Assembly: GCA_964630975.1 (NCBI GenBank)
Contig: CAZVVY010000004.1
Coordinates: 37,912-101,911 of the forward strand
Direction of reading: 5' to 3'
Source of the DNA: Candidatus Micrarchaeota archaeon
Lineage (GTDB): Archaea; Micrarchaeota; Micrarchaeia; Norongarragalinales; Norongarragalinaceae
Length of the DNA: 64,000 nt
This document shows positions 1 through 64,000 of the stretch, in pieces. Under the pieces are notes generated by a model. That model did no database searches. It had not been told where the DNA came from and saw only the letters and a list, made by a program, of their open reading frames with translations. A program made the position numbers and the translations under genes. Numbering within the stretch: position 1 is the stretch's first letter; each line of letters begins with the position of its first letter.

Positions 1-353
1 AAAAGGAACACGGCTTGCTTGAAGTCGGAATTCAAGAGCTTGAACAGCAACTCGGAAGACAAGTGATAGGGTAGGTTTCCGAAAACCGCGTCGAAGCCGT
101 TGAAAGACGATTGGCGGGCGTCGGCGCGCACGCAGTCCACGTTACTGAATTTTTCTACGGCCGCCAAAAGCGATGGAAAAAGTTTTTCGTCGACTTCGAT
201 TGCCCGAACGCTTTTCGCGCGCTTCGCCAACTCGGTTGTCAACGCGCCTTTTCCCGCACCTATTTCTAGTACGCGCTTGCCTTTTAGCGGAATGGTTTCG
301 GCTATTGTTTTCGCAACGGTTTTCGCCGCCAAAAAGTTTTGGCTCGGCTTCAT
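1..353 (-). CDS. rsmA: 16S rRNA (adenine-N6,N6)-dimethyltransferase KsgA/Dim1, N-terminal 117 codons (rest runs off the window)
   Basis: Not in the ORF track because it is open at the window edge. Own minus-strand translation from ATG at 353: MKPSQNFLAAKTVAKTIAETIPLKGKRVLEIGAGKGALTTELA...FGNLPYHLSSELLFKLL. It has a QNFL start, SAM motif I (VLEIGAGKG) and the NLPY motif. It lies in the conserved archaeal L21e-RpoF-DUF655-KsgA gene string. Confidence 0.85.
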   Translation of the reverse strand, partial: MKPSQNFLAAKTVAKTIAETIPLKGKRVLEIGAGKGALTTELAKRAKSVRAIEVDEKLFPSLLAAVEKFSNVDCVRADARQSSFNGFDAVFGNLPYHLSSELLFKLLNSDFKQAVFL

Positions 354-357
354 CGCG

Positions 358-939
358 TTAGAAACGCTCCGAACGCATTGGCTTCGTAAACAAGTAGTAT
401 TTTGCGTCGCCCGACAACTCGTGGACTACGCGCTCGCAAACGATTTCCACTACGCCGCCCAAGTGGTGGACGCGGCCGTTGAAGTCCTCGAAAGACTCGA
501 ACGGCTTTTTTTCACGCGCCTCCAAAATAGCTTTCAAGTGTTTTTTGCCTACTCCCGGCAAGTGCTCCAACACGTGTGTTCTCATCGTAATCGAGCCCGC
601 ACGGTTCAGGAAAGAAACTATTTTTTCTTCTTTTCCCGTAACCAGTTTTTTGATTAAGTCGTCGGCTTCCGCCTTCGCCGAATTAGTGAGTTCGGAATAT
701 TTTAAGCGCCCGCGAATCCTGTCGATTTTCTCGCGTTCTTCCTTGCCGACGTAAACCGTTTCGCCGACGTCGAAGGAAGCGCCTTCCTTGGGCACGGCTT
801 CAAGCAAAGTAAAGCTTTCAGTGCCCAAGAGTTGCACTAATGGTTCGCGTTTTGCTTCGCCGGACTTGCCGTAAGGCAGAAAATCCAGTACCAATGCCTG
901 TTCTTCGCGGCCCAACACTTTGAATCCCTCACAACCCAA
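358..939 (-). CDS. DUF655-type archaeal nucleic-acid-binding protein (N-terminal OB-like part plus C-terminal helix-hairpin-helix)
   Basis: 193-aa ORF. LEHLPGVGKKHLKAILEAREKKPFESFEDF is an HhH motif. Conserved position between rpoF and ksgA. Confidence 0.7.
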   Translation of the reverse strand: MGCEGFKVLGREEQALVLDFLPYGKSGEAKREPLVQLLGTESFTLLEAVPKEGASFDVGETVYVGKEEREKIDRIRGRLKYSELTNSAKAEADDLIKKLVTGKEEKIVSFLNRAGSITMRTHVLEHLPGVGKKHLKAILEAREKKPFESFEDFNGRVHHLGGVVEIVCERVVHELSGDAKYYLFTKPMRSERF

Positions 940-1002
940 CTACCGATAACTAAAACACATTAGGCGTTTCAAGCTATTAAAACCGTTGTCACGACAGCCC
1001 CC

Positions 1003-1338
1003 TTACTTCTTGGGTTTGAACTTCTTGACTACGTCCATTACCTGCTTGACTTGGTCGTCCGACAACGGCTCGCCGCCGAAAGCCACTGCAGACTTGACGT
1101 AAGCCTGTTTGATAGGCAACAAGTTCACTAGCGCCTCGACTTGCTTTTCGGAAAGGAAGCCGAGTTTGTCGAGTTCCTTAGCCAAATCCTTTGCTTTCTT
1201 CTTGTCCAAATAAGAGAATTGCTGTGAATACTCGTAAGCGCGCTGTTGCTCGAACGAGAGCTCGCCCGCCTTCTGGCGCTTGTCCAGTATTTCGCGGGCT
1301 TCATCCAAAACAACGGGTTTTTCAGACAACTTCTCCAT
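1003..1338 (-). CDS. rpoF: DNA-directed RNA polymerase subunit F (Rpo4, Rpb4 homologue)
   Basis: 111 aa, helical, K/E-rich. LSFEQQRAYEYSQQFSYL...ELDKLGFLSEKQVEALVNLLP resembles the RpoF HRDC-like fold. It starts 3 nt after the rpl21e stop. Confidence 0.8.
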   Translation of the reverse strand: MEKLSEKPVVLDEAREILDKRQKAGELSFEQQRAYEYSQQFSYLDKKKAKDLAKELDKLGFLSEKQVEALVNLLPIKQAYVKSAVAFGGEPLSDDQVKQVMDVVKKFKPKK

Positions 1339-1341
1339 TCT

Positions 1342-1620
1342 TCAAGCACCAACCAAGTGGGCGTTGCCCACTACCAACTCCTTAACCTTGTCGCCGTCCT
1401 TGATTCCGACTACGTAACTCTTGCCTTGACGGCCCTTTACAATGCCGACCTTGCCGTTAAAGCGCAGGGTGGACGGCCTGCCCGACTTAACGGACGGGTT
1501 CAACTTCAGCCGAACCCTTTCTCCTTCCTTGAACTCCTTGAGCGCCGCGGCGGCGGTCAAGCGACCCAAGCTCTTGAAGTGCCTGCTCCTGCGAACGTTT
1601 TGGCCACGAGAATGCTTCAA
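1342..1620 (-). CDS. rpl21e: 50S ribosomal protein L21e
   Basis: 92 aa. MKHSRGQNVRRSRHFKS...FNGKVGIVKGRQGKSYVVGIKDGDK matches the L21e family pattern. Confidence 0.9.
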   Translation of the reverse strand: MKHSRGQNVRRSRHFKSLGRLTAAAALKEFKEGERVRLKLNPSVKSGRPSTLRFNGKVGIVKGRQGKSYVVGIKDGDKVKELVVGNAHLVGA

Positions 1621-1782
1621 AGTAATCGCCTCAAAAATTTGTCAATACATAGTGCGGTTGCACGTATTAAAAACTATTTGATGGCCTTAAATACGTTTTC
1701 AAACAAAAAAAACGCGCACTTAAATAAGTATTTAAAGGCCAAAACACAACGTTTTTAAAGCAAATCGGGGGCATTAAACAAA

Positions 1783-2109
1783 ATGGTTAAGAAAAAAGCG
1801 AAAAAAACCGTGAAAAAACGCGGTAAAAAAAAGAGGATGAACACCGGCTTCAAAGTCGAAAACATCGTTGCAAGCGCCAACCTCGGCGTGGAACTCGACT
1901 TGTTCAACATCGCCATGGGCCTAGAAAACGTGGAGTACGAGCCCGAACAATTTCCGGGCGCCATAATGCGCCTGAAAAGAATCCGCACCACGCTGTTGCT
2001 CTTCAAGAACGGCAAAGTGATTTGCTCGGGAGCCAAGAGCGAGGCGCAAATCGGGCGCAGCATTAAGACGGCGGCCAAAATACTCAATAAATACGCCAAA
2101 TGGGAGTAA
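1783..2109 (+). CDS. Single-repeat TATA-box-binding-protein-like protein (one TBP fold repeat preceded by a Lys-rich tail)
   Basis: 108 aa. VENIVASANLGVELDLFNIAMGLENVEYEPEQFPGAIMRLKRIRTTLLLFKNGKVICSGAKSEAQ aligns by eye with one TBP repeat (compare Pyrococcus C-repeat ...EYEPEQFPGVIYR...LLFSSGKIVCSGAKSE). Only about 160 nt of non-coding DNA lies upstream and the 5S rRNA lies 40 nt downstream, so there is no room for a second repeat. Confidence 0.8.
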   Translation: MVKKKAKKTVKKRGKKKRMNTGFKVENIVASANLGVELDLFNIAMGLENVEYEPEQFPGAIMRLKRIRTTLLLFKNGKVICSGAKSEAQIGRSIKTAAKILNKYAKWE

Positions 2110-2121
2110 AACAGAAAAGCA

Positions 2122-2127
2122 TTTAAA
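2122..2127 (+). promoter_or_regulatory. TATA-like element (TTTAAA) about 25 nt upstream of the 5S rRNA 5' end
   Basis: The sequence aaagcaTTTAAAgcactcc is spaced as expected for an archaeal TATA box relative to the 5S start near 2150. Confidence 0.35.
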
Positions 2128-2149
2128 GCACTCCTTCCCGAATATTAAT

Positions 2150-2268
2150 GGTCAGCGGCCATAGGAGAGGGGCATACGCCCGTTCCCATCCCGAACACGG
2201 AAGCAAAGCCCTCTTACGACTTCGCGAGTACTGTGCTCCGCACGGAAAACCGGGTTGCTGCTGCCACT
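2150..2268 (+). rRNA. 5S ribosomal RNA (orphan, not linked to 16S/23S in this window)
   Basis: GGTCAGCGGCCATAGGAGAGGGGCATACGCCCGTTCCCATCCCGAACACGGAAGCAAAGCCCTCTTACGACTTCGCGAGTACTG...GCTGCTGCCAC. It contains the universal 5S CCGAAC / GAACACGGAAG / AGTACTG blocks. The ends are approximate (+/-3 nt). Confidence 0.9.
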
Positions 2269-2345
2269 AAAATTAATTGCGGTGAGCCGTCGGCATAACC
2301 GTTTAAAACCACGCAAAGCTAATTATTTGAGTCAAACGGGTTGAA

Positions 2346-2651
2346 ATGGATTTTAACACGGCGGTAATGTACGGCTTCGGCACGCTCGCCATCCTAATGT
2401 CCGCACTATTCATAATGCAGACGTACAACGAGCACACGAGCGCGGTCGAAAAACTGCGCGAAAACAAGCGCCGGCTCGACGAAGCTCGCGACCGGGCCAA
2501 AAAAGTTTTGAAGAAGGCGAAGACGGCGAGCATCAAGCTAAAGAAAAAGGCGGGAGTGCGCGAAGCCGAAAGAATGTTTTCGAAGGCCACCACGAAAATG
2601 CTTACCGCAACAATAAAAGTTAGGAAAAAGAAGAGAGGTAAAAGGAAATGA
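2346..2651 (+). CDS. Hypothetical membrane-anchored protein (one N-terminal TM helix, K/R-rich coiled-coil tail)
   Basis: 101 aa. The hydrophobic stretch FGTLAILMSALFIM is followed by a charged helix. It has an ATGA overlap with the next gene. Confidence 0.55.
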   Translation: MDFNTAVMYGFGTLAILMSALFIMQTYNEHTSAVEKLRENKRRLDEARDRAKKVLKKAKTASIKLKKKAGVREAERMFSKATTKMLTATIKVRKKKRGKRK

Positions 2652-2914
2652 GTGAATCGCTTAGCATCGTGTCAATCGCGCTCATACTCGCGACCGTGAT
2701 AATCTTTATTTTATTGGCGCGCACCACTTATGAATACAAGCGCCAAGTGCGGTTGGCGACCCGGCACTTGGACCGCGAAACCGCGAAGCTGGAAACTCAA
2801 ATCGATTCCCTGGAAAATGATTTCGACCGCCTCGTCAAGGAGGCGAACGGAAAAATCGATAAGAAATACTTGGAAAAAAGAATTCGCGGTTTAAGCGACT
2901 TACTCAACCAGTAA
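2648..2914 (+). CDS. Hypothetical membrane-anchored coiled-coil protein
   Basis: 88 aa. TM helix IVSIALILATVIIFILLA followed by a charged helix. Same architecture as the upstream gene. Confidence 0.55.
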   Translation: MSESLSIVSIALILATVIIFILLARTTYEYKRQVRLATRHLDRETAKLETQIDSLENDFDRLVKEANGKIDKKYLEKRIRGLSDLLNQ

Positions 2915-2921
2915 CGTCACA

Positions 2922-3746
2922 TCAACCGATGACGAAGTCGACAACGAACTGGCTCGTGCGCGGCGCATAAGGCCGCACCATTCGCTCGCCCTCGAAAACC
3001 GCTTTTCGGTTGTGCGCCGCACACTTTTCACTAATCAATTTTTTCGCTTCGGAGTAAAGGTCTCCGGTCGGCCCGAACCCGTAAAAATGAATTTTGCAGC
3101 CCGGTTTCTGGTTCGGAATGACGTCGTCCAAGAAGTCGGCGCCCGTGTGCGGCAACGGCATCAAAACGCGGTCGGCCCAACTCCTTTTCGCCGGCAAAAA
3201 GTCGCGTGCGTCCGCGCAAACCGCTTCGACTCTGCCGCCTACCTTGTTCAAAGAAACGTTTTCCTTCATTGCTTGGGCGGCGTAAGGGTTCAATTCGACT
3301 CCGATGCACTGCACGCTTTTTGCCTTGGAGATTACTATGGGGAACGGCCCGACTCCCGCAAACAAGGCAAGTATTCTTTCGCCTTCTTGGGTCAGGCCGC
3401 GTATGCGGGCGCGCTCGGTCGACAGTCGCGGCGAAAAATAGGTGCGAGCCAAATCGAATTTGAATACGCACCCGTTTTCGCGGTACTCCGCCATCGTGGT
3501 TTTCTCGCCGGCGAGCCACTCGAATTCGCGGACACGGTATTCCCCCTTCATCGCACTCTTTTTTCGCAGGACGGTCTTCAAGTGAGGGTGCAACTCCATC
3601 AACCGCTCCGCCAAAAACTCCTTTTTGTGCTCGAGTTCGGGGCGCACCTCGATCACTGCGGTCGCCCCCAACACGTCGAAGCCGCCCGTGAAGCACGCGA
3701 TTTCTTCTTCCGACAACTCGCCGCGCAACGAATCCTTCCACTTCAT
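2922..3746 (-). CDS. trm5: tRNA (guanine37-N1)-methyltransferase Trm5 / Taw22-type class I SAM methyltransferase
   Basis: 274 aa. DLARTYFSPRLSTERARI (the Trm5 YFSPRL motif), SAM-binding ILALFAGVGPFPI, and the NP motif VELNPYA. Confidence 0.85.
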   Translation of the reverse strand: MKWKDSLRGELSEEEIACFTGGFDVLGATAVIEVRPELEHKKEFLAERLMELHPHLKTVLRKKSAMKGEYRVREFEWLAGEKTTMAEYRENGCVFKFDLARTYFSPRLSTERARIRGLTQEGERILALFAGVGPFPIVISKAKSVQCIGVELNPYAAQAMKENVSLNKVGGRVEAVCADARDFLPAKRSWADRVLMPLPHTGADFLDDVIPNQKPGCKIHFYGFGPTGDLYSEAKKLISEKCAAHNRKAVFEGERMVRPYAPRTSQFVVDFVIG

Positions 3747-3781
3747 AACGATTTAAAGAAAGGCACGCGTTAAAATGGGTT

Positions 3782-4594
3782 ATGGGATTCGTCGAAGAAC
3801 ACTTTTTGAACCCGATGCGCTACCCTGAGTATTACGCTCCCTACAACTGGGTTAACACGCTCGCCTATGCGGCCTCCGCAGTGTTCGCCGCGTACCTGCT
3901 TTACGGCCTCATCAAGCGCAAGGGCTTCAAACTCGACGAAAAATTCGCGGAAGCCGTGCTTCCCTTCGTGGTGTTCGGCAGCGCTCTCCGAGTCGTAACC
4001 GACGCCGGAATACTGCCGAGGACCGTTGTTTTTCACGGTTTCGAGTTGCACCCTTTCATCAGCCCGGGCATTTACTTCGTGACCTTCGCCTCAATGGTTG
4101 CCGGCTTCGCAATCGCGCGCTTGATGGGGGGAAACTGGTTGCGAAACGCGTTCGGGCTCGGGTCCGTGCTCGCAATAATTCCTTTGGCCGCACTCCTTCC
4201 GTACTACGCTTACTGGGGGCACGCAATCGCGATAACGGTCGTGCCCTTGCTTGCGCTGGCCGCCTACGAGTTCGCTTGGAAGAACGGGAAAGGGTTGTTC
4301 GAGCGCCTCACCGTTTTCGGTCAGGGGTTGGACGGCGCCGCCTCTTTCATAGGCATTCAATTCGGGACCCCCACCCAATCATACTTCGAGCAACACGTGG
4401 TCGGCGCCGCAATAATGGATTCGGCTCCCGTCGCCTTCCTCATCGTGAAACTAGTTTTCGCGTTCCTGGTCTTGGCGGCTTTGAGGCACGGAGAAGACGA
4501 TTCACAGGAAAGAAAATTCATTTTGTTGCTCGTCGCAATATTCGGGTTGGCTCCCGGCCTCCGCGACTTGCTCCGCATAATGTGCGGCGTATAA
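3782..4594 (+). CDS. Polytopic membrane protein (DUF63-like, recalled from memory only)
   Basis: 270 aa with about 7-8 hydrophobic helices. It lies between the two wyosine-pathway genes trm5 and taw1. Confidence 0.6.
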   Translation: MGFVEEHFLNPMRYPEYYAPYNWVNTLAYAASAVFAAYLLYGLIKRKGFKLDEKFAEAVLPFVVFGSALRVVTDAGILPRTVVFHGFELHPFISPGIYFVTFASMVAGFAIARLMGGNWLRNAFGLGSVLAIIPLAALLPYYAYWGHAIAITVVPLLALAAYEFAWKNGKGLFERLTVFGQGLDGAASFIGIQFGTPTQSYFEQHVVGAAIMDSAPVAFLIVKLVFAFLVLAALRHGEDDSQERKFILLLVAIFGLAPGLRDLLRIMCGV

Positions 4595-4623
4595 ATATTC
4601 GGATAACACGCAAGATATAACGT

Positions 4624-4773
4624 ATGTTCGCTTTGGGCGTAATCAAGGTGTGTATCGCCGCGTTCCTAATCGCGGAAATGAACAACATGTTCCTCTTATT
4701 CCCGCACTTCGTAAGCGAAGGTGAGCGAGCGGCTTATTGGCTCGTCATAATCGGGTTATTCGCCTTTTTCTAG
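4624..4773 (+). CDS. Possible 49-aa two-helix membrane micro-protein
   Basis: Own translation: MFALGVIKVCIAAFLIAEMNNMFLLFPHFVSEGERAAYWLVIIGLFAFF. Below the track cutoff. Overlaps the taw1 3' end by 29 nt. Confidence 0.3.
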   Translation: MFALGVIKVCIAAFLIAEMNNMFLLFPHFVSEGERAAYWLVIIGLFAFF

Positions 4774-5716
4774 CGGTTTCCCGGTCGCGGCTCAACAACA
4801 CGACTCGCGACTCCTCCTGCTCGTCCGTGAACACGAAACCGGTTTCTTCGGCTATTTCGTCGGCGAACTCACGGATTTCCTCGTGGGACGCCATGTATTC
4901 AGGGCCCAATCGGTCACGCGAGTACCCGACGGCCATGTACGACTTGGCTTCCACCCAGTCGGGGTCCGCCAACTTAACCCATTTAGCGAATTCTTCGGGC
5001 GCCTCCATGTTGAGGCCCTTGGTAAGCGTCAACCGGATTACGCGCCGCGTCTTCAAGGAAGGAAACAATTCAAGGGTTTCCACGAGTTTTTGCCACGCCC
5101 CCGCTATTTCGGGCTGGTTTACCTTGCGGCACGACTCCTCGCCGGTCGCACACAACGAAACGTATAACTGAGTCGGTAACGCTCCACGCTCGTCCAAGGC
5201 GCGCAAGGCATCGGGCCGCGTGCCGTTCGTAACGAGAAAGGTAGTCATTCCCCGAGAGCGCGCTTCGGCAATGAATTCGGCTAGGCGCGGGTAAAGAGTG
5301 GGCTCGCCGGCAAGCGAAATCGCGACTTGTTTCGGGTTCTGTGCTTCCCGCCACTTTTGCTTGTTCGCTTTTTCGTTTCCCTTGAAGCCCGTCAAAAGCT
5401 TTCTCTGCGCTTCAATACACGCGTCCAGTATTTCAGCGGGTGAATCCGTTTCAAAGCCGTCCATTTCCGTGCCCAGGTTCGCCTCAATGCTTCGCCAACA
5501 ATGCAGGCAGCGGAACCCGCACCAGTAAAGCGCGGGAGTCATTTGAAGGCAGCGATGGCACGGAATGCCGTAAAACTTTTGCTTGTAACAATGGCCGTCG
5601 TCCAGCAAAGCGCGCTTGGTCCAACCGCACACTTTGGCCGCCGAATGCTTTTTTTCGCCTACAACCGCGTAATGCTGGCGCTCATACTTTTCAACGAATT
5701 CGCTTGGAACTTTCAT
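4745..5716 (-). CDS. taw1: 4-demethylwyosine synthase Taw1/TYW1 (radical SAM)
   Basis: 323 aa. Cys clusters CYKQKFYGIPCHRCLQMTP and WCGFRCLHCW (CxxxCxxC-like radical-SAM cluster), plus ISLAGEPTLYP and FLVTNGT motifs. Confidence 0.85.
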   Translation of the reverse strand: MKVPSEFVEKYERQHYAVVGEKKHSAAKVCGWTKRALLDDGHCYKQKFYGIPCHRCLQMTPALYWCGFRCLHCWRSIEANLGTEMDGFETDSPAEILDACIEAQRKLLTGFKGNEKANKQKWREAQNPKQVAISLAGEPTLYPRLAEFIAEARSRGMTTFLVTNGTRPDALRALDERGALPTQLYVSLCATGEESCRKVNQPEIAGAWQKLVETLELFPSLKTRRVIRLTLTKGLNMEAPEEFAKWVKLADPDWVEAKSYMAVGYSRDRLGPEYMASHEEIREFADEIAEETGFVFTDEQEESRVVLLSRDRETARKRRITRL

Positions 5717-5751
5717 AACCCAATAAGGAGCGTCGAAGGAAAAGAAAAGGG

Positions 5752-6006
5752 TTATTGTTTTCGTTGTTCCCCGGAGCCCTGGTGGCCAACCGGCATTTCA
5801 ACGAAGCGCACCTTGCCTTGGCCCGCCGTATAAATAACGCGGATTACGCCGGAAATCATTCCCGCGTCCTCCAGCTTCTGGAAGAATTCAAGAGTGGTGT
5901 CCTCTTTTACGCCTACCGCTCCCTCGAACACGGCGTCAACGGGCTCAAAGCCGTCCTCCTTCTTCAAGGCATCCAAAATCTTCAAAACTTCTTCCTTGGT
6001 ATTCAC
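5752..6006 (-). CDS. Hypothetical 84-aa protein
   Basis: Clean ORF with plausible composition. No motif recognised. Confidence 0.45.
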   Translation of the reverse strand: MNTKEEVLKILDALKKEDGFEPVDAVFEGAVGVKEDTTLEFFQKLEDAGMISGVIRVIYTAGQGKVRFVEMPVGHQGSGEQRKQ

Positions 6007-6119
6007 GGCGAAAACACACCTCTGAAACCAATTAACCGCGCTCGCATTAATAAACCCGGCGCACTAAAAACGTATTTAAATCGGTGAACAGTTAATTTCA
6101 AAGAGGGTGAACGTTCAAA

Positions 6120-6407
6120 ATGGTTAAGTACGCTATAGCAAAACAACTCGCAGGAAAGAAGATTATTACTACGGACGGTGAAGAACTCGGCCGGGTAATC
6201 GACTTGTACTTCGATGAGAGAAGCGGCCGCCTCGAAAAAGTAATCATCGAGCCCAACCCCGAATCGTCGCTCGCCGAAAAAGCGGGGCATGAAGCAGGGG
6301 GATACATAACCATCCCGTATTCGGCGGTTCTCGACGTAAAAGACGTGATGGTCGTCGACAGGCGCGCCCTCGCCGGAAACGCCCCTTCACACGTTTTCAA
6401 CGCGTAA
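6120..6407 (+). CDS. PRC-barrel domain protein
   Basis: 95 aa. LAGKKIITTDGEELGRVIDLYFDERSGRLEKVII...IPYSAVLDVKDVMVV is the typical PRC-barrel pattern. Confidence 0.7.
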   Translation: MVKYAIAKQLAGKKIITTDGEELGRVIDLYFDERSGRLEKVIIEPNPESSLAEKAGHEAGGYITIPYSAVLDVKDVMVVDRRALAGNAPSHVFNA

Positions 6408-7385
6408 GAGTGGACCTTCCCGAATTATTTTCGCGCCCAACTTTTTTCGGGCTTCCCCGATTTTTCCTTTTCTAACTAATTCCAGCGCTTGGTCCACTAG
6501 GAACGCGTTGGCCGAAAGCCAATCACCCGCCTCGCGCGCCGCCCCCTCTTTTTCCCGGAAGTCCTTTATCGCCGCCAAGCGCTGTTCACGGACGAAGTCG
6601 CGTTTAGGCTCCGCAGCCGAAGGCGAAACGAAAGAATAGTATTCCTGCAAGGCCGCACTCAACGAATCGAATTCCTTGAATTCCTTGCCCCCCATTTTCT
6701 TCAAGGGAAACGGCGAGAAGGCAACCGGCTTTCCTTCCTCAAAATAAACGACGGGCCTCGCTTCCGAGAACAAGGACAATGCGGCTTCCCGGATTGCCCC
6801 CGCCTTTTCAGCATCCAACTCCTCCTTGAATCCGACTCCGGCGCGCGCGCAGGCTTCCTCCAAGTAAAAAGGGGGCAACTCCAATGATTTGGATAGGGCG
6901 GGTACGGCCTTGCCGGTTGAAGGGAATCCGGCGGTTCGCGGGTCCTCCTTGGGCGAAGGGGGAGGCGAATAAGTTTCGCCCGGCTTCAAGGTGCGCGCCG
7001 AAAACTCTTCGAACTTGAAGGGGCGGATTATCCTTCCTCCCTCCAACAACAAAAGGTTTCCCTTGGAAAACAATTCGAACACCAGCGACTTATCGCCGAA
7101 GCCGACGCGCAACAAGCGATCGAACCCGATTTGGGTTACCGAGGAAACTCGTTTGCCCCTCAAATGTTTTCTCAACAGCATTGCGAACTGTGAAGGGCTT
7201 TTCGGGGCCGGCTTGCGCTCGCCCAAAAAAGCGTGTTCGCCGAGGCGCACTACCAAGTCCTTTTTGCCGAACCTGAAACGAAAATCCTTTTCGCCGCACT
7301 GGTATGCGTTGTCCAAGCGCGCCCCCTCCAAGGAGGCGAGCTCGCGCGACAAAAAGAATACGTCGAGGTTCCCCGTTTCCTGCAT
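6387..7385 (-). CDS. NFACT-N (FbpA/Rqc2/NEMF N-terminal) domain protein; N-terminal half of a split Rqc2 homologue
   Basis: The ORF track gives 6387..7418. I prefer ATG at 7385 (MQETGNLDVFFLSRELASLEGARLDNAYQ...). FELFSKGNLLLL and the following helical region match the NFACT-N plus first coiled-coil helix. The protein ends without an NFACT-R domain. Confidence 0.75.
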   Translation of the reverse strand: MQETGNLDVFFLSRELASLEGARLDNAYQCGEKDFRFRFGKKDLVVRLGEHAFLGERKPAPKSPSQFAMLLRKHLRGKRVSSVTQIGFDRLLRVGFGDKSLVFELFSKGNLLLLEGGRIIRPFKFEEFSARTLKPGETYSPPPSPKEDPRTAGFPSTGKAVPALSKSLELPPFYLEEACARAGVGFKEELDAEKAGAIREAALSLFSEARPVVYFEEGKPVAFSPFPLKKMGGKEFKEFDSLSAALQEYYSFVSPSAAEPKRDFVREQRLAAIKDFREKEGAAREAGDWLSANAFLVDQALELVRKGKIGEARKKLGAKIIREGPLLRVENV

Positions 7386-7447
7386 GGAAGTAGTTGGTCG
7401 AAACGCGAATAATAACATATTTATATCTCTTCCGATATAACTCGTTT

Positions 7448-7936
7448 ATGAAAAAAGGCGGTTCGCGCGACCACGTCACGTTCTTCGTAAAGGGCGTGCT
7501 CGACTTATTCATACTTACCGAGTTGGAGCGCGGGCCGGCTTCGGGCAAGGAATTAATGGAGAAAATTGATTTCGTTACGGGGGAAAACTGGAAGCCCAGT
7601 CCCGGCACGACTTACCCGGTCCTCAGGAAAATGGAGGGGGAGGGGCTCGTGAAAGGCGGACTGTCCAAGGACAAGGGAAGGCGCAAAATCAATTACTCCT
7701 TGACGGCGAAAGGCCGCAAGGAGGCCGGGGAACGCCGGGCAAAAGCGACGTCCTCGGCGGGAACCGTGCTCCAAGTAATGATACCATTAAAGATGCGTAT
7801 GCTGTACGGTTTTAACGACGAGGAAATAAGCGGATTGCACGAAGCAATACGCGAACGCCTCGAAAAGCCGCGTAAAAAAAGCGACCGAAAAAAAGCGGTG
7901 AAAAAACTGGCTTCCGCGTGGAGGAACCTGCGTTGA
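7448..7936 (+). CDS. PadR-family winged-helix transcriptional regulator
   Basis: The track ORF starts at 7394. ATG at 7448 gives MKKGGSRDHVTFFVKGVLDLFILTELERGPASGKELMEKI...PSPGTTYPVLRKMEGEGLV, the PadR signature. Confidence 0.8.
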   Translation: MKKGGSRDHVTFFVKGVLDLFILTELERGPASGKELMEKIDFVTGENWKPSPGTTYPVLRKMEGEGLVKGGLSKDKGRRKINYSLTAKGRKEAGERRAKATSSAGTVLQVMIPLKMRMLYGFNDEEISGLHEAIRERLEKPRKKSDRKKAVKKLASAWRNLR

Positions 7937-8625
7937 AGAAAAAAATAATAGAGTTAAAGAACGTGCGCAAAACCTACCAAATGGGGGAAGTGCAGGTTCA
8001 CGCCTTGCGCGGAGTCGACTCCGAGATTTACGAAGGCGAATTCGTTGCGATAATGGGGCCTTCCGGAAGCGGCAAGAGCACGTTGATGAACATGGTCGGC
8101 TGCCTCGACACTCCCAGTGAAGGTCACGTTTACTTGGAAGGCCGAGACATCGCCGAAATGACGGAAGACGAGTTGGCTCGGGCGCGCGGCAAAAAAATAG
8201 GATTCATCTTCCAAAAATTCAACTTGATTCCTTATGCGACCGCGTGGGAGAACGTGGAACTCCCCGCGATATTCCAATCGGTTTGCTGCGCCGAACGCGA
8301 AAAAGAGGCTAAGAAATATTTGTCAAAAGTGGGGCTCGGCAAGCGCGCAAACCACTTGCCCAGCGAGTTGAGTGGGGGCGAACAACAGCGGGTCGCAATC
8401 GCGCGCTCGCTGATGACCAACCCCGCAGTCATACTGGCGGACGAACCCACGGGCAACCTGGACTCCAAGACCGGAGCGGAAATAATGGATTTGCTCGTGG
8501 AATTGAACGAGGAAGGAAAAACGATCGTGATGGTTACGCACGACGCTAAAACAGCGAAGCGTGCCGGGCGAACAATAAGGATTCTCGATGGAAAAATAGA
8601 TTCTAGAGGTGTACGTGGAAAATGA
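7918..8625 (+). CDS. ABC transporter ATP-binding protein (MacB/LolD-type)
   Basis: Walker A GPSGSGKST, Q-loop, signature LSGGEQQRVAIAR, Walker B ILADEPT, H-loop VTHD. An alternative TTG start at 7933 forms a TTGA overlap with the padR stop. Confidence 0.9.
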   Translation: MEEPALKKKIIELKNVRKTYQMGEVQVHALRGVDSEIYEGEFVAIMGPSGSGKSTLMNMVGCLDTPSEGHVYLEGRDIAEMTEDELARARGKKIGFIFQKFNLIPYATAWENVELPAIFQSVCCAEREKEAKKYLSKVGLGKRANHLPSELSGGEQQRVAIARSLMTNPAVILADEPTGNLDSKTGAEIMDLLVELNEEGKTIVMVTHDAKTAKRAGRTIRILDGKIDSRGVRGK

Positions 8626-9827
8626 GGAAAACAATCGCGTTCTTGCTGCTGGCATTACTGGCGGCACCCGTAATGGCGAAAACGACTACGAGCGGGGGGC
8701 TCATAGAAATGAGGCTGTTGAAACACGAGCCTTCGCCGGCCGAGCCCGGCGCTTACGCCGACGTATGGGTAACCGTAGCCAACCCGCGGGGCGGGGCAAC
8801 CGCGACCAACTTGGAGTGCAGGGTCGAGAACAGGGCGCCGTTCAGCGTGGATTCCGAGGAAAACCGCGAAAAAGACTTAGGCAACCTGCCGCCGGGATAC
8901 GAGTCCAACGTCAAGTGGAGAATCCGCGTTGACGAAGACGCCGTGCCCGGCAACAACTTGTTGGATATCACGTGTCAACACGACGACTATCCCGCCCTCA
9001 CCCTGGAAGCCGACGTTTACGTGCAGCCCACGGAAGCCGTGCTCTCAATAGACCGCGCCGAAGTCCCGTTAATGGTTCCGGGTCAACAGGCAAACCTCAA
9101 CATAAAGCTCAAGAACCTTGCCGCGATAAGCGTGAAAGAAGTATCCGTAAAACTCGACTTCGACGAGTTGTCTTTTGCGCCCGTGGGAAGCACCGGCGAA
9201 AAGCAGCTGAGCATAATAAGTGGTGGGGGAGAAGAAACCGTTTCATTCACCTTGATTACTTACCCCGACGCCCAACCCGGAGTATACAAGATTCCAATAA
9301 CCCTATCGTACTACGACCGGCTAGGAAAGAAATACGAGAAGGAAGACGTGCTCGGAGTCATAGTCGACGCAGAAACCGACTTGCACGTCAACGTCGAGGA
9401 AAGCGAGTTGTACAAGTCGGCTTCTTCGGGCAGAGTAAGCCTTGAAATAGTCAACCGCGGCCTTGAAGACGTGAAATTCCTTTCGGTGAAGGTGCTTGCG
9501 GGAGAAGGTTACGAAGTAACCGGTGCAAGCGAGGTTTACGTAGGTGAACTCAGCTCGGACGACTACTCGGGAGTCGACTTCCAGGTTTACGCCGAAACCG
9601 GCGCAAGCCAACAAATGCCTTTCAAACTCGAGTTGAGTTACACGGACGCCTTCAACCAGCAAAAAATTGAAGAAGTCACCGTGAACGTACCGCTTTACTC
9701 TGACGAAGAGCTGGCGCGCCTCGGCATAACCCCGGTCGCGGGGATGGATATGGTAACCGTTGCCGTTGCCGCAATAATCCTGGTTTACGCGGCGTACTGG
9801 CTGTATAAGAGGTTTAAGAAAAAGTAA
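8622..9827 (+). CDS. Secreted, C-terminally anchored beta-sandwich repeat protein (COG1361 / S-layer-domain-like ABC accessory protein)
   Basis: 401 aa. Signal peptide MRKTIAFLLLALLAAPVMA, repeated beta-rich modules, C-terminal TM helix VTVAVAAIILVYAAYWLY plus KRFKKK. It is sandwiched between the ABC ATPase and the permease. Confidence 0.7.
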   Translation: MRKTIAFLLLALLAAPVMAKTTTSGGLIEMRLLKHEPSPAEPGAYADVWVTVANPRGGATATNLECRVENRAPFSVDSEENREKDLGNLPPGYESNVKWRIRVDEDAVPGNNLLDITCQHDDYPALTLEADVYVQPTEAVLSIDRAEVPLMVPGQQANLNIKLKNLAAISVKEVSVKLDFDELSFAPVGSTGEKQLSIISGGGEETVSFTLITYPDAQPGVYKIPITLSYYDRLGKKYEKEDVLGVIVDAETDLHVNVEESELYKSASSGRVSLEIVNRGLEDVKFLSVKVLAGEGYEVTGASEVYVGELSSDDYSGVDFQVYAETGASQQMPFKLELSYTDAFNQQKIEEVTVNVPLYSDEELARLGITPVAGMDMVTVAVAAIILVYAAYWLYKRFKKK

Positions 9828-11056
9828 TGGCGCAGATAACGGATTACTTCCGCATAGCAATAGGCAACTTGTCGCACCGCCGCACGCGGTCCTTGTTGAC
9901 GATGATAGGCATCATCATCGGGATAGCCGCGGTAGTCGGCTTGATGAGCATAGGCGACGGCCTGCAAAGGGCGGTCGTCGGCGAATTCGAGAAGATGGGA
10001 AGCGACAAGATAACCGTGATGAGCGTCAGCGCTTCCGGCATAACCTCGCCGTTCGCCGGCGAGTTGGGAAGCACCCCATTAACCGAGAGGGACGTGAAAA
10101 ACCTTGAGAAAGTGCGCGGCGTGAAGCTCGTGGGGGGAATGCTTTACAAGAGCGGGTTCGTAGAATTCAATTCGAAGACGCAAGGCGCGTTCATCATCGG
10201 CATGCCTACGGGCAGCACCCAGGAAATCTTCGAAGATATGCAGCAAGTCGAACTCGCGTCGGGTAGGAAACTCGACGAAGGCGACGAATCAAAGGCGATG
10301 ATAGGAAGCCATTTCGCGGAGGACTTGTTCGACAAGAAGATAAACACGGGAAACCGCTTAACCATCGAGGGAAAAGACTACAGGGTGGTTGGGATATTGA
10401 AAAGCATGGGCAACAAGCAGGACGACTCCGCACTCTACATAACCCTGAATTCCGCAAGAGACCTCTTCGGCGACGACGACACCGTTTCAATGATTTACGC
10501 GCAAGTGACCCCGGGCTCCGAGCCCGCCGAAGTAGCCGAAAGAATGGAGGAAAAGCTTCGCAAGACGCGTCACGAGGAAGAAGACGAGGAAACGTTTTCC
10601 GTGCTCACCTCCGAACAACTCATCGACACCTTCAACTCGTTGCTGGCAGTCGTACAGGCAATGCTCGTCGGAATAGCCGCCATCTCCCTCCTCGTCGGGG
10701 GCATAGGCATAATGAACACGATGTACACTTCCGTGTTGGAGCGCACCAAGCAAATAGGCATAATGAAGGCCATCGGCGCCAGCAACCGGGACATCCTCTC
10801 GATATTCCTCATCGAGTCCGGCCTCCTCGGAGTAATAGGAGGAATAATAGGTGTTTTGCTCGGCATGGGCATGGGAAAAATAACGGAAATAATAGCGGAA
10901 GAAGCGCTTGGAACCGGTTTGTTGAAGGCTTACTTCGGGCTCGACCTGGTCGCCGGCGCACTATTGTTCTCCTTCATAATAGGAAGCATTTCCGGGGTTC
11001 TGCCTGCAAAACAAGCGGCTTCAATGAAGCCCGTAGACGCACTCAGGTACGAATGA
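9827..11056 (+). CDS. ABC transporter permease, FtsX/MacB family
   Basis: 409 aa. N-terminal TM helix, a roughly 230-aa extracytoplasmic domain, then three C-terminal TM helices with the FtsX-like ERTKQIGIMKAIGA motif. Confidence 0.9.
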   Translation: MAQITDYFRIAIGNLSHRRTRSLLTMIGIIIGIAAVVGLMSIGDGLQRAVVGEFEKMGSDKITVMSVSASGITSPFAGELGSTPLTERDVKNLEKVRGVKLVGGMLYKSGFVEFNSKTQGAFIIGMPTGSTQEIFEDMQQVELASGRKLDEGDESKAMIGSHFAEDLFDKKINTGNRLTIEGKDYRVVGILKSMGNKQDDSALYITLNSARDLFGDDDTVSMIYAQVTPGSEPAEVAERMEEKLRKTRHEEEDEETFSVLTSEQLIDTFNSLLAVVQAMLVGIAAISLLVGGIGIMNTMYTSVLERTKQIGIMKAIGASNRDILSIFLIESGLLGVIGGIIGVLLGMGMGKITEIIAEEALGTGLLKAYFGLDLVAGALLFSFIIGSISGVLPAKQAASMKPVDALRYE

Positions 11057-11057
11057 G

Positions 11058-11234
11058 TTAGGTTCGCGCGACTTGTAACGGAATGACGTTCTTATCGAAT
11101 TCTTCCTTAGCCAACTTAACGGGGTCTATTACTCCTTCAGCCAAATCAATCAACGGCGGGGCACCCATCGCCAACTGCAGGGCGCGCGCACCGATTATCC
11201 TGGCCGTTTCATACTTAGTCAAATCCTTGCTCAC
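11058..11234 (-). CDS. rpoK: DNA-directed RNA polymerase subunit K (Rpo6, Rpb6 homologue)
   Basis: Below the track cutoff. Own translation from GTG at 11234: VSKDLTKYETARIIGARALQLAMGAPPLIDLAEGVIDPVKLAKEEFDKNVIPLQVART (58 aa). LTKYExARIIGARALQ is the RpoK/Rpb6 signature. The GTG overlaps the upstream TGA (GTGA). Confidence 0.85.
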   Translation of the reverse strand: MSKDLTKYETARIIGARALQLAMGAPPLIDLAEGVIDPVKLAKEEFDKNVIPLQVART

Positions 11235-12412
11235 ATTAACACCTTCAACACCTTCAACAACGAAGGCCTCTTCAAAACTATTCTCGCAGCCAACCCCTTG
11301 AACTTGCCGTTCAACACGTTGTCCAAATCCTCGGGCTTGGTTTCGTCGAATATGTGGTTCAAGTCGTCGTCCGACAACTTTTCCAACACGTACCTCAACT
11401 TCAATCTTTTGGCGAGTTTGGCTTCCTCAACCTCGCGCCACTCTTTCTCATAACCCGAAAGCAACGCATCCGAATAATCCCCGGATTCAAATGCCTTCAA
11501 GGCGTATTTTGCGGCGATGTTTCCGGCTTCTATTGCCAACCCGATGCCGCCGCCGTGAATCGGGTCCACTTGGTGGGCCGCGGTCCCCACGACCATGAAG
11601 CCGTCAGAAGTCATTTTTTTTATTGGCGCCCCCACGCTGATGACGCCGCCTTTTACTTCCATTATTGAGGCGTCGCCGAACCTTTCGGGGCGCGCTTCAA
11701 TGAATTCATCAAGCAAGTCCTTGGGGTTCGCTTCGGAATCCCCGCCGATTCCTATGCCGACGTTCGCGTAATCATCGCCCTTTGGAAATATCCAAACGTA
11801 GCCGCGCGGCGCAACCGAGTCTCCGAACCACAATTCAATCAAAGGGTCGCACTTTACGCCCACCATCTCGTATTCAACGCACTTGTCCACGTCGTAAGGG
11901 TCGTACTTGCAGTCGAAGCCGGCTTCACGCGCGATTTTTGCTTCCATTCCCTCGGCGGAAACGATGAGAGGCGCCTTGAAAACCATTTCCTCGCCCTGGA
12001 AAAGGGCGCGGACCCCGATAACCTTTTCGCCTTCTTTCTCAAGACCGAGAACAAGACTCTTGGGCAGCAAAACGGCGCCCGCGCGGCCCGCCTCCAAAGC
12101 AAGCCGCTTGTCGAAAAGCTTTCTCTCCAAGACGTACCCCGTGGTGTGGTCGCCTTCAAGAACAATTTTTTTTCCTTTAGGGGAGTAAACCGCGGCACCC
12201 TTCATTCGCGCACCCAAATCGGCGTCCGAAACCTTCAATGAAAGGAGCTGGTTCCACCTCTCACTCAGTCCCTCGCCGCACCTCACGGGCGTGCCGAAAT
12301 CCTTCTTTTTTTCCAATACGAGGGCGGACATTCCGCCTTCGGCCGCGTTTTTAGCGAAAACGGTTCCCGCGGGCCCCCCGCCCACCACTATAACGTCGAA
12401 CTCTTTCTTCAC
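11231..12412 (-). CDS. Geranylgeranyl reductase family flavoprotein (digeranylgeranylglycerophospholipid reductase-like)
   Basis: The track ORF extends to 12562. GTG at 12412 gives VKKEFDVIVVGGGPAGTVFAKNAAEGG (FAD GxGxxG). It also has RCGEGL and the family-typical GDSVAPRGYVWIFPKG. The GTG overlaps the ferredoxin TGA. Confidence 0.85.
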   Translation of the reverse strand: MKKEFDVIVVGGGPAGTVFAKNAAEGGMSALVLEKKKDFGTPVRCGEGLSERWNQLLSLKVSDADLGARMKGAAVYSPKGKKIVLEGDHTTGYVLERKLFDKRLALEAGRAGAVLLPKSLVLGLEKEGEKVIGVRALFQGEEMVFKAPLIVSAEGMEAKIAREAGFDCKYDPYDVDKCVEYEMVGVKCDPLIELWFGDSVAPRGYVWIFPKGDDYANVGIGIGGDSEANPKDLLDEFIEARPERFGDASIMEVKGGVISVGAPIKKMTSDGFMVVGTAAHQVDPIHGGGIGLAIEAGNIAAKYALKAFESGDYSDALLSGYEKEWREVEEAKLAKRLKLRYVLEKLSDDDLNHIFDETKPEDLDNVLNGKFKGLAARIVLKRPSLLKVLKVLM

Positions 12413-12597
12413 TTTTTTCCACCACTCAACGCCTTGAACGGACAAACCTTTACGCACAAGCCGCATCCAATGCACTTGCCCTCGTCGCAAACCAGCTTGT
12501 TTCCTTCGAGAGTTAAAGCACTCACCGGGCAAACCCCGACACAACCCGCGCAACCGATACACTTCGAATGATTAACTTTCACCATAAGGTAGAACAC
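12409..12597 (-). CDS. 2x[4Fe-4S] ferredoxin
   Basis: 62 aa with two CxxCxxCxxxCP motifs (CIGCAGCVGVCP, CIGCGLCVKVCP). Confidence 0.9.
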   Translation of the reverse strand: MFYLMVKVNHSKCIGCAGCVGVCPVSALTLEGNKLVCDEGKCIGCGLCVKVCPFKALSGGKK

Positions 12598-12639
12598 CCT
12601 TCAAACGAGAAATAATTAGCTTCAACGAATTATAAAACC

Positions 12640-13353
12640 TTACTGGAAAGAAGAATACGACTCGGAATTAAATTCATACAAACTCTTCAAAACCTTTTTA
12701 CCGCCCACCAAAACCTGCGACAAAACATCTTCAACCGAAGGCCCCGACCAGGAAGACGAAACCGAAGCGTCCAAAACGTAAGCCGTGCCCGAATGCTCGA
12801 AACAAACCAGCGCGTGCTTCACTCCGTCCTCCAACTCGACTACGCGAACCGACGCCGTTGAACTGCCGCGGGCCGACAACAAGGAACACAACAAAAGCGC
12901 CTTGTCCATCGAGTCCCCCGCACCCAACTCCAACACTTCCGAGGGCTTCAACCAAAACGAGAATTTGAGGCCCGACGAAAGCAGTTCGACTCCCTTCAAG
13001 AAATCAAGGCAGTTGAGCGCGTAAGACGGAAATTCTTCGACGACTCCCTCGCCCCCCGAAATCTTCTTGGATTCTTCAACCACCTCCGGCGAAGGCTCTA
13101 CCAGTTTCTTGAGCTCGACCACGCTCTTCTCTTCCCCGAAAGAAATTTTTTCCTCGTAACGCTCGATTACCTTGCGGTAAAACGCCGCCAAAAGGCGGTC
13201 TTCGGCACAAGCGTTTTTCCCGTTATTGCAAGCCTTGCAAGTCGGGCCCGCGCATTCCCCCATAAAATAAGAGAAGCCGGCAACCAATAAAAAACCGCTT
13301 AATAGGGCCGGGAAGCATCCATCTTCTTCTTGGCGGCCCTGGAAAGCTTCCAC
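12640..13353 (-). CDS. Hypothetical protein with transglutaminase-like core in which the nucleophile position is Ser
   Basis: 237 aa. GAGDSMDKALLLCSLLSARGSSTASVRVV...KHALVCFEHSGTAYVLDAS parallels the GxCxxFAxLxxALLRAxGIPAR...HAWxE...D layout. The start is uncertain (ATG 13353 or 13263). Confidence 0.4.
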   Translation of the reverse strand: MEAFQGRQEEDGCFPALLSGFLLVAGFSYFMGECAGPTCKACNNGKNACAEDRLLAAFYRKVIERYEEKISFGEEKSVVELKKLVEPSPEVVEESKKISGGEGVVEEFPSYALNCLDFLKGVELLSSGLKFSFWLKPSEVLELGAGDSMDKALLLCSLLSARGSSTASVRVVELEDGVKHALVCFEHSGTAYVLDASVSSSWSGPSVEDVLSQVLVGGKKVLKSLYEFNSESYSSFQ

Positions 13354-13559
13354 TTAATCCACCGCTCGTACCCCTTTTCAACTCTTAAAACCAGCTTGCG
13401 CTTCTCCAAGAATTCGAGTACGCTCTTCACGAACTCGTTGTCGCGCGCCAACTCCCCCGCTACCGCGCGCGTAGTCAAGGGCACGGGGTAATGCGAGTAA
13501 AGCACTGAAACCGCGTCCGAAGCGATTTTCTCGAAGTTCTTACGGGATATTCGGGACAT
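13299..13559 (-). CDS. Small winged-helix DNA-binding protein (hypothetical)
   Basis: The track ORF starts at 13583. ATG at 13559 gives MSRISRKNFEKIASDAVSVLYSHYPVPLTTRAVAGELARDNEFVKSVLEFLEKRKLV, a wHTH-like pattern. Confidence 0.5.
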   Translation of the reverse strand: MSRISRKNFEKIASDAVSVLYSHYPVPLTTRAVAGELARDNEFVKSVLEFLEKRKLVLRVEKGYERWIKWKLSRAAKKKMDASRPY

Positions 13560-13612
13560 TTCCAACAATAACAATGCAAACAATAATTTAATTCAAACGC
13601 CGATTAAGGTTC

Positions 13613-14836
13613 ATGGGGTTCCTGGAAAAGTGCAAGCAAACCGGTGAAGAGATACTCGAATTCGGCGACGTTCTCGTAGTCCACCATTACGATTGCGACG
13701 GCCTCGCCGCGGCAGCAATAATTTGCAGTGCGGCGGACACCCGAAAAACGGTTTCCGCCAAGAAAATCGATGGCGGGCTCGTGAAAAAAATAAATTCAAT
13801 TGAAAAGGATTGCACGGTTTTCGCCGACATCGGTTCAAGCCAACGCATCCTCCTCGAAGAAAAAGCCGAAGGTGACTTGTTCTTCATAGACCACCACCCG
13901 CCGAAAAAAAAAGGGGGAAACCAAGCCAACGTGCACGACTACGGCTTCGACGGGTCGACCGACGCCTGCGGCGCGTCCACCGCCTACCACTGCTTCAAGC
14001 ACACGGGCAAGGACTTGGGTCGGCTCGGCATAACCGGCGCGGTAGGAGACATGCAAGCCCCGTTCACCGGCTTCAACAAGGTAATGCTCAACGAATGCGT
14101 TGCTCGCGGCGAAGTCCTGGTAGTGCCCGGGCTCGTAGTCCCGGGAAGAATAACCAAGCCAATGGGGAAACTCCTTGAAAGCGTTCCCGAAGGCTTCGAC
14201 TCTTCAAAACACTATTACGACTTGAACGCAAAGAATAGAATGCGGCTCGACGCCGAATTAAGGAAAACAATGAGCGAAAAAAGTTTCGGGGACGCCTACG
14301 TCTTCCCGAACCAGCCCGGCCGCGAGGAAACCAGGGACGCCCACGAGCTATCCGCCCTGTTGAACGCCTGCGGAAGAAGCGGCCACTCAAAAAAAGGGAT
14401 TGAAGCCGCGATAAGCGGCGGCGAACGACTGGCCGAAGCAAGGCGGCTAACCAGCGAACACGAAGAGCGGCTCGACGAACTGACTCGAAACGCGCAAAAA
14501 GTGGATTTGGGCGCCTTCGATTACTACGACGGACGCGGAAAAGCGGGGGCAACCGAGGTAGGCGTAATAACTTCGCGGCTCGTCGGCTCAAAACCCGTCA
14601 TAGGTTTTGCCCGAGAAGAAAACGGAGTGAAGGTTTCGGCGCGCGGCACGCCCGAACTAGTTGAAAAAGGGTTGGACCTCGGCGAAACAATGCGAAAAGC
14701 CGCGGAAGCGGCGGGAGGAACCGGCGGCGGCCACAACGTCGCGGCCGGCGCCGGCTTCCCGAAAGGAGGAGAGGCGCGTTTCCTGAAAAAAGCAAGAGAA
14801 GTAATAGAAATCCAGCTAGAGCTACGCAAAGTCTGA
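13613..14836 (+). CDS. DHH/DHHA1 phosphoesterase, archaeal RecJ/GAN (Cdc45-like) family
   Basis: 407 aa. Motif I VVHHYDCDG, motif III DHH in FFIDHHPP, DHHA1 motif GGGHNVAAGAGF. Confidence 0.8.
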   Translation: MGFLEKCKQTGEEILEFGDVLVVHHYDCDGLAAAAIICSAADTRKTVSAKKIDGGLVKKINSIEKDCTVFADIGSSQRILLEEKAEGDLFFIDHHPPKKKGGNQANVHDYGFDGSTDACGASTAYHCFKHTGKDLGRLGITGAVGDMQAPFTGFNKVMLNECVARGEVLVVPGLVVPGRITKPMGKLLESVPEGFDSSKHYYDLNAKNRMRLDAELRKTMSEKSFGDAYVFPNQPGREETRDAHELSALLNACGRSGHSKKGIEAAISGGERLAEARRLTSEHEERLDELTRNAQKVDLGAFDYYDGRGKAGATEVGVITSRLVGSKPVIGFAREENGVKVSARGTPELVEKGLDLGETMRKAAEAAGGTGGGHNVAAGAGFPKGGEARFLKKAREVIEIQLELRKV

Positions 14837-15034
14837 AGCCGCAAGCAACACGTCTTCCCGCGTCAACTCGCGCCGGCCCGCGTGCCGCGCGTAAATCTTG
14901 GCCCTGAACACCAAGTCCTCGGCCGAATCCTGCAACAACTCTGCCAGCTTCTCGCTTGCCGACTCGGCCACGCGCTGGGCCCCGGTCTCCCTGAAAAAAG
15001 AGTCCACGTCGAACAAGTCAAACGCTTTTTTCAC
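14822..15034 (-). CDS. Archaeal histone (histone-fold protein)
   Basis: The track ORF begins at ATG 15100. GTG at 15034 gives a 70-aa protein: KKAFDLFDVDSFFRETGAQRVAESASEKLAELLQDSAEDLVFRAKIYARHAGRRELTREDVLLA. It matches the GAERVS...A.HAGRKT..EDI.LA histone-fold pattern. Confidence 0.8.
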   Translation of the reverse strand: MKKAFDLFDVDSFFRETGAQRVAESASEKLAELLQDSAEDLVFRAKIYARHAGRRELTREDVLLAASDFA

Positions 15035-15159
15035 GCGCGACCCTCCACCAGCGCCTGACTCACCGAATCCGTGCTGACTAAGACTCGTTCTCCCACGCAC
15101 GAAACCTTGTAAGCCGTGCGCGAACCCTCCAATTCCTCAATCAATTCCCTTACCGTCAT
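15031..15159 (-). CDS. Possible 42-aa micro-ORF between the AAA+ gene and the histone gene
   Basis: Own translation: MTVRELIEELEGSRTAYKVSCVGERVLVSTDSVSQALVEGRA. The ATG lies 12 nt after the upstream stop, and its TGA overlaps the histone GTG (GTGA). Confidence 0.3.
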   Translation of the reverse strand: MTVRELIEELEGSRTAYKVSCVGERVLVSTDSVSQALVEGRA

Positions 15160-15170
15160 TCAAACCACCT

Positions 15171-16301
15171 CTAATGCATCGTGAAAAGGTTCCTAACCTT
15201 CTTGTTCAAAGAATACTCGTTGCGTTTCCTGCCGCCGACTTTTTTCGCCTTCACCGAAACCAACGGAAAAGGCACTTCGGGCTTCCTCTTTTTTTCCGCG
15301 GAGTCGCTGCCCCTCAACTGGTACAGTGCGTTGAACGCGGTATTTTGTGAAAGGCCGGTTGCCTTCCGGATTTCCTTCAGCGTCAAGGAATCGGCGCCCA
15401 ACAAGCACTCCATAACGTTTTGTTGGGACGGGCTCAACTGGTTCCACCACGAAACGTTGCCCTTCGTAATCCTGTCGCGCCGAATAACGCTTTGGACTAT
15501 CGGGTTGTCGGCGTATTCGGACGCCGCCTTCCAATCACTCTTCCCCATTGCAAGCGATGCAAGGAAAGAGTTAAGCTCGTCGAAAACGTAACGCGGAGAC
15601 AACAGGTTTTGCTCGGTCAACACCTCTTCAAGAAAAACGTCGGGAAAAGGGTTCAATCCCTTTCCTCCAACCGCGCTTATCCTATGAGAAATTATTTTCA
15701 ACATTTCTTCCTTCGAAAACTTTTTGCGCGTGAAAATGTTAGGCTCCCCTATCAAGTGCACCAACGAATCCGGGAAGTCGTCGCGGCCAAGCGCGGAAAC
15801 GACGAGGCGCAAGTTGGGGACGTCGTCCAACAAATACTTGAACTCCATGTACATCCCGCGGTTCTCTTCGAGGTGGGCTTCATCTACGAACAAGGCAACC
15901 TTCTTCTTTTTCGCCCTCAACTTCTTGACGAGGTTTTCACGGGAAACCTTTTTCGCGGGCCTTCCGAGCAACGAGTCGAGGAATCCGCGTTCCTCTCCGA
16001 ACAGCCGGTTGTGCAAGCCGTCCAAGGTCTGCGGCGGCTCCTTGAAAACGTGGGACTCGAATTCCGAGGGAAGGGAATACTTAACGAAATAAAGGGCGGA
16101 AGTCTTACCCACGCCCTTCGGGCCGACGAGCAAACACGCTTTTGCATCAAAGGCAAGGCGCTCAAGAATTTTCTCGCCCTCCAACGGCAAATAATACTTC
16201 AAGAAGGATTCCTTGTCACTCACCCTCAAATCCTTTACAAACGGGTTTTCCCTCCAACCCAACTCCGATAAGAGACGCTGTCGTGCTTCAAAGACCTGCA
16301 T
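15171..16301 (-). CDS. AAA+ ATPase of the ORC/Cdc6-ExeA (AAA_22-like) type with C-terminal winged helix
   Basis: 376 aa. N-terminal LGWRENPF (ExeA-like), Walker A GPKGVGKTS, Walker B ALFVDEAH. The C-terminal LTLKEIRKATGLSQNTAFNALYQL is wHTH-like. Confidence 0.6.
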   Translation of the reverse strand: MQVFEARQRLLSELGWRENPFVKDLRVSDKESFLKYYLPLEGEKILERLAFDAKACLLVGPKGVGKTSALYFVKYSLPSEFESHVFKEPPQTLDGLHNRLFGEERGFLDSLLGRPAKKVSRENLVKKLRAKKKKVALFVDEAHLEENRGMYMEFKYLLDDVPNLRLVVSALGRDDFPDSLVHLIGEPNIFTRKKFSKEEMLKIISHRISAVGGKGLNPFPDVFLEEVLTEQNLLSPRYVFDELNSFLASLAMGKSDWKAASEYADNPIVQSVIRRDRITKGNVSWWNQLSPSQQNVMECLLGADSLTLKEIRKATGLSQNTAFNALYQLRGSDSAEKKRKPEVPFPLVSVKAKKVGGRKRNEYSLNKKVRNLFTMH

Positions 16302-16376
16302 GATAGTTCAACCCACGCGAAATACAACGAAGCAAACCTATAAAAGACTTATGCAATACTGGAAGCGCGCCATACA

Positions 16377-16435
16377 AGATAAATAAAAGACAAGTTCAAG
16401 ACCATAAATCACGTGTGAGAGATAAATAAAAGACA
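16377..16435. repeat. Two exact 16-bp direct repeats AGATAAATAAAAGACA (16377-16392 and 16420-16435) plus a related TATAAAAGAC at 16339-16348
   Basis: Read directly from the 189-bp A/T-rich divergent intergenic region between the AAA+ gene and nreA. Spacing is about 43 bp. Confidence 0.8.
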
Positions 16436-16490
16436 TATAAGATACTTATGAGGGACTAAGAGTTTAATTTTTGGTTGCACAACACAATTT

Positions 16491-17651
16491 ATGGTTTCCT
16501 GTAACGAGTGCAAGGGCCGGTTGCTGTGCGGGCTCAAAAAATGCCCTTTGTTGGAGCGCCTGAACGCAAAACGCGAAAACAAGCCCAGAAAAGAAGTCGT
16601 AGGCGAAAGCCCCCCAAACGTGTTCGTCGGGTGGAGAGGATACCCCTTCGTCAACGTCGGGCCCAGCGTCAGTATGGAGGGCGCGGCAACCGACGCCTCG
16701 CAATGGTACGGCTTGCCTCTCGAAGAAATAGTTTCACGTGCTTCCGGAATGGCACGGGGCTTCAAGAAGCACGGCGTGAAAAAGAGGTTGGCCCGGGAAT
16801 TGTTGGAAGCCGGCCTCAGCGCTAAAGGAGTAGACATGGCGGTAACGTTCGAGAAAACGCCGAGGCAAGACGTGCGCTTCTTCGACGTGAGCCAGCCGGG
16901 AGGCCCTTCAGGAAAAGCGAAGGCAATAGAAGTACAAGGCAACGCGCGCATACCTTGCCTGGTGGATGAAGCGGTCGACGACGGGTGGACGGCGAAGGAA
17001 GCATTAGCAGAATTAATGCACAAGGATTACGACTATTATTACTTGCAAAAAGTGTTGACTTCCGGCGCCCTCGGCCAACACTCCAAGAAGCGTCTCGTCC
17101 CAACCCGGTGGGCTATTACGGCGACGGACACCATTCTCGCCGACGAACACTTGAAGCGAGTACGCCAAAGCGAAACCATTGCCTGCTACCAGGTTTACTC
17201 GAACGAATACTTGTCAAACCGCTTCGAAATAATTTTGTTGCCCGGAAACTGGGAATACGAACAATTCGAGGCGTGGTCACCCCGCAGCTTTTGGGGCCGA
17301 GGCGAAGCAAACGTTTCCCAGGAATTCGAGCCCTACCGGGGGAGAAAGGATTACGCGAAAAGCCAGGGCGGCGGTTATTACGCGGCGCGCTTCGCGGTAG
17401 CCGAAGCAATGGCGAAAAGAAACGTGCAGGCCCGCGCCCTGGTAATACGCGAGATTTACGACGGCTACCGCGTTCCGGTAGGAGTGTGGCAAGTGCGCGA
17501 AAACGCGCGCGCCGCCTTGTCTTCAAAACCCAATGAGTTCAACTCCCTTGAAGAAGCGGTTGGCGACGCGTCCTCTCGCCTTAAAAACCGTTGGGGGGCG
17601 TATTGCTCGCGAAGCACGCTGCTCCGCCAAAAAAAGTTGTGGGACTACTAG
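16491..17651 (+). CDS. nreA: Archaeal Nre-family DNA repair protein
   Basis: 386 aa. N-terminal Cys motif CNECKGRLLCGLKKCP, then LVPTRWAITATD, GGGYYAARFAV and RVPVGVWQVRE blocks as remembered for the Nre family (DUF650/DUF651). Confidence 0.75.
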   Translation: MVSCNECKGRLLCGLKKCPLLERLNAKRENKPRKEVVGESPPNVFVGWRGYPFVNVGPSVSMEGAATDASQWYGLPLEEIVSRASGMARGFKKHGVKKRLARELLEAGLSAKGVDMAVTFEKTPRQDVRFFDVSQPGGPSGKAKAIEVQGNARIPCLVDEAVDDGWTAKEALAELMHKDYDYYYLQKVLTSGALGQHSKKRLVPTRWAITATDTILADEHLKRVRQSETIACYQVYSNEYLSNRFEIILLPGNWEYEQFEAWSPRSFWGRGEANVSQEFEPYRGRKDYAKSQGGGYYAARFAVAEAMAKRNVQARALVIREIYDGYRVPVGVWQVRENARAALSSKPNEFNSLEEAVGDASSRLKNRWGAYCSRSTLLRQKKLWDY

Positions 17652-18421
17652 ATTTTTTCGTATTCCGTTCCCGCTTCCTCCAACAACGAGAGAAGGCGGG
17701 TCTTTTCGCCGCCGCACCCTTTCTTGTCTACGAAGGCTTTTTTGACGGGTGCTCCCGCTTTTTGGGTTGCCTGCTTCAAGGTTTTCCCGCTCAAGAATCG
17801 CAGCGCATACTTCGGACAAATGTGCGAGAAAAGGACGTTCTTTTCGAGTTCGGAGAACTTCGGGCAATAATGACCTCCGCCGAATCCGAGAACGCATTCT
17901 TTTGCCTTCGATGCCTCGCACGCCTTCAAACACGCGCGGGCAACCGCTTGACACGCCGCGTCATCACCCCATTGCTCCGGGGAGCTGCCGACTTCCACGA
18001 ACAAGACGGGGCAACTCAAGGAAGTGGGGCCGTGGTGCGTCGCCTCCAAGAAAACCGGGAAGCCCGGCGCGGGCTCGGACAAAAGAAAGTCGTAAGCCGC
18101 CTTCAACGCGCCCGGCGCCGCGAACGACAACTCTTTTTCCGATCCGCCGTGTTGGCCGGGCCCCCAGTTGCCCGTGAAGTGCGCGGTCAAGCACGGTTTT
18201 TCGGAGGCGCTGGAATGCTTGGAAGCGAACACGAGCAAGTCGGTTTCGAGCCGCGTCGAAAAATCAATTGTTTCCTCCCCCGTTTCAACCAGAAATACCC
18301 CACCGCGCTTCCAACAAGGCAAGCCGGCCAACGGCTCGCGCTCATTGAAGCCGTTTTCCTTGAACCATTCGGCCATCCGCGTTCCCGCGGGGTCGCGGGC
18401 CGAGTAAGCAATCGTCGGCAT
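17648..18421 (-). CDS. dtdA: D-aminoacyl-tRNA deacylase, archaeal type (DtdA)
   Basis: The track ORF starts at 18445. ATG at 18421 gives MPTIAYSARDPAG.... LVFASKHSS, LTAHFTGNW, EATHHGP and FVEVGSS are typical DtdA blocks. Confidence 0.8.
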   Translation of the reverse strand: MPTIAYSARDPAGTRMAEWFKENGFNEREPLAGLPCWKRGGVFLVETGEETIDFSTRLETDLLVFASKHSSASEKPCLTAHFTGNWGPGQHGGSEKELSFAAPGALKAAYDFLLSEPAPGFPVFLEATHHGPTSLSCPVLFVEVGSSPEQWGDDAACQAVARACLKACEASKAKECVLGFGGGHYCPKFSELEKNVLFSHICPKYALRFLSGKTLKQATQKAGAPVKKAFVDKKGCGGEKTRLLSLLEEAGTEYEKI

Positions 18422-18456
18422 AACGCAAATTAACGCGTTCGGCATTAAACTGCATT

Positions 18457-19203
18457 ATGCGAATCGACGAAGACCGCTTCGACCGCCAAAAACGCATCAG
18501 TGGCTGGAACCAAAACGAGGTATCCAAGTCGAAGTGCCTGATAGTCGGCGCGGGCGCCCTCGGAAACGAAGTCATAAAGCTGCTCGTGCAAATGGGCGTG
18601 CGCGACTTGACGCTGGTGGACTACGACTCCATAATAGAAGCCAACCTCAACCGATGCGTTTTCTTCAACTCTTCGGACGTCGGAAAATTGAAGGCCGAAG
18701 TGCTCGCCGAAAAAGTCAAGGTAATGGATGAAAACGCGCGCGTCAACACCGCGATAAAACGCCTTGAATTCTTGGACGAAACTTTTTACGACCGGTTCGA
18801 CTACGCTTTTTCGTGCCTCGACAACCAGGCGGCGCGCCTCCACTTGAACGCGTATTGTTACGGCCGGTTGCCCTTGGTCGATGGGGGAACCGCGGGCTTC
18901 AACGGAAAAGTACAAGTCGTGCGCTCGCCGTCGGCGTGCCTGGAATGCGCGATGAGCAAGGCGGATTACAAGAGAATGTGGAAGAAGTATTCGTGCGTGG
19001 GCGACGTCCTCGACTTTTTGGACCCGAAAATGCCGGCGCTCGCCACCACCACTTCAATCGTCGCGGCCATGCAAGCCAACGAATTCGTGAAAATGGTTCA
19101 CGGCCGCGGCTGCCTCGCCGGAAAATACGTTTTCTTCGACGGATTGAAGCAGGAAACCACTGTTTACGAAATCAAAAAGAGAAACAATTGCCCGGTGCAC
19201 TAA
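18457..19203 (+). CDS. Minimal E1-like ubiquitin-activating enzyme (ThiF/MoeB/UBA adenylation domain)
   Basis: 248 aa. RFDRQKRISGW, nucleotide loop LIVGAGALGNEVIKLLVQMGVRDLTLVDYDSIIEANLNRC, CxxC pairs (CLEC, and a C-terminal NCPV region), Cys-containing crossover region KKYSCVGD. Confidence 0.85.
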   Translation: MRIDEDRFDRQKRISGWNQNEVSKSKCLIVGAGALGNEVIKLLVQMGVRDLTLVDYDSIIEANLNRCVFFNSSDVGKLKAEVLAEKVKVMDENARVNTAIKRLEFLDETFYDRFDYAFSCLDNQAARLHLNAYCYGRLPLVDGGTAGFNGKVQVVRSPSACLECAMSKADYKRMWKKYSCVGDVLDFLDPKMPALATTTSIVAAMQANEFVKMVHGRGCLAGKYVFFDGLKQETTVYEIKKRNNCPVH

Positions 19204-19922
19204 TCGAAGGCGTCGCGGATGGAGCGCACCGCGGCCTCGCTCTCCTTGTCCAAGTACAACTCGAGCTTGCGGCCGCAACGCACGCAACGCTTGTCGCCCG
19301 CCATAATCGCCTCGTAACAATCCTTGTGGTAGGCCGCCCCGCAAAAGCAGTGGCCGTACTTCGCGCCCGCCTTGTTGGAAACGGATAAAGAAAACGGGCC
19401 CTTACACAACTCGCATTTTTCCTTTGGCTCCGGTTCGTCGGCTTGCTTCGGGGGCCAAGGCGCTTTCTCGATTTTCGTTTCTTGTTTTTGCTCCTTCATT
19501 CGGCGGCTCGCGTTCTTCAATATTTCCGCCAAATCGATTGCATTCGAAGGTGGTGATTCGTCCCGCTTTTCGGCGGGGGCGGGAGACGGCTTTTCGCGTG
19601 CGGGCTCCGGCTCTTTTTCTTCGGGTTGGCGCGCGGATTCAAGGAGTTTCCCCGCTTGTTCCTTCAGCGTCTTGGCTTCGCGGCGCTTCGCCGCTTCCTC
19701 CAGCTTCTTCACCTTGTTGTAGCCTTGGACGCCCAGCGCGAGTTGTTCGCCTTCGAACACCACGTAATTCTTGGCTTTAAGCTTCTTGGCGCGCTTTTCG
19801 AACTCGCTTTCCGCGATTCGCGTCTTCGCCAACAACTCTTTCTTGGTGGCGGGCCCGTCCGACAAATAGAACAACACGTCCTTGTCGAACTTCGTCAATC
19901 GAAAACGCTTTTTCTTGGTCAC
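19200..19922 (-). CDS. RING/PHD-like (C4HC3) zinc-finger protein, candidate E3 ligase, with N-terminal wHTH-like domain and acidic disordered linker
   Basis: C-terminal CELC-x18-CFC-x4-H-x2-C-x10-CVRC (eight ligands, cross-brace spacing). The GTG start at 19922 overlaps the JAMM gene TGA (GTGA); the track start is 19955. N-terminal FDKDVLFYLSDGPATKKELLAKTRIAESEFEKRAKKLKAKNYV resembles a winged helix. Confidence 0.75.
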   Translation of the reverse strand: MTKKKRFRLTKFDKDVLFYLSDGPATKKELLAKTRIAESEFEKRAKKLKAKNYVVFEGEQLALGVQGYNKVKKLEEAAKRREAKTLKEQAGKLLESARQPEEKEPEPAREKPSPAPAEKRDESPPSNAIDLAEILKNASRRMKEQKQETKIEKAPWPPKQADEPEPKEKCELCKGPFSLSVSNKAGAKYGHCFCGAAYHKDCYEAIMAGDKRCVRCGRKLELYLDKESEAAVRSIRDAFD

Positions 19923-20359
19923 TTCTTTTTCACCAACGCGAAAGGCACGGAACAATACTTTTCTCCTTCCACCTTAAACAGTTTTTCTTCGCCGCGCAAC
20001 GGGTCGATTACCAGCGCCAAGTGGTATGTCTCGTCGAAAAAAGAGTTGTGGGCCGCCAAGTCTTGCGAAGACATGAAAGAGCCGTAACCGGGGTGGGAGT
20101 GCGCCCAAACCACGAACGGCTTACCCGAATACTTTTCCGCTATTTCCTTGAAAGCCTCGCGGGCAAAGCGCGTGTGTAAAGCGGAAGAATCGTTTTCAGC
20201 GGTTACGTATTCTTCGGCAACCAAGTACTCCTTGCCCTGAAAAGAGTAAACCCTTCCGGCGAACAATCCTATTGCTTCCACTCCGCGCTCGGCGGCCTCC
20301 TTGAAGTGCTCCCGCGCCCCCTCAAAAGCTTCCGAAAAAAAGTATGCTGCGTAAAACAT
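19919..20359 (-). CDS. JAMM/MPN+ metalloprotease (Rpn11/JAB1-like deubiquitinase)
   Basis: 146 aa. Complete JAMM motif: E (VEAIGLF) ... HSHPGYGSFMSSQD (HxHx7Sx2D). ATG at 20359, one codon inside the track start. Confidence 0.9.
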   Translation of the reverse strand: MFYAAYFFSEAFEGAREHFKEAAERGVEAIGLFAGRVYSFQGKEYLVAEEYVTAENDSSALHTRFAREAFKEIAEKYSGKPFVVWAHSHPGYGSFMSSQDLAAHNSFFDETYHLALVIDPLRGEEKLFKVEGEKYCSVPFALVKKK

Positions 20360-20362
20360 CAA

Positions 20363-21232
20363 TTAATTGAAGCCGAGCTTCTTTTTTATGGGTTCCAAAA
20401 GCTTGGAGAAAAAGCCGGGCTTCGTATTTTTTTGCTGGTGTAGCGCTATTGCGCGCTGCACTTGTTCGTCCTTGGACAACTGCCTTGGCGCGGGTTTGTT
20501 TTCAACCGGAGTAACATCTTTTTTCGCCTGGTCGGGGCCGCCCGGAAAACTTCGTTCGCGGGCCCTTGAATGAAACTGCATATAACGCGGCGTCGACTCG
20601 TCGAAATCCTTTTTTTCGTCGGAAATCAGTTCTTGTGCTTCCTTGTCCGACTCCTGCAACTCCTTCAAGTCCTCGGGGGGCTTGACTTCCGTCATTCCAT
20701 CCGATTCCTGCACGGGAGCTGTTGACTTCGGTTCGGTTTCCGCGGGGGGCTCTTGAACTGGCGCGGCCGGCTGCACTTCCCGCACCGGCTCGATTGGCGC
20801 GGGTCGTTCGACTTGTTCTTCGACCGGTTGTTCGGGTCGAGGTGCCGGTTCAACGGCTTGTTCGGTTGGTTGAGCCCGCTCCGATTCGATTGCGGGCCGA
20901 ACCTTTTCCGCCTCCTCTTCCGGCAACTGCTCTTGCGGAGGCGCTTGTTCTTCCCGGGCCTTCGGCTCAACGTGTTGCGGCGGCGCGGGTAAATCCTCGT
21001 GCTCGTTTTTGACGCCTTCAACGTTTATTCCCGGCAAATCCGAGAAGTCCTCGACCGACGGTTCTTGCGCGGGCCCGGGTTTTTCGGCAGTCCGCTGTTT
21101 TTCTTCGGCCGGTGCTTCGGAAGGCCCGCCGTCTCCCTCGCTTTCCGGGGGATTGAGAGCCTGTATGCCGTCGCCTTCGACTACGTTCGTGCCGACGGGC
21201 GGCTTCGGCTCTTTTTCATCGTCTTCAGCCAT
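20363..21232 (-). CDS. Acidic Pro/Glu/Gln-rich intrinsically disordered protein with C-terminal amphipathic helix; first gene of the JAMM-RING operon
   Basis: ATG at 21232 (MAEDDEKEPKPP...) is preferred over the track start 21304. 289 aa of low-complexity EP/PQ/PA repeats. Only the C-terminus is ordered-looking (QRAIALHQQKNTKPGFFSKLLEPIKKKLGFN). Confidence 0.6.
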   Translation of the reverse strand: MAEDDEKEPKPPVGTNVVEGDGIQALNPPESEGDGGPSEAPAEEKQRTAEKPGPAQEPSVEDFSDLPGINVEGVKNEHEDLPAPPQHVEPKAREEQAPPQEQLPEEEAEKVRPAIESERAQPTEQAVEPAPRPEQPVEEQVERPAPIEPVREVQPAAPVQEPPAETEPKSTAPVQESDGMTEVKPPEDLKELQESDKEAQELISDEKKDFDESTPRYMQFHSRARERSFPGGPDQAKKDVTPVENKPAPRQLSKDEQVQRAIALHQQKNTKPGFFSKLLEPIKKKLGFN

Positions 21233-21269
21233 GACAAGGAATATTAATCGTTCAAACGTATAAAAACGT
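21233..21269. promoter_or_regulatory. 37-bp bidirectional promoter region with two opposed TATA-like boxes
   Basis: gacaaggAATATTAAtcgttcaaacgTATAAAAAcgt. AATATTAA is centred about 27 nt before the Ubl ATG (21270). TTTTTATA (minus strand) is centred about 30 nt before the minus-strand ATG (21232). This implies leaderless mRNAs on both sides. Confidence 0.5.
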
Positions 21270-21512
21270 ATGAGTGAATTCAACATCAAGGTAACCCAGA
21301 CCACGTCAGGAAAGGAAATAGTTTTGGCGGTGGAAGAGGATTACACGGTTTCCTCGGTGCTCGAAGTTCTCGCTGAAAACCTTCACTTGAAGGACCGCTT
21401 CGTACTCGCAACCAAAGACAACAAGATTCTCGACCCCGACGTAACGCTCGGCGAAGCAGAAATAAAGGAGAACACCGAGTTGCTCCTCATCCCCGACCCC
21501 ACGGGTGGCTGA
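21270..21512 (+). CDS. Ubiquitin-like beta-grasp protein ending in Gly-Gly
   Basis: 80 aa: MSEFNIKVTQTTSGKEIVLAVEEDYTVSSVLEVLAENLHLKDRFVLATKDNKILDPDVTLGEAEIKENTELLLIPDPTGG-stop. The alternating beta/alpha pattern and ubiquitin-like length fit, and the free C-terminal GG is encoded directly before the stop. The E2 ATG follows immediately. Confidence 0.8.
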   Translation: MSEFNIKVTQTTSGKEIVLAVEEDYTVSSVLEVLAENLHLKDRFVLATKDNKILDPDVTLGEAEIKENTELLLIPDPTGG

Positions 21513-21962
21513 ATGCTTCCCCCGAAGATTTGGAAGCGCCGCCTCGAAAACGAGTACAGGCAGTTAAAGGAAACCCCCCTCAAATTCGAGGTCAACACGG
21601 ATTACACCGAATACGTCTTGAGCTTGAACGGCCCGGGCCTCTACCGCGAAGGCGAACGCGTAATTGAAAGAAACAAGCACGCCGTCAAAATAGAGTTGAA
21701 CCGCAACTACCCTTACCCCGGCGGAATAGAAATCACGTGGCTCACCCCCATATTCCACCCAAACATACGCGAAGACGGCAAGGTATGCATCCAACTCGTC
21801 AACGACTGGGCCGAAAACCAAACGGTTTCCAACGTTGTCAGCGCACTACACTACTTACTCGAAAACCCCAACCCCTCCGACCCCTTGAACAAGGAAGCCG
21901 CCGCGTACTTCGAAGGGAAAACGCAAGCGCCGAAAAAGCCGCGCATAGTTGAAGGATTATGA
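21513..21962 (+). CDS. E2 ubiquitin-conjugating enzyme (UBC fold)
   Basis: 149 aa. N-terminal helix KRRLENEYRQLKE, then ITWLTPIFHPNIREDGKVCIQLVNDW (HPN triad, catalytic Cys, downstream Trp), and NPNPSDPLNKEAA (UBC C-terminal helices). Confidence 0.9.
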   Translation: MLPPKIWKRRLENEYRQLKETPLKFEVNTDYTEYVLSLNGPGLYREGERVIERNKHAVKIELNRNYPYPGGIEITWLTPIFHPNIREDGKVCIQLVNDWAENQTVSNVVSALHYLLENPNPSDPLNKEAAAYFEGKTQAPKKPRIVEGL

Positions 21963-22084
21963 AGCGCCCGCGAATCGTATCCATAACCGAGCCGGCAAGG
22001 GAAGAGCGCGCGCCGCCATCCGAACAAGAATTCGAGTTCGTGGAAAAGCACGAAGTCAAATCCGCCAAAACTTCCTCGTCTTAA
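21959..22084 (+). CDS. Possible 41-aa micro-ORF translationally coupled (ATGA) to the E2 gene
   Basis: Own translation: MKRPRIVSITEPAREERAPPSEQEFEFVEKHEVKSAKTSSS. Its ATG overlaps the E2 TGA. It overlaps the lhr 3' end by 29 nt. Confidence 0.25.
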   Translation: MKRPRIVSITEPAREERAPPSEQEFEFVEKHEVKSAKTSSS

Positions 22085-24683
22085 TGAACGTCTTCTGAGC
22101 ATCCAATAAGTCGAAGAAAAAATCTTCCTCATTAGAATGCATTCTACCCAGCACCCGCGCCGCCGTGTCCGGGCCAACGCCGTAAGTTGCCAAAGCCAGT
22201 AAGGCGCGCGACCCGTACTCGCTAACCAAGTTGGCTACTAGCTCCGCCTGCTCCACTTCCTTCCGCGGCTTCCCCTTCTCCCACGCCTCCCCGAATTTCT
22301 TCAACGTCAAGCGCTTTGACTTACAAAAAGGGCAACGCGGCTCGTCCGGCGCTTCATACAAAGAAACGGCGTGCGTCTTCCCGCAAAACGTGCAATACAC
22401 TCCCTGCTTCTTCTCAAACAACTTGTGCTTGAACGACTCCAACACTTCGGGGCCCGCCGTAGGCGCGACCAGTTCGCCGAAAGCGCCGAACCCGAAAAAC
22501 TTTTTGGACAACGGCGATTGCTTGCCCGAATAAACGCGGACCCGCGAAGAATCCAACAAGTTGATTGCGCGACCCGCGTCCAGGAAGCCGTGCTTTATTT
22601 CATTCAAAGTTTCGACTCCGGCAGGCGAATCCCTCAACGCGGCCGCCAGCCGCTTGACCGAAAAATGCGAGAGCTCCGCCTTCTTTGAAATGATGCCGAA
22701 CGCCTTGGCAACGCCGATGAACCTCTTGCGGTAAAGCGCCGTGTTCACGAGGGCCGCATTCAATACTCGCTCGGCAGAAGACGCATTCAAGGCGCGAAGC
22801 GATTCGGCTACTTTTTCGGCACATATTTTCCGCGCTTCAACCAAAACACCGTAAGCCCGCGGCTTCAACCTCATCCCGCCGCGCACGTCGACTACCGCGC
22901 CTATCACGCGGGCCAGCGCCTCGTTCGCCTTCAAACCCCAGAACGAGTGAACGACCACCCAATCCCCGCCTTGTTCAACGACCAACCCGCCGGGCTTGAA
23001 ACACGCCAACTGCTTTTTCACAAACGAGTCCCGCGACTCGGAAGAAAACTCTTCTTCAACCGCGGAAGCGACTTCAAAAGACACGGGCAGCTCTTCACCC
23101 ACCCACTCCGGAATGGCGGCGGTCAAGTCGCTTGCCGGCTCCACCACGACCTCTTCCTCGTTAACGCTCAACACGCGCCACGCCTTGCCCCGCGTAACGA
23201 AAGTCGCGCCCTCCCCCAAATACTCGAAAACGAAGGACTCGTCAAGAAGGCCTACCGCGCGCCTTGTCGCGGCGTTCCTCACCCACAACTTCTTGAGGTC
23301 GCGAATCGTACTCAAATTTTCGTAATAATACAGTTTGGTGCGCGCCCGCTTCGAAACCGTTTTCCCGTCGAAGTCAACGCATTTCGCCGAAGCGGACTGC
23401 TCTGCAACGCCCCGCAACTCTTCAAGCGACAAGTCGAAAACCGAACACGAATTCAAGACCTTCAACGCGACCCCCAAATCGATTCTGTCGAAGTCCAGTG
23501 CCAGGCCCGCGAGCTGGTGAGCCGCAACGTCCAACGGGTTCGAGCGCAAGAACAACGGCTCCAAATCGTTCTTCAACGCCTTCTTTTTGATTACGCGCGC
23601 CTCCAAAAAATCGAGTTCGTCATTGCAAACCACGACCCCTTTAGGAACCAAGTCGCGCCTGTGCCCGCTGCGGCCCACGCGCTGCAGCAAGCGCGCCACC
23701 CGCCTCGGAGAACCGAACTGAATCACCAAGTCAATCGCGCCAATGTCTATGCCGAGCTCGAGCGACGAAGTGCACACGACCGCCTTCAACCCGGAGGCAT
23801 CCTTCTTGAACTCCTTCTCGGTTTCCACCCGCGCGTCCCGTGAAAGCGAGGAATGGTGTACCGCAACCTTTTTTCCAACGCGCGTCTGCGACAACAAAGA
23901 TCCCAACGATTCGGCGAGGTAACGCGTGTTAACGAACACCAACGACCTCTTATGCGACTCAATTAAATCCGTTATGACGGACAAGCGCGCCCTCGACTCC
24001 TCGCCCAAGCCAACACCCTTCAACGCTTTGCCGCCCTTCCTCGGAAAAACCACGTTTACTTCCGGCTTCCTCGAAAAGGATTGCTCGACAACGCGGCACG
24101 AAGGAGACAAGAATTCCGCGACTTCACTGCGGTTCCCCACGGTTGCACTAAGCCCCACCACCTGAAAGCGCGGCGACTTCAACCGCAGGCGTGCGAGCCC
24201 TGCCGCCAGCTGCAGGCCGCGCTTGCTTTCAACCAGCTCGTGCACTTCGTCCACGCACACGAAGCGAACGTTTGAAAGAGAATCCTTCAACTTTGGGGCA
24301 ATCAACACGGCCTGCAAGGTCTCCGGAGTCGTAACCAATACATTCGGGGGAAAGTCGCGCTGTCGCGTCCTCTCGGACGAAGGCGTATCCCCGTGGCGCA
24401 CTCCCACGCGCAACCCAAGCAAACGGCACCAGAAAGAAAGGCGGTCAAGCATGTCGCGATTCAATGCAGTCAACGGCGTAATATACAAGAGTTGAATTCC
24501 TTCTTTCTCACCCTCCTCATGCAACTCGAGCAAGCGCGACAAAATCGGGAGCACCGCGGCCTCGGTCTTGCCGAACCCCGTAGGAGCAATCAACAAGACG
24601 TCGCGCCCCTCTAAAATCAAGGGAAACGCCTTCTGCTGAATAGACGTGAATTCATTGAAGCCCTTGGCTTTCACGAGGTCCAT
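22056..24683 (-). CDS. lhr: Lhr-type ATP-dependent DEAD/DEAH-box helicase with C-terminal zinc ribbon
   Basis: The track ORF reaches 24872, but its first 63 codons run through poly-A/T DNA (FFLFFF). ATG at 24683 gives MDLVKAKGFNEFTSIQQKAFPLILEGRDVLLIAPTGFGKTEAA (Q motif, Walker A). It also has DEVHEL, SAT and HHSSLS motifs and CTFC...CPFC near the C-terminus. Confidence 0.85.
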   Translation of the reverse strand: MDLVKAKGFNEFTSIQQKAFPLILEGRDVLLIAPTGFGKTEAAVLPILSRLLELHEEGEKEGIQLLYITPLTALNRDMLDRLSFWCRLLGLRVGVRHGDTPSSERTRQRDFPPNVLVTTPETLQAVLIAPKLKDSLSNVRFVCVDEVHELVESKRGLQLAAGLARLRLKSPRFQVVGLSATVGNRSEVAEFLSPSCRVVEQSFSRKPEVNVVFPRKGGKALKGVGLGEESRARLSVITDLIESHKRSLVFVNTRYLAESLGSLLSQTRVGKKVAVHHSSLSRDARVETEKEFKKDASGLKAVVCTSSLELGIDIGAIDLVIQFGSPRRVARLLQRVGRSGHRRDLVPKGVVVCNDELDFLEARVIKKKALKNDLEPLFLRSNPLDVAAHQLAGLALDFDRIDLGVALKVLNSCSVFDLSLEELRGVAEQSASAKCVDFDGKTVSKRARTKLYYYENLSTIRDLKKLWVRNAATRRAVGLLDESFVFEYLGEGATFVTRGKAWRVLSVNEEEVVVEPASDLTAAIPEWVGEELPVSFEVASAVEEEFSSESRDSFVKKQLACFKPGGLVVEQGGDWVVVHSFWGLKANEALARVIGAVVDVRGGMRLKPRAYGVLVEARKICAEKVAESLRALNASSAERVLNAALVNTALYRKRFIGVAKAFGIISKKAELSHFSVKRLAAALRDSPAGVETLNEIKHGFLDAGRAINLLDSSRVRVYSGKQSPLSKKFFGFGAFGELVAPTAGPEVLESFKHKLFEKKQGVYCTFCGKTHAVSLYEAPDEPRCPFCKSKRLTLKKFGEAWEKGKPRKEVEQAELVANLVSEYGSRALLALATYGVGPDTAARVLGRMHSNEEDFFFDLLDAQKTFIKTRKFWRI

Positions 24684-25066
24684 TAATTCGCGTCTCAACA
24701 CGCGAAGTATTGCACGCCCCCTAAATTTAACGATACCACTAGCGGTATACCGCCAAAAGCGCGTCCCAAGAAAAGTAAAGAAAAAAAGAAAGAAAACACG
24801 AAAACAAAAAACGACGTAAAAGCGCGGTTTAAACCTCGAATTCGGCGTTTTCGAGTTTTCGGAGGCGAGCAACCCTTTTTAAACCTTTTTATTCTTTACC
24901 GGGTAGAAAAAACACTAACCACGTAAAAACAAGGGACAAATTTGCAAAAACAGGCAGTTTTTTCACTAAAACGAAATTTTATCAAATTTTTCTTTCATAA
25001 ATCCACGACACCTCCGGTTTTCAGGAATTTTTCGAATGAAACACCGAGAATCCGAAGAAAAACGCT

Positions 25067-25308
25067 ATTTTTTCACGAAAAATAAGGAGACCGGACAGTT
25101 TTTTCGTTTAACTTGGTTTTTAGCGGGAAAAAAAACGCAAAGCAGAGTGATTTTTTCAAGAAAAATAACGACAACAGGCAGTTTTCGCGCTGAAAACGCG
25201 TTTTACACTGTTTTCATTCAAAAAAAGCGCGTTTTTGATGCTAGGCGAGCACATTTTAAGAAATTAAGGATTTTTCAACAAAAAACAAGGACGAAAGGCA
25301 GGGGTTTT
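25067..25308 (+). repeat. Three copies of a degenerate ~40-bp unit: dyad TTTTTC-NN-GAAAAA followed about 12 bp later by GG(A)CAG plus a T/G run
   Basis: 25067 attttttcacgaaaaataaggagaccggacagttttttcg; 25150 attttttcaagaaaaataacgacaacaggcagttttcgcg; 25270 atttttcaacaaaaaacaaggacgaaaggcaggggttttagcg. Further GGCAG(T)n copies at 24953 and 25329, one GGCAGGGG at 25839 and one inverted copy at 26097-26108. Confidence 0.75.
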
Positions 25309-25452
25309 AGCGGAATTCGCCGAGAATAGGCAGTTTTTGGGAAAAAACGGGTTTTTCAGAGAAAATTCGAGTGGAAACCCGCGGTTCCGGTAAAATACGG
25401 GAACAAAAAGCATTAAATTCATGTTTTTAGTAAGTTTCTAGGTGAAAATAAG

Positions 25453-25719
25453 TTGCCTGAAGAACAAATAAAAGAACACATAAAAGCGGTTAAGCCCGTG
25501 ATAAACGACCGTTTAGGGCACTTGCCGGAAGGCCAACAACGAGCCTACGCAGGATTATTGGTCAGTATAGCCGCTCGGGCCCGTTTTGAAGGTAATTTAA
25601 ACAAAGAAACAATCCAAAACCCCGAAGAAATGAGAAAACAGCTGATAAACCACTTAACTAAATTATCGAGCCATAGCGGCATCCCAAACCACAAACTAAT
25701 CAAAGCATTAGAACAATAA
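25453..25719 (+). CDS. Hypothetical 88-aa helical protein inside the A/T-rich island (non-ATG start)
   Basis: Track ORF with plausible helical composition (PEEQIKEHIKAVKPVINDRLGHLPEGQQRAYAGLLVSIAARARFEG...). TTG start. No motif recognised. Confidence 0.4.
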   Translation: MPEEQIKEHIKAVKPVINDRLGHLPEGQQRAYAGLLVSIAARARFEGNLNKETIQNPEEMRKQLINHLTKLSSHSGIPNHKLIKALEQ

Positions 25720-25720
25720 A

Positions 25721-25867
25721 ATGAAGAAACGTAAAAACAATTACACCACAATAATGACAACGTCGCGGGTAAAGGGTCGCGGGCAAACCAAGAAACGTTA
25801 CGCCAAAATAGTATTCATCAAGAAAAAGGGGCGGCGAAGGCAGGGGCAAACACCTAAAATAGCCTAA
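25721..25867 (+). CDS. Possible 48-aa highly basic micro-protein
   Basis: Own translation: MKKRKNNYTTIMTTSRVKGRGQTKKRYAKIVFIKKKGRRRQGQTPKIA. It starts 2 nt after the previous stop. The A-rich context could create this ORF by chance. Confidence 0.2.
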   Translation: MKKRKNNYTTIMTTSRVKGRGQTKKRYAKIVFIKKKGRRRQGQTPKIA

Positions 25868-26447
25868 AATAATTAAAAACGACGATAAAACAAGCAACAG
25901 TTACATCGTTTTGACGTGCTTCCACTACTAATTACCATAAAATAAAACCCCATAATGTTGTTTTCAAGGTTTCCGAGAAACATCATAAAACTCCTTGAAA
26001 AAGGCACCAAAACACGACACAAAAGCACACCATAACATTGTTTAATAGAATCGCGGAATTCCGCTCAAAAAAAATTCCGAAAAAAAACGAATAGACAAAA
26101 AAACTGCCTACTCTTTTCGATAAAAGCGAAAAAAAGCCGGCAACAAAATGATTGATTGGTAAAAAAGAACCCATAAAACCGCTTAAAGGAATTAAGAGCC
26201 AAAAAAACGAAGCAATAAAGCGAAAAAAGCCGTTAGTGCCCCCCCAAAAAAAAGAAAAAACGGGCCTTAAAACAAACGAATGCACGCCACGACCACAAAA
26301 TATGGTGGATTGAACAAAAAAACAACACAAAAAACGCGTTCATTGAAGAAAACTCGTTGGTTCGGCGTTAAACCGCCAAAAACATTTTGGAAGTAGTGGA
26401 AGCGTTCCCTCATAACGCTATTAAAGCGGTTCGCGTTTCGTTTCTAG

Positions 26448-26921
26448 ATGGTTAAGACAAAAGGAGAAGGACCTGCGTCGCGAGGTATTCCGAGCCGTCG
26501 GGCATTACTCTTGAATTACAACAAGCCGCCGATGCCTTGGAGCGCGCGTTGGGAGAAGGAAGACGTGTTGAAACTTGTTTTTCCGCCGGAGTTACAGGAG
26601 GCACAATACGAAATAGCGTTGAAACTGGTTTCCTTCCTGAGTTCGAGGGAGTCCGCTAACGGCGACGAGTTGGCGGGTTGGGCACAAGAGAACGGCGTGC
26701 CCAATTCAACGCTTCGTAATCTGGTAATCCCAAAGATGATTCGAGTGGGCTTGCTGGCGCGCGAGCGCGTGAATCCGACCGGGCAAGGCGAAAAGGACAA
26801 GAGGCACCGGATGGTGTTGAAGTTGAGTAAGAGATTCGGCGAGGCAATGCAGCACGTGGGCCGCGAATGGAATTCGTTGGTGGAGACTTGGCGCGTCAAG
26901 CGCAAGAAATTAAAGGGGTGA
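26448..26921 (+). CDS. Hypothetical protein with probable winged-helix domain
   Basis: 157 aa. GDELAGWAQENGVPNSTLRNLVIPKMIRVGLLARERV resembles an HTH plus wing. It borders the A/T-rich island. Confidence 0.5.
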   Translation: MVKTKGEGPASRGIPSRRALLLNYNKPPMPWSARWEKEDVLKLVFPPELQEAQYEIALKLVSFLSSRESANGDELAGWAQENGVPNSTLRNLVIPKMIRVGLLARERVNPTGQGEKDKRHRMVLKLSKRFGEAMQHVGREWNSLVETWRVKRKKLKG

Positions 26922-26933
26922 AGCGCCTTTTGA

Positions 26934-27200
26934 TTGTTTATGGGTTACGGCCACGCGATTTACAACGGCGCAAAAAAGGTTTTCTCGTTTTTGTTGGGGA
27001 AGGCGTTTAGCGCCCTACTCTTTTTCTTCGTACTCGGAATGCTTTACGCGTATTACTTGATTGAAGTCGGAGCCACGCCGATGTGGATTTTCGGTTTTGC
27101 GTTGGGCGTCCCGGTAATGTGGCACGACTTGGATGACGGAGTCGCATTCTTCTTGTTGGTCGTTGCGGCGTCGATAATACTACCTACCCCGGTGTTATAG
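26934..27200 (+). CDS. Small membrane protein (3 predicted TM helices)
   Basis: 88 aa, strongly hydrophobic (FSALLFFFVLGMLYAYYLI, WIFGFALGVPVMW, FFLLVVAASIILP). Confidence 0.55.
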   Translation: MFMGYGHAIYNGAKKVFSFLLGKAFSALLFFFVLGMLYAYYLIEVGATPMWIFGFALGVPVMWHDLDDGVAFFLLVVAASIILPTPVL

Positions 27201-27202
27201 AA

Positions 27203-27889
27203 ATGGAGTTGCTCTCCATAATCGACGGGGACGGAAACACGGTGGGTTGGTGTAAAAAGGGGGAGGCGCACTTGAAGGGTTACCGGCACAGGTGCGCCGC
27301 ATCCTTATTATTCAAGAACGGGCGCGTGCTCCTGCAAGAAAGGGGGGCTCAACAACCTACTTGGCCGGGTTACTGGGGTTGCACTTCCAGCGGCCACGTG
27401 AAAAAAGGGGAGCGCGTTGAAAAGGCCGCGGCCCGCGAGTTAAGGGAAGAAGCGGGAGTAAAAGAAAAAATCGAGCCGCTCGCCCGTTTTAGGGTGAAGG
27501 AGAATTACGGCAAATACAAGGAAAACGAGGACGCTTTCGTGTTTATGGGTACCGCTCAAAAAGATTTGAAGCCCAACGGAGAGGTGGCGCGCTTCAAGTC
27601 TTTTACCCCGAAACAATTCGGGAAACTCGAAAAAGTCACTCCCTTACTGGAAAAAGCGCGGATCTTCCTCCTGAAAAGCGTTGGAGCAAGCGGCGAACAA
27701 AATCCTTTTGCTCTTTCGAAGAGCGTAAAACGACGAGGCCTTCGCCGGGTTGGCCGTAAACCACGAGGGCACCCAAAGGCGCCAGCAAAACGCAAGGCAA
27801 AACCAACAAGTCTTCCTCGCCAACGACGCGCACGCGCGAAGGCGAGTGGTGGAAAGCGCGCTTCAAGACGTCCCAGGATTCGGAAGTAA
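27203..27889 (+). CDS. NUDIX hydrolase with an unusual basic C-terminal tail
   Basis: Nudix box GHVKKGERVEKAAARELREEAGV (Gx5Ex7REUxEExGU). The fold appears complete by about residue 150. The last ~80 codons (R/K/P/A-rich) run antisense through the convergent DPCK gene. Confidence 0.8.
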   Translation: MELLSIIDGDGNTVGWCKKGEAHLKGYRHRCAASLLFKNGRVLLQERGAQQPTWPGYWGCTSSGHVKKGERVEKAAARELREEAGVKEKIEPLARFRVKENYGKYKENEDAFVFMGTAQKDLKPNGEVARFKSFTPKQFGKLEKVTPLLEKARIFLLKSVGASGEQNPFALSKSVKRRGLRRVGRKPRGHPKAPAKRKAKPTSLPRQRRARAKASGGKRASRRPRIRK

Positions 27890-28157
27890 TGCGGCCGGGG
27901 GGGTTGTCGCAAACGTATTCGGTTGCGGCGGAATACGGCAGGGGCTCGGCTTGAACGCGTTTGGTTTTGCCGTCGAACACTTGGATTTCGGGTTCCAAGC
28001 CGGCGTTCAAAAACGCGCGGCACGACTCGTCGCCCACGCAAACCAGGAAGGCGCCGTTGAAGGATTCGTCGGGCGCCTCGACGAGCCGGCCCATCGGCTT
28101 CCTTAATTCTTCACGCATTTTTTCTGGCAAAGCCAGGTCGGGGTAAGCGGTTGACAC
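27636..28157 (-). CDS. GTP-dependent dephospho-CoA kinase, archaeal type (DUF359/COG1909)
   Basis: The track ORF begins at 28268. GTG at 28157 (or ATG at 28118) gives ...LALPEKMREELRKPMGRLV...VCVGDESC...PEIQVFDGKTKR...DNPPGRITSESW...VGEEDLLVLPCVLLAPLGALVVYGQPGEGLVV, the family pattern as I recall it. Confidence 0.7.
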   Translation of the reverse strand: MSTAYPDLALPEKMREELRKPMGRLVEAPDESFNGAFLVCVGDESCRAFLNAGLEPEIQVFDGKTKRVQAEPLPYSAATEYVCDNPPGRITSESWDVLKRAFHHSPSRVRVVGEEDLLVLPCVLLAPLGALVVYGQPGEGLVVLRSSKEQKDFVRRLLQRFSGGRSALFPVRE

Positions 28158-28166
28158 GCAAACGAT

Positions 28167-28826
28167 TTGAACGCGAAAGGCGTTAAATGTTTCGTGTACT
28201 ACCCCGGAACCCTCATCCCGAAGAGCAAGCCGCACCACTACGCTTGGGAAAAAGAGTACCGGAGGCAAGGCGGCTTGTGGGCGGGCTCTTCAGAGCGCCT
28301 TGAATTGTGGGGCCGTGTCTTGGAGTTGGGTTGTGGAAACGGCAAGGGGCTGAAAAGCATTTTCGCCGGGGAATTGCACGCCATCGACGTCTCGGAAACC
28401 GCTTGCGGGCTCGCACGAAAAGAATGCCCGGGCGCGAAAGTGGTTTGCGGCGACTTTTGTCTTCTTCCGTTTCCCGACGGCTTCTTCGACTTCGTTGTTG
28501 CAAGGCACGCCTTCGGCCACTTGTCGAAAAAGGAGAGGAAGCAAGCGGCCGCGGAATGCTTGCGGGCGTTGAAGGCAGGAGGAAAACTGTTTTTCAAGGA
28601 TTTCGCGGTTGGGGACATGCGTTACGGCAAGGGAGAAGAAGTCGAGGAGAACACGTTTCGGCGCGGAAACAACGCGTGGTACCATTATTTTTCGTTGGGC
28701 GAGGCGACCGAATTGTTTAAAGATTTTCGCGAAGAATACTTGGAGTTAAGGGAATCCACTAAAAAGTTTGGTGTAAGAAAATGGGTGAAAGCGGTTTATT
28801 TCAAAGGGAACGGGAAGAAGAAGTAA
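28167..28826 (+). CDS. Class I SAM-dependent methyltransferase
   Basis: Motif I VLELGCGNGKGL, motif II-like VCGDFCLLPF, and post-I acidic residue. Non-ATG start (TTG 28167 or GTG 28194). Confidence 0.8.
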   Translation: MNAKGVKCFVYYPGTLIPKSKPHHYAWEKEYRRQGGLWAGSSERLELWGRVLELGCGNGKGLKSIFAGELHAIDVSETACGLARKECPGAKVVCGDFCLLPFPDGFFDFVVARHAFGHLSKKERKQAAAECLRALKAGGKLFFKDFAVGDMRYGKGEEVEENTFRRGNNAWYHYFSLGEATELFKDFREEYLELRESTKKFGVRKWVKAVYFKGNGKKK

Positions 28827-29272
28827 GGGAGCGCGAGCAGAGGGCGTGGGAACGCGAATTGTTGGATGAGCTGGCCGAAGAAGAAAGATTGTATGAATCC
28901 GGCGGGTTTGAAATGATGCGCGAGAAAAGGTTGAAGGGCGCGGCCGAAGCGGCGGCGCGCGAAGGAAACGTCGAAGTTCTTTTGGAAGAAGAGAACCGTT
29001 TGCGGAGGATAAGGGACTTCTTGGACGCGCGCGGGGAACGCGAGTTAATGGGAGTAATAACGAAGAAATCGGTTGAAGAACACTTGAACCAATTCGTGGA
29101 CGGAAAACGAAAGTACCGAGAATTCTTAGGGGCGTTGGGAAAAGAACGCAGCATTCCTTACAGGAGAGAAGAAAACAAAGTCATACTTGAAAACCCGCAG
29201 TTTTACGAGCGTTTGCAAAACAGGTGGCGCATACTCAACACCGTAAAAGAAGAATACTCGAAAGCCGCGTAA
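28781..29272 (+). CDS. Hypothetical charged coiled-coil protein
   Basis: 163 aa, E/R/K-rich helices. No motif. Its 5' end overlaps the methyltransferase by 46 nt, so the start is uncertain. Confidence 0.45.
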   Translation: MGESGLFQREREEEVREREQRAWERELLDELAEEERLYESGGFEMMREKRLKGAAEAAAREGNVEVLLEEENRLRRIRDFLDARGERELMGVITKKSVEEHLNQFVDGKRKYREFLGALGKERSIPYRREENKVILENPQFYERLQNRWRILNTVKEEYSKAA

Positions 29273-29378
29273 GGGGCGTTTGTGGGATGGCGGGAAAATC
29301 GCACGACGAAGTTATGGACGAGGCAATGCGCAAGATAATCTTCTTATTCCTCGCCGCAATGCTCTTGCTGATGTTGAG

Positions 29379-29915
29379 ATGAAAGAAAAAGAGATTGCAA
29401 GGTTTTTGTCGGAACTCGGGGCGCTCAAAAACTGTCGCCGCGCGGGCTGGTGGCTTGCCGGAATAAAGGACCCGGAAAGCATAGCCGAACACTCTTGGCG
29501 CGCCGCCGCAATCGCGTTTTTTTTGGCGAAACAAGAAGGCTTAAACGCGGAACGCGTGTGTACCCGCGCGGTTTTTCACGATTCGGCCGAGACACGCATC
29601 GGCGACTTTCACAAGGTCGCCGCTAACTACGTTAAGGAAAAAAAGGAAGCGGAAAAAAAGGCGGAGGAAGGCCAGTGGGCGCCGCTGCCGTTCGGCTTAC
29701 CCGGGTTAACGGAAAAAGAAAAAACGGTTTTGAAGGACGCCGACTGTTTGGAGTGCGCGCTGCAGGCAATGGAATACGAGGCAACGGGTTATCCCCTTGC
29801 CCGCGAATGGCACGAAAATACGGGGAAAGCGTTGAAATTGGAGTCCTCGAAGAAATTATTGAAGGAGTTCGGGGCCGGCCGCCGATGGTGGGCGGGCCTC
29901 AAGGAAAAAGTATGA
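29379..29915 (+). CDS. HD-domain phosphohydrolase (YfbR/HDDC2-like 5'-deoxynucleotidase family)
   Basis: The track ORF starts at 29280. ATG at 29379 gives MKEKEIARFLSELGALKNCRRAGWWLAGIKDPESIAEHSWRAAAIAFFL...VFHDSAETRIGD (H...HD...D motif set). Confidence 0.8.
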   Translation: MKEKEIARFLSELGALKNCRRAGWWLAGIKDPESIAEHSWRAAAIAFFLAKQEGLNAERVCTRAVFHDSAETRIGDFHKVAANYVKEKKEAEKKAEEGQWAPLPFGLPGLTEKEKTVLKDADCLECALQAMEYEATGYPLAREWHENTGKALKLESSKKLLKEFGAGRRWWAGLKEKV

Positions 29916-30066
29916 ACAGACACAGTATTATGAATCCCGCGTAAACTTGGTACTCGAATGCGATGGCCAGGTCGAGGCCGCCGAACAACATCATTATTCC
30001 ACTCCCGATTACCGTTGTGAGAAACGCCCAAAACGCGTACAAGAAGTCGTGTATTTGCCGAATCAT
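29899..30066 (-). CDS. Possible 55-aa two-TM micro-protein downstream of the zinc-ribbon gene
   Basis: Own translation: MIRQIHDFLYAFWAFLTTVIGSGIMMLFGGLDLAIAFEYQVYAGFIILCLFILFP. ATG lies 8 nt after the upstream stop. Below the track cutoff. Confidence 0.4.
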   Translation of the reverse strand: MIRQIHDFLYAFWAFLTTVIGSGIMMLFGGLDLAIAFEYQVYAGFIILCLFILFP

Positions 30067-30074
30067 TTAAGTCA

Positions 30075-30368
30075 CTAATTCCGGGGCAGCGAAAGAATCG
30101 TGCCGCACTTCTTGCACACCCTCTCCTTGTGCTTGTAGTCGCGCGTGAAATCCGTACCTCCGCAATTGGGGCACGCCGAAGCCGCGCCCGTTGAATGAAA
30201 CTGCTTCCAGTTCTGTTTGGTGGTCTTCGAAACCTCTTTTTTCAAGGGGGCCGCTTCCTCGACTTTTCCCTCGGTCCGCTTTACCTTGTGGGAATGGCAG
30301 TTCGGACACGGCTGCAACGGGTCCTTACTGTTAAACTCATAGAAACAAGATTGGCAAACACACTTCAT
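30075..30368 (-). CDS. Double zinc-ribbon protein (97 aa)
   Basis: The track ORF (to 30752) is an R-rich 5' over-extension. ATG at 30368 gives MKCVCQSCFYEF...CPNCHSHK...CPNCGG...CKKCGT, two CxxC...CxxC ribbons. Confidence 0.7.
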   Translation of the reverse strand: MKCVCQSCFYEFNSKDPLQPCPNCHSHKVKRTEGKVEEAAPLKKEVSKTTKQNWKQFHSTGAASACPNCGGTDFTRDYKHKERVCKKCGTILSLPRN

Positions 30369-30433
30369 AAAGTGTTTTGGAAATGCATCATATAAATAAC
30401 CGAGCAACGTAATGAGTGCCGGTGGGAAGCTGA

Positions 30434-31633
30434 ATGAAGAAGATTCTTTACTGCTTGCTCGACGGCTACGGCGAAAAGGAAAAATACCGCGAACTCGGCA
30501 ACAAGACGCCTTTGGAATACGCGCAAACTCCTTTCCTGGATTCGTTGATGGCTCGCGGGGAGTGCGGGTTCTTGAAGCCGGTGGGCCTGGGCTCGGACGT
30601 CCCGATAAGCGACGCCTCCGCAATGACTTTTTCATTTCTCGGGTACGACGTACGCAAGTTCGCGCACGGCCGCGGAATGATTGAGGCAGTAGGCGAAAAA
30701 ATGAAGTTGAAGAACGGCGATTTGACGATGCGCTGCAACTTCGCCACTGCAAACGACAAGGGAAAAATAGTGGACCGGCGCGCGGGGCGCATACGCGACA
30801 CCAAGCCCTTGGAAAAAGCGATCAACAAAATGAAGTTCGAGGTGCCCTTCGAATTCAAGAGCACTACCGGCCACCGCGGCCTCCTCGTATTCAAGCGCGG
30901 AAGGTATTACCCCGACGTAACCAGCCCGGACCCAAAGAAGAACGGCGCAAAACTGTTGGAGTGCAAGGCGAAAAAGCCGAAGGCAAAGCGCACGGCGCGC
31001 TTAGTCAACGAATTCATTCAAAAAAGCCGCGAGGTTTTGTCGGAAAACGAGTTCAACAAGGAGCGCGTAAGGAAAAAGAAGAAGCCGGCAAACATTTTAC
31101 TTCCCCGCGGCTTCGGAAACAAAATTCCTAAACTGAAGCCTTTCTCCAAAAAATTCCGGGTTCGACCAATCGCCGTAACAGGGATAGCCGTCAACTCGGG
31201 GGCCTGCCGCTTACTCAAAATACCTATTGAATTCGTGCCCGAAGACATTGGTGACCCGTTTAAGGAAGTAATGTTGAAGGTGCGGCCCGTAAAGCGCGCA
31301 TTAAAGAAGAAGAGCTTTGTTTTCGTGCATTTCAAGACCACGGACTTGCCGGGCCACGACGGCGACGTGCAAGCCAAAGTGCGTGAAATCGAGCGTTTCG
31401 ACGCTTTCCTGGAAGGCCTCGGCCTAGGCAAAAACGTGATGGTCGTCGTGGGCGCGGACCACTGCACTTCTTGCAGGAAAAAATCACACACCAACGACCC
31501 TATACCTTACTTGTTGTACGACGGTAAGGAGAGAAAGCCGGTTGGAAAAACCTTTGGCGAGAGGGCTTGCGCAAAAGGCCCTAAAATCAACCAATTCGAC
31601 TTATTGCCGCGCGCACTTTCTAGGAGGAAGTGA
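30434..31633 (+). CDS. apgM: Cofactor-independent phosphoglycerate mutase, archaeal type
   Basis: 399 aa. LLDGYGE...TPLEYAQTPFLDSLMARGECG...SDASAMTFSFLGYD...GRGMIEAVG...LTMRCNFAT, and C-terminal TDLPGHDGD and ADHCT blocks (alkaline-phosphatase superfamily metal ligands). Confidence 0.85.
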   Translation: MKKILYCLLDGYGEKEKYRELGNKTPLEYAQTPFLDSLMARGECGFLKPVGLGSDVPISDASAMTFSFLGYDVRKFAHGRGMIEAVGEKMKLKNGDLTMRCNFATANDKGKIVDRRAGRIRDTKPLEKAINKMKFEVPFEFKSTTGHRGLLVFKRGRYYPDVTSPDPKKNGAKLLECKAKKPKAKRTARLVNEFIQKSREVLSENEFNKERVRKKKKPANILLPRGFGNKIPKLKPFSKKFRVRPIAVTGIAVNSGACRLLKIPIEFVPEDIGDPFKEVMLKVRPVKRALKKKSFVFVHFKTTDLPGHDGDVQAKVREIERFDAFLEGLGLGKNVMVVVGADHCTSCRKKSHTNDPIPYLLYDGKERKPVGKTFGERACAKGPKINQFDLLPRALSRRK

Positions 31634-32837
31634 TTTTTTCCTCCAAGCGAATCAACTGGTTGTATTTCGAGGTTCGGTCGCTTCGCGCCGGCGCACCTAT
31701 TTTCACGTATTCGCTGCCTATTCCAACGGCGAAGTCGGCGAGGAAAGCGTCCTCGGTTTCACCGGAGCGATGCGAAACCATGGTCTTCCAACCGGCCGAG
31801 CGCGCGGCTTCGACCGCTTTGACCGCCTCGGTAACCGAACCGATTTGGTTGAGTTTTACGAGGAGGCAGTTGCACGCCTTTTTTCGTATCGCGGTTTGAA
31901 TTCGCCCGGGGTTCGTGACCAGCAAGTCGTCGCCGACCACGGTGAAACCTGCTTTCGAAGTCAGCGAGGCAAAGGAATCAAAGTCTTCTTCGGCGAACGG
32001 GTCTTCCATCAGCTTGAAGGTATACTGCTCCGCCAAATCCAAGTAATAATCCACTAGTTCGGCGCCCGAATACTCCTTGTCGAGAACGTATTTTCCGTTC
32101 TCATAAAAATTGGAGGCGGCTGCATCCAAGCCGAAAAACATTTTTTCTTCAAACCCTAACTCGCTTACGGCTTTTGAAATGAGTTCGAAGGGTTCGCGGT
32201 CATCAGATAATTGGGGCGCAAACCCTCCTTCGTCTCCCACGTTTATGGCTCCGCGGCCGTAATTGTCCTTCAAAATTTTTTTGAGCTCGTGGTAAACCTC
32301 AGAAACCATTCTCGTGCCTTCAGTGAAGGACGGCGCGCCTTCGGGTACGACCATGTATTCTTGGATGTTCAATTCGTTTCCGGCGTGCGCGCCCCCGTTG
32401 ACCACGTTCGAGCTGGGCACGGGTAGGGAAGGTGTGCGACCCGACAAAGAAGCGAAGTGCTCGAATAATTCGACTTCTTTTTCGGCGGCGGCCGCGCGGG
32501 CGAGCGCCATGCTCACCGAAAGGATTGCGTTGGCTCCCAGCAAACCCTTATTAGGGGTGTTGTCAGCCTCCAACAATTTTTCATCTAATCCTTGTGAAGG
32601 GGTTTCGCCTTCAATTAAGGGGGCAAGCACGCGATTAACGTTTTCAACCGCTTTTTTCACGCCTTTTCCGTGAAAACGCGTTCCGCCATCCCTCAATTCA
32701 AGGGCTTCGTGGACGCCGGTAGACGCGCCGCTGGGAACCATGGCGCGAAAAACGCCTTTACCAGTTTTCATTTCGCATTCTACTGTCGGATTGCCGCGCG
32801 AATCCAGAACTTCCCTTGCAAAAACTTTTTCAATCAT
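31620..32837 (-). CDS. eno: Enolase (phosphopyruvate hydratase)
   Basis: 405 aa. FAREVLDSRGNPTVECE, SGASTGVHEALELRDGG, VGDDLLVTNP, LVKLNQIGSVTEA, SHRSGETED. Confidence 0.97.
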   Translation of the reverse strand: MIEKVFAREVLDSRGNPTVECEMKTGKGVFRAMVPSGASTGVHEALELRDGGTRFHGKGVKKAVENVNRVLAPLIEGETPSQGLDEKLLEADNTPNKGLLGANAILSVSMALARAAAAEKEVELFEHFASLSGRTPSLPVPSSNVVNGGAHAGNELNIQEYMVVPEGAPSFTEGTRMVSEVYHELKKILKDNYGRGAINVGDEGGFAPQLSDDREPFELISKAVSELGFEEKMFFGLDAAASNFYENGKYVLDKEYSGAELVDYYLDLAEQYTFKLMEDPFAEEDFDSFASLTSKAGFTVVGDDLLVTNPGRIQTAIRKKACNCLLVKLNQIGSVTEAVKAVEAARSAGWKTMVSHRSGETEDAFLADFAVGIGSEYVKIGAPARSDRTSKYNQLIRLEEKITSS

Positions 32838-32916
32838 TTGGAGACACCCCCCGCGCTTCCGGTATTCAAATGTTATGAATGCACAGCATAATAAAAAAAG
32901 GAAGTATTAACGAGTT

Positions 32917-33435
32917 ATGATTCTTTCACGGCCCGCCCTCTTAAACGCGATAAGGGAAAAAAGCATTGAAATAACTCCTTTTGATGAATGCTTGGTAGGC
33001 GCCTGTTCAATCGACTTTCGTTTGGGAAAAAAATTCAAGGTTTATAGGGAGGATAAGAAGAAGACTCGGTTGGACGACGAATTCAGTTATTCTTCGGAAT
33101 ACTACGAAACCAAGGAGTTAAGCAAAGGAGAAACACTCCTAATCAACCCAGGCCAATTGGTGTTGGGAGTAACCCTTGAAAGATTGAAGTTGAATGATTC
33201 GATTTGCGCTTTCATTGAAGGAAGAAGCAGGTTTGCAAGAAGCGGGTTGTTCGTTCACGTCAGTTCGGGCCTCGTTCAAGCAGGCTCAGACAATCACCAA
33301 GTACTCGAAATATTTAATGCTTCCCCGAATGAATTGGAGTTGGTTCCCGGAACCCGAATTTGCCAACTCGTGTTTTTCGAGGCCACCGGTGGAGCGGGTT
33401 ACGGGGGCGCCTTCCAGAACCAGGAAAAGCCGTGA
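32917..33435 (+). CDS. dcd: dCTP deaminase / dUTPase-superfamily protein
   Basis: 172 aa. MILSRPALLNAI...IEITPF....ACSIDFRLG...GRSRFARSGLFVH...ICQLVFFE. Confidence 0.85.
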   Translation: MILSRPALLNAIREKSIEITPFDECLVGACSIDFRLGKKFKVYREDKKKTRLDDEFSYSSEYYETKELSKGETLLINPGQLVLGVTLERLKLNDSICAFIEGRSRFARSGLFVHVSSGLVQAGSDNHQVLEIFNASPNELELVPGTRICQLVFFEATGGAGYGGAFQNQEKP

Positions 33436-33496
33436 ATAGTGGAAGTGAGGGGGGTCTGCCTTTTTGCAACCGTTTTTATTCGGTAACCGCTAATTT

Positions 33497-33904
33497 TTGG
33501 TTATGGCTTTATTCGATTTATTCGGCAAGAAAGCGGCTTTGGAAGGCGGCAATTATTCCATTGATTATTCCTTGCATCCTCTCAGCTTGAAGCCCCGTAA
33601 AAACGATTACGCCTTGTTATCCGTTTACTTGAAAAACAATTATTCGCAGCCAATGCTGACGTCCCTCGTCGCTTCAACAACCCGAAAACTGGGTTTTGAA
33701 GCCAACATTTTATCCAACCAAAAAGAAGTTCGCCTGGGCGTCATCGAGCCGGGTGAAGGGCGCACAATACACTTGAAAGTTTGGTCTTCACCCCGCACGA
33801 CCGCGGGCGACCACCCGCTCGTGTTGACCGCGATATCCCATTACCGCGACTACGGCCACGTGTTGAACGAGTCGAGGAAGCGCTTGGTCATCCGCGTTGC
33901 ATAA
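33497..33904 (+). CDS. Hypothetical beta-rich protein
   Basis: 135 aa with beta-strand-like alternation. No motif recognised. Confidence 0.5.
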   Translation: MVMALFDLFGKKAALEGGNYSIDYSLHPLSLKPRKNDYALLSVYLKNNYSQPMLTSLVASTTRKLGFEANILSNQKEVRLGVIEPGEGRTIHLKVWSSPRTTAGDHPLVLTAISHYRDYGHVLNESRKRLVIRVA

Positions 33905-33939
33905 AGTATTTAATTGAGGATTCAATGGATTAATGGAGG

Positions 33940-34275
33940 TTGATTGCTTTGTTGAAGGTTTCACAACTCATTGGAATGGATATTTACACGGATTCGGCGA
34001 ACCAGTTGGGTAAGGTTTACGACGTAATACTCGACTTGCAAAAAGGGGAAGTAGTCCGCTTGACGCTTGAACCCATCAAGGCGACCAGCAAGGACGAGGC
34101 GCGCAAGATTTTCCGCGAAAAAACAATTTTATACAAGAGCGTTAAAGCCGCGGAAAAAATCATTCTCGTTTCCGGAAGCAACCCGGTCGAAGAAAACGTT
34201 GAGGCGCCCGAACCCGAAAAGCCCAAGCACGGTTACTACCGTTACAAGCAGCGCGGCAAGAGTCCCTACAAATAA
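33940..34275 (+). CDS. PRC-barrel domain protein with basic tail
   Basis: 111 aa. VSQLIGMDIYTDSANQLGKVYDVILDLQKGEVVRLTL is the PRC-barrel pattern. Second paralogue in the window. Confidence 0.65.
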   Translation: MIALLKVSQLIGMDIYTDSANQLGKVYDVILDLQKGEVVRLTLEPIKATSKDEARKIFREKTILYKSVKAAEKIILVSGSNPVEENVEAPEPEKPKHGYYRYKQRGKSPYK

Positions 34276-34301
34276 ATTTTTTTTTAATGGATTATTATTA
34301 A

Positions 34302-34376
34302 TAGCGGGGAGAGGATTTGAACCTCCGATCTCCGGGTTATGAGCCCAGCGGGCACTCCTGACTACCCTACCCCGCT
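34302..34376 (-). tRNA. Initiator tRNA-Met (CAU)
   Basis: Reverse complement: AGCGGGGTAGGGTAGTCAGGAGTGCCCGCTGGGCTCATAACCCGGAGATCGGAGGTTCAAATCCTCTCCCCGCTA. It forms a cloverleaf, has an A1:U72 pair and three G:C pairs closing the anticodon stem (GGG/CCC), both initiator hallmarks. No encoded CCA. Confidence 0.9.
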
Positions 34377-34410
34377 AAAAACAGCGAACATATTCTAGGT
34401 TACCGGTCGT

Positions 34411-34956
34411 TTATAACGGGTTCGACGTTTCTTCCAACCCGGAAAAAGAACCCAACACGCTTTGAATCGACTCTATTCGTTGAGTCAACTCATCCAAACG
34501 CTTTTTCTTGTGATTCTTTTTTTCGGGCTTCAGCTTGCACCCGCATTCACCGCACTTGAACCCGTTGTCGAAAGCTTCCTCGAAACCGTGCGGCCTGCAT
34601 TTCTTGCTGCAAGCATAATACTCCTTGGTTTCCTCTTCGGCCAGCCGCGCCTTCAAATCCGTTAACTCGCCTTGTTTGGCCCGCAACAAGTTTCGCGTGG
34701 TGCGGTCCATATCAAAATACCAAGTGTAAGTGAACCAACCCGTCTGCATGTTTTTTTCCCGGGTATAATTGACTATCCCGTTCTCGTGCAACACGTTCAA
34801 CAAGTGGCGAATCTCCGAAACCTTGAATTCGGTTTTCTCCTCGATTACGTCGTCGGTCGCACCTTCACCTATTGCCTTAACGACCTTCAAAGCATCCTTT
34901 CCGGCATATTCCCTAACAAAAGAATACAGTCCCCTCAACGACTTGCTCCCCGCCAT
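34411..34956 (-). CDS. tfe: Transcription factor E (TFE-alpha, TFIIE-alpha homologue)
   Basis: ATG at 34956 (track start 35016). Winged helix (KVSEIRHLLNVLHENGIVNYTREKNMQTGWFTYTW) followed by a zinc ribbon (CSKKC...CGECGC). Confidence 0.85.
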   Translation of the reverse strand: MAGSKSLRGLYSFVREYAGKDALKVVKAIGEGATDDVIEEKTEFKVSEIRHLLNVLHENGIVNYTREKNMQTGWFTYTWYFDMDRTTRNLLRAKQGELTDLKARLAEEETKEYYACSKKCRPHGFEEAFDNGFKCGECGCKLKPEKKNHKKKRLDELTQRIESIQSVLGSFSGLEETSNPL

Positions 34957-34978
34957 AAACAGTATTCTGGTCGAATAA

Positions 34979-35494
34979 CTATTTATATTTAGCCGTGAAC
35001 TCCTTGTCGCGCGCACTCGGCTTCAAGGACAACCGCGCACCCGAAAACCGCGGCCTCAAACCCAGCCCGCTCAAGAAAACGGCGAGCGCCCCCGCCTCCG
35101 AATGCGGTTGGCCCGTAATCGCGCAATTATAGTCGGCTTCCCCGTAAACCCCGCGCGGCACTTTTTCCGAGCCGATTACGACGAGCATTCTCTTTCCCTT
35201 GACCGCCGGCAGGACGCGCTTGAACGGCAAGCCATACATCGTCAAGTGAATTATTTTCGCGCCCTTCTTTTTCTCCGAAGAAAAAAGTTTTTTCCAAGAC
35301 GAGCCGTGCTCGATCGAGAAGCGGCCGCCCCAGTTTTTCACGACGCCGCGAACGCTTTCCTCCAACTTTTCGTCTTCTTCCCCGAAGTAAACCAGTTTGG
35401 AGGCGCCGAACGCCCTCGCAATCAACGCGCAATGCGTACTCAGCCTCTTGTCCCGTTCGGGCCTGTGACCCAAGCGCGCCACCGTAACAACCAT
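34979..35494 (-). CDS. tRNA (cytidine56-2'-O)-methyltransferase aTrm56 (SPOUT)
   Basis: 171 aa. VARLGHRPERDKRLSTHCALIARAFGA...IIHLTMYG...VVIGSEKVP...DYNCAITGQPHSEAGALAVFL matches the aTrm56 family as remembered. Confidence 0.8.
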   Translation of the reverse strand: MVVTVARLGHRPERDKRLSTHCALIARAFGASKLVYFGEEDEKLEESVRGVVKNWGGRFSIEHGSSWKKLFSSEKKKGAKIIHLTMYGLPFKRVLPAVKGKRMLVVIGSEKVPRGVYGEADYNCAITGQPHSEAGALAVFLSGLGLRPRFSGARLSLKPSARDKEFTAKYK

Positions 35495-35538
35495 AACTAT
35501 CTTAAACCAGTCGCGTCCAAAAACCTTTTCACTTTAAC

Positions 35539-35692
35539 GGGCCCATAGCTCAGTTTGGCCAGAGCACTCGGCTCTTAACCGAGGCGTCGAGGGTTCGAAC
35601 GAACCCTTTTCTTTGTAAAGAAAAGTGTTTCATCCCAAAAGAAACTCTTTTCAACGAAAAAGAGAAGGGTTGTGAAAATCCCTCTGGGCCCG
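35539..35692 (+). tRNA. tRNA-Lys (CUU) interrupted by a ~79-nt intron inside the T-loop (about position 59/60; intron about 35600-35678)
   Basis: Exon 1: GGGCCCATAGCTCAGTTTGGCCAGAGCACTCGGCTCTTAACCGAGGCGTCGAGGGTTCGAA. Exon 2: TCCCTCTGGGCCCG. Joined, they give a perfect 75-nt cloverleaf (acceptor GGGCCCA/TGGGCCC, T arm GAGGG-TTCGAAT-CCCTC, anticodon loop CTCTTAA). The junction is ambiguous by 1-2 A residues. Confidence 0.85.
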
Positions 35693-35879
35693 CCTCTTTT
35701 TAAACGCGCTACTCGGCAAGGGTAGTGCGCAACGCTTTTATTTAGTGTTTACAACTTCTTAATGCGTATTCTGCATAGGTGGGTTGAAATGGTCGCCTTG
35801 CTGGCTCCCAAAGGGCCGGCCTAATTTTCTATTAGGTTTCCAGCAACCGCTTTAAACCGTTGCCCCTTTACTTTTTCTT

Positions 35880-36656
35880 ATGCGCTTTCCTTGGGCAACC
35901 CTCTTGTTGACCGTTGCAATATTAGCGCCGTACTTCGCGCAATCCCAGGGAACCCTTTACTTACCCGACGAAGCGATCGCCGGGAACGCGTTCGCATTCG
36001 AACAAGCGCACGCCCTCTTAACCCACATGTTTTACCACGTTGGGGTTTACCACTTAATTGGCAACCTGTTGCCCCTCGTGCTATTCGTTTTCCTCCTCGA
36101 ACAAATCCTTTCCCCGCTGGATTCCCTCGCAATATTCTTTTTTTCGGGGGCTTTCGCCAGCATAATATTTTCCCTCGCAAACCCGTCCTCTTTTCTTGTC
36201 GGCGCCAGTGCGGGATTGAGCGGCGTAATGGCTGCGGCGACAATGCTCAACCCTTCCCGCGCCGTTCCCTTACTGCTTTTGGCGCCCTTACTCGCTTACC
36301 TGATTTTCTTTCCCGCGGTAACCCATTTGAACCGCTTACAGGCCGATGCCTTGCAATCGCAAGCCGCCGAACTCGTAGAGCAAGCAGAGGCCCTGGAAGA
36401 ACAAGGTTTGGCGGGGGAAGCAGCCGAAAAAAGAATGGAACTTGAGGCCATCCAACAAAAAGCGGGGGTGGTCGAGCAAGGGCAGGTGCGCGAGCACTCC
36501 ACGCAAACCGACTTGTTCGTCCACGCTTACGGGGCGCTGTTCGCGGCGGCTTACCTCCTCTTATTCAAGAAAGACGCGGTTTACCGCGGCCTCTTGGAAT
36601 TCGATTCGTTGCGCTCACGCATTCGTTCTCTCTTTCAAAAGGGGCAATCGTATTAA
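35880..36656 (+). CDS. Rhomboid-family intramembrane serine protease with C-terminal coiled-coil extension
   Basis: 258 aa. HMFYHVGVYHLIGN (HxxxxHxxxN) and VGASAGLSGV (GxSxG catalytic Ser) in TM helices. Confidence 0.85.
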   Translation: MRFPWATLLLTVAILAPYFAQSQGTLYLPDEAIAGNAFAFEQAHALLTHMFYHVGVYHLIGNLLPLVLFVFLLEQILSPLDSLAIFFFSGAFASIIFSLANPSSFLVGASAGLSGVMAAATMLNPSRAVPLLLLAPLLAYLIFFPAVTHLNRLQADALQSQAAELVEQAEALEEQGLAGEAAEKRMELEAIQQKAGVVEQGQVREHSTQTDLFVHAYGALFAAAYLLLFKKDAVYRGLLEFDSLRSRIRSLFQKGQSY

Positions 36657-36682
36657 AGAAGCGCGACCCAAGAATTTGGCGT

Positions 36683-36753
36683 GCAGGGCTGACAGAGCGG
36701 CTATGTGCCCGCCTGCAGAGCGGGTCAGGGGGGTTCGACTCCCTCGCCCTGCT
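36683..36753 (+). tRNA. tRNA-Cys (GCA)
   Basis: GCAGGGCTGACAGAGCGGCTATGTGCCCGCCTGCAGAGCGGGTCAGGGGGGTTCGACTCCCTCGCCCTGCT. Acceptor GCAGGGC/GCCCTGC, anticodon stem CCCGC/GCGGG, loop CTGCAGA, T loop TTCGACT, U73 discriminator typical of tRNA-Cys. The D stem is short (3 bp). Confidence 0.85.
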
Positions 36754-36796
36754 TGAAAACCAAACCGTTAAATAGCGGACTTATCGCTTTACCTAT

Positions 36797-37129
36797 ATGT
36801 CGGTTTCAAGACACGTCAATTTGGGGTTGCTTCAGCTCCAAATACTGTGGTTTTTGTCAAGGGAAGAGTCGTGCGGCTACTCCTTGATGCGCAAGCTCAA
36901 CGAAGTCAAGAGGACTAATGTTTCAGCGGGAGTTCTTTACCCCGCGCTCTCCCGGCTTTCCTCGCAAGGATTCATCAAAGTATCGAAAACGGGGGCGCGC
37001 GGAAAAAAGTTTTACGCCTTGACCGCCAAAGGCAGGCGCGAACTCAAGCACAACTGCGAGGAATTCCTGAAGACGTTCGCGGGCCTGATAAACGAATACA
37101 AGTGTTCGTGTTGTGGTGCCCGAAAATGA
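36797..37129 (+). CDS. PadR-like winged-helix regulator with C-terminal Cys cluster (CSCCG)
   Basis: 110 aa. LQILWFLSREESCGYSLMRKLN...GVLYPALSRLSSQGFI (PadR pattern). Ends ...NEYKCSCCGARK. Its TGA overlaps the ATG of the cysteine desulfurase (ATGA). Confidence 0.7.
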   Translation: MSVSRHVNLGLLQLQILWFLSREESCGYSLMRKLNEVKRTNVSAGVLYPALSRLSSQGFIKVSKTGARGKKFYALTAKGRRELKHNCEEFLKTFAGLINEYKCSCCGARK

Positions 37130-38301
37130 AGGTTTACTTGGATAACGCGGCTACGACGGCTGTCGACCCCCGCGCCGTCAAGAAAATGTTGCCTTTTTTC
37201 TCGAAGAAGTACGGCAACCCTTCCTCGCTCCACAAGTGGGGCCGCGAAGCCGAGGAAGCCGTGGACGCCGCGCGAAGCGGTTTAGCCGCGTCGTTGAACG
37301 CTTCCCCCGGCGAAATAATTTTTACTTCGGGCGGAACCGAAGCGGACAACCTCGCCTTGCGGGGCGCTCTTTCCGCGTCCAAGAAAAAAGAGTTGGTTGT
37401 AAGCGAAATAGAGCATCCCGCGGTTTTGCGCACGGCCGAAAGCCTGGAAAGAGATGGCTTCACGGTCAAGCGCGTCAAAGTCGATTCGGATGGCATCGTT
37501 TTATTGTCCGACCTTGAAAAAAAAGTTTCGCGGCGCACCGCACTCGTTTCGGTGATGCACGCCAACAACGAAGTGGGTGCAATCCAACCCATACAAAAAA
37601 TTCGCGCCGTTTGCAAGGACAACGGCGCGCTGTTCCACACCGATGCCGTGCAGTCGTATGGAAAAATTCCCTTGTCCTCGAAAAACGCCGACTTGATATC
37701 CCTTTCATCACACAAGATTCACGGCCCGAAAGGAGTGGGCGCGCTGTTCGTGCGCGAAGGAACCCCCGTTTTTCCGAGGGCTACGGGGGGAAGCCACGAG
37801 CGCGGCAAGCGCGCCGGAACGGAAAACGTGCCCGGGATAGTAGGGTTCGCCGAAGCGGCGCGCCTCGCCTTCAAGTACTTCAAGCAAAACGCCCGTAAAA
37901 CGGCGCGCCTACGCGACAAGCTCGTCAGGCGCGCCCTTGAACTAGACGGGTCCCGGCTGGACGGCCCGAAACCGGGCGCCAAGCGGCTTCCGAACAACGC
38001 GCACTTGGGCTTCGACTTCGTGGAAGGGGAAGCGCTGCTTCTCCGTTTGGATGCCCGCGGAATAGCGGCGTCTACGGGAAGCGCGTGTTCGAGCCGCTCC
38101 CTGGAAGCCTCGCACGTGTTGCTGGCAATGGGTTTGAGCCGCGTGAAGGCGCACGGCTCCCTGCGCTTCACTCTCAGCAAGTTTTCAACCGAGAAGGAAA
38201 TCGATTTCGTTGCCGGCGCCCTCCCCCGCGAAGTGGAGCGCCTCAGGAAAATCAGCGCGCTCAACCGGGCAAACGCGGGAGGATTCGAGGTGAAGAAATG
38301 A
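37126..38301 (+). CDS. iscS: Cysteine desulfurase (NifS/IscS class, PLP-dependent)
   Basis: ATG at 37126 (track 37102). MKVYLDNAATT, FTSGGTEADN, SSHKIHGPKGVGALF (PLP Lys), SAC... GSACSS active-site Cys loop. Confidence 0.9.
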   Translation: MKVYLDNAATTAVDPRAVKKMLPFFSKKYGNPSSLHKWGREAEEAVDAARSGLAASLNASPGEIIFTSGGTEADNLALRGALSASKKKELVVSEIEHPAVLRTAESLERDGFTVKRVKVDSDGIVLLSDLEKKVSRRTALVSVMHANNEVGAIQPIQKIRAVCKDNGALFHTDAVQSYGKIPLSSKNADLISLSSHKIHGPKGVGALFVREGTPVFPRATGGSHERGKRAGTENVPGIVGFAEAARLAFKYFKQNARKTARLRDKLVRRALELDGSRLDGPKPGAKRLPNNAHLGFDFVEGEALLLRLDARGIAASTGSACSSRSLEASHVLLAMGLSRVKAHGSLRFTLSKFSTEKEIDFVAGALPREVERLRKISALNRANAGGFEVKK

Positions 38302-38798
38302 GTTTAAAGTATTCGAGGAAGATGATGGAACACTTCGAGAACCCCGAGTTCGCCGGAGAGTTGGAGGATGCGGACGGCGCGGGCACGGTAGGAAACCCTG
38401 TTTGCGGCGACTTGATGACGGTTTACATAAAAGTAGAGGGCGGCAGGATAAGCGACTTGCGGTTCAAGACCTTCGGGTGCGCTTCGGCGATTGCCACCAC
38501 CGACATGGTTTGTGGGCTTGCTAAAGGGATGACTCTCGAAGAAGCCAAAAACATAACCAAGGAACGAATTGCGGAGGCGTTGGACGGCTTGCCCCCAATA
38601 AAAATGCATTGCTCGAATTTGGCGGACCGCGCCCTCATAGCCGCAATAAACGATTACGAATCTAAAAATCGAAGTCCGCGCGCTGAACGGAGAAGCCCGA
38701 AGAAGTTATCCGGCAGCGGTGCTTGTGAGTGCTGTGAGCGGAACCGCGGGCCTTCAAAACCCGCAGGTAAGGCGTCGGTTCGCTCCCCAAAAAAATGA
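38298..38798 (+). CDS. iscU: Fe-S cluster scaffold IscU/NifU-like, with a ~40-aa basic C-terminal extension
   Basis: ATG at 38298 (ATGA overlap with iscS). HFENPEFAG...GNPVCGDLM...FKTFGCASAIA...MHCSNLA gives the three scaffold Cys. The tail SKNRSPRAERRSPKKLSGSGACECCERNRGPSKPAGKASVRSPKK runs antisense into the next gene. Confidence 0.85.
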   Translation: MSLKYSRKMMEHFENPEFAGELEDADGAGTVGNPVCGDLMTVYIKVEGGRISDLRFKTFGCASAIATTDMVCGLAKGMTLEEAKNITKERIAEALDGLPPIKMHCSNLADRALIAAINDYESKNRSPRAERRSPKKLSGSGACECCERNRGPSKPAGKASVRSPKK

Positions 38799-39318
38799 CG
38801 TTGTCCGCCTCGTAAGTGGGCGCGCACTCCGACTCTCCAACCACTAAAACGGTGAGTCCCGCGGATTTCACGCGCCTCGAAAAACGGTGGAATTCCCGGC
38901 GGGCTTCGCCCCCGCACAACGGCGTGAACGAATCGACCACCAAGCGCCTTGCGTTGAACGCGGTGCACTCCCTTATTATTGCTCCCGCGGCTTCCTCGTG
39001 CGGCTTCAAACCCTTTCCGTCAGGGTAGGTCCCGGCCCGAGCGGCGGAACAATCAAAGAATAACAGCTTGCCTTTTTTTTCGAGGGGCGCCGGGTTCAAG
39101 CCCATTGACGCGGCGGCTTCCCTCAACTCGGGAGCCGACTCGTTGAAGCCCGCGAAAACCGTTTTTTCCCCGTGGAACGCGCCCTCGAAAGCGAATTGGG
39201 TGGCGAAAACCGTTTTTCCGGTTCCGGTGCCGCCGAACAACAAAGTAACGCTTTTTTCCGCAAGGCCGCCGCCGATTAATTCGTCGAGGCCGAGTACGCC
39301 GGTTGGAACGCGCTTCAT
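38662..39318 (-). CDS. KaiC/RadA-like RecA-superfamily ATPase (single domain)
   Basis: 218 aa. VPTGVLGLDELIGGGLAEKSVTLLFGGTGTGKTVFATQF (Walker A), RLVVDSF (Walker B). Confidence 0.8.
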   Translation of the reverse strand: MKRVPTGVLGLDELIGGGLAEKSVTLLFGGTGTGKTVFATQFAFEGAFHGEKTVFAGFNESAPELREAAASMGLNPAPLEKKGKLLFFDCSAARAGTYPDGKGLKPHEEAAGAIIRECTAFNARRLVVDSFTPLCGGEARREFHRFSRRVKSAGLTVLVVGESECAPTYEADNVIFLGSEPTPYLRVLKARGSAHSTHKHRCRITSSGFSVQRADFDF

Positions 39319-39371
39319 AAAACGAATTCGCTTGGAGAAGTTTTATATGCTTGCCTGCTTTCTCTTGAACC

Positions 39372-41417
39372 GTGACAATCCTGGTCGTTTGTGAAAAGCC
39401 GAGTGTTGCCGCGAAAACCGCGGCCGCAATATCGAAACAAACCGGTAAGAAGTCCAATGCGGCGGGCCGCCAGGTCAAACACTTTGAAGTCGGCGAATAC
39501 TTGGTCGCCCCCGCGGTCGGCCACTTGTACGGTTTGAAGCAAACGAAGAAGGGTTCGGGTTACCCTGTTTACGACATCGAGTGGGTTCCTTCCTACGAAG
39601 TCAACGATTCCTCGGCGTTCACCAAGAAATATTTGAAGCAACTCGAAAAACTCGCGAAAAAATCGGACTCCGTCGTAATCGCCTGCGACTACGACGTGGA
39701 AGGCTCGCTCATCGGCTGGAACATAGCGCGCTTCCTCGCCCCGAAAAAGCCCGTGAAGCGAATGAAGTTTTCCCTGTTGACCCCCTCCGAACTCGGCAAG
39801 GCCTTCCAAGAAAAAGGGGAAATGGATTTGAACAACGCACTGGCCGGCGAAGCGCGCCACCGCCTGGACTGGCTTTACGGCATCAACTTGTCGCGCGCGC
39901 TGATGGGAGCGGTTCGCGCGGCGGGCGCGTTCAAGGTGATGAGTGTCGGCCGCGTTCAAGGCCCGGCGCTCAGCATTCTAGCCAAGAGAGAGGAATCCGT
40001 TCGCGCGTTCAAGCCCGACCCGTTCTGGCAACTCTTTGCCCGGGACGGAGAAACCGAGTTCTCCCACGAAAAAGATAAATTCTTTTCGCAAAAAGAGGCG
40101 GACCAAGCACTTGAAAACAGTTCTTCAAAAGGAGTTGTAGCCCAAGTAAAGCGGCGTAAGGCAAGGCAAACGCCGCCGTACCCCTACGACTTGACCACGC
40201 TTCAAACAGACGCCCACCGCTGTTTCGGGTTTTCACCGGCGCGCACCCTGAAACTCGCCCAAAACCTTTACGAAGCCGCCCTAATATCTTACCCCCGAAC
40301 TTCTTCCCAAAAACTACCCGAAAAGTTGGGGCTCAAAAGCGTTTTGGAGAAGCTCGCCAAGAACCCCGCGTATTCCGTGCTCGCAGAAAAAATAATCGGG
40401 GCAGGAAAATTCAAGCCCGCCCAAGGAAAAAAAGAAGACCCCGCGCATCCCGCGATTTTCCCGACGGGTGAAAAGCCGTCCAAGCCCGGGGCGCCCCAGG
40501 CAAAACTCTACGATTTAATCGTGAAGCGCTTTTTGGCGTGCTTCGCCGAACCGCTCGTAAAGGAATCGCTTTCGGTTACGCTGCGCCTCGGCGAAGAAAA
40601 TTATTGCGCCAAGGGTTCGACGGTGCTCGAACAAGGGTGGCTCGAGTTCTTCGGCAAGTACGCGTCCATAAAAGAAAACTTTTTACCGGATTACCGCGAA
40701 GGCGAAGAAGTGAGCGTGAAGGGGCCCGAAAAAGTCGAGAAGGAAACCAAGCCGCCCAAGCGCTTTACTTCGGCGTCCATAGTGCGAGAACTCGAGAAGG
40801 AGGGTTTGGGGACCAAGGCGACTCGAAGCCAGGTCGTGGAAACCTTGTTCAACCGCGGCTACTTGGAAGGCAAGAAAAACATTCAGGTAACCGAACTAGG
40901 GTTAAGCGTTTACCGCACCCTCGACGAGTATTGCGACGAGATTACCAGCGTTAAGCTGACCAAGGAAATAGAAGACGAAGTCCGGCGCATTCAAGACGGG
41001 AGTGCCGACCCCGAAAAAGTGGTGGGTCGCGGCAAAACGGATTTGGACGGCATACTCAAGAAGTTCAAGGAACACGAAGGCAAGGTAGGCAAAAAATTGT
41101 TGTCGGCCTTGAGGGAAACGCGACGAGAACAAAGCCGCCTCGGGCCCTGCAAGTGCGGTGGCGAACTAGTGTTGCGCAAGTCGCGCTTCGGCTTGTTCGT
41201 GGGCTGCAACAAGTACCCCGAATGCAAGCAAACTTATCCCCTGCCCAAAAACGCCTTGATAAAGCCGGAAGGACGGGTCTGCGAAAAGTGCGGCACTCCC
41301 GTTGTCCGCGTCATCCGAAAAGGCAAGAGGCCGTTCACGATGTGCGTAGACCCGAATTGCCCCACGAAAGCGAATTGGGGAAAGAAAAAAGAACGCCCGA
41401 AAACAAATAATACGTAA
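39372..41417 (+). CDS. topA: Type IA DNA topoisomerase (archaeal TopA/Topo III-like) with C-terminal zinc ribbons
   Basis: 681 aa. TOPRIM VVCEKPS and ACDYDVEG, catalytic Tyr region ALISYPRTSSQKLP. C-terminal CKCGG...CNKYPEC and CEKCG...C motifs. Confidence 0.92.
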   Translation: MTILVVCEKPSVAAKTAAAISKQTGKKSNAAGRQVKHFEVGEYLVAPAVGHLYGLKQTKKGSGYPVYDIEWVPSYEVNDSSAFTKKYLKQLEKLAKKSDSVVIACDYDVEGSLIGWNIARFLAPKKPVKRMKFSLLTPSELGKAFQEKGEMDLNNALAGEARHRLDWLYGINLSRALMGAVRAAGAFKVMSVGRVQGPALSILAKREESVRAFKPDPFWQLFARDGETEFSHEKDKFFSQKEADQALENSSSKGVVAQVKRRKARQTPPYPYDLTTLQTDAHRCFGFSPARTLKLAQNLYEAALISYPRTSSQKLPEKLGLKSVLEKLAKNPAYSVLAEKIIGAGKFKPAQGKKEDPAHPAIFPTGEKPSKPGAPQAKLYDLIVKRFLACFAEPLVKESLSVTLRLGEENYCAKGSTVLEQGWLEFFGKYASIKENFLPDYREGEEVSVKGPEKVEKETKPPKRFTSASIVRELEKEGLGTKATRSQVVETLFNRGYLEGKKNIQVTELGLSVYRTLDEYCDEITSVKLTKEIEDEVRRIQDGSADPEKVVGRGKTDLDGILKKFKEHEGKVGKKLLSALRETRREQSRLGPCKCGGELVLRKSRFGLFVGCNKYPECKQTYPLPKNALIKPEGRVCEKCGTPVVRVIRKGKRPFTMCVDPNCPTKANWGKKKERPKTNNT

Positions 41418-42136
41418 TGGGCTTATTGATTGACCCCCGAAAAACGGCGCTGCAAAACGCGGCCGGCTACTACGAAAAAGCCAAGAAATTCGCCAAGAAA
41501 GCGGAGGGCGCCAGGAAATCCCTCGGAAAAAAAACCGCCAAAAAAACGCCGAAAAAGAAAAAGGCAAGGGAAAAAAGCAAGTGGTTCCACGAATTCCATT
41601 GGTTTACTTCCACCAACGGATTCTTGTGCGTAGCCGGCAAGAACGCCAAGCAAAACGAGTTCCTCGTCGCAAAACACCTGGACTCCGCCGACCTGTTTTT
41701 TCACGCGGACGTCAACGGCGCGCCCGCCACCATCCTGAAAAAAGGGTCGGGTGCCGAAGAACAAGACTTGTTGGAGGCCGCGCAATGGGCGTGCGCGTAC
41801 AGCCGGGCGTGGAAAGGCGGTTCCCTGGTTGCGGACGCTTACGCAGTTGAAAAAAAGCAGGTCAGCAAGTATTCTCACGGCGAATTCGTTGGCAAAGGAG
41901 CCTTCATGATTTACGGTGAAAGAAAGTGGTTCCGCAACCTGCCCATCCGCATAAAACTGTTGAAGGAGGAGAATCGAGTGCGTGCGGTGCCTGCCGCCCA
42001 CCCCGGCAACGGACGCGAACTACAGCCGGGACCGCTTTCAAAGCACGAAGCCGCCGCAAAAATCCACGAGGAATGGGAAGGCGTATCCCTCTCCTCGATT
42101 GAAAGCGTTTTGCCGGGAAATGCACAACTGGTTTAA
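41417..42136 (+). CDS. NFACT-R (DUF814) domain protein; C-terminal half of a split Rqc2/NEMF homologue
   Basis: 239 aa. Coiled-coil helix NAAGYYEKAKKFAKKAEGARK, K-rich linker, then WFHEFHWFTSTNGFLCVAGKNAKQNEFLV...ADLFFHADVNGAPATILK...AAQWACAYSRAW (NFACT-R core). The ATG overlaps the topA TAA (TAATG). Confidence 0.8.
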   Translation: MGLLIDPRKTALQNAAGYYEKAKKFAKKAEGARKSLGKKTAKKTPKKKKAREKSKWFHEFHWFTSTNGFLCVAGKNAKQNEFLVAKHLDSADLFFHADVNGAPATILKKGSGAEEQDLLEAAQWACAYSRAWKGGSLVADAYAVEKKQVSKYSHGEFVGKGAFMIYGERKWFRNLPIRIKLLKEENRVRAVPAAHPGNGRELQPGPLSKHEAAAKIHEEWEGVSLSSIESVLPGNAQLV

Positions 42137-42185
42137 CTTTAATTAATGTTGAACGAGACAATTATGGTGTTGGAGGGACTTTTTT

Positions 42186-44306
42186 ATGGCTAAGGAACTG
42201 ACTTTGAAGGCAGCCGAGGCAATGCAAAGCGATTACGGCAAGCGCATCGTCAGGCTCGACTCCAATGCGCGCTCGCTGTTAGGCGTTTCAACGGGCGACA
42301 TAGTCGAGATAACCGGCAAGAAGCCGGCGGCGGCAATAGTGTTGCCCGCCCACCCGCAGGACGAAGGACTCAACATAGCGCGAATCGACGGCGTTTTGAG
42401 GCAGAACACCGGTGTTGGCTTGGGCGACCGCATCGCCATCAAGAAAGCGAAGATTCGCCGCGCCAAAAAAGTGGTTTTGGCGCCCAACCAGCCGTCGCGT
42501 TACGCTCCCGGCTTCCCCGAATACGTGAAGAAGACGCTTATCGGAAAGCCATTGAACAAGGCGGACTTCCTTCGAGTCAACGTCTTCGGCACTTCCTTCC
42601 CGTTCGCGGTAGCACAAACCGTTCCCCAAGGCCTCGTAGTAGTAACCCCGGAAACCGAGCTCGTCTTGAAGGAAGAGCCGATGAAGGAGTTAGGCAAGAT
42701 TGCAACGCTTTCCTACGAAGACATCGGCGGGTTAAAGGAAGAAGTGCAAAAAGTGCGCGAAATGGTGGAGTTGCCGATGCGCCACCCCGAACTTTTCGAG
42801 CGCCTCGGAATAGAGCCGCCCAAAGGAGTCCTAATTTACGGGCCGCCCGGCACGGGCAAGACCTTGCTGGCGCGCGCGGTTGCAAACGAGAGCGACGCCC
42901 ACTTCATCACGCTGTCGGGCCCCGAAATAGTTTCCAAATACGTGGGCGAAGCCGAAGAAAAACTGCGCAACATCTTCAAGGAGGCGGAAGAAAACTCGCC
43001 GACCATAATATTCATCGACGAATTGGATGCAATCGCGCCCAAGCGCGAGGAAGTAGTCGGGGAAGTTGAGAAGCGCATCGTCTCCCAACTCCTCGTGTTA
43101 ATGGATGGCTTGAAGAGTCGCGGTCAAGTAGTAGTCATCGCGGCCACCAACCGCCCCAACGCAATAGACCCCGCGCTCCGCAGGCCCGGCAGGTTCGACC
43201 GAGAAATAGAAATCGGCGTGCCCGACAAGACGGGCCGAAAGGAAATACTCGAGATTCACACGCGCGGAATGCCGATGGATAACGTAAGCGTTGACTCGCT
43301 TGCCGCGCGCACTCACGGCTTCGTGGGCGCCGACCTCCAATCGCTTTCCAAGGAAGCGGCAATGCGCGCTTTGCGCAGGTTACTGCCAAAAATCAATTTG
43401 GAGGACGACGAAATCCCGAAGCACATATTGGAAGACCTCAAAGTGCGCAAAGAGGATTTCGAAGAGGCGCTGAAGGGAATCCAGCCGTCGGCCCTCCGTG
43501 AAGTGTTCGTGGAAGTGCCCAACGTGAAGTGGAGCGAGGTCGGCGGGCTTGAAGATGCCAAGCGCGAGATAACCGAGGCCGTGGAATTACCCCTCAAAAA
43601 CCCGGAGTCCTTTTCGCGGCTCGGCATCAGGCCCGTGCGCGGCATTTTGTTGTACGGCCCGCCCGGCACGGGTAAAACGTTGCTCGCAAAGGCGGCGGCA
43701 ACAGAAAGCGAAGCCAACTTCATCGCGGTGCGCGGCCCCGAACTGTTAAACAAGTGGGTTGGCGAAAGCGAGAAGAGCGTGCGCGAAGTTTTCCGCAAGG
43801 CGCGAATGGCTTCGCCCAGCATAATTTTCTTCGACGAAATAGATGCGCTCGCGCCGGCGCGCGGAGCGAATGCGTCAAGCCACGTGACCGAGCGCGTAGT
43901 CAACGCGTTGCTTGCAGAAATGGATGGACTCAGCAACTTGAAGGACGTAGTCGTAATCGCGGCCACGAATCGCGTGGACATACTCGACCCCGCGCTGTTG
44001 AGGCCCGGCCGATTCGACAAACTCGTCGAAATACCGGTGCCCGACGAAAAAGCGCGCCTCGAAATATTGAAGGTGCACACCGGCAAGATGCCTTTGGGTA
44101 AGGGAGTCGACTTGAAGGAGTTGGTGAAGAAGACGGAGGGTTACAGCGGCGCCGACGTTTCCGCGTTGTGCCGTGAGGCGGGGCTCAACGCTTTGCGTGA
44201 AAGCGCGTCCGCAAAAACGGTTTCTGCCAAGCACTTCAAGGAAGCGTTCGACTCCATTAAGCTCCTCATCAAGCAGCAAAAGAAAGTGGAGAGGGGATAC
44301 GGTTGA
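42186..44306 (+). CDS. cdc48: CDC48/VCP/p97 AAA+ ATPase (double-psi barrel N-domain plus D1 and D2)
   Basis: 706 aa. N-domain [21 protein letters not shown]. Two Walker A ([11 protein letters not shown] twice), two Walker B ([16 protein letters not shown]), two SRH regions. Confidence 0.95.
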
Positions 44307-44746
44307 ACTTAAAGCTTACCGCGAAACTGTTGATGGCTTCGGTTACGCTGGCACTCCTGCTTTACGGCTTGTCTTCCGCGATAAACCCGTTGTTGGGGGT
44401 GGAGCAATCCATACTAAACGAGGCGTGGCAGTTGGTGGCGCTCGCAATAGCGTTTTCGCTTGTCGCGGGGTATGCCTACCCCAAACTTCGAGGCATTCGG
44501 AAAGGGGATTCGCTGGTGGCTTTCACCAGGCGCGCCAGGCAGGTCGGTGCCCGCAAAATCGTTACCAACGGCGTGACTTTCGTGCGCGCCCAGCAAGACG
44601 GCAAGCAAGGCGAAAAAATCAACGTGAAGTTCGCGAACGGGTTGAGCGGCGAAGGGGTAATAGAATCCTACGGGGGATTCCTTATCCCTGCGCGAATACG
44701 CATAACGCACGCGGAAAAGCCGGAGGGGGACGTTCGCTTTGACTAA
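44303..44746 (+). CDS. Hypothetical membrane protein (2 N-terminal TM helices plus soluble beta-rich domain)
   Basis: 147 aa. Its TTG start overlaps the cdc48 TGA (TTGA). Confidence 0.55.
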
Positions 44747-45314
44747 CTGGTTTCGCATCAGCGGCAACGAGGCAATGCATATTCTGGTGTCGGTTGCAAC
44801 CATCTCACTCGCTTTTTCGCTCTTCAAGTCCAACAACGTTTTCAACCCCTCTTACTTCGTAATAATATTGTTGAGCGTGGGAAGCGCGTTCATACTGCAC
44901 GAGCTCGGCCACAAATACGCCGCCTTACATTTCGGGGTACACGCCGAATACCGTGCCTGGACCACCGGCCTCTTCCTCGCCGTGTTAATGGCGTTCCTCA
45001 CCCGCGGCGCCTTCGTTTTCGCGGCGCCCGGAGCGGTCTACATATTCGGCCGCGTCACCAACGAACAAAACGGCAAGATTGCCTTGGCCGGCCCGATGAT
45101 GAACTTCCTTCTCGCATTGTTCTTCCTCGCCCTCTACTTTTCGGGGGGAGCCCTCGAATTCGCTGCCACCGGTGCTTACGTCAACCTATTGCTCGGAGGA
45201 TTCAACATGATTCCAATGCACCCGTTCGACGGAGCAAAAATAGCGGCGTGGAACCAAACCGTTTGGCTCGGTCTCTTCGGCGCGTTCTTTCTCGGCTTCC
45301 TCCTCCTATTTTAA
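44739..45314 (+). CDS. Site-2-protease-family (M50) membrane metalloprotease
   Basis: 191 aa, polytopic. HExxH as ILHELGHKYAA. Second motif region NLLLGGFNMIPMHPFDG (NxxPxxxxDG). Confidence 0.85.
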   Translation: MTNWFRISGNEAMHILVSVATISLAFSLFKSNNVFNPSYFVIILLSVGSAFILHELGHKYAALHFGVHAEYRAWTTGLFLAVLMAFLTRGAFVFAAPGAVYIFGRVTNEQNGKIALAGPMMNFLLALFFLALYFSGGALEFAATGAYVNLLLGGFNMIPMHPFDGAKIAAWNQTVWLGLFGAFFLGFLLLF

Positions 45315-45351
45315 TGGCTTTTGAGTATTCTTTTTCGGGGGTAATCATCCG

Positions 45352-45531
45352 ATGGGTTTTTGGTCCGACGAAAAAGCACAGGTAAGCATTGAAATGATTA
45401 TAGTTGCCGCGGCCCTCATCGCCGTAGCCGTCGTATTCATCAGCCAACTCCAAAACACCGCATCCAAAGGCAAGAAAGCTCTCGACAAGTCAACGGACAA
45501 GGCGTTCGACGAAATAGCGGACATAAAATAA
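45352..45531 (+). CDS. Small archaeal type IV pilin-like protein (class III signal peptide)
   Basis: Below the track cutoff. Own translation: MGFWSDEKAQVSIEMIIVAAALIAVAVVFISQLQNTASKGKKALDKSTDKAFDEIADIK. It has the KA|QxSxE processing motif plus a hydrophobic helix. Confidence 0.7.
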   Translation: MGFWSDEKAQVSIEMIIVAAALIAVAVVFISQLQNTASKGKKALDKSTDKAFDEIADIK

Positions 45532-45920
45532 TGTTTTCGCGCCGCAGCGCCCAAACAAGCATTGAAGCATTACTCGTAGCCGCCGCGCTCCTCGCTTTCT
45601 TCGCCGCCCTCGCCCCTTATTACTCCCGCTTGTCGGACGCATCACTCGAAGCATCCTCGGCGGTGCGCCAGCGCGCGTTCTGCGACTTGATTGCCTCGAA
45701 AGCCGCCGACGCCCGCCTGCTACCCGGCTCTTCCTTTTCATTCAACGCTTCCGCGCCCGAACCCGTTTTACTGTACTTCAACAACGGCCTGCAATGCAAT
45801 TTTTCCGGGGGAAAAAACTTTTCGCGGTCCGTCCAACAAAGCGTTGAGCCCGCCCGCGGAAAAACGTTTGTTGTATCCGTCAACGGAGAAAGAATTTCAT
45901 TCGTTCCAACAAGCGAATGA
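45531..45920 (+). CDS. Pilin-like protein with class III signal peptide
   Basis: MFSRRSAQTSIEALLVAAALLAFFAALAP... has the same QxSxE plus hydrophobic-helix pattern. TAATG junction with the previous gene. Confidence 0.7.
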   Translation: MFSRRSAQTSIEALLVAAALLAFFAALAPYYSRLSDASLEASSAVRQRAFCDLIASKAADARLLPGSSFSFNASAPEPVLLYFNNGLQCNFSGGKNFSRSVQQSVEPARGKTFVVSVNGERISFVPTSE

Positions 45921-46178
45921 ATCCTCGTCCCCGAACGACTCCCCGTCAAAAACGGTTTTCGAAGCCTTCACGCAGTTTTGCGCGCACGGCTCTCCCGCCA
46001 AACAATAACCGCCGATTTGAGCGGGCGCAAACCCCGAGTAAGCCGCGTCAACGGCCAGCGAAAACGCCGCGTTCTTGTAAAAAGGGTTTTCGGCTTGCGG
46101 CAGGATTATTCCCGCGCAACAAAGCAACACGCTTATTGCGAGCGCCGCCTCCAACCCCCACACTATTCCCTTCCGCAA
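45897..46178 (-). CDS. Pilin-like protein with class III signal peptide
   Basis: MRKGIVWGLEAALAISVLLCCAGIIL... (RKG|IVWxLE). Paralogue of the 46163..46432 gene. Confidence 0.65.
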   Translation of the reverse strand: MRKGIVWGLEAALAISVLLCCAGIILPQAENPFYKNAAFSLAVDAAYSGFAPAQIGGYCLAGEPCAQNCVKASKTVFDGESFGDEDSFACWNE

Positions 46179-46432
46179 AACGTTTCCTCCCCCCCGTTTT
46201 TCAACCGCGTAACGCAGTGCTCTCCGCCGCCGTCCACGCCGTTCTCCGAGTAAGCAATCGCTTCGGCGGCCCCGCCCGCCGCCTCCAACCCAAAATCAAT
46301 GGCTGCTTGTTGCGTTGCATTAAAAGAATGCGCGGAAAGCAACAAAAACAACAACAATACGGCCGCCATCGCCGCGTCCAACGAATAAACGATTCCCTTC
46401 TTAGCCACTTGAAACCACCAAACCGTCTTCAA
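46163..46432 (-). CDS. Pilin-like protein with class III signal peptide
   Basis: ...VAKKGIVYSLDAAMAAVLLLFLLL... (KKG|IVYSLD). The true start may lie downstream of the track ATG. Confidence 0.65.
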   Translation of the reverse strand: MKTVWWFQVAKKGIVYSLDAAMAAVLLLFLLLSAHSFNATQQAAIDFGLEAAGGAAEAIAYSENGVDGGGEHCVTRLKNGGEETFCGRE

Positions 46433-46682
46433 CTGCTACGGGATGCAGGCATTCCCTGCTTTCGCTTCCAAGGTAGAGGCCGCCGTTACTCGCCGTAAAA
46501 TCGTTTTCCGGCAACTCGAATTCCACGTTGCCATTCATTGCCGCCGCGTAATCGAGGACGGCGCACGCTAACCCGAGTTCGGCTTGCGCGTTTCCCGCGG
46601 TTTCCAGCCCCGCTGCAAAAGCGACCGCTGCAACGAACGCGAGGTAGGCGCTAAAGGCAATCAAGGCTTCAACCGAATTCAT
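46401..46682 (-). CDS. Pilin-like protein (N-terminal hydrophobic helix, weak class III signal)
   Basis: MNSVEALIAFSAYLAFVAAVAFAAGL.... It overlaps both neighbours by 14-32 nt in an operon of pilin-like genes. Confidence 0.55.
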   Translation of the reverse strand: MNSVEALIAFSAYLAFVAAVAFAAGLETAGNAQAELGLACAVLDYAAAMNGNVEFELPENDFTASNGGLYLGSESRECLHPVAVEDGLVVSSG

Positions 46683-47196
46683 TCAAATCAAACCGGTATT
46701 CGGCGCTTCCCGCGCGCGCAAAACCCTTGAAGCAAGGCGAAGCAATCAAGGGCGCGCCCTTCACGAAAGATCGGCCCTTCGCCGACAAAAAACCGCTTTC
46801 ACCCGGGTAAAGCGCCGACGCCGAGAGCGGCACGGCTTCGCCTTCCCACGACTCTCCTTCAACCGAAAAGTCTTCGAAAGCGCGAGAGCCGCACTCCCCG
46901 AAGCCCAATTCCAACCCGTTCCCCGCATACTTTTCTTCCAGGTGTGCTTCCGCCAAAACCAGTTTTCGGGCTACGTCGAATGCCTTCTCCTTTGCGGTCT
47001 CCCCGTTCGCGCTTTGAATTACCTGCCGAAAAGTGTTTGAAACGTCTTTTTCAACGGACTTCAATTGTTGGAGGGAAGCCATAACCCGCGAGTATTCGCG
47101 CGTTTTTTCCCGGGTTTCCCTTGCCTTTGCGGTGCCGGCAACCAGGCCCGCCAACAGCAACGCGGCAATAGACAAGGCCGCGAAACCCTTCGCCAT
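46669..47196 (-). CDS. Pilin-like protein with class III signal peptide (largest of the set)
   Basis: MAKGFAALSIAALLLAGLVAGTA... (KG|F plus hydrophobic helix). 175 aa. First gene of the minus-strand pilin operon. Confidence 0.6.
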   Translation of the reverse strand: MAKGFAALSIAALLLAGLVAGTAKARETREKTREYSRVMASLQQLKSVEKDVSNTFRQVIQSANGETAKEKAFDVARKLVLAEAHLEEKYAGNGLELGFGECGSRAFEDFSVEGESWEGEAVPLSASALYPGESGFLSAKGRSFVKGAPLIASPCFKGFARAGSAEYRFDLNEFG

Positions 47197-47231
47197 AATA
47201 TGGTTATAAACCGCCTCAGAGTAATAAACGC

Positions 47232-47942
47232 ATGAGGACCTGGGTTTTCTTTTTGTTGGCCGCCTTGTTCGCTTCGGCGTACACGGACCAATCCTTTTCC
47301 GCGGTTGTCAGGGTTACCGCGGACGGCGACGCACACGTAACCGAGAAAAGCGTTTTTTACTTGGATTCGGAAGAAGAAAGCAAGGCTTTCAACTACTTGT
47401 TGTCCCAAGGAGAAACCACTCTTGCCGACTGGCAGAAATTCAGCGGTAACGTGCGCTACCACTTCCTAGGCCCATTGAACAACCTCAACATAATCGCGGC
47501 CCGCGAATACTCGGTGGGTTCCAACGCGGCATCAATTTCAATCGAATACGACGCCCAACAACTCTTCTTGTCCCGCCAACTCGGAGTCCGCACGACCCGC
47601 TACGAGCTCGACCGAAGCCGCCTCGACTTGGCGGCCGGAAAACCCGGGGAATTCTCGCTCGGCAACTCGATGCAACTCGAAATGATTATGCCTGACGACG
47701 CAATAAACGTGGAAGTCAACCCCGAACCGGGAGTCGTGCGCGAGGAATACAACCGGCTTTCCTGGTCCGGCCCCATAACCGGCAAGTGGGATGTTTCATT
47801 TGAGCGCGAAATTCCTTTGAGCCAGGAAGTAACCGAATTCTTTTCACGGCTCTACTCGGACTTGACCGAATCCTACGCCGCATGGCTGATACTCCTGTTC
47901 TTGGCGCTAGTGCTCTTCAAGCTAGCCAAACTCCGCGAGTAA
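47232..47942 (+). CDS. Secreted protein with signal peptide and C-terminal membrane anchor
   Basis: 236 aa. MRTWVFFLLAALFASAYT signal, C-terminal AAWLILLFLALVLFKLAKLRE anchor. Divergent from the pilin operon. Confidence 0.6.
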   Translation: MRTWVFFLLAALFASAYTDQSFSAVVRVTADGDAHVTEKSVFYLDSEEESKAFNYLLSQGETTLADWQKFSGNVRYHFLGPLNNLNIIAAREYSVGSNAASISIEYDAQQLFLSRQLGVRTTRYELDRSRLDLAAGKPGEFSLGNSMQLEMIMPDDAINVEVNPEPGVVREEYNRLSWSGPITGKWDVSFEREIPLSQEVTEFFSRLYSDLTESYAAWLILLFLALVLFKLAKLRE

Positions 47943-49034
47943 CTTTTTTTCGTCCGCGTCCAACCCGAAGTATTCGGGTGCGCCCTCGAAACCCGCGAAA
48001 GCCCAAAAACATTTCCTCGCGCGCGCACCCGAACAACGAATTTTTTCGCCGACTTTTGCCGACAACGACTTTAACACGGCGCGCTTTTTCTTTGAAGCCG
48101 AAAGCTTTTTGAGTATTGAAGGAAAAGCGTAGCGCGGCATCTTACGGTACTTCCTTTTTTTTGCGAGGGCGACCCCGCCGAGCCCGACCGAACGCACGTA
48201 CTTCAACAACTTCCAATTCTGACGCCGCCGAATCCTTCCCCGGTAAACGTCGGCGCGCGACAACGCGTCGAACGCTTTCGCGACTTCGGCCGCGTCCTCA
48301 TACTCGCGGTGAATGTTTTCCTCCACCCACAACAAGAAGTAATCCAGGTTTTCGTCCACGGCGTCCGCGCTCTCCACGGCTTCACCGAACGACTCGGTCT
48401 TAAACAATTTTATGACTCCTGAAAACACGTTCTTGTTTTGCAGCCGGCCGCCCCCGGCCCCCGAAGACAAGTCGTTATAGGCAGCGCGAACATCCCCGCC
48501 GCACGCCCTCGCGATTCCTTCAACGTCCGCATCGATTCCTTCGGCTTCCGCTATATCCACCAGGCGCTTGCGGATGCTCATCCAGTTAACGAACTTGAAC
48601 GAAACCTTTTTGGTTGCGGGCTTCAAAGCGGCCAGCCCCCGCGTCCACGACTTGCGGCTTACGAATATAACGGGTTGGCCGGCGTCCGCGACCGCGTCCG
48701 CCATCTTCTTGAGTTTGGAAGGAGTGAATTCTTCGTCGACCGCGTCCACGAGAACCAGCGTTTTGCCGCCGAATAAATTGGTGGTAGACTGCACGATTCC
48801 ATTGAAGTCCTCGAAGTTGTCGCGCGTTACTTCGGCCAGAGCCCACGAAAACTCGTTTGCAACCGCTTTCGCGGCCGCGGTCTTCCCGACCCCGCTCGAC
48901 CCCACGAACAACAAGGGCTTCGGTTTTTTTCCTCGCTCCCACTCCAAGGCCCATTTCCGCACTTCTTCCACCGCCGAAGAATTGCCTATTATTTCCGCCA
49001 GCGTTTTCGGTGCGTACTTCGAAGCCAAGTCCAT
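47922..49034 (-). CDS. rfcL: Replication factor C large subunit (short form, 370 aa)
   Basis: The track ORF (to 49451) is a 5' over-extension antisense to ychF. ATG at 49034 gives MDLASKYAPKTLAEIIGNSSAVEEVRKWALEW...LLFVGSSGVGKTAAAKAVANEF (Walker A), LVLVDAVDE (Walker B-like). Confidence 0.8.
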   Translation of the reverse strand: MDLASKYAPKTLAEIIGNSSAVEEVRKWALEWERGKKPKPLLFVGSSGVGKTAAAKAVANEFSWALAEVTRDNFEDFNGIVQSTTNLFGGKTLVLVDAVDEEFTPSKLKKMADAVADAGQPVIFVSRKSWTRGLAALKPATKKVSFKFVNWMSIRKRLVDIAEAEGIDADVEGIARACGGDVRAAYNDLSSGAGGGRLQNKNVFSGVIKLFKTESFGEAVESADAVDENLDYFLLWVEENIHREYEDAAEVAKAFDALSRADVYRGRIRRRQNWKLLKYVRSVGLGGVALAKKRKYRKMPRYAFPSILKKLSASKKKRAVLKSLSAKVGEKIRCSGARARKCFWAFAGFEGAPEYFGLDADEKKLLAEFG

Positions 49035-49070
49035 AACCGCTATTAACGCGCTCAAGCAATAAATGTTGTT

Positions 49071-50243
49071 ATGCTCATCGGTTTGGTCGGCAAGCCCAGC
49101 GCCGGAAAAAGCACGCTCTTCAACGCCTTGACGCACGGCGCCGCCGAAGTCGCCAACTACCCTTTCACAACCATAAACCCGAACGAGGGAGTAGCCTTCG
49201 TAAAAGCGGATTGTGCGTGTAAGGTTCTCGGCGTGAAGTGCGAGCCGCGCGCCGGCGCTTGCGTTAACGGCAGGCGCGGCGTGCCCGTCAACGTTGCCGA
49301 CGTTGCGGGCCTGGTGGAAGGCGCGCACGAGGGTCGGGGCCGAGGAAACCAGTTTTTGAACGACTTGAACGCCGCGGACGCCCTGATATGCGTTGCCGAC
49401 GCTTCCGGTGCCACCGACTCCGAAGGCAACCCCCGCCCGCCCGGTTCCCACAACGCGGCGGAAGACGTTTCAACGGTTTTAAACGAGTTGGATTACTGGT
49501 TTGCCGGCGCACTCGAAAAAAATTGTTCCGCGGCGCGCGGCAAAACATTTCAAGAATTCGCGCAAGGCCTGACCGGCCTCCGCATAACCAAGCAAATGCT
49601 CGACGAAGCCCTCGATGAATTAGATTATTGGCCGAAGCCATTGGAGTGGTCGGCCGAACAACGCCTTGAAATAGCGCGAAAACTCAGGCAAAAAGCCAAG
49701 CCATTCGTTATAGCCGCAAACAAATGCGATTCCCGCCACGCACCGCAAAACCTGGAGCGCCTGCGGGAAGCCTACCCTGAAAAACGCGTCGTGCCGTGTT
49801 CCGCCGACTCGGAATTGGCCCTTCAGCGTGCCAAGGAAAAAGGGCTCGTCGAATACTCGGGTGAAGGCGGCTTCAAGGTTGCGGGAGAAGCACCCGAAAA
49901 ACTGGGGGTCGCCCTCGAAAAAATCCGTGAACGCGTTATAACGCCGTACGGCTCGACCGGAACCGCGGAACTGTTGGGCGCCGCCGTATTCGGCTTGTTC
50001 AACAAGATAACCGTTTTCCCGGTTGAAGACGAAACGCATTACTCGGACAACTTCGGCCGAGTGCTCCCCGACGCCGTGCTTCTCGATGAAGGAGCCACGG
50101 CGCTCAACCTCGCAGCAAAAGTACACACCGACCTAGCCAAAGGATTCCTTTACGGCGTGGACTGCAAGACGCGAATGAGGCTCGGCAAGGAACACGCCCT
50201 CAAAAACGGGGATGTGGTGCGCGTAGTGGCGGTGAAAAAATGA
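49071..50243 (+). CDS. ychF: Obg-like ATPase/GTPase of the YchF/Ygr210 family with C-terminal TGS domain
   Basis: 390 aa. G1 GLVGKPSAGKST, NYPFTTINPNEG, G3 DVAGLVEGA, G4-like ANKCD. C-terminal KNGDVVRVV (TGS). Confidence 0.85.
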   Translation: MLIGLVGKPSAGKSTLFNALTHGAAEVANYPFTTINPNEGVAFVKADCACKVLGVKCEPRAGACVNGRRGVPVNVADVAGLVEGAHEGRGRGNQFLNDLNAADALICVADASGATDSEGNPRPPGSHNAAEDVSTVLNELDYWFAGALEKNCSAARGKTFQEFAQGLTGLRITKQMLDEALDELDYWPKPLEWSAEQRLEIARKLRQKAKPFVIAANKCDSRHAPQNLERLREAYPEKRVVPCSADSELALQRAKEKGLVEYSGEGGFKVAGEAPEKLGVALEKIRERVITPYGSTGTAELLGAAVFGLFNKITVFPVEDETHYSDNFGRVLPDAVLLDEGATALNLAAKVHTDLAKGFLYGVDCKTRMRLGKEHALKNGDVVRVVAVKK

Positions 50244-51058
50244 TTTTCGGGACCGCCGGAATCCCCCGGCAATGCAAGGGAGACTCCGTTAAAGGCGTGC
50301 AATGCGTTCACGAACTCGGTCTCGGCGCGATGGAACTGGAATTCGTCCACTCCGTCAACCTGAAGCCCGAAAAAGCGCGCCTCGTAGGTGAAGCCGCCAA
50401 AAAAAGCGGCGTAAAACTGTCGTGCCACGCCCCTTATTACGTGAACTTGTTGTCCGCCGAAAAAAAGAAGAGGGAAGCCAGCAAGCAAAGAATCCTGAAG
50501 GCCTGCGAGTCCCTGCAAGCCGCGGGCGGCGGGTGCTGCGTTTTCCACCCCGCTTTTTACGGAGGCCGCGACTCGAGGCAAGCGCTCGAAGAATGCTCCG
50601 AAGAGCTCGCCGACTTGTCGTCGCGAGCAAAAAAGTTCGGCAACGTCCTGCTTGCCCCCGAAACAACGGGAAAAAAGTCGCAGTTCGGCTCTCTCGACGA
50701 GTTGTTGGAAGGCGTGGGTGGAAACACGTGGTTTTGCGTCGACTTCGCGCACTTGCACGCGCGCGAAAACGGGGCGTTGAAAGAAAAAAAGGATTTTGAC
50801 GCGGTACTGCAAAAAATAGCGGGCGCCCTCGGCAAAAAAGCGTTGAAAAAATTACACTGCCATTTTTCGGGAATAGAGTTTACCGAGAAAGGCGAGCGCC
50901 GCCACTTACCTGTTTCATCCGAGAGCCCTGATTTTTCCCTGCTCGCCGAGTCCTTGAACGAATTCGGCGCGGGAGGCACCGTTATTTGTGAATCGCCTCT
51001 CGTCGAAAAAGACGCCTTGAAACTCAAAAAAGAGTGGGAAAAAGTCCGAAGCCTTTAA
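50240..51058 (+). CDS. nfo: AP endonuclease family 2 / endonuclease IV-like TIM-barrel protein
   Basis: 272 aa. SCHAPYYVNL, VFHPAFYGG, LAPETTGKKSQFGSLDEL, CVDFAHLHA, HCHFSGIEF (metal-ligand His/Glu/Asp blocks). Confidence 0.7.
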   Translation: MIFGTAGIPRQCKGDSVKGVQCVHELGLGAMELEFVHSVNLKPEKARLVGEAAKKSGVKLSCHAPYYVNLLSAEKKKREASKQRILKACESLQAAGGGCCVFHPAFYGGRDSRQALEECSEELADLSSRAKKFGNVLLAPETTGKKSQFGSLDELLEGVGGNTWFCVDFAHLHARENGALKEKKDFDAVLQKIAGALGKKALKKLHCHFSGIEFTEKGERRHLPVSSESPDFSLLAESLNEFGAGGTVICESPLVEKDALKLKKEWEKVRSL

Positions 51059-51110
51059 AAATAACGCGCGCACTCTTGTTACTATTCTATTAACAAGGTG
51101 GTTATCGGTT

Positions 51111-52118
51111 ATGTCGGGACACAAAAATGAAGATTGGAAGAAATTTCTGCCTCATTTCGCTTTCATAGCCCTCATTTTCCTCGGCGTCGGCGCACTCGCG
51201 GGCTCCGCAATGGTCGGTCCCTTGCCTTCTGCCACGGCGACCCCGACGCCTTCAAATCCGTCTCCTTCGGCGGCCAACGTAGAAGAGTTGAAGGGCAGCG
51301 TTCAAGACTACATTAACGCGGTTCTTCTCGCCGGAACGGGAGCCGAAGGAGTGGTAACCGAGACGGTCGAGGGCGACAGCGCCTACGAGTTCACTCTCGA
51401 CATAGTGCAGGGCGGTTCAGTAGTTGACAGCGTAACCGTTTACGCTTCATTCGACGGGTCAACTCTTTACACTGCCGCATTCGACTTGACCCAGCCCCTG
51501 CCTTCGCCGCAGCCAACTCAAGAGCCGGTAGAACTCGAGAAGTCCGAGACGCCTTCCGTTGAATTGTTCGTGATGAGTTACTGCCTTTACGGCACTCAAT
51601 TACAGAAGGCGATGCTGCCCGTTTGGGAGTTGTTGAGTGAAGATGCGGATTTCCAACTCAAATTCGTGGATTACACGATGCACGGCGCAAAAGAAGCCGA
51701 AGAAAACACGCGCCAGTACTGCGTTGGCGAGGAGTTCGGCGAGGAAACCCAAATCGAGTACTTGTACTGCTTCCTTGAAGACGGTAATCACCCGCGTTGC
51801 GTCGAAGAGTTGTCTCTTGACGCAGACGCCCTCGACGAATGCATTAACGCGACCCACGCCGAGTTCGGCGTCGACCCCGAACAAACCCCTTACCCGATTT
51901 TCTCCGAGGAAAACAATCTTTACGGGGTTACCGGCTCGCCCACGTTCGTTTTGAACGGAGTGGTTTTGCCTGTCGGCCGCAGCCCTGAAGCAGTCAAGCA
52001 AGCCGTTTGCGAAGCGTTCATCGAGCCGCCCGAAGCGTGCAGCGAGGAATTATCGGAAACCCCGGCGTCCACGATGTTCGGCTTTGAAGGCGGCTCCGAT
52101 TCGGTAGGACAATGTTGA
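51111..52118 (+). CDS. Membrane-anchored extracytoplasmic thioredoxin/DsbA-like protein with Pro/Thr/Ser linkers
   Basis: 335 aa. N-terminal TM helix FAFIALIFLGVGALAGSAMV, PT-rich linkers, then ELFVMSYCLYGTQ (single-Cys CxxG variant at the usual CPYC position) and a GSPTFVLNG (cis-Pro region). Confidence 0.5.
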   Translation: MSGHKNEDWKKFLPHFAFIALIFLGVGALAGSAMVGPLPSATATPTPSNPSPSAANVEELKGSVQDYINAVLLAGTGAEGVVTETVEGDSAYEFTLDIVQGGSVVDSVTVYASFDGSTLYTAAFDLTQPLPSPQPTQEPVELEKSETPSVELFVMSYCLYGTQLQKAMLPVWELLSEDADFQLKFVDYTMHGAKEAEENTRQYCVGEEFGEETQIEYLYCFLEDGNHPRCVEELSLDADALDECINATHAEFGVDPEQTPYPIFSEENNLYGVTGSPTFVLNGVVLPVGRSPEAVKQAVCEAFIEPPEACSEELSETPASTMFGFEGGSDSVGQC

Positions 52119-53395
52119 AAACGCCGTTCTCCTCGGTTCACGCTTTTTGCGCCTTCAACTCCAACGTTGACTACGTAACGCGCTTGACCGGAGAACGGCT
52201 CTCGCTTTTAGGGCCCGAAGCCGACCCAATAAGCAGGCCGCCCGGAGAAGTTTCATCCTTGGCGGAAATAAGGCAATGCGTTGAATGGAGCACGCGAACC
52301 GGCGAAGCAGTTTACGTTGGCGTAAAGCCGGCGGCGTTCAAGGAATTGGAGGGGGCGTTGGGCGAACCCGACGAAAAATTGTTGGGCGGCCAAGCCGGCA
52401 TAATGGCGAACAACCTCGTTGAATTGGGTGCCGCCGTAACCGCTTACCCCGTATTATTGTCGGAAGAACAGGCGGCACTGTTCGACGAACGCGTTTACGG
52501 CCTTCGAAAATGGGGTAAGCGACTCGTCAAACGCTCGATTCAAAGCGTTGCAAAAGGCAATAAGACGAAAATAAATTGGATTCTCGAGTTTTCCGAAGGG
52601 TTCAACGGCGCTCCACGCGCCAACCGCGTAATCCTTTCCAGCCACTTGCACGAGGAAATGCTGTTTCCGCGCAAGTGGCCCCTCAAGGAGTTGGAGAGGT
52701 TCGGTGAAACGATTGACGTTGCCTTCGTTGCGGGTTTGCAGTCGTTGAAGACTAGTTACGGCCCGCACTCTTTCAGCAACTCGCTTCAAACCCTTTGCCG
52801 CCAGCTCGCGGCCCTGCGAAAAAACAATGATTCCTTACTCCTTCACTTGGAGTACGTGCCCTTCAAGAACAAGTCGCTGGAATTACTCGCCCTCAAAAAG
52901 GTTTTCAGGCACGCGAACAGCTTGGGCATAAACGAAATAGAGGTTCAATTATTGTGCTCGCGGCTCGGCTTCCCGGAACTCGACGCTTCAAAGCCACAAG
53001 ACGTGGTCCGGTCGGCGTTACGCGTGTTCGAGGCGTTCGAGTTGACGCGCTTGCACGTGCACTCCCTGGGCTACCACGTCTTCGTTTTGGAGGCGGGCGT
53101 TCACGACCCCGAAAAAAGCTTTGAAGCCGCGCAATTCGCTTCCCGAGTCGCCTCGAAAAAAGCGGGCGGCAAGCCCAAGAACCCTCCGAAAAAGAGTTTC
53201 GACTTGGTTGAGGAAGCGGCCTCGGTTCTAACGCCTTCGCAGGCCAAACAAGTATTGTCTCAAGGTTTCGCCCGCGTGAACGGCCACTGGCTCGTAATCG
53301 TTCCGACCGCCTTCGTTAAAAAGCCGAAGCGCACGGTCGGCCTAGGCGACGTGGTTTCGTCGACTACCCTGGCGTTCGAGCGCGCCACCCCTTAA
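52112..53395 (+). CDS. ADP-dependent sugar kinase (ADP-glucokinase/phosphofructokinase family)
   Basis: 427 aa. FNSNVD, LGGQAGIMAN, LHLEYVPF, NEIE, and C-terminal TVGLGDVVSS (catalytic GxGD). Confidence 0.75.
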   Translation: MLKTPFSSVHAFCAFNSNVDYVTRLTGERLSLLGPEADPISRPPGEVSSLAEIRQCVEWSTRTGEAVYVGVKPAAFKELEGALGEPDEKLLGGQAGIMANNLVELGAAVTAYPVLLSEEQAALFDERVYGLRKWGKRLVKRSIQSVAKGNKTKINWILEFSEGFNGAPRANRVILSSHLHEEMLFPRKWPLKELERFGETIDVAFVAGLQSLKTSYGPHSFSNSLQTLCRQLAALRKNNDSLLLHLEYVPFKNKSLELLALKKVFRHANSLGINEIEVQLLCSRLGFPELDASKPQDVVRSALRVFEAFELTRLHVHSLGYHVFVLEAGVHDPEKSFEAAQFASRVASKKAGGKPKNPPKKSFDLVEEAASVLTPSQAKQVLSQGFARVNGHWLVIVPTAFVKKPKRTVGLGDVVSSTTLAFERATP

Positions 53396-53412
53396 ATATT
53401 TTCTCGTACGTA

Positions 53413-54813
53413 ATGCTTGCAATGCTTAAGTTGTATAACACGCTGTCGCGTGAAAAACAGGTTTTCGAGCCACTCGGCGAAAAAGTGTTGATGTACGGGT
53501 GCGGTCCCACGGTCTATAATTACGCGCATATCGGCAACTGGCGCTCCTTCGTCTTCTACGACTTGTTGCGCCGCTACCTCGAATACAAGGGTTGGCCCGT
53601 GAAACTCGTTTCCAACCTTACAGACGTGGACGACAAGACTATTCGCGGCTCCCGCGAACAAGGCGTTCCATTGAAGGAGTTCACGCGAAAATTCGAGAAA
53701 ACATTCATTGAGGACTCCGAAAAGCTGGGTATCCTGCCGCCAGCCGAAAGGCCGCGCGCAACAGAGCACGTCAACGACATGGTTCGACTCATAGTGAAGT
53801 TGAAGTCCAAGGGCCTCGCCTACCAAGCCGAAGACGGCTCGACTTATTTCGACGTAAGCGGGTTTCCGGGCTACGGCAAGCTATCCCACCTCGACTTGAA
53901 TGCGTTAAAGGAAGGGGCCAGCGGGAGAGTGGATTCGGACGAGTACGCCAAGGAGGAAGCGCGCGACTTCGTGTTGTGGAAGGCGTGGGCGCCTGAAGAC
54001 GGCGACGTTTACTGGGAAACCGTTCTCGGCAAAGGCCGTCCGGGTTGGCATGTGGAGTGCTCCGCGATGAGCCAGAAATACTTGGGCGAAACCATAGACT
54101 TACACACGGGCGGCGTGGACTTGATTTTTCCGCACCACGAAAACGAGGTGGCGCAAAGCGAGGGCGCAACCGGCAAGCAATTCGTGCGTTACTGGGTTCA
54201 CTGCGAGCACTTGATAGTGGACGGCAAGAAAATGAGCAAGTCCCTCGGCAACTTTTATACCTTGCACGACCTCGAACAAAAAGGATTCAAGCCCGTGGCC
54301 CTCCGCTACTTATACCTTTCAACCCATTACCGAAGCCAGTTGAACTTCACTTTGGAGTCGCTGGGGCAAGCCCAGCGCACCGTTGAAAAATTAAACGGCT
54401 TCGTTTCCCGAGTGCGCTCCGCGGCAAGCGGGGAAAACGGTGCGGTAACCAAAAAATTGTCCGAGTGCCTTGCCGGGTTCGTTGAAGCAATGGACGACGA
54501 TTTGGACTCCTCGAACGCCTTGCCTCACTTGTTTGAAGCAGTGCGCTTCGTCAACTCGGAAATCGAGTCGGGCAGGCCCGTGCCTGCCGCAGACGTGCTC
54601 GACTTCCTTATGCGTATCAACTCGGTTCTCGGCGTAATCAACTTCCAACAAGAACAAGTGCCTGAAGACGTGTTGCACTTGGTTGAAGAACGCGAGGAAG
54701 CCCGCAAGCAAAAGGATTTCGCGCGCTCCGACGAGTTGCGCGAATTGATACGGCAAAAAGGCTTCTTGGTCGAGGACTCATCTAACGGCCCAAAGGTGAA
54801 ACTCCTGCAATGA
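53413..54813 (+). CDS. cysS: Cysteine--tRNA ligase
   Basis: 466 aa. CGPTVYNYAHIGN (HIGH region), WHVECSAM, IFPHHENE, KMSKSLGN. Confidence 0.97.
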   Translation: MLAMLKLYNTLSREKQVFEPLGEKVLMYGCGPTVYNYAHIGNWRSFVFYDLLRRYLEYKGWPVKLVSNLTDVDDKTIRGSREQGVPLKEFTRKFEKTFIEDSEKLGILPPAERPRATEHVNDMVRLIVKLKSKGLAYQAEDGSTYFDVSGFPGYGKLSHLDLNALKEGASGRVDSDEYAKEEARDFVLWKAWAPEDGDVYWETVLGKGRPGWHVECSAMSQKYLGETIDLHTGGVDLIFPHHENEVAQSEGATGKQFVRYWVHCEHLIVDGKKMSKSLGNFYTLHDLEQKGFKPVALRYLYLSTHYRSQLNFTLESLGQAQRTVEKLNGFVSRVRSAASGENGAVTKKLSECLAGFVEAMDDDLDSSNALPHLFEAVRFVNSEIESGRPVPAADVLDFLMRINSVLGVINFQQEQVPEDVLHLVEEREEARKQKDFARSDELRELIRQKGFLVEDSSNGPKVKLLQ

Positions 54814-55343
54814 TTTACGGCTTGGTAGGCTACCCCGCCGCCGGAAAGGGCACGGCCGCTCAAATGATTTCGAGGCGCAACGGCGCGCCCATCCATTGTT
54901 TCAGCGACATTTTGAGGGTTGAACTCGCCAAACAGGGCAAGCAAGCCACGCGGGAAAACCTTCAACAACTCGCGGTTTCGCTTCGAAAAGAGAAAGGCAA
55001 CGGTTTTATCGCTGAAAAACTCGTTGAAAAAATCGGGCGTTCTGCCGCCGTCGTGGACGGTTTCCGCTCGCCCGCCGAAGTGAGCGCCTTTCGCAACGCG
55101 TTCGGCGGCTCCTTCAAATTGGTTTTCGTTGACGCACCCGTCAAAACTCGTTTTGACCGCGCCGTGAAGCGCGGCCGCGCCGGCGGCCCCGGCTCGTTCG
55201 AGGAATTCAAGGAGGCCGAGGAACGCGAGGCAACCGGGAAAAGTTTCGGCATAAATGAATGCATTTCAATGGCTGACGAGCACGTCGACAATTCGGGTTC
55301 CCTAGAAGAACTTGAAGCGGCGTTATTCGCGCTAGTCAATTGA
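54810..55343 (+). CDS. P-loop nucleotide/nucleoside kinase-like protein
   Basis: 177 aa. Walker A GYPAAGKGT, VVDGFRSPAEV, lid-like R-rich segment. ATGA overlap with cysS. Confidence 0.6.
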   Translation: MIYGLVGYPAAGKGTAAQMISRRNGAPIHCFSDILRVELAKQGKQATRENLQQLAVSLRKEKGNGFIAEKLVEKIGRSAAVVDGFRSPAEVSAFRNAFGGSFKLVFVDAPVKTRFDRAVKRGRAGGPGSFEEFKEAEEREATGKSFGINECISMADEHVDNSGSLEELEAALFALVN

Positions 55344-56166
55344 CTTCCAGCAACTGCTTGCACGACAACCCTTTGTCGGCCCGCCGAGCCAAGAAAACAA
55401 TTGTTTTTCCCTTTATGTAGCGTCGCTTCAAGTCAAGGATTGTTTCAACCGGCAGGTCGCAGTCCGCGTCCAAAAGGCGCGCCGCGTCCGCGCCGAAAAA
55501 AGCGGTGCGTTCGCCGTCCACCGCGCCGATCAACGCGAGGACCCCGCTTCGCGCCTTTTTTGCCTCGTACAAGGCAGTTATTTTTCCCCCGCAAACGCCT
55601 TCCCTCGTTATTTCCGATGGGTTCGGCGCGGAGCCCGCGCAAGGGTAAACAAGGCAGTCCCAGCCGGCGTTTCCTTCGCCTTCGCTCCACCTCACGCCTT
55701 CGAAACAAATGCGTTCCCCTAATTCGAGGCGCCCGGCCAGCTCCGCATTCGAATCCCACAACGTGATTCGCGCCTTTTCCTTTCCCGCCACCTCCAAGTG
55801 CGGGCCGTCAATCGACACCGCGAAGGCGGCAAACGATTCGGGTTCACCTTTGAGTAAAGGGAGCGTCTCGGCTTCCTTTAACACGCTTACTTGCAGTTTT
55901 TTGGTTGAGTGAAGTTCGCCGTTCTTCTCATAAAAATTTTTTAGGCCGACCACGGCGCCTGCGCGCAAGGATTTGCCCGCGAACCGCGTTTCCTTGTTCC
56001 ACAAAACCAACGTTTTTTTGTCGAGTTGCACGCGTTGCAATACCCCTCTCGAAAACTTTTTGGGCGCAAAAACCTTCTTCACTTCGAATTTTTCGCCGAA
56101 AGCCAGTTTTTCGGCCTGCTCCTCGCTTATGAGGCCCGCATACCTCTTCCGCGTCTCCTTAATCAT
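55336..56166 (-). CDS. Hypothetical beta-rich protein (possibly OB-fold repeats)
   Basis: 276 aa. No motif recognised. ATGA overlap with the upstream epimerase gene. Confidence 0.5.
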   Translation of the reverse strand: MIKETRKRYAGLISEEQAEKLAFGEKFEVKKVFAPKKFSRGVLQRVQLDKKTLVLWNKETRFAGKSLRAGAVVGLKNFYEKNGELHSTKKLQVSVLKEAETLPLLKGEPESFAAFAVSIDGPHLEVAGKEKARITLWDSNAELAGRLELGERICFEGVRWSEGEGNAGWDCLVYPCAGSAPNPSEITREGVCGGKITALYEAKKARSGVLALIGAVDGERTAFFGADAARLLDADCDLPVETILDLKRRYIKGKTIVFLARRADKGLSCKQLLEVN

Positions 56167-57062
56167 TTTTTTTCACATTCGCGGATTACTTTCGGCAGCT
56201 CGCGAGCCAGCTTTTTGCGCGGCTTGAAACCCAAGGCGCGCGCCCGCGAACAATCGAATACGCGGTCCTGAGCCAGCGTGTTCACTTCTTCGGCCAGCAA
56301 CAACGGCTTTTTGTGGAATGCTTTTGCGTAAAAGGTTGAAGCGCGAGCCAAGGCGTAAGCCAGCCATTTCGGCACTTGGTTGTGCGGCGTTTTCACGCCC
56401 AATTCCCTGCAAGCCAGGGAATACAATTCTTTTTGCGAGTATTGTTCGCCCGAGTCAACTATGAATTCTCCTTTTTCCTTTAATGCCAGTAGTAGCGCGG
56501 AAACCAAGTCGTCCACGTGAATGAACGCGATTCGGTTCTTTCCGTTGCCTATTAACGGAAGTTTTCCCTTGTGCAAGAGTTTGAACACCTTACAGAAACC
56601 GGTTTTGAAGCCCGGGCCGTAAACCATTGGCGCGCGCACAATGCAGTGCGTCAACCCGCTGTTTTTCACTAATTGTTCTGCGGCCAGCTTGCTTCTCCCG
56701 TACGCGTTCACGGGAGTCGGCTCTTGTTCCTCGTTGATTGGCAGTGAAGGCGGCGCGTGATACAAGGAAGTGGAAGACATGAACACGAATCTTGCTTTTG
56801 CCTTCTTGGCGGCCGCCAATGCCTTGCGCGTCAACTCCACGTTCGCCTCGAACAACTCTTCTTCGGGCGCCAAATAATCGATTGAAGCCGCCAAATGGAT
56901 TACCGCGCGGCAACCCGAAGCATTCAACTCTCCCGTCGTTTCCACTCCGACTTCTTTTTCGGGTTTCCTCGTGAACACGCGCACCTCAAAACCCTTTTTT
57001 TGCAGGGCTCGAACCAGTTGCCGGCCGATCCTGCCGGTTCCGCCCGTAACCAGTATCCTCAT
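56163..57062 (-). CDS. NAD(P)-dependent epimerase/dehydratase (extended SDR)
   Basis: 299 aa. MRILVTGGTGRIGRQLV (Rossmann TGxxGxxG), YGRSK (YxxxK). Confidence 0.85.
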   Translation of the reverse strand: MRILVTGGTGRIGRQLVRALQKKGFEVRVFTRKPEKEVGVETTGELNASGCRAVIHLAASIDYLAPEEELFEANVELTRKALAAAKKAKARFVFMSSTSLYHAPPSLPINEEQEPTPVNAYGRSKLAAEQLVKNSGLTHCIVRAPMVYGPGFKTGFCKVFKLLHKGKLPLIGNGKNRIAFIHVDDLVSALLLALKEKGEFIVDSGEQYSQKELYSLACRELGVKTPHNQVPKWLAYALARASTFYAKAFHKKPLLLAEEVNTLAQDRVFDCSRARALGFKPRKKLARELPKVIRECEKK

Positions 57063-57106
57063 TGTTTTAAACCACGAAGAACGAATACTAATGGCTTTGC
57101 TTAGAG

Positions 57107-57889
57107 GTGTTGTTTTTGTTCAAGAAAGGCGTTGAAAAGTATTACCGCGAAAAACTCGGCGAACAAGGGGCTCTGTTGTTCTCCTTGGTCGACCCCGACA
57201 AGCTATCCGGAGAAAAAGGCGCGAAAGTAGCGCGCGACTCCTACGAAAACGGGGCGGACGCCATACTGGTCGGCGGAAGTATAGGCGCGCAGGGAACCGT
57301 TCTCGACGAAACGGTTAAGGGAATAAAAGAAGCCGTTAACTCGGACATACCCGTCGTCCTCTATCCCGGCAGCCCCGGCGGCGTAACCAAGTACGCGGAC
57401 GCAGTGTATTTCATGCAAATGCTTAACTCGCGAGACGTTTACTGGCTGAGCACCGCCCAAGTACAAGGAGCGCCCATAGTCGCCCGCGCAGGAATAGAAG
57501 CCATCCCGACCACTTACGTAATCATCGAGCCCGGCAGGGCCGTGGGATGGATAGGAAATGCCAACCTCTTGCCCCGTGAACGGGGGGATTTGGCTGCGGC
57601 GTGCGCCCTCGCGGCAAAATACCTGGGAAGCCACGTGTTCATCACGGATTCGGGCAGTGGCGCGCCGGAGCCCGCGCCGAAACAAATGATTTCCGCGATT
57701 TCCAAGGTCTGCGGAAACGAGTTGCTCTACTTTTACGGCGGCGGCGTGAAAAACGCGGAACAAGCCGCGGGATGCGTTGAGGCGGGCGCGCACGGCGTTC
57801 AAGTCGGGAACGCGTTCGAAGCCGAAGACCCCGCCAAAATCAAGAAGATGGCTGAGGCAGTCAAAAAAGCGGGTAAACAACGGGTTTGA
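57107..57889 (+). CDS. Geranylgeranylglyceryl phosphate synthase (PcrB/GGGPS family)
   Basis: 260 aa. DAILVGGS, PVVLYPGSPG, ITDSGSG, FYGGGVKNAEQA...VQVGNAFE. Confidence 0.85.
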   Translation: MLFLFKKGVEKYYREKLGEQGALLFSLVDPDKLSGEKGAKVARDSYENGADAILVGGSIGAQGTVLDETVKGIKEAVNSDIPVVLYPGSPGGVTKYADAVYFMQMLNSRDVYWLSTAQVQGAPIVARAGIEAIPTTYVIIEPGRAVGWIGNANLLPRERGDLAAACALAAKYLGSHVFITDSGSGAPEPAPKQMISAISKVCGNELLYFYGGGVKNAEQAAGCVEAGAHGVQVGNAFEAEDPAKIKKMAEAVKKAGKQRV

Positions 57890-57955
57890 AGCGCTCAAGA
57901 TAACGCTTTTATACTCGAAACCCTCCTTGTTTAACTACTTTAAGGTGGTATTTGA

Positions 57956-60199
57956 ATGAAGCGCTTGTTGTTTGCATTATTGTTCGCCGTTTTCACGGCG
58001 ACCGCGGTTAGTGCCGGGTCGGTAATAACCCTTTACCCTGACGTTATCGAAGTGGAGGCCTGCATTTGTGATGCCCAGCCGGTCACGTTTACGGCGAGCG
58101 TCACCGAGCCCGGCGATTACTCGTTCGTAAAGACGGGGGACGATTACGGCTCTATTACTGTGCCCATTGCCCCTCCCGAATGGGGTTTTCCGGACAGTGA
58201 AAAGGATTTTTCTTCGTTTGTCACGCCGAGCTGCTTCATGTCGGTGGGCGACTACGACTTGAAGGTTACTGCCGAAGGCCCGTCAACCGATTACTTCGAT
58301 TTGGTGGTCCACGTATCCCCCTGCGTTTCAATGGAGGACTTGAACCCCAGTAAGAGCATGTGCTTCGGCCAAACCAAGACGTACCAGATACGCCTGAAGA
58401 ACGACTCGCGCACCGCCGATAAGAATTACACGTTGTTCTTTTCTGGCGCCGCGTCCAAGGCGGTTGACGCGCCCACCCAGGTTTTCGTTCCCTCCGAAGG
58501 CGAGGCAATAACCGAGTTTTCGGTGGATTCAACGCTTTTGGAGGTAGGCGAGCACGATCTCGAAATAAGGGCGGTCGCCATTTACTCTCTTACGGGCCAG
58601 CCCACCGAGGACGCGGCCTCGCTCGAAATGGCTTTCGACGTGAACGACTGCCAAAGTGTTTCAATAGGCGTCGAAGAAATCGACAAGTGTTTCGAGGACC
58701 CGAAAACGGTTCCCGTTACGTTTACCAACAACGGGCCAATAATCGAAGAGTTGTCGTTGGACACGGATTCGGTGCACGCTTCCTTCACTCGATCTTCCCT
58801 TGAATTGTTGCCCGGCGTTTCCAAGACCGTGCAACTCACGCTTTCACAGGAATTCGACGCGAAATCCGTTGAATTGATTGCGGACTCGGCAATCGGCTCG
58901 CGAATGGCCCGCGAAGTGTCGGTTCACTCCGAAGACTGTTACTCGATTTTAATCGACGGCCCGGCCAACGAGTCGTCTTGCTCGGATTGGAGAAGCACTT
59001 TCGAATTCGTTGTTACCAACGACGGGGACGCCGATACGTTTACCGTGGAATCGGATATGGCTTTCTCCAGCGTTTCACCTTCTTCTTTTGAGTTGGCGCA
59101 CGGCGAAAGCCGGGCAGTCAATTTGATTGTAGCGCCCGGACTCGAAGACGGCGCTTATGACGCCAAGCTAACCGTTTCCTCTTCCAAGGCAGAAGCCGAA
59201 CACGAGGCGAACCTCAACTTCGAGAGGTGTTACCGCGTGCGCCTCGCCGCCGAGCCGTACTTCGTCTGCCAGTGCGAGGACAAGGCATTCCCCGTGGACA
59301 TCCTCAACGTGGGATCCCACCCCGACGAGTACGTGGTAGGCTTAACCGACGGCCAGGAATGGTTGTTGTTCGACAACAAAACGGTCCGCGTCTCCGGGAA
59401 CTCGCGCGTAACCGTGAACCCTCGCGCGTTCACTTGCGATGCAGCCGAGCCCGGCGAGTACAGCGCAATACTCAACGTTATTTCGACCACCCAAAACAAT
59501 TCGGAGCGCTCGAGCAAGGTTTGCATAAATTACACGATGCTGTCCAAAGCAGAGTGTTACACCGCAGTCATAGAGGCAAGTGACGGCGAGTACGTGGAAT
59601 GCAATTCGTCCCTCGTGCCCTTCAACGTAACCAATTCGGGACCGGTCAAAAACGCGTTCTCCTTGAAGGTGGAAGGCCCCAAGTGGGTGAACGTCAACCC
59701 TGAAATACTGACGCTCAAGCCGCACGAGCGCGGCCAATCTTACTTAGTCATCTCGCCCCCCCTCAACACCGTGGGACAGGAATTCGACGTCAAGATTCGC
59801 GCCATTTCAAAGGGAGTGGCAACCGAGAAAACGGTTAAACTCAAAATCGGCGCGGTAACCGAGCCCCAAGACGTGGAATGGTACGCGCAAATGAGTCATT
59901 ACAACAACACGCTCAACGTAAGCGCCCCCACGGGCGCGATTGCGTCCGTGCTCGACCCGGCAGGCAACGTTACGCGTTACCAACTCGAACAAGGATTCGT
60001 GTTATTGGGTGCGGAAGACGGCGAATGGCTTGTCAGCGTCGAATACGGCGGCGAAACCCAGACGCTGTCCTACGTAGTCGGCGAAGAGCCCGGAGCGCAA
60101 ACCGGGTTTTTCACGGCTTCCAACGGCGCGCTGTACGCGGGCGCACTCGTGTTGCTCGCCGTGCTCCTGGTAGCCGCCTACTCCAAAACCCGCGGGTAG
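57956..60199 (+). CDS. Large secreted cell-surface protein, C-terminally membrane-anchored (S-layer/CARDB-like beta-sandwich repeats, Cys-rich)
   Basis: 747 aa. Signal MKRLLFALLFAVFTATAVSA, repeated ~100-aa beta modules each carrying C...C pairs, C-terminal ALYAGALVLLAVLLVAAY plus SKTRG. Confidence 0.7.
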   Translation: MKRLLFALLFAVFTATAVSAGSVITLYPDVIEVEACICDAQPVTFTASVTEPGDYSFVKTGDDYGSITVPIAPPEWGFPDSEKDFSSFVTPSCFMSVGDYDLKVTAEGPSTDYFDLVVHVSPCVSMEDLNPSKSMCFGQTKTYQIRLKNDSRTADKNYTLFFSGAASKAVDAPTQVFVPSEGEAITEFSVDSTLLEVGEHDLEIRAVAIYSLTGQPTEDAASLEMAFDVNDCQSVSIGVEEIDKCFEDPKTVPVTFTNNGPIIEELSLDTDSVHASFTRSSLELLPGVSKTVQLTLSQEFDAKSVELIADSAIGSRMAREVSVHSEDCYSILIDGPANESSCSDWRSTFEFVVTNDGDADTFTVESDMAFSSVSPSSFELAHGESRAVNLIVAPGLEDGAYDAKLTVSSSKAEAEHEANLNFERCYRVRLAAEPYFVCQCEDKAFPVDILNVGSHPDEYVVGLTDGQEWLLFDNKTVRVSGNSRVTVNPRAFTCDAAEPGEYSAILNVISTTQNNSERSSKVCINYTMLSKAECYTAVIEASDGEYVECNSSLVPFNVTNSGPVKNAFSLKVEGPKWVNVNPEILTLKPHERGQSYLVISPPLNTVGQEFDVKIRAISKGVATEKTVKLKIGAVTEPQDVEWYAQMSHYNNTLNVSAPTGAIASVLDPAGNVTRYQLEQGFVLLGAEDGEWLVSVEYGGETQTLSYVVGEEPGAQTGFFTASNGALYAGALVLLAVLLVAAYSKTRG

Positions 60200-60237
60200 G
60201 CGACAACGCTTTTAATTCTTTTTCCCTTTCCTTTAAC

Positions 60238-60630
60238 GTGAAGAACAAGACGATTACCGTGATAACGCGCGACCGCGCAGGCTTGTTATCGGAAGTCGCC
60301 GGAATCCTCGCCGAAAAAGGAGTCAACCTCGAATCGATTTCATTGAACACCAAGGCGCGCAAAGCCGTAATACACATCACGACTTCTTCCCTGCAACGCG
60401 CCAAGAAGGCGTTGCGCTCTAAAGGGTTCGAGCCGCTCGACGCCAACTTACTCGTGTTGACGCTTAAGGACAAGGCGGGCGAGCTCGCGCGCGCGGCAGC
60501 CTTACTCCAAGAAAAAGGAGTGCGCGTCAAGCGCCTCCACCTCGTTTCCAAGGGAAACGGCCGCGCAGTAACCGCTTTTGAAACCTCGGATAATCCGAGG
60601 GCGCGCCGAATCCTGCGGTCCTTCAACTAA
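60238..60630 (+). CDS. Tandem ACT-domain protein
   Basis: The track ORF (from 59878) is an R-rich over-extension antisense to nothing coding. GTG at 60238 gives VKNKTITVITRDRAGLLSEVAGILAEKGVNLESISL... and a second LTLKDKAGELARAAALLQEKGVRV unit. Confidence 0.75.
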   Translation: MKNKTITVITRDRAGLLSEVAGILAEKGVNLESISLNTKARKAVIHITTSSLQRAKKALRSKGFEPLDANLLVLTLKDKAGELARAAALLQEKGVRVKRLHLVSKGNGRAVTAFETSDNPRARRILRSFN

Positions 60631-60667
60631 ACTCTTTTTAGTCCGCCGGTTCAACAACCTTGTGAAT

Positions 60668-61981
60668 ATGGATTTAGGCAAAGGCATACGCTCCGCGCTC
60701 TCCAAGATAACGGGTGCGAAGCTCGTGGACGAAAAGGCGGTGGACGCCTTGTGCAAGGACTTACAGCGCGCGCTCATAACCAACGACGTGAACGTACGCC
60801 TGGTCTTCGAGTTATCCAAGAGAATCAAGGAGCGCGCCCTCGAAGAAAAACGATTGCCCGGGTTGTCGTTGCGCGAACACGTTGTCCGCGTGGTCTACGA
60901 CGAACTCGAAAAAGTGATGGGTTCCGAGGCCTTCGAGCCGCGCCTCGGAAAACAGCGCATATTGTTGTGCGGCTTGTTCGGCCAAGGCAAGACCACCACG
61001 GTCGGCAAGCTCGCAAAATATTATTCGGGTAAAGGGTTGTCCGCGGGAGTGATAGCCGGAGACGTCCACAGGCCCGCCGCCCTCGAACAATTGAGGCAGG
61101 TCGCAGAAAAATCGGGAGCCAAGTTTTACGGCGAGCCCGGCAAGAAAGACGTTAACGGAATAATCGCGAACGGGTTGAAGGAGTTGGACACCGACGTCGT
61201 AATCCTGGACTCGGCGGGCCGAAGCGCGTTCGACGAAGAGCTCGTCGAAGAATTGAAGGGCGCCGTGAAATCCTTTGAACCCGACGAGTCGTTCCTCGTA
61301 GTCAGCGCGGACATGGGTCAAGTCGCCGGAAAACAGGCGCAGGCCTTCAAGCAGGCAGTGCCGTTGACCGGAGTAATAATCTCGAAAATGGACGGCTCAG
61401 GAAAAGGCGGCGGCGCCTTGTCGAGCGTCGCGGTTTCGGGCGCGCGAATCGCGTTCATAGGAACCGGCGAAAAAACGGGGGACTTGGAGGCATTCGACCC
61501 CGAGTCCTTCGTGGGCTCGCTCGTCGGCTACGCCGACTTGAAGTCGCTGCTCGAAAAGGCGCGCGAAGTATCCGACGAAGAGGAATTGCAGAAGGCAATG
61601 GAGTCCGGCAAGCTGGATTACTCTTCTTTTCTCGCCCAAATGCGTGCCATGAAGAAGATGGGGCCGATGAAGCAAATCCTTCAAATGATCGGCGTGTACG
61701 ACGTACCCGAGGAAGTCGTGGGACAAAGCGAGGAAAAATTGAAGCAATTTGAAGCCGCCGTTTTGTCCATGACGCCCGGAGAAAGAAGCGCGCCGCCCTT
61801 GATGAAGCAGTCGTCGCGCCAAGAGCGGGTCGCCGCGGGCTCGGGTCTCAAAAAAGAGGAAGTAAAGGAGTTGGTGAAGAACTTCGAGCGCACCAGCAAG
61901 ATGATGAAGAAGTTCGGCAAGAACCGCGGGTTGATGAAACGTTTAGGCAAGAATTTTCCGGGCCTCTCGGGGTTGAAGTGA
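60668..61981 (+). CDS. srp54: Signal recognition particle protein SRP54
   Basis: ATG at 60668. N domain, G domain GLFGQGKTTT, DSAGR, SKMDG, and Met-rich M domain (MRAMKKMGPMKQILQMI). Confidence 0.95.
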   Translation: MDLGKGIRSALSKITGAKLVDEKAVDALCKDLQRALITNDVNVRLVFELSKRIKERALEEKRLPGLSLREHVVRVVYDELEKVMGSEAFEPRLGKQRILLCGLFGQGKTTTVGKLAKYYSGKGLSAGVIAGDVHRPAALEQLRQVAEKSGAKFYGEPGKKDVNGIIANGLKELDTDVVILDSAGRSAFDEELVEELKGAVKSFEPDESFLVVSADMGQVAGKQAQAFKQAVPLTGVIISKMDGSGKGGGALSSVAVSGARIAFIGTGEKTGDLEAFDPESFVGSLVGYADLKSLLEKAREVSDEEELQKAMESGKLDYSSFLAQMRAMKKMGPMKQILQMIGVYDVPEEVVGQSEEKLKQFEAAVLSMTPGERSAPPLMKQSSRQERVAAGSGLKKEEVKELVKNFERTSKMMKKFGKNRGLMKRLGKNFPGLSGLK

Positions 61982-62943
61982 GGGTGGGCGTAGAACTAAT
62001 CGACTTGGAAGAGGTTTACGGGGAAAATCGCGAAAACCCTTTGCGGTTCGTTCCCAGAATGCATTTCACCGAGGAACGCTTTTTCCGTGCTTTGATGGCT
62101 GCCGGTTTCTCTTTCCGCGCTTCAATCAAAGACGTAATCGAGAAGGGAGGGTTCACTTTACCGTTTACCGTAAGCGAAAAATCCGGGAAGAAGTTGGATG
62201 TCGACTCCGACCAATTGTTGAATTATTCGTATGGAACCACGAAAGTCAGGACTAAAAAAAATTATCCCCCCGACGCGATACTCCTACGCGAGAAAGGGGT
62301 TAAGGGGATAGAAATAAAGAAGAAGTCCCCGCAGTCGGCCGGGCCCTACCGCGCGTTGCGCGGGCTTTTCCCGGTTGGCCGCGTTTTGGGCCGCTTGAGC
62401 CACCGCGAAGTCCAAAAACACTTGGAGAATGCTTTGAGTCACCAGTACGACGTGCGCGCGGGGCCCCCCCAAGGTTTGGATAAACGCTTGAAAGAAGGCA
62501 AGTCGCTGGAGCCGCGGGACTGGAGTTACTTGTTTAACCTCGCTTACCAAACCGAAACCAGGGAAACCGAAAACGTGAAACGCTTCGTTGAAGATGCAGT
62601 TAACATACGGCGAAAAATGGTCGAACCCTACAAGTTTACGCTTTTCTCGCTGGCACCCCTCACCCACGAATGGCACTTGCTGAAGAATGTCAACAGAAAA
62701 GCGAAACAAAAAGGGACCCCGAAAATAAACGGCGTAAACCAAAAATGGGGCAAGTTAATTCTTTTTGAAAGAAACGTTGCGGAAAAGCTTGCGCACGGCG
62801 TAGTGGAACCTTCAAAACCGGCGGTACACTGGGCGAAATGGTACCTCCAAAACGTGGAAAATTACGAGGGCGGCCGGGAAAAATTCCCCTTGTATGACCC
62901 CCGCACAATAAAACACTTGAAGACCTTTTTATCGCGGGAGTGA
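61978..62943 (+). CDS. Hypothetical protein, weak PD-(D/E)xK nuclease-like motif set in the N-terminal part
   Basis: 321 aa. The GTG start overlaps the srp54 TGA. TEERFFRALMAAGFSF ... PPDAILLREKGVKGIEIKKK resembles the E...PD...ExK layout of Hjc-like nucleases (by eye only). Confidence 0.45.
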   Translation: MRVGVELIDLEEVYGENRENPLRFVPRMHFTEERFFRALMAAGFSFRASIKDVIEKGGFTLPFTVSEKSGKKLDVDSDQLLNYSYGTTKVRTKKNYPPDAILLREKGVKGIEIKKKSPQSAGPYRALRGLFPVGRVLGRLSHREVQKHLENALSHQYDVRAGPPQGLDKRLKEGKSLEPRDWSYLFNLAYQTETRETENVKRFVEDAVNIRRKMVEPYKFTLFSLAPLTHEWHLLKNVNRKAKQKGTPKINGVNQKWGKLILFERNVAEKLAHGVVEPSKPAVHWAKWYLQNVENYEGGREKFPLYDPRTIKHLKTFLSRE

Positions 62944-62947
62944 AAAA

Positions 62948-63754
62948 ATGAACTTCGAATTGTTGAGGGTTGCAATCGCCGTCGTGGGCACGGGCGCTTT
63001 GGCGTGGGAGGATTGGCGCACGAGTTTTATGGATGACCGCGTCTTGTATGCAATGATTTTTGCGGGCGCAATACTGGATTTGGCTACGCTCGACGCTTCC
63101 TTCGTTTTCTCCGCGTTTGCGCCGTTTACGTTAATCCTTTTCGGCGGCTACTTCTTGTGGCGCGCCGGCCAGTTCGGTGCGGGAGACGTTTACTTGTTTG
63201 CGGGCCTGCAATTATTGTTGCCTTTCGCGCCGTTCGGCGGACAACAACTCGTGCCGTTCGCGTTAAGCGTTTTTCTTGCCGCGTCCTTGTTCGCCGTAAT
63301 CGGGACTGCGGCGGGTTATGCCGTGATGCTTCGCGGCAAGTTGCGGGGCGTTAAAGCATTCGTTTTGGCGGCGTTGTTGTTTGCCGGCCTCGGCGTATTC
63401 GCTTTTTACGGGGCTTCTCTTGTCGTAGCCGTGTTGTACTTGTTGTTTGCCTCGTCCTTTTTCTACTTGTTGTACCGAAACGAAATAATCGAGGCCAACG
63501 TGGAAATGGTTCCATTGAGGAAAGTAGACGAGGAGGACGTGCTTGCGTTGGACCGCTTGCCGAAGTCGAAAGTGAAAGAGTTCGGCCTCGAAAAAGTGGC
63601 TACAAGAAAGCAGTTGAAACGCCTCAAAAAAACGGGCCTCAAAAAATTCCCGGTATACAAGCACTTGCCCCGGTTCGGCCCCTTCGTCTTGGCCGGCTTG
63701 CTCGCTTGCCTGGCTTTGGGCGACGTTTACTTGTTCCTAAGCGGTTTTAATTAA
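62948..63754 (+). CDS. Type IV prepilin/preflagellin peptidase (A24 family, PibD/FlaK-like)
   Basis: 268 aa, polytopic. First catalytic Asp region WEDWRTSFMDD, second GAGDVYLFAG (GxGD). Confidence 0.8.
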   Translation: MNFELLRVAIAVVGTGALAWEDWRTSFMDDRVLYAMIFAGAILDLATLDASFVFSAFAPFTLILFGGYFLWRAGQFGAGDVYLFAGLQLLLPFAPFGGQQLVPFALSVFLAASLFAVIGTAAGYAVMLRGKLRGVKAFVLAALLFAGLGVFAFYGASLVVAVLYLLFASSFFYLLYRNEIIEANVEMVPLRKVDEEDVLALDRLPKSKVKEFGLEKVATRKQLKRLKKTGLKKFPVYKHLPRFGPFVLAGLLACLALGDVYLFLSGFN

Positions 63755-63779
63755 TGAACGACTTTCATTCATTCGGCAT

Positions 63780-64000
63780 ATGCCCCCAAAAATAGAGAAG
63801 TTGTTGAAGCTGGTCGACAAGCGAATCCGCCCGAGTTCATCGGAAGCGAAAAATCAGAAGGCGTTCGCTTTGCGAGCGTGCGCCCGCCTCGAAAAAGAAT
63901 TGTCCGGTTACGGAGTTAAAACGCATTTCGTGGGTTCGGCGGCCCGCGACACGGGTCTTCGCGGAGACAACGACGTGGACTTGTTCGTTTCTTTTCCCTT
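63780..64000 (+). CDS. cca: CCA-adding enzyme, archaeal class I tRNA nucleotidyltransferase (N-terminal 73 codons, runs off the window)
   Basis: Own translation: MPPKIEKLLKLVDKRIRPSSSEAKNQKAFALRACARLEKELSGYGVKTHFVGSAARDTGLRGDNDVDLFVSFP. GSxARxTxLxGxxDxDxF is the class I signature. All three tRNA genes here lack an encoded CCA. Confidence 0.8.
   Translation, partial: MPPKIEKLLKLVDKRIRPSSSEAKNQKAFALRACARLEKELSGYGVKTHFVGSAARDTGLRGDNDVDLFVSFP

Follow-up and report, generated by a model that had tools for sequence, protein, structure and literature searches.

The gene set and its surroundings

The locus studied here occupies positions 18457–22084 of the window, a 64,000-nucleotide stretch of a contig from a Candidatus Micrarchaeota archaeon. 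The original prediction described five adjacent genes with the motifs of a full ubiquitin cascade, and our ORF check found all of these genes and motifs in place and reading as written. The gene junctions also stand as claimed: the stop codon of the ubiquitin-like protein (Ubl) is followed immediately by the ATG of the E2 (ggc tga atg), the JAMM and RING-like genes overlap by GTGA (19922–19919) provided that the latter starts at the GTG, and the E1 and RING-like genes converge with a 4-nt overlap (19200–19203). The end coordinate, 22084, is that of an extra 41-aa ORF not described in the original prediction, which forms the seventh gene of the cassette and whose ATG overlaps the E2 stop codon (ATGA). 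The genes fall into two tightly coupled sets, Ubl–E2–microprotein on one strand and disordered protein–JAMM–E3 on the other, and the GC content of the cassette (0.55–0.56) is the same as that of its flanks. A divergent intergenic region of ~35–37 nt (21233–21269) separates the sets, and two TATA-like boxes can be read in it: “aatattaat” at ~21243–21251, which would serve the Ubl operon, and “tttttata” on the minus strand at ~21266–21259, which would serve the disordered–JAMM–E3 operon. These promoter assignments are inferences; both boxes lie ~25 nt from the respective start codon, which suggests leaderless transcripts. Bacterial-type promoter scans are not applicable to archaea.

The E1 gene (18457–19203, plus strand) encodes a minimal Ubl-activating enzyme of 248 aa, in which the predicted ThiF/UBA-type adenylation domain is supported by a Pfam ThiF match (4.6e-49) and the GAGALGN and NLNRC motifs read exactly as quoted. 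Among solved structures, the enzyme comes closest to the active adenylation domains of eukaryotic Uba1 (4.8e-29), followed by UBA3 and UBA2, with ThiF (1.6e-18) and MoeB (3e-17) behind all three. The protein is a single ThiF-fold adenylation domain, without a separate catalytic-Cys domain and without a ubiquitin-fold domain (UFD), so the description of the cassette as “eukaryote-type” is too strong for the E1, although the functional assignments hold. It has a zinc site (C161-x2-C164...C245-x2-H248), and Cys180 in the crossover loop is the candidate catalytic cysteine. In a comparison of 61 sequences spanning two phyla, 41 of them from Micrarchaeota and 20 from Thermoplasmata, R10, G31/G33/G36, D55, D57, N63, R66, K79, D122, C161, C164, C180, C245, and H248 are invariant.

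The modifier (21270–21512, plus strand) is 80 aa long, ends in PDPTGG directly before its stop codon, and is encoded in mature form. As predicted for a GG-ended ubiquitin-like protein, it models as a beta-grasp (AlphaFold2, pLDDT 83, beta-beta-alpha-beta-beta topology) that superposes on ubiquitin: ubiquitin makes up most of its top 50 Foldseek matches, which also include SUMO and NEDD8 (TM 0.78–0.86), and the best are ubiquitin itself at TM 0.82–0.86 and 27–29% identity. In a profile alignment with ubiquitin, G14-K15 corresponds to G10-K11, R43 to R42, and V45 to I44, with an identical GG register, and T12, K15, K41, D42, R43, and P75-G80 do not vary among 44 sequences. Most Micrarchaeota copies (38 of 48) terminate exactly at GG, short C-terminal extensions being confined to a minority of species. 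With a median identity to the window copy of 0.69, the Ubl shows the strongest conservation in the set (E1 0.58, E2 0.52, JAMM 0.41, E3 0.32).

These two proteins could instead serve mainly as sulfur carriers of the SAMP/Urm1/MoaD/ThiS type, acting in tRNA thiolation or cofactor synthesis with conjugation as a side activity, given that the E1 has the size and architecture of ThiF, MoeB, and UbaA, with the same zinc site and crossover-loop Cys, and that the Ubl weakly matches ThiS (0.035) and SAMP1 (0.11). However, the E1 falls far under every NCBIfam MoeB, ThiF, and UbaA cut-off, lacks a rhodanese domain, and scores higher against eukaryotic E1s, while the closest structures to the Ubl are ubiquitin, SUMO, and NEDD8 rather than MoaD or ThiS. 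Further, no thiolation or cofactor genes flank the cassette, which joins a canonical UBC E2, a RING-like protein, and a JAMM to the pair in one conserved unit. We consider a sulfur-carrier role quite improbable, and favor conjugation as the main function.

Directly downstream of the Ubl, the E2 gene (21513–21962, plus strand) encodes a 149-aa UBC-fold protein (Pfam UQ_con, 2.6e-19) with HPN at residues 82–84, a catalytic Cys92, P67/Y68 in loop 4, and a C-terminal “KKPRIV” tail; the quoted motif, FHPNIREDGKVCIQLVNDW, reads exactly as written. In line with the predicted UBC fold and catalytic Cys, a profile of the protein matches both UBE2H and UBE2A (~3e-18), Cys92 falling on their catalytic Cys, and R64, P67, Y68, H82, P83, N84, C92, and W99 are invariant in 33 sequences. 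Several Micrarchaeota homologues already carry the NCBI-sourced name “ubiquitin-conjugating enzyme E2” in the protein database. The E1 and E2 assignments are both well over curated thresholds and are secure. The predicted JAMM protease (19919–20359, minus strand, 146 aa from ATG) is borne out as an Rpn11-like JAMM/MPN+ metalloprotease, whose quoted motif, HSHPGYGSFMSSQD, is again exact. Its Pfam matches are Prok-JAB (5e-5, with 23.6 bits against a cut-off of 25) and JAB (0.0019), and its solved-structure matches include Rpn11 (1.6e-4), CSN5, AMSH, and the Caldiarchaeum Rpn11-like protein 6fjv (2.2e-3). The active site is complete, with E29, H88, H90, S98, and D101 conserved in 48 sequences.

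The cassette occurs in the same gene order and the same chromosomal neighborhood in ~45 species-level genomes, flanked by housekeeping genes (Orc1/Cdc6-like, Nre, DtdA, and Lhr). This shared neighborhood indicates that it is inherited, and is neither a contaminant nor a defence island; it is conserved across Micrarchaeota and vertically inherited within the phylum. Together, the ThiF and UQ_con matches and the same gene set and order in ~45 independent genomes are far beyond chance. Named homologues of the cassette proteins are almost all from Micrarchaeota, so the original prediction was right to suspect a reduced-genome archaeon from neither Aigarchaeota nor Asgard: the host belongs to Micrarchaeota (DPANN) and the cassette is chromosomal. 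Bacterial Bil and CBASS-Cap2/Cap3 Ubl defence operons also combine an E1, an E2, a JAB, and sometimes a Ubl, and the Micrarchaeota E1 gives partial matches to the PADLOC “E1-E2” models (best 6.3e-16) and to BilD (3.5e-7), as an anti-virus or conflict system might. Yet these matches are limited to the generic nucleotide-binding part of the E1; PADLOC has no match for the E2, Ubl, disordered protein, or microprotein, gives only 0.009 for the JAB, and finds just a weak winged-helix match in the E3 (WH_III-A, 0.0017). The E2 is a canonical HPN-Cys UBC and not of the Bil or Cap2 type, no defence genes were seen in the neighborhood, and throughout the phylum the cassette stays at a single housekeeping locus, not in variable islands. 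We give a defence role almost no credence compared with a conserved conjugation system.

The putative E3 and the proposed cascade

The gene converging on the E1 (19200–19955, minus strand) encodes a putative E3, with its parts identified from a family alignment and a structure model; translation from the TTG at 19955 gives 251 aa, and translation from the GTG at 19922 gives 240 aa. The protein comprises, in order, a winged helix, a long helix, a disordered linker holding a conserved “DLxELLxKGxP” helix, and a C-terminal C4HC3 RING-like domain. The winged helix and long helix (residues ~20–108, 19632–19898, minus strand) are modeled by AlphaFold2 at pLDDT ~94–97 and in Foldseek match MarR/ArsR-type DNA binders (ZitR, Sso10a, SarZ, and YodB), with TM 0.73 across all 90 residues of Sso10a; the corresponding Pfam match, MarR_2, is weak (0.0037). 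In the RING-like zinc domain (residues 181–227, 19275–19415, minus strand), the eight-ligand pattern is exactly as quoted, C181-x2-C184-x18-C203-x-C205-x4-H210-x2-C213-x10-C224-x2-C227. All eight ligands are invariant in 47 sequences, as is L183, an E2-contact type of hydrophobic residue between C1 and C2, against a mean column identity of 25%.

None of the 113 homologues in the family of this putative E3 carries a precomputed Pfam domain, and those that are named come from Micrarchaeota, nearly all as “hypothetical protein”. Of 31 family members, Prok-RING_1 matches every one (best 3.3e-4) and zf-RING_2 matches 29 (best 4.4e-3); these matches all fall under the Pfam cut-offs, and no Pfam RING model reaches its cut-off on the domain. 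The best solved-structure matches are the RING-H2 domains of gp78/AMFR and Pirh2, at 82–85% probability in hhalign against <1% for a PHD and a RINGv domain; this alignment spans only the second half of the domain, and an invariant Ala occupies the RING-H2 fourth-ligand position. The domain has four residues between its fourth and fifth ligands, a spacing that the canonical RING range excludes. For the predicted cross-brace motif, the pattern is exact and invariant, but the fold could not be verified, as the model is poor over the domain (pLDDT 44–68) and the Pfam matches are below thresholds. We regard it as a RING-like domain that aligns to RING-H2 E3s, with the E3 role putative and inferred.

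An alternative is that this protein is no E3 and instead regulates genes by binding DNA, for instance those of the cassette itself, in which case its Cys/His domain would be a structural or sensing zinc module and conjugation would proceed by E1 and E2 alone, the E2 choosing the substrates. Its only confidently modeled part is a MarR/Sso10a-like DNA-binding winged helix, the RING models are all below threshold, and a profile search of 1.84 billion proteins with the domain found no bridge to other RINGs. In addition, related E1-Ubl-E2-JAMM cassettes in Thermoplasmata/Methanomassiliicoccales MAGs (loci L057–L079) have no RING-pattern ORF that we could find within 8 kb, indicating that an E3 is not obligatory for the family. 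On the other hand, the eight ligands and L183 are invariant, RING E3s give the top matches in Pfam as well as in the PDB, and translational coupling ties the gene to its JAMM neighbor within the cassette in all species examined. A purely regulatory role is in our judgment unlikely but cannot be dismissed, and the regulator and E3 roles are not mutually exclusive.

Our preferred interpretation, to which we assign a probability of about 0.8, is that the cassette is a working Ubl-conjugation cascade of the E1/E2/RING-E3 kind with a JAMM deconjugase, chromosomal and vertically inherited in Micrarchaeota. The sequence analysis establishes the gene set, the catalytic residues, the Ubl fold, the conservation, and the synteny. 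There is no biochemical evidence for the cascade; all of its steps are inferred from homology, and the E3 role and the DNA binding are likewise inferences. The Ubl would be produced ready for use with a free Gly-Gly end, and the E1, probably a homodimer like ThiF/MoeB, would adenylate its Gly80 with ATP and then accept it as a thioester on Cys180 of the crossover loop. The Ubl would next be handed on to Cys92 of the E2. The RING-like domain may bind the E2 by way of L183 in the E3 and P67/Y68 in the E2, and so stimulate discharge onto substrate lysines, while the winged helix and coiled helix may bring the E3 to DNA or to a partner protein, DNA-bound or otherwise. The JAMM would take the Ubl off again, and would also trim the short C-terminal extensions where they occur. 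A point against the cascade is that no way has been demonstrated for an E1 lacking a ubiquitin-fold domain to recruit this E2.

Accessory proteins and the KPRIV motif

The microprotein (21959–22084, plus strand; 41 aa, MKRPRIVSITEPAREERAPPSEQEFEFVEKHEV...) is supported by its DNA and translation, and is annotated as a gene in public assemblies. Its N-terminus carries KPRIV, followed by a PPSE-x-EYEF motif; ORFs of 32–79 aa with both motifs lie downstream of the E2 in 40 Micrarchaeota loci, and P4, P19, and P20 are invariant in their alignment. The first gene of the minus-strand operon (20363–21232) encodes an acidic, intrinsically disordered protein of 289 aa from ATG, also annotated at this length in public assemblies, whose stop codon (TAA) is directly followed by the JAMM start and which has no match in Pfam. 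Most Micrarchaeota loci have a gene at this position, encoding 72–440 aa of which ~50–65% are E/D/K/P/Q/A/S. Its C-terminal tail is basic and amphipathic (KPGFFSKLLEPIKKKLGFN), and the tails of the family have net charges of 0 to +6, all but one positive. The tail may tether the protein to the membrane, an idea that rests on what we take to be a resemblance to the MinD tail; a hydrophobic-moment test on these tails gave no discrimination.

KPRIV is found in 42 of 54 Micrarchaeota E2 tails and at the N-terminus of 23 of 34 disordered proteins (the window's own shows no clear motif), with a chance expectation of 0.006 per 40 residues. The Thermoplasmata E2s likewise end in P[KR]VV or RIRIV in cassettes without a detected RING, which suggests that the partner of the motif belongs to the core set rather than being the E3. 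We read KPRIV as a motif that docks its carriers onto a single shared partner in that set (E1, Ubl, or JAMM), although this role is inferred and the partner unidentified. Such docking may stand in for the E2-recruiting ubiquitin-fold domain absent from the E1, in which case the microprotein and the disordered protein would be competitors, adaptors, or substrates.

Comparison with known tagging systems

The archaeal SAMP/UbaA/HvJAMM1 and Urm1 systems share with the cassette a minimal ThiF-type E1 with a crossover-loop Cys, a GG-ended beta-grasp modifier, and a JAMM deconjugase. They work without an E2 or E3 and also serve as sulfur carriers, whereas the Micrarchaeota cassette has a UBC E2 and a RING-like protein, and its Ubl is ubiquitin-like rather than MoaD/ThiS-like. 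In the UFM1 pathway, the minimal E1, UBA5, has neither a Cys domain nor a UFD and recruits its E2, UFC1, via a short terminal peptide located on the E1. The terminal peptide in Micrarchaeota, KPRIV, is instead on the E2 and the two accessory proteins, and we offer the parallel only as an analogy, with no homology implied.

The Thermoplasmata cassettes share a minimal E1 (~254–277 aa) carrying the same invariant Cys/His set, a Ubl with the same distinctive IPDP-x-GG tail, an E2 with a short hydrophobic C-terminal tail, and an adjacent JAMM gene. They differ in lying on a single strand in the order E1-Ubl-E2-JAMM, with an E2 only 30–39% identical to that of the window and, in several cases, a much longer JAMM protein. 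We found no published description of either the Micrarchaeota or the Thermoplasmata/Methanomassiliicoccales cassettes.

Another archaeal counterpart is the E1/E2/small-RING/ubiquitin operon, with an Rpn11-like JAMM, of Caldiarchaeum subterraneum (Aigarchaeota) and Asgard (Nunoura 2011, PMC3082918; Hennell James 2017, PMC5654768; Fuchs 2018, PMC6043591). As in that system, the five functions are packed into a single compact cluster, the modifier combines a ubiquitin fold with a GG end, the JAMM resembles Rpn11 (6fjv being among its matches), and the E2 is a UBC-fold HPN-Cys enzyme with the same loop-4 P67/Y68 pair, which mutation has shown to be required for E3-dependent ubiquitylation in Caldiarchaeum (PMC5654768). 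The zinc finger, too, is related to RING-H2 with its third and fourth ligands displaced from the consensus, and the Caldiarchaeum RING is reported to have a similar two-residue ligand shift and an extra Cys (PMC5654768). The three differences named in the original prediction are real when set against the published account (PMC5654768): a large wHTH-RING protein, an extra disordered protein, and a mature Ubl. The first is a 251-aa winged-helix fusion with a C4HC3 pattern where Caldiarchaeum has a small C3H2C3 finger, and the Ubl has a PDPTGG tail where Caldiarchaeum encodes a pro-form that carries nine additional residues and has a TVGG end. Beyond these, the Caldiarchaeum E1 has catalytic-Cys and UBL/UFD domains (PMC5654768), neither of which is present in the 248-aa Micrarchaeota E1; the KPRIV microprotein is, with the disordered protein, one of two extra conserved genes; and the host is a DPANN lineage. 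The Micrarchaeota cassette works like the Caldiarchaeum/Asgard cascade, as far as its inferred chemical steps go, yet is not a strict member of that group. It widens the known range of eukaryote-style protein tagging, and offers an unusually stripped-down tagging system for study.

Gene layout and inferred function of the cassette

The genes at 18457-22084 are best explained as a genuine E1, E2 and RING-E3 cascade that acts on a ubiquitin-like protein (Ubl) and is accompanied by a JAMM protease as eraser. We put the probability that conjugation runs through E1 and E2 thioesters at roughly 0.8, an inference made without biochemical data, and we hold the assignment of the E3 role with less confidence. 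The original prediction had described a complete eukaryote-type ubiquitylation cassette here. The motifs and gene junctions that it quoted are all present exactly as claimed when read from the sequence, and its interpretation as a ubiquitylation cascade is supported, with caveats that concern the RING fold and the architecture of the E1. In the mechanism that we infer, the Ubl would pass through sequential E1~Ubl and E2~Ubl thioesters, and the putative E3 would then stimulate isopeptide formation.

The cassette consists of three transcriptional parts, namely two divergent operons and a separately transcribed E1 gene. The E1 gene (18457-19203, plus strand, 248 aa) converges with that of a winged-helix/RING-like protein, the putative E3 (19200-19955, minus strand, 251 aa), the two overlapping by 4 nt. 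The minus-strand operon leads from an acidic disordered protein (20363-21232, 289 aa) through the JAMM protease (19919-20359, 146 aa) to the putative E3, and the plus-strand operon from the Ubl (21270-21512, 80 aa) through the E2 (21513-21962, 149 aa) to a microprotein ORF (21959-22084, 41 aa) that was absent from the original prediction. The JAMM start directly follows the stop of the disordered gene, the ATG of the E2 directly abuts the Ubl stop, and the microprotein ATG overlaps the E2 stop (ATGA). The overlap of the JAMM and E3 genes is GTGA, provided that translation of the E3 starts at the GTG at 19922, although the TTG at 19955 is the start chosen by gene callers. Two TATA-like boxes lie in the spacer of about 35-37 nt between the divergent operons, at a distance of about 25 nt from their respective start codons, from which we infer that both operons would make leaderless transcripts. 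A promoter and terminator scan, designed around bacterial-type signals, yielded no result that could be applied to an archaeon.

Ubl, E2, E1 and JAMM protease

Sequence models yield only sub-threshold ubiquitin-family matches for the Ubl. Its AlphaFold2 model is a beta-grasp (pLDDT 83). Ubiquitin makes up most of the top Foldseek matches of this model, which include SUMO and NEDD8 as well, at TM scores of 0.78-0.86 and, for ubiquitin, identities of 27-29%. Profile alignment places G14-K15 of the Ubl on G10-K11 of ubiquitin, R43 on R42 and V45 on I44, with the terminal GG of both proteins in the same register. The PDPTGG ending is invariant in the family, and 38 of the 48 Micrarchaeota copies stop exactly at the GG, the others extending beyond it by one to about 26 residues. 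The Ubl is also the most conserved protein of the cassette, with a median identity to the window copy of 0.69, compared with 0.58 for the E1, 0.52 for the E2, 0.41 for the JAMM protease and 0.32 for the E3. It is strongly acidic, with about 16 Asp/Glu against 7 Lys/Arg as counted from the sequence. Trypsin would be expected to leave on its conjugates a 14-residue remnant, ENTELLLIPDPTGG, and not the diGly tag.

The E2 matches UQ_con at 2.6e-19 (69.6 bits against a cut-off of 27), and a profile built from 33 homologues retrieves UBE2H and UBE2A (about 3e-18), aligning Cys92 with the catalytic Cys of both. None of these homologues departs from H82-P83-N84, C92, W99 or the P67/Y68 pair of loop 4; judged by its sequence, the protein meets the description of a UBC-fold E2 with an HPN triad and a catalytic Cys. 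Mutation of the loop-4 pair abolished E3-dependent ubiquitylation in Caldiarchaeum (PMC5654768).

The E1 matches Pfam ThiF at 4.6e-49. Its best solved-structure matches are the active adenylation domains of eukaryotic Uba1 (4.8e-29), followed by those of UBA3 and UBA2, and ThiF (1.6e-18) and MoeB (3e-17) score behind these eukaryotic E1s. The protein comprises the adenylation domain only: family members are about 244-289 aa long, and the window chain ends at residue 248 with the zinc-site C245-x2-H248. Neither a dedicated catalytic-Cys domain nor a C-terminal UBL/UFD domain was found in it, there being only 36 residues between the Uba1-aligned blocks where the former would be inserted and nothing past the zinc-site CxxH in the case of the latter. 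Across 41 Micrarchaeota and 20 Thermoplasmata homologues (61 sequences), the Arg finger R10, the GxGxxG loop, D55, D57, N63, R66, K79 and D122 are invariant, as are the zinc ligands C161, C164, C245 and H248 and, likewise, C180. This last residue sits at the position of ThiF C184 and MoeB C187, and it is the obvious candidate for the thioester-forming Cys, a putative assignment for now.

Could the E1 and the Ubl mainly be a sulfur-carrier pair of the SAMP/Urm1 type? We consider this quite improbable, given that the E1 reaches only 85 bits against the curated cut-off of 450 for UbaA, 92 against 266 for MoeB and 103 against 275 for ThiF, that SAMP1 matches the Ubl at no better than 0.11 (13 bits against 60), that no rhodanese domain was found in the E1, and that the Ubl is closest to ubiquitin. 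Conjugation through the E1 and E2 thioesters remains our preferred reading of the pair.

The JAMM protease marginally misses both of its Pfam thresholds (Prok-JAB, 23.6 bits against 25; JAB, 18.4 against 22.5). It carries a complete JAMM motif, E29...H88-x-H90-x7-S98-x2-D101, conserved in 48 sequences, and among solved structures it is matched best by Rpn11, CSN5, AMSH and 6fjv, the Rpn11-like protein of Caldiarchaeum. An Rpn11-like JAMM protein is one of the marks of the Caldiarchaeum/Asgard operon, and as a predicted protein the window copy fulfills it.

Winged helix and RING-like domain of the putative E3

The E3 family comprises 113 homologues, none with a precomputed Pfam domain, and its named members are almost all "hypothetical protein" entries from Micrarchaeota. 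For residues ~20-108, AlphaFold2 predicts from a 47-sequence alignment a winged helix that leads into a long helix (pLDDT 94-97), and Foldseek retrieves MarR/ArsR-type DNA binders for this region, including Sso10a over its whole length. The C-terminal 50 residues form a zinc domain of the pattern C4HC3, in which C181, C184, C203, C205, H210, C213, C224 and C227 are invariant in 47 sequences with a mean column identity of 25%. The hydrophobic L183, between the first and second Cys at an E2-contact-type position, is invariant in the same set. Prok-RING_1 is touched by 31 of 31 family members examined (best 3.3e-4) and zf-RING_2 by 29 of the 31, always below threshold; for the window domain, the scores are 14.0 bits against 29.1 and 14.7 against 27.3, respectively (Pfam gathering thresholds). 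A profile search of the PDB places the RING-H2 domains of gp78/AMFR and Pirh2 on top (E 0.04-0.16). With hhalign, the same two domains are matched at a probability of 82-85%, over ligands 3 to 8 only, and one PHD and one RINGv domain at <1%. A protein with such a winged helix might be a regulator only, a reading that we find unlikely because the RING-type ligands are invariant and the best matches of the zinc domain are RING E3s.

The putative E3 assignment nevertheless rests on a domain that is poorly modeled (AlphaFold2 pLDDT 44-68, residues 180-230). An invariant Ala207 is aligned at the fourth-ligand position of RING-H2, and the zinc site would have to be completed by Cys203, which precedes the aligned Cys205 by two residues. 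A similar two-residue displacement with an extra Cys is reported for the small RING protein of Caldiarchaeum (PMC5654768). A profile search of 1.84 billion representatives returned a closed family of 72 and no bridge from the zinc domain to canonical RINGs; one outlier, P0389, was rejected as such a bridge, being a repeat protein with only "WHKDCY" in common. We conclude that the domain is likely RING-homologous, and that its cross-brace fold is unverified. As a separate observation, the linker that joins the winged helix to the RING-like domain is variable except for a conserved short helix, DLxELLxKGxP (residues ~141-155; 19490-19535, minus strand), which may be a partner-binding motif.

Conservation, relatives and the KPRIV motif

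Named homologues of the E2, E3 and Ubl almost all come from Candidatus Micrarchaeota, Micrarchaeia or Norongarragalinales, a group that NCBI taxonomy lists as the phylum Microcaldota within the DPANN kingdom Nanobdellati. When one genome was scanned for each GTDB species, 254 loci encoding an E2 relative were recovered, and Micrarchaeota account for 54 of the best 80. The gene order of the window is kept in about 45 of these 54 loci, as Orc1/Cdc6-like, Nre, DtdA, E1, E3, JAMM, a variable gap, Ubl, E2 and Lhr. Such a constant position between housekeeping genes and the uniform GC content rule out contamination and argue for the presence of the cassette in the common ancestor of these Micrarchaeota lineages. 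The constant position also speaks against a defence system of the Bil, CBASS Cap2/Cap3 or 6A-MBL type, to which we give hardly any credence and which was rejected on a PADLOC scan: the E1 is matched only in its generic nucleotide-binding region, the JAMM protease reaches only 0.009, the E3 has only a weak winged-helix match (WH_III-A, 0.0017), and the E2, Ubl, disordered protein and microprotein have no PADLOC match.

The flanks of the cassette (13613-18445 and 22056-24872) hold DNA replication/repair-type genes, with an Orc1/Cdc6-like AAA protein, a RecJ/GAN-like protein of the DHH/DHHA1 kind and an archaeal Nre as neighbours, DtdA as well, and the Lhr helicase on the other side; throughout the phylum, the cassette keeps most of these neighbours. 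Taken with the E3's winged helix of DNA-binding type, this setting hints at a role in chromatin or repair, and may also be merely inherited gene order. Elsewhere, the window encodes a Cdc48/VCP-type double AAA ATPase (42186-44306, plus strand) and an NFACT (NEMF/Rqc2-like) protein (6387-7418, minus strand), both of types that work with ubiquitin pathways in eukaryotes. A 747-aa ORF (57956-60199, plus strand) has no Pfam match at E ≤ 0.001. Two tRNAs on which Rfam and ARAGORN disagree may be atypical or intron-bearing archaeal tRNAs: a partial one at 35545-35609 (plus strand; Rfam 33 bits, model positions 7-64) was missed by ARAGORN, and a tRNA-Cys called by ARAGORN at 36683-36753 (plus strand) is not in the Rfam list at gathering score.

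Relatives of the cassette occur in Thermoplasmata and related euryarchaeotal MAGs, mostly Methanomassiliicoccales (loci L057-L079 of the scan), as E1-Ubl-E2-JAMM, all on one strand, and we found no description of them. They share three features with the window cassette: the minimal E1, a Ubl with an IPDP-x-GG tail (IPDPEGG in these loci), and a short hydrophobic C-terminal tail on the E2, which in these loci ends P[KR]VV or RIRIV. Three of their JAMM proteins are 583-827 aa long. No RING-pattern ORF was found within 8 kb of these cassettes, and a RING-pattern regular expression applied to the Thermoplasmata, Bathyarchaeota, Asgard and bacterial loci gave no E3 candidate near the E2; an E3 encoded elsewhere or of another type is still possible.

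The 41-aa ORF that follows the E2 is a genuine gene. In 40 Micrarchaeota loci, the E2 is followed, usually at no more than about 40 nt from its stop, by an ORF of 32-79 aa whose product has the pattern M-x-K-P-[KR]-[IV]-[IV]-x-[VI]-[KR]-E...E-E-[RK]-x-P-P-S-E-x-[ED]-[YF]-[ED]-F. The window copy is unannotated and has an N-terminal KPRIV and a PPSE-x-EYEF motif, and its end explains why the interval originally reported extends to 22084. The motif [KR]-P-[KR]-[IVL]-[IVL], for short KPRIV, recurs in three cassette proteins, with 0.006 occurrences expected per 40 residues: in 42 of the 54 Micrarchaeota loci the E2 has it as a conserved extreme C-terminus, it stands at the N-terminus of the microprotein, and in 23 of 34 species the disordered protein carries it among its first 40 residues. 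The two window copies in the E2 (21933-21950) and the microprotein (21959-21979) are 27 nt apart. A further match at the N-terminus of an SRP54 ORF (60578-61981) was discounted, as it lies upstream of SRP54_N in what is probably a spurious 5' extension.

The disordered protein, otherwise acidic, varies from 72 to 440 aa across species, and its C-terminus is almost without exception a basic amphipathic tail (GFFSKLLEPIKKKLGFN in the window, 20363-20425, minus strand; KKKGFLQKLFGG or GFFGKLKATLGF elsewhere). Several of the longer microproteins end in the same type of tail, and the two accessory proteins thus look like versions of one design. The tail resembles the MinD membrane-targeting sequence and may be a membrane anchor, a weak inference, as its hydrophobic moment does not separate it from background C-termini; the MinD-like reference scored no better.

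KPRIV itself may be a docking peptide for one partner, an inference drawn from its recurrence in sequence alone. As similar E2 tails occur in Thermoplasmata cassettes without a detected RING, this partner is more likely the E1, the Ubl or the JAMM protease than the E3. Might KPRIV be a basic strand motif that binds the acidic Ubl, by analogy with a SUMO-interaction motif? Another option is that it brings the E2 to an E1 that has no UFD. Separately, the E2 homologues of a Bathyarchaeota locus (L054) and a Sigynarchaeum locus (L055) end in acidic-hydrophobic tails (DEDEDDDILIID and EAENDDILVID), which look SUMO-interaction-motif-like and are opposite in charge to the basic KPRIV tails.

Comparison with known archaeal systems

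Eukaryote-like E1/E2/RING systems in Archaea have been discussed for Aigarchaeota, a few Crenarchaeota and Euryarchaeota, and Asgard, and used as evidence for archaeal roots of eukaryotic ubiquitylation (PMC4327156; PMC5654768). The broadest survey that we found covers Aigarchaeota, Crenarchaeota and one marine group II euryarchaeote (PMC4327156). The general kind of system is already established, and the bare presence of an E2 in Micrarchaeota is visible in databases, where some NCBI-sourced protein names already read "ubiquitin-conjugating enzyme E2". Our full-text literature search, which included Micrarchaeota comparative genomics and left subscription-only papers outside, found no ubiquitin cascade described in Micrarchaeota, DPANN or Methanomassiliicoccales. 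Of interest to specialists are the retention of the cassette throughout a phylum of reduced genomes, the pairing of a bare E1 with a canonical E2, the putative E3 with its winged helix, the shared KPRIV and the unannotated microprotein. A complete cassette fixed at one housekeeping locus across a small-genome DPANN phylum, with relatives in Thermoplasmata, changes the distribution on which the archaeal-roots arguments draw, and its fixed retention suggests a function that these organisms cannot dispense with. It also offers a natural minimal model, an E1 without Cys domain or UFD together with a canonical E2, in which UFD-free handover of ubiquitin from E1 to E2 can be tested with four small soluble proteins, and KPRIV and the microprotein provide handles.

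A wider reading, which we offer only tentatively and which as a whole is rather doubtful, is that the cassettes of Micrarchaeota and Thermoplasmata together make up an archaeal ubiquitylation family of their own, so far undescribed. The marks of this family would be the IPDP-x-GG tail of the Ubl, the bare 250-aa E1 and the tailed UBC E2, and a terminal KPRIV-type peptide would take the place of the ubiquitin-fold domain in docking within the cascade, as its code. To this core, Micrarchaeota would have added three components, namely a RING E3 whose winged helix binds DNA, a disordered protein tethered to the membrane, and a microprotein, which carry or compete for the KPRIV code. If so, E2/RING-dependent ubiquitylation would be old and widespread in Archaea, or would have moved between DPANN symbionts and Thermoplasmata hosts; it would then not be an Aigarchaeota/Asgard prelude to eukaryotes, and it would also be retained as a core function even where genomes are reduced.

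Set against the Caldiarchaeum/Asgard operon, the window cassette shows a clear likeness in its GG-ended Ubl of ubiquitin fold, its UBC E2 and its Rpn11-like JAMM protein. The Caldiarchaeum E1, however, has both a Cys domain and a UBL domain, whereas the window E1 is without both (PMC5654768), and the E3 of the known operons is a small stand-alone RING-H2 finger (C3H2C3), whereas that of the window is a winged-helix fusion with the pattern C4HC3. The Ubl is moreover encoded in its mature form, and there are two extra conserved genes. Since the E1 domains and the small RING are the features that fail, the window cassette is not a strict member of the Caldiarchaeum/Asgard type.
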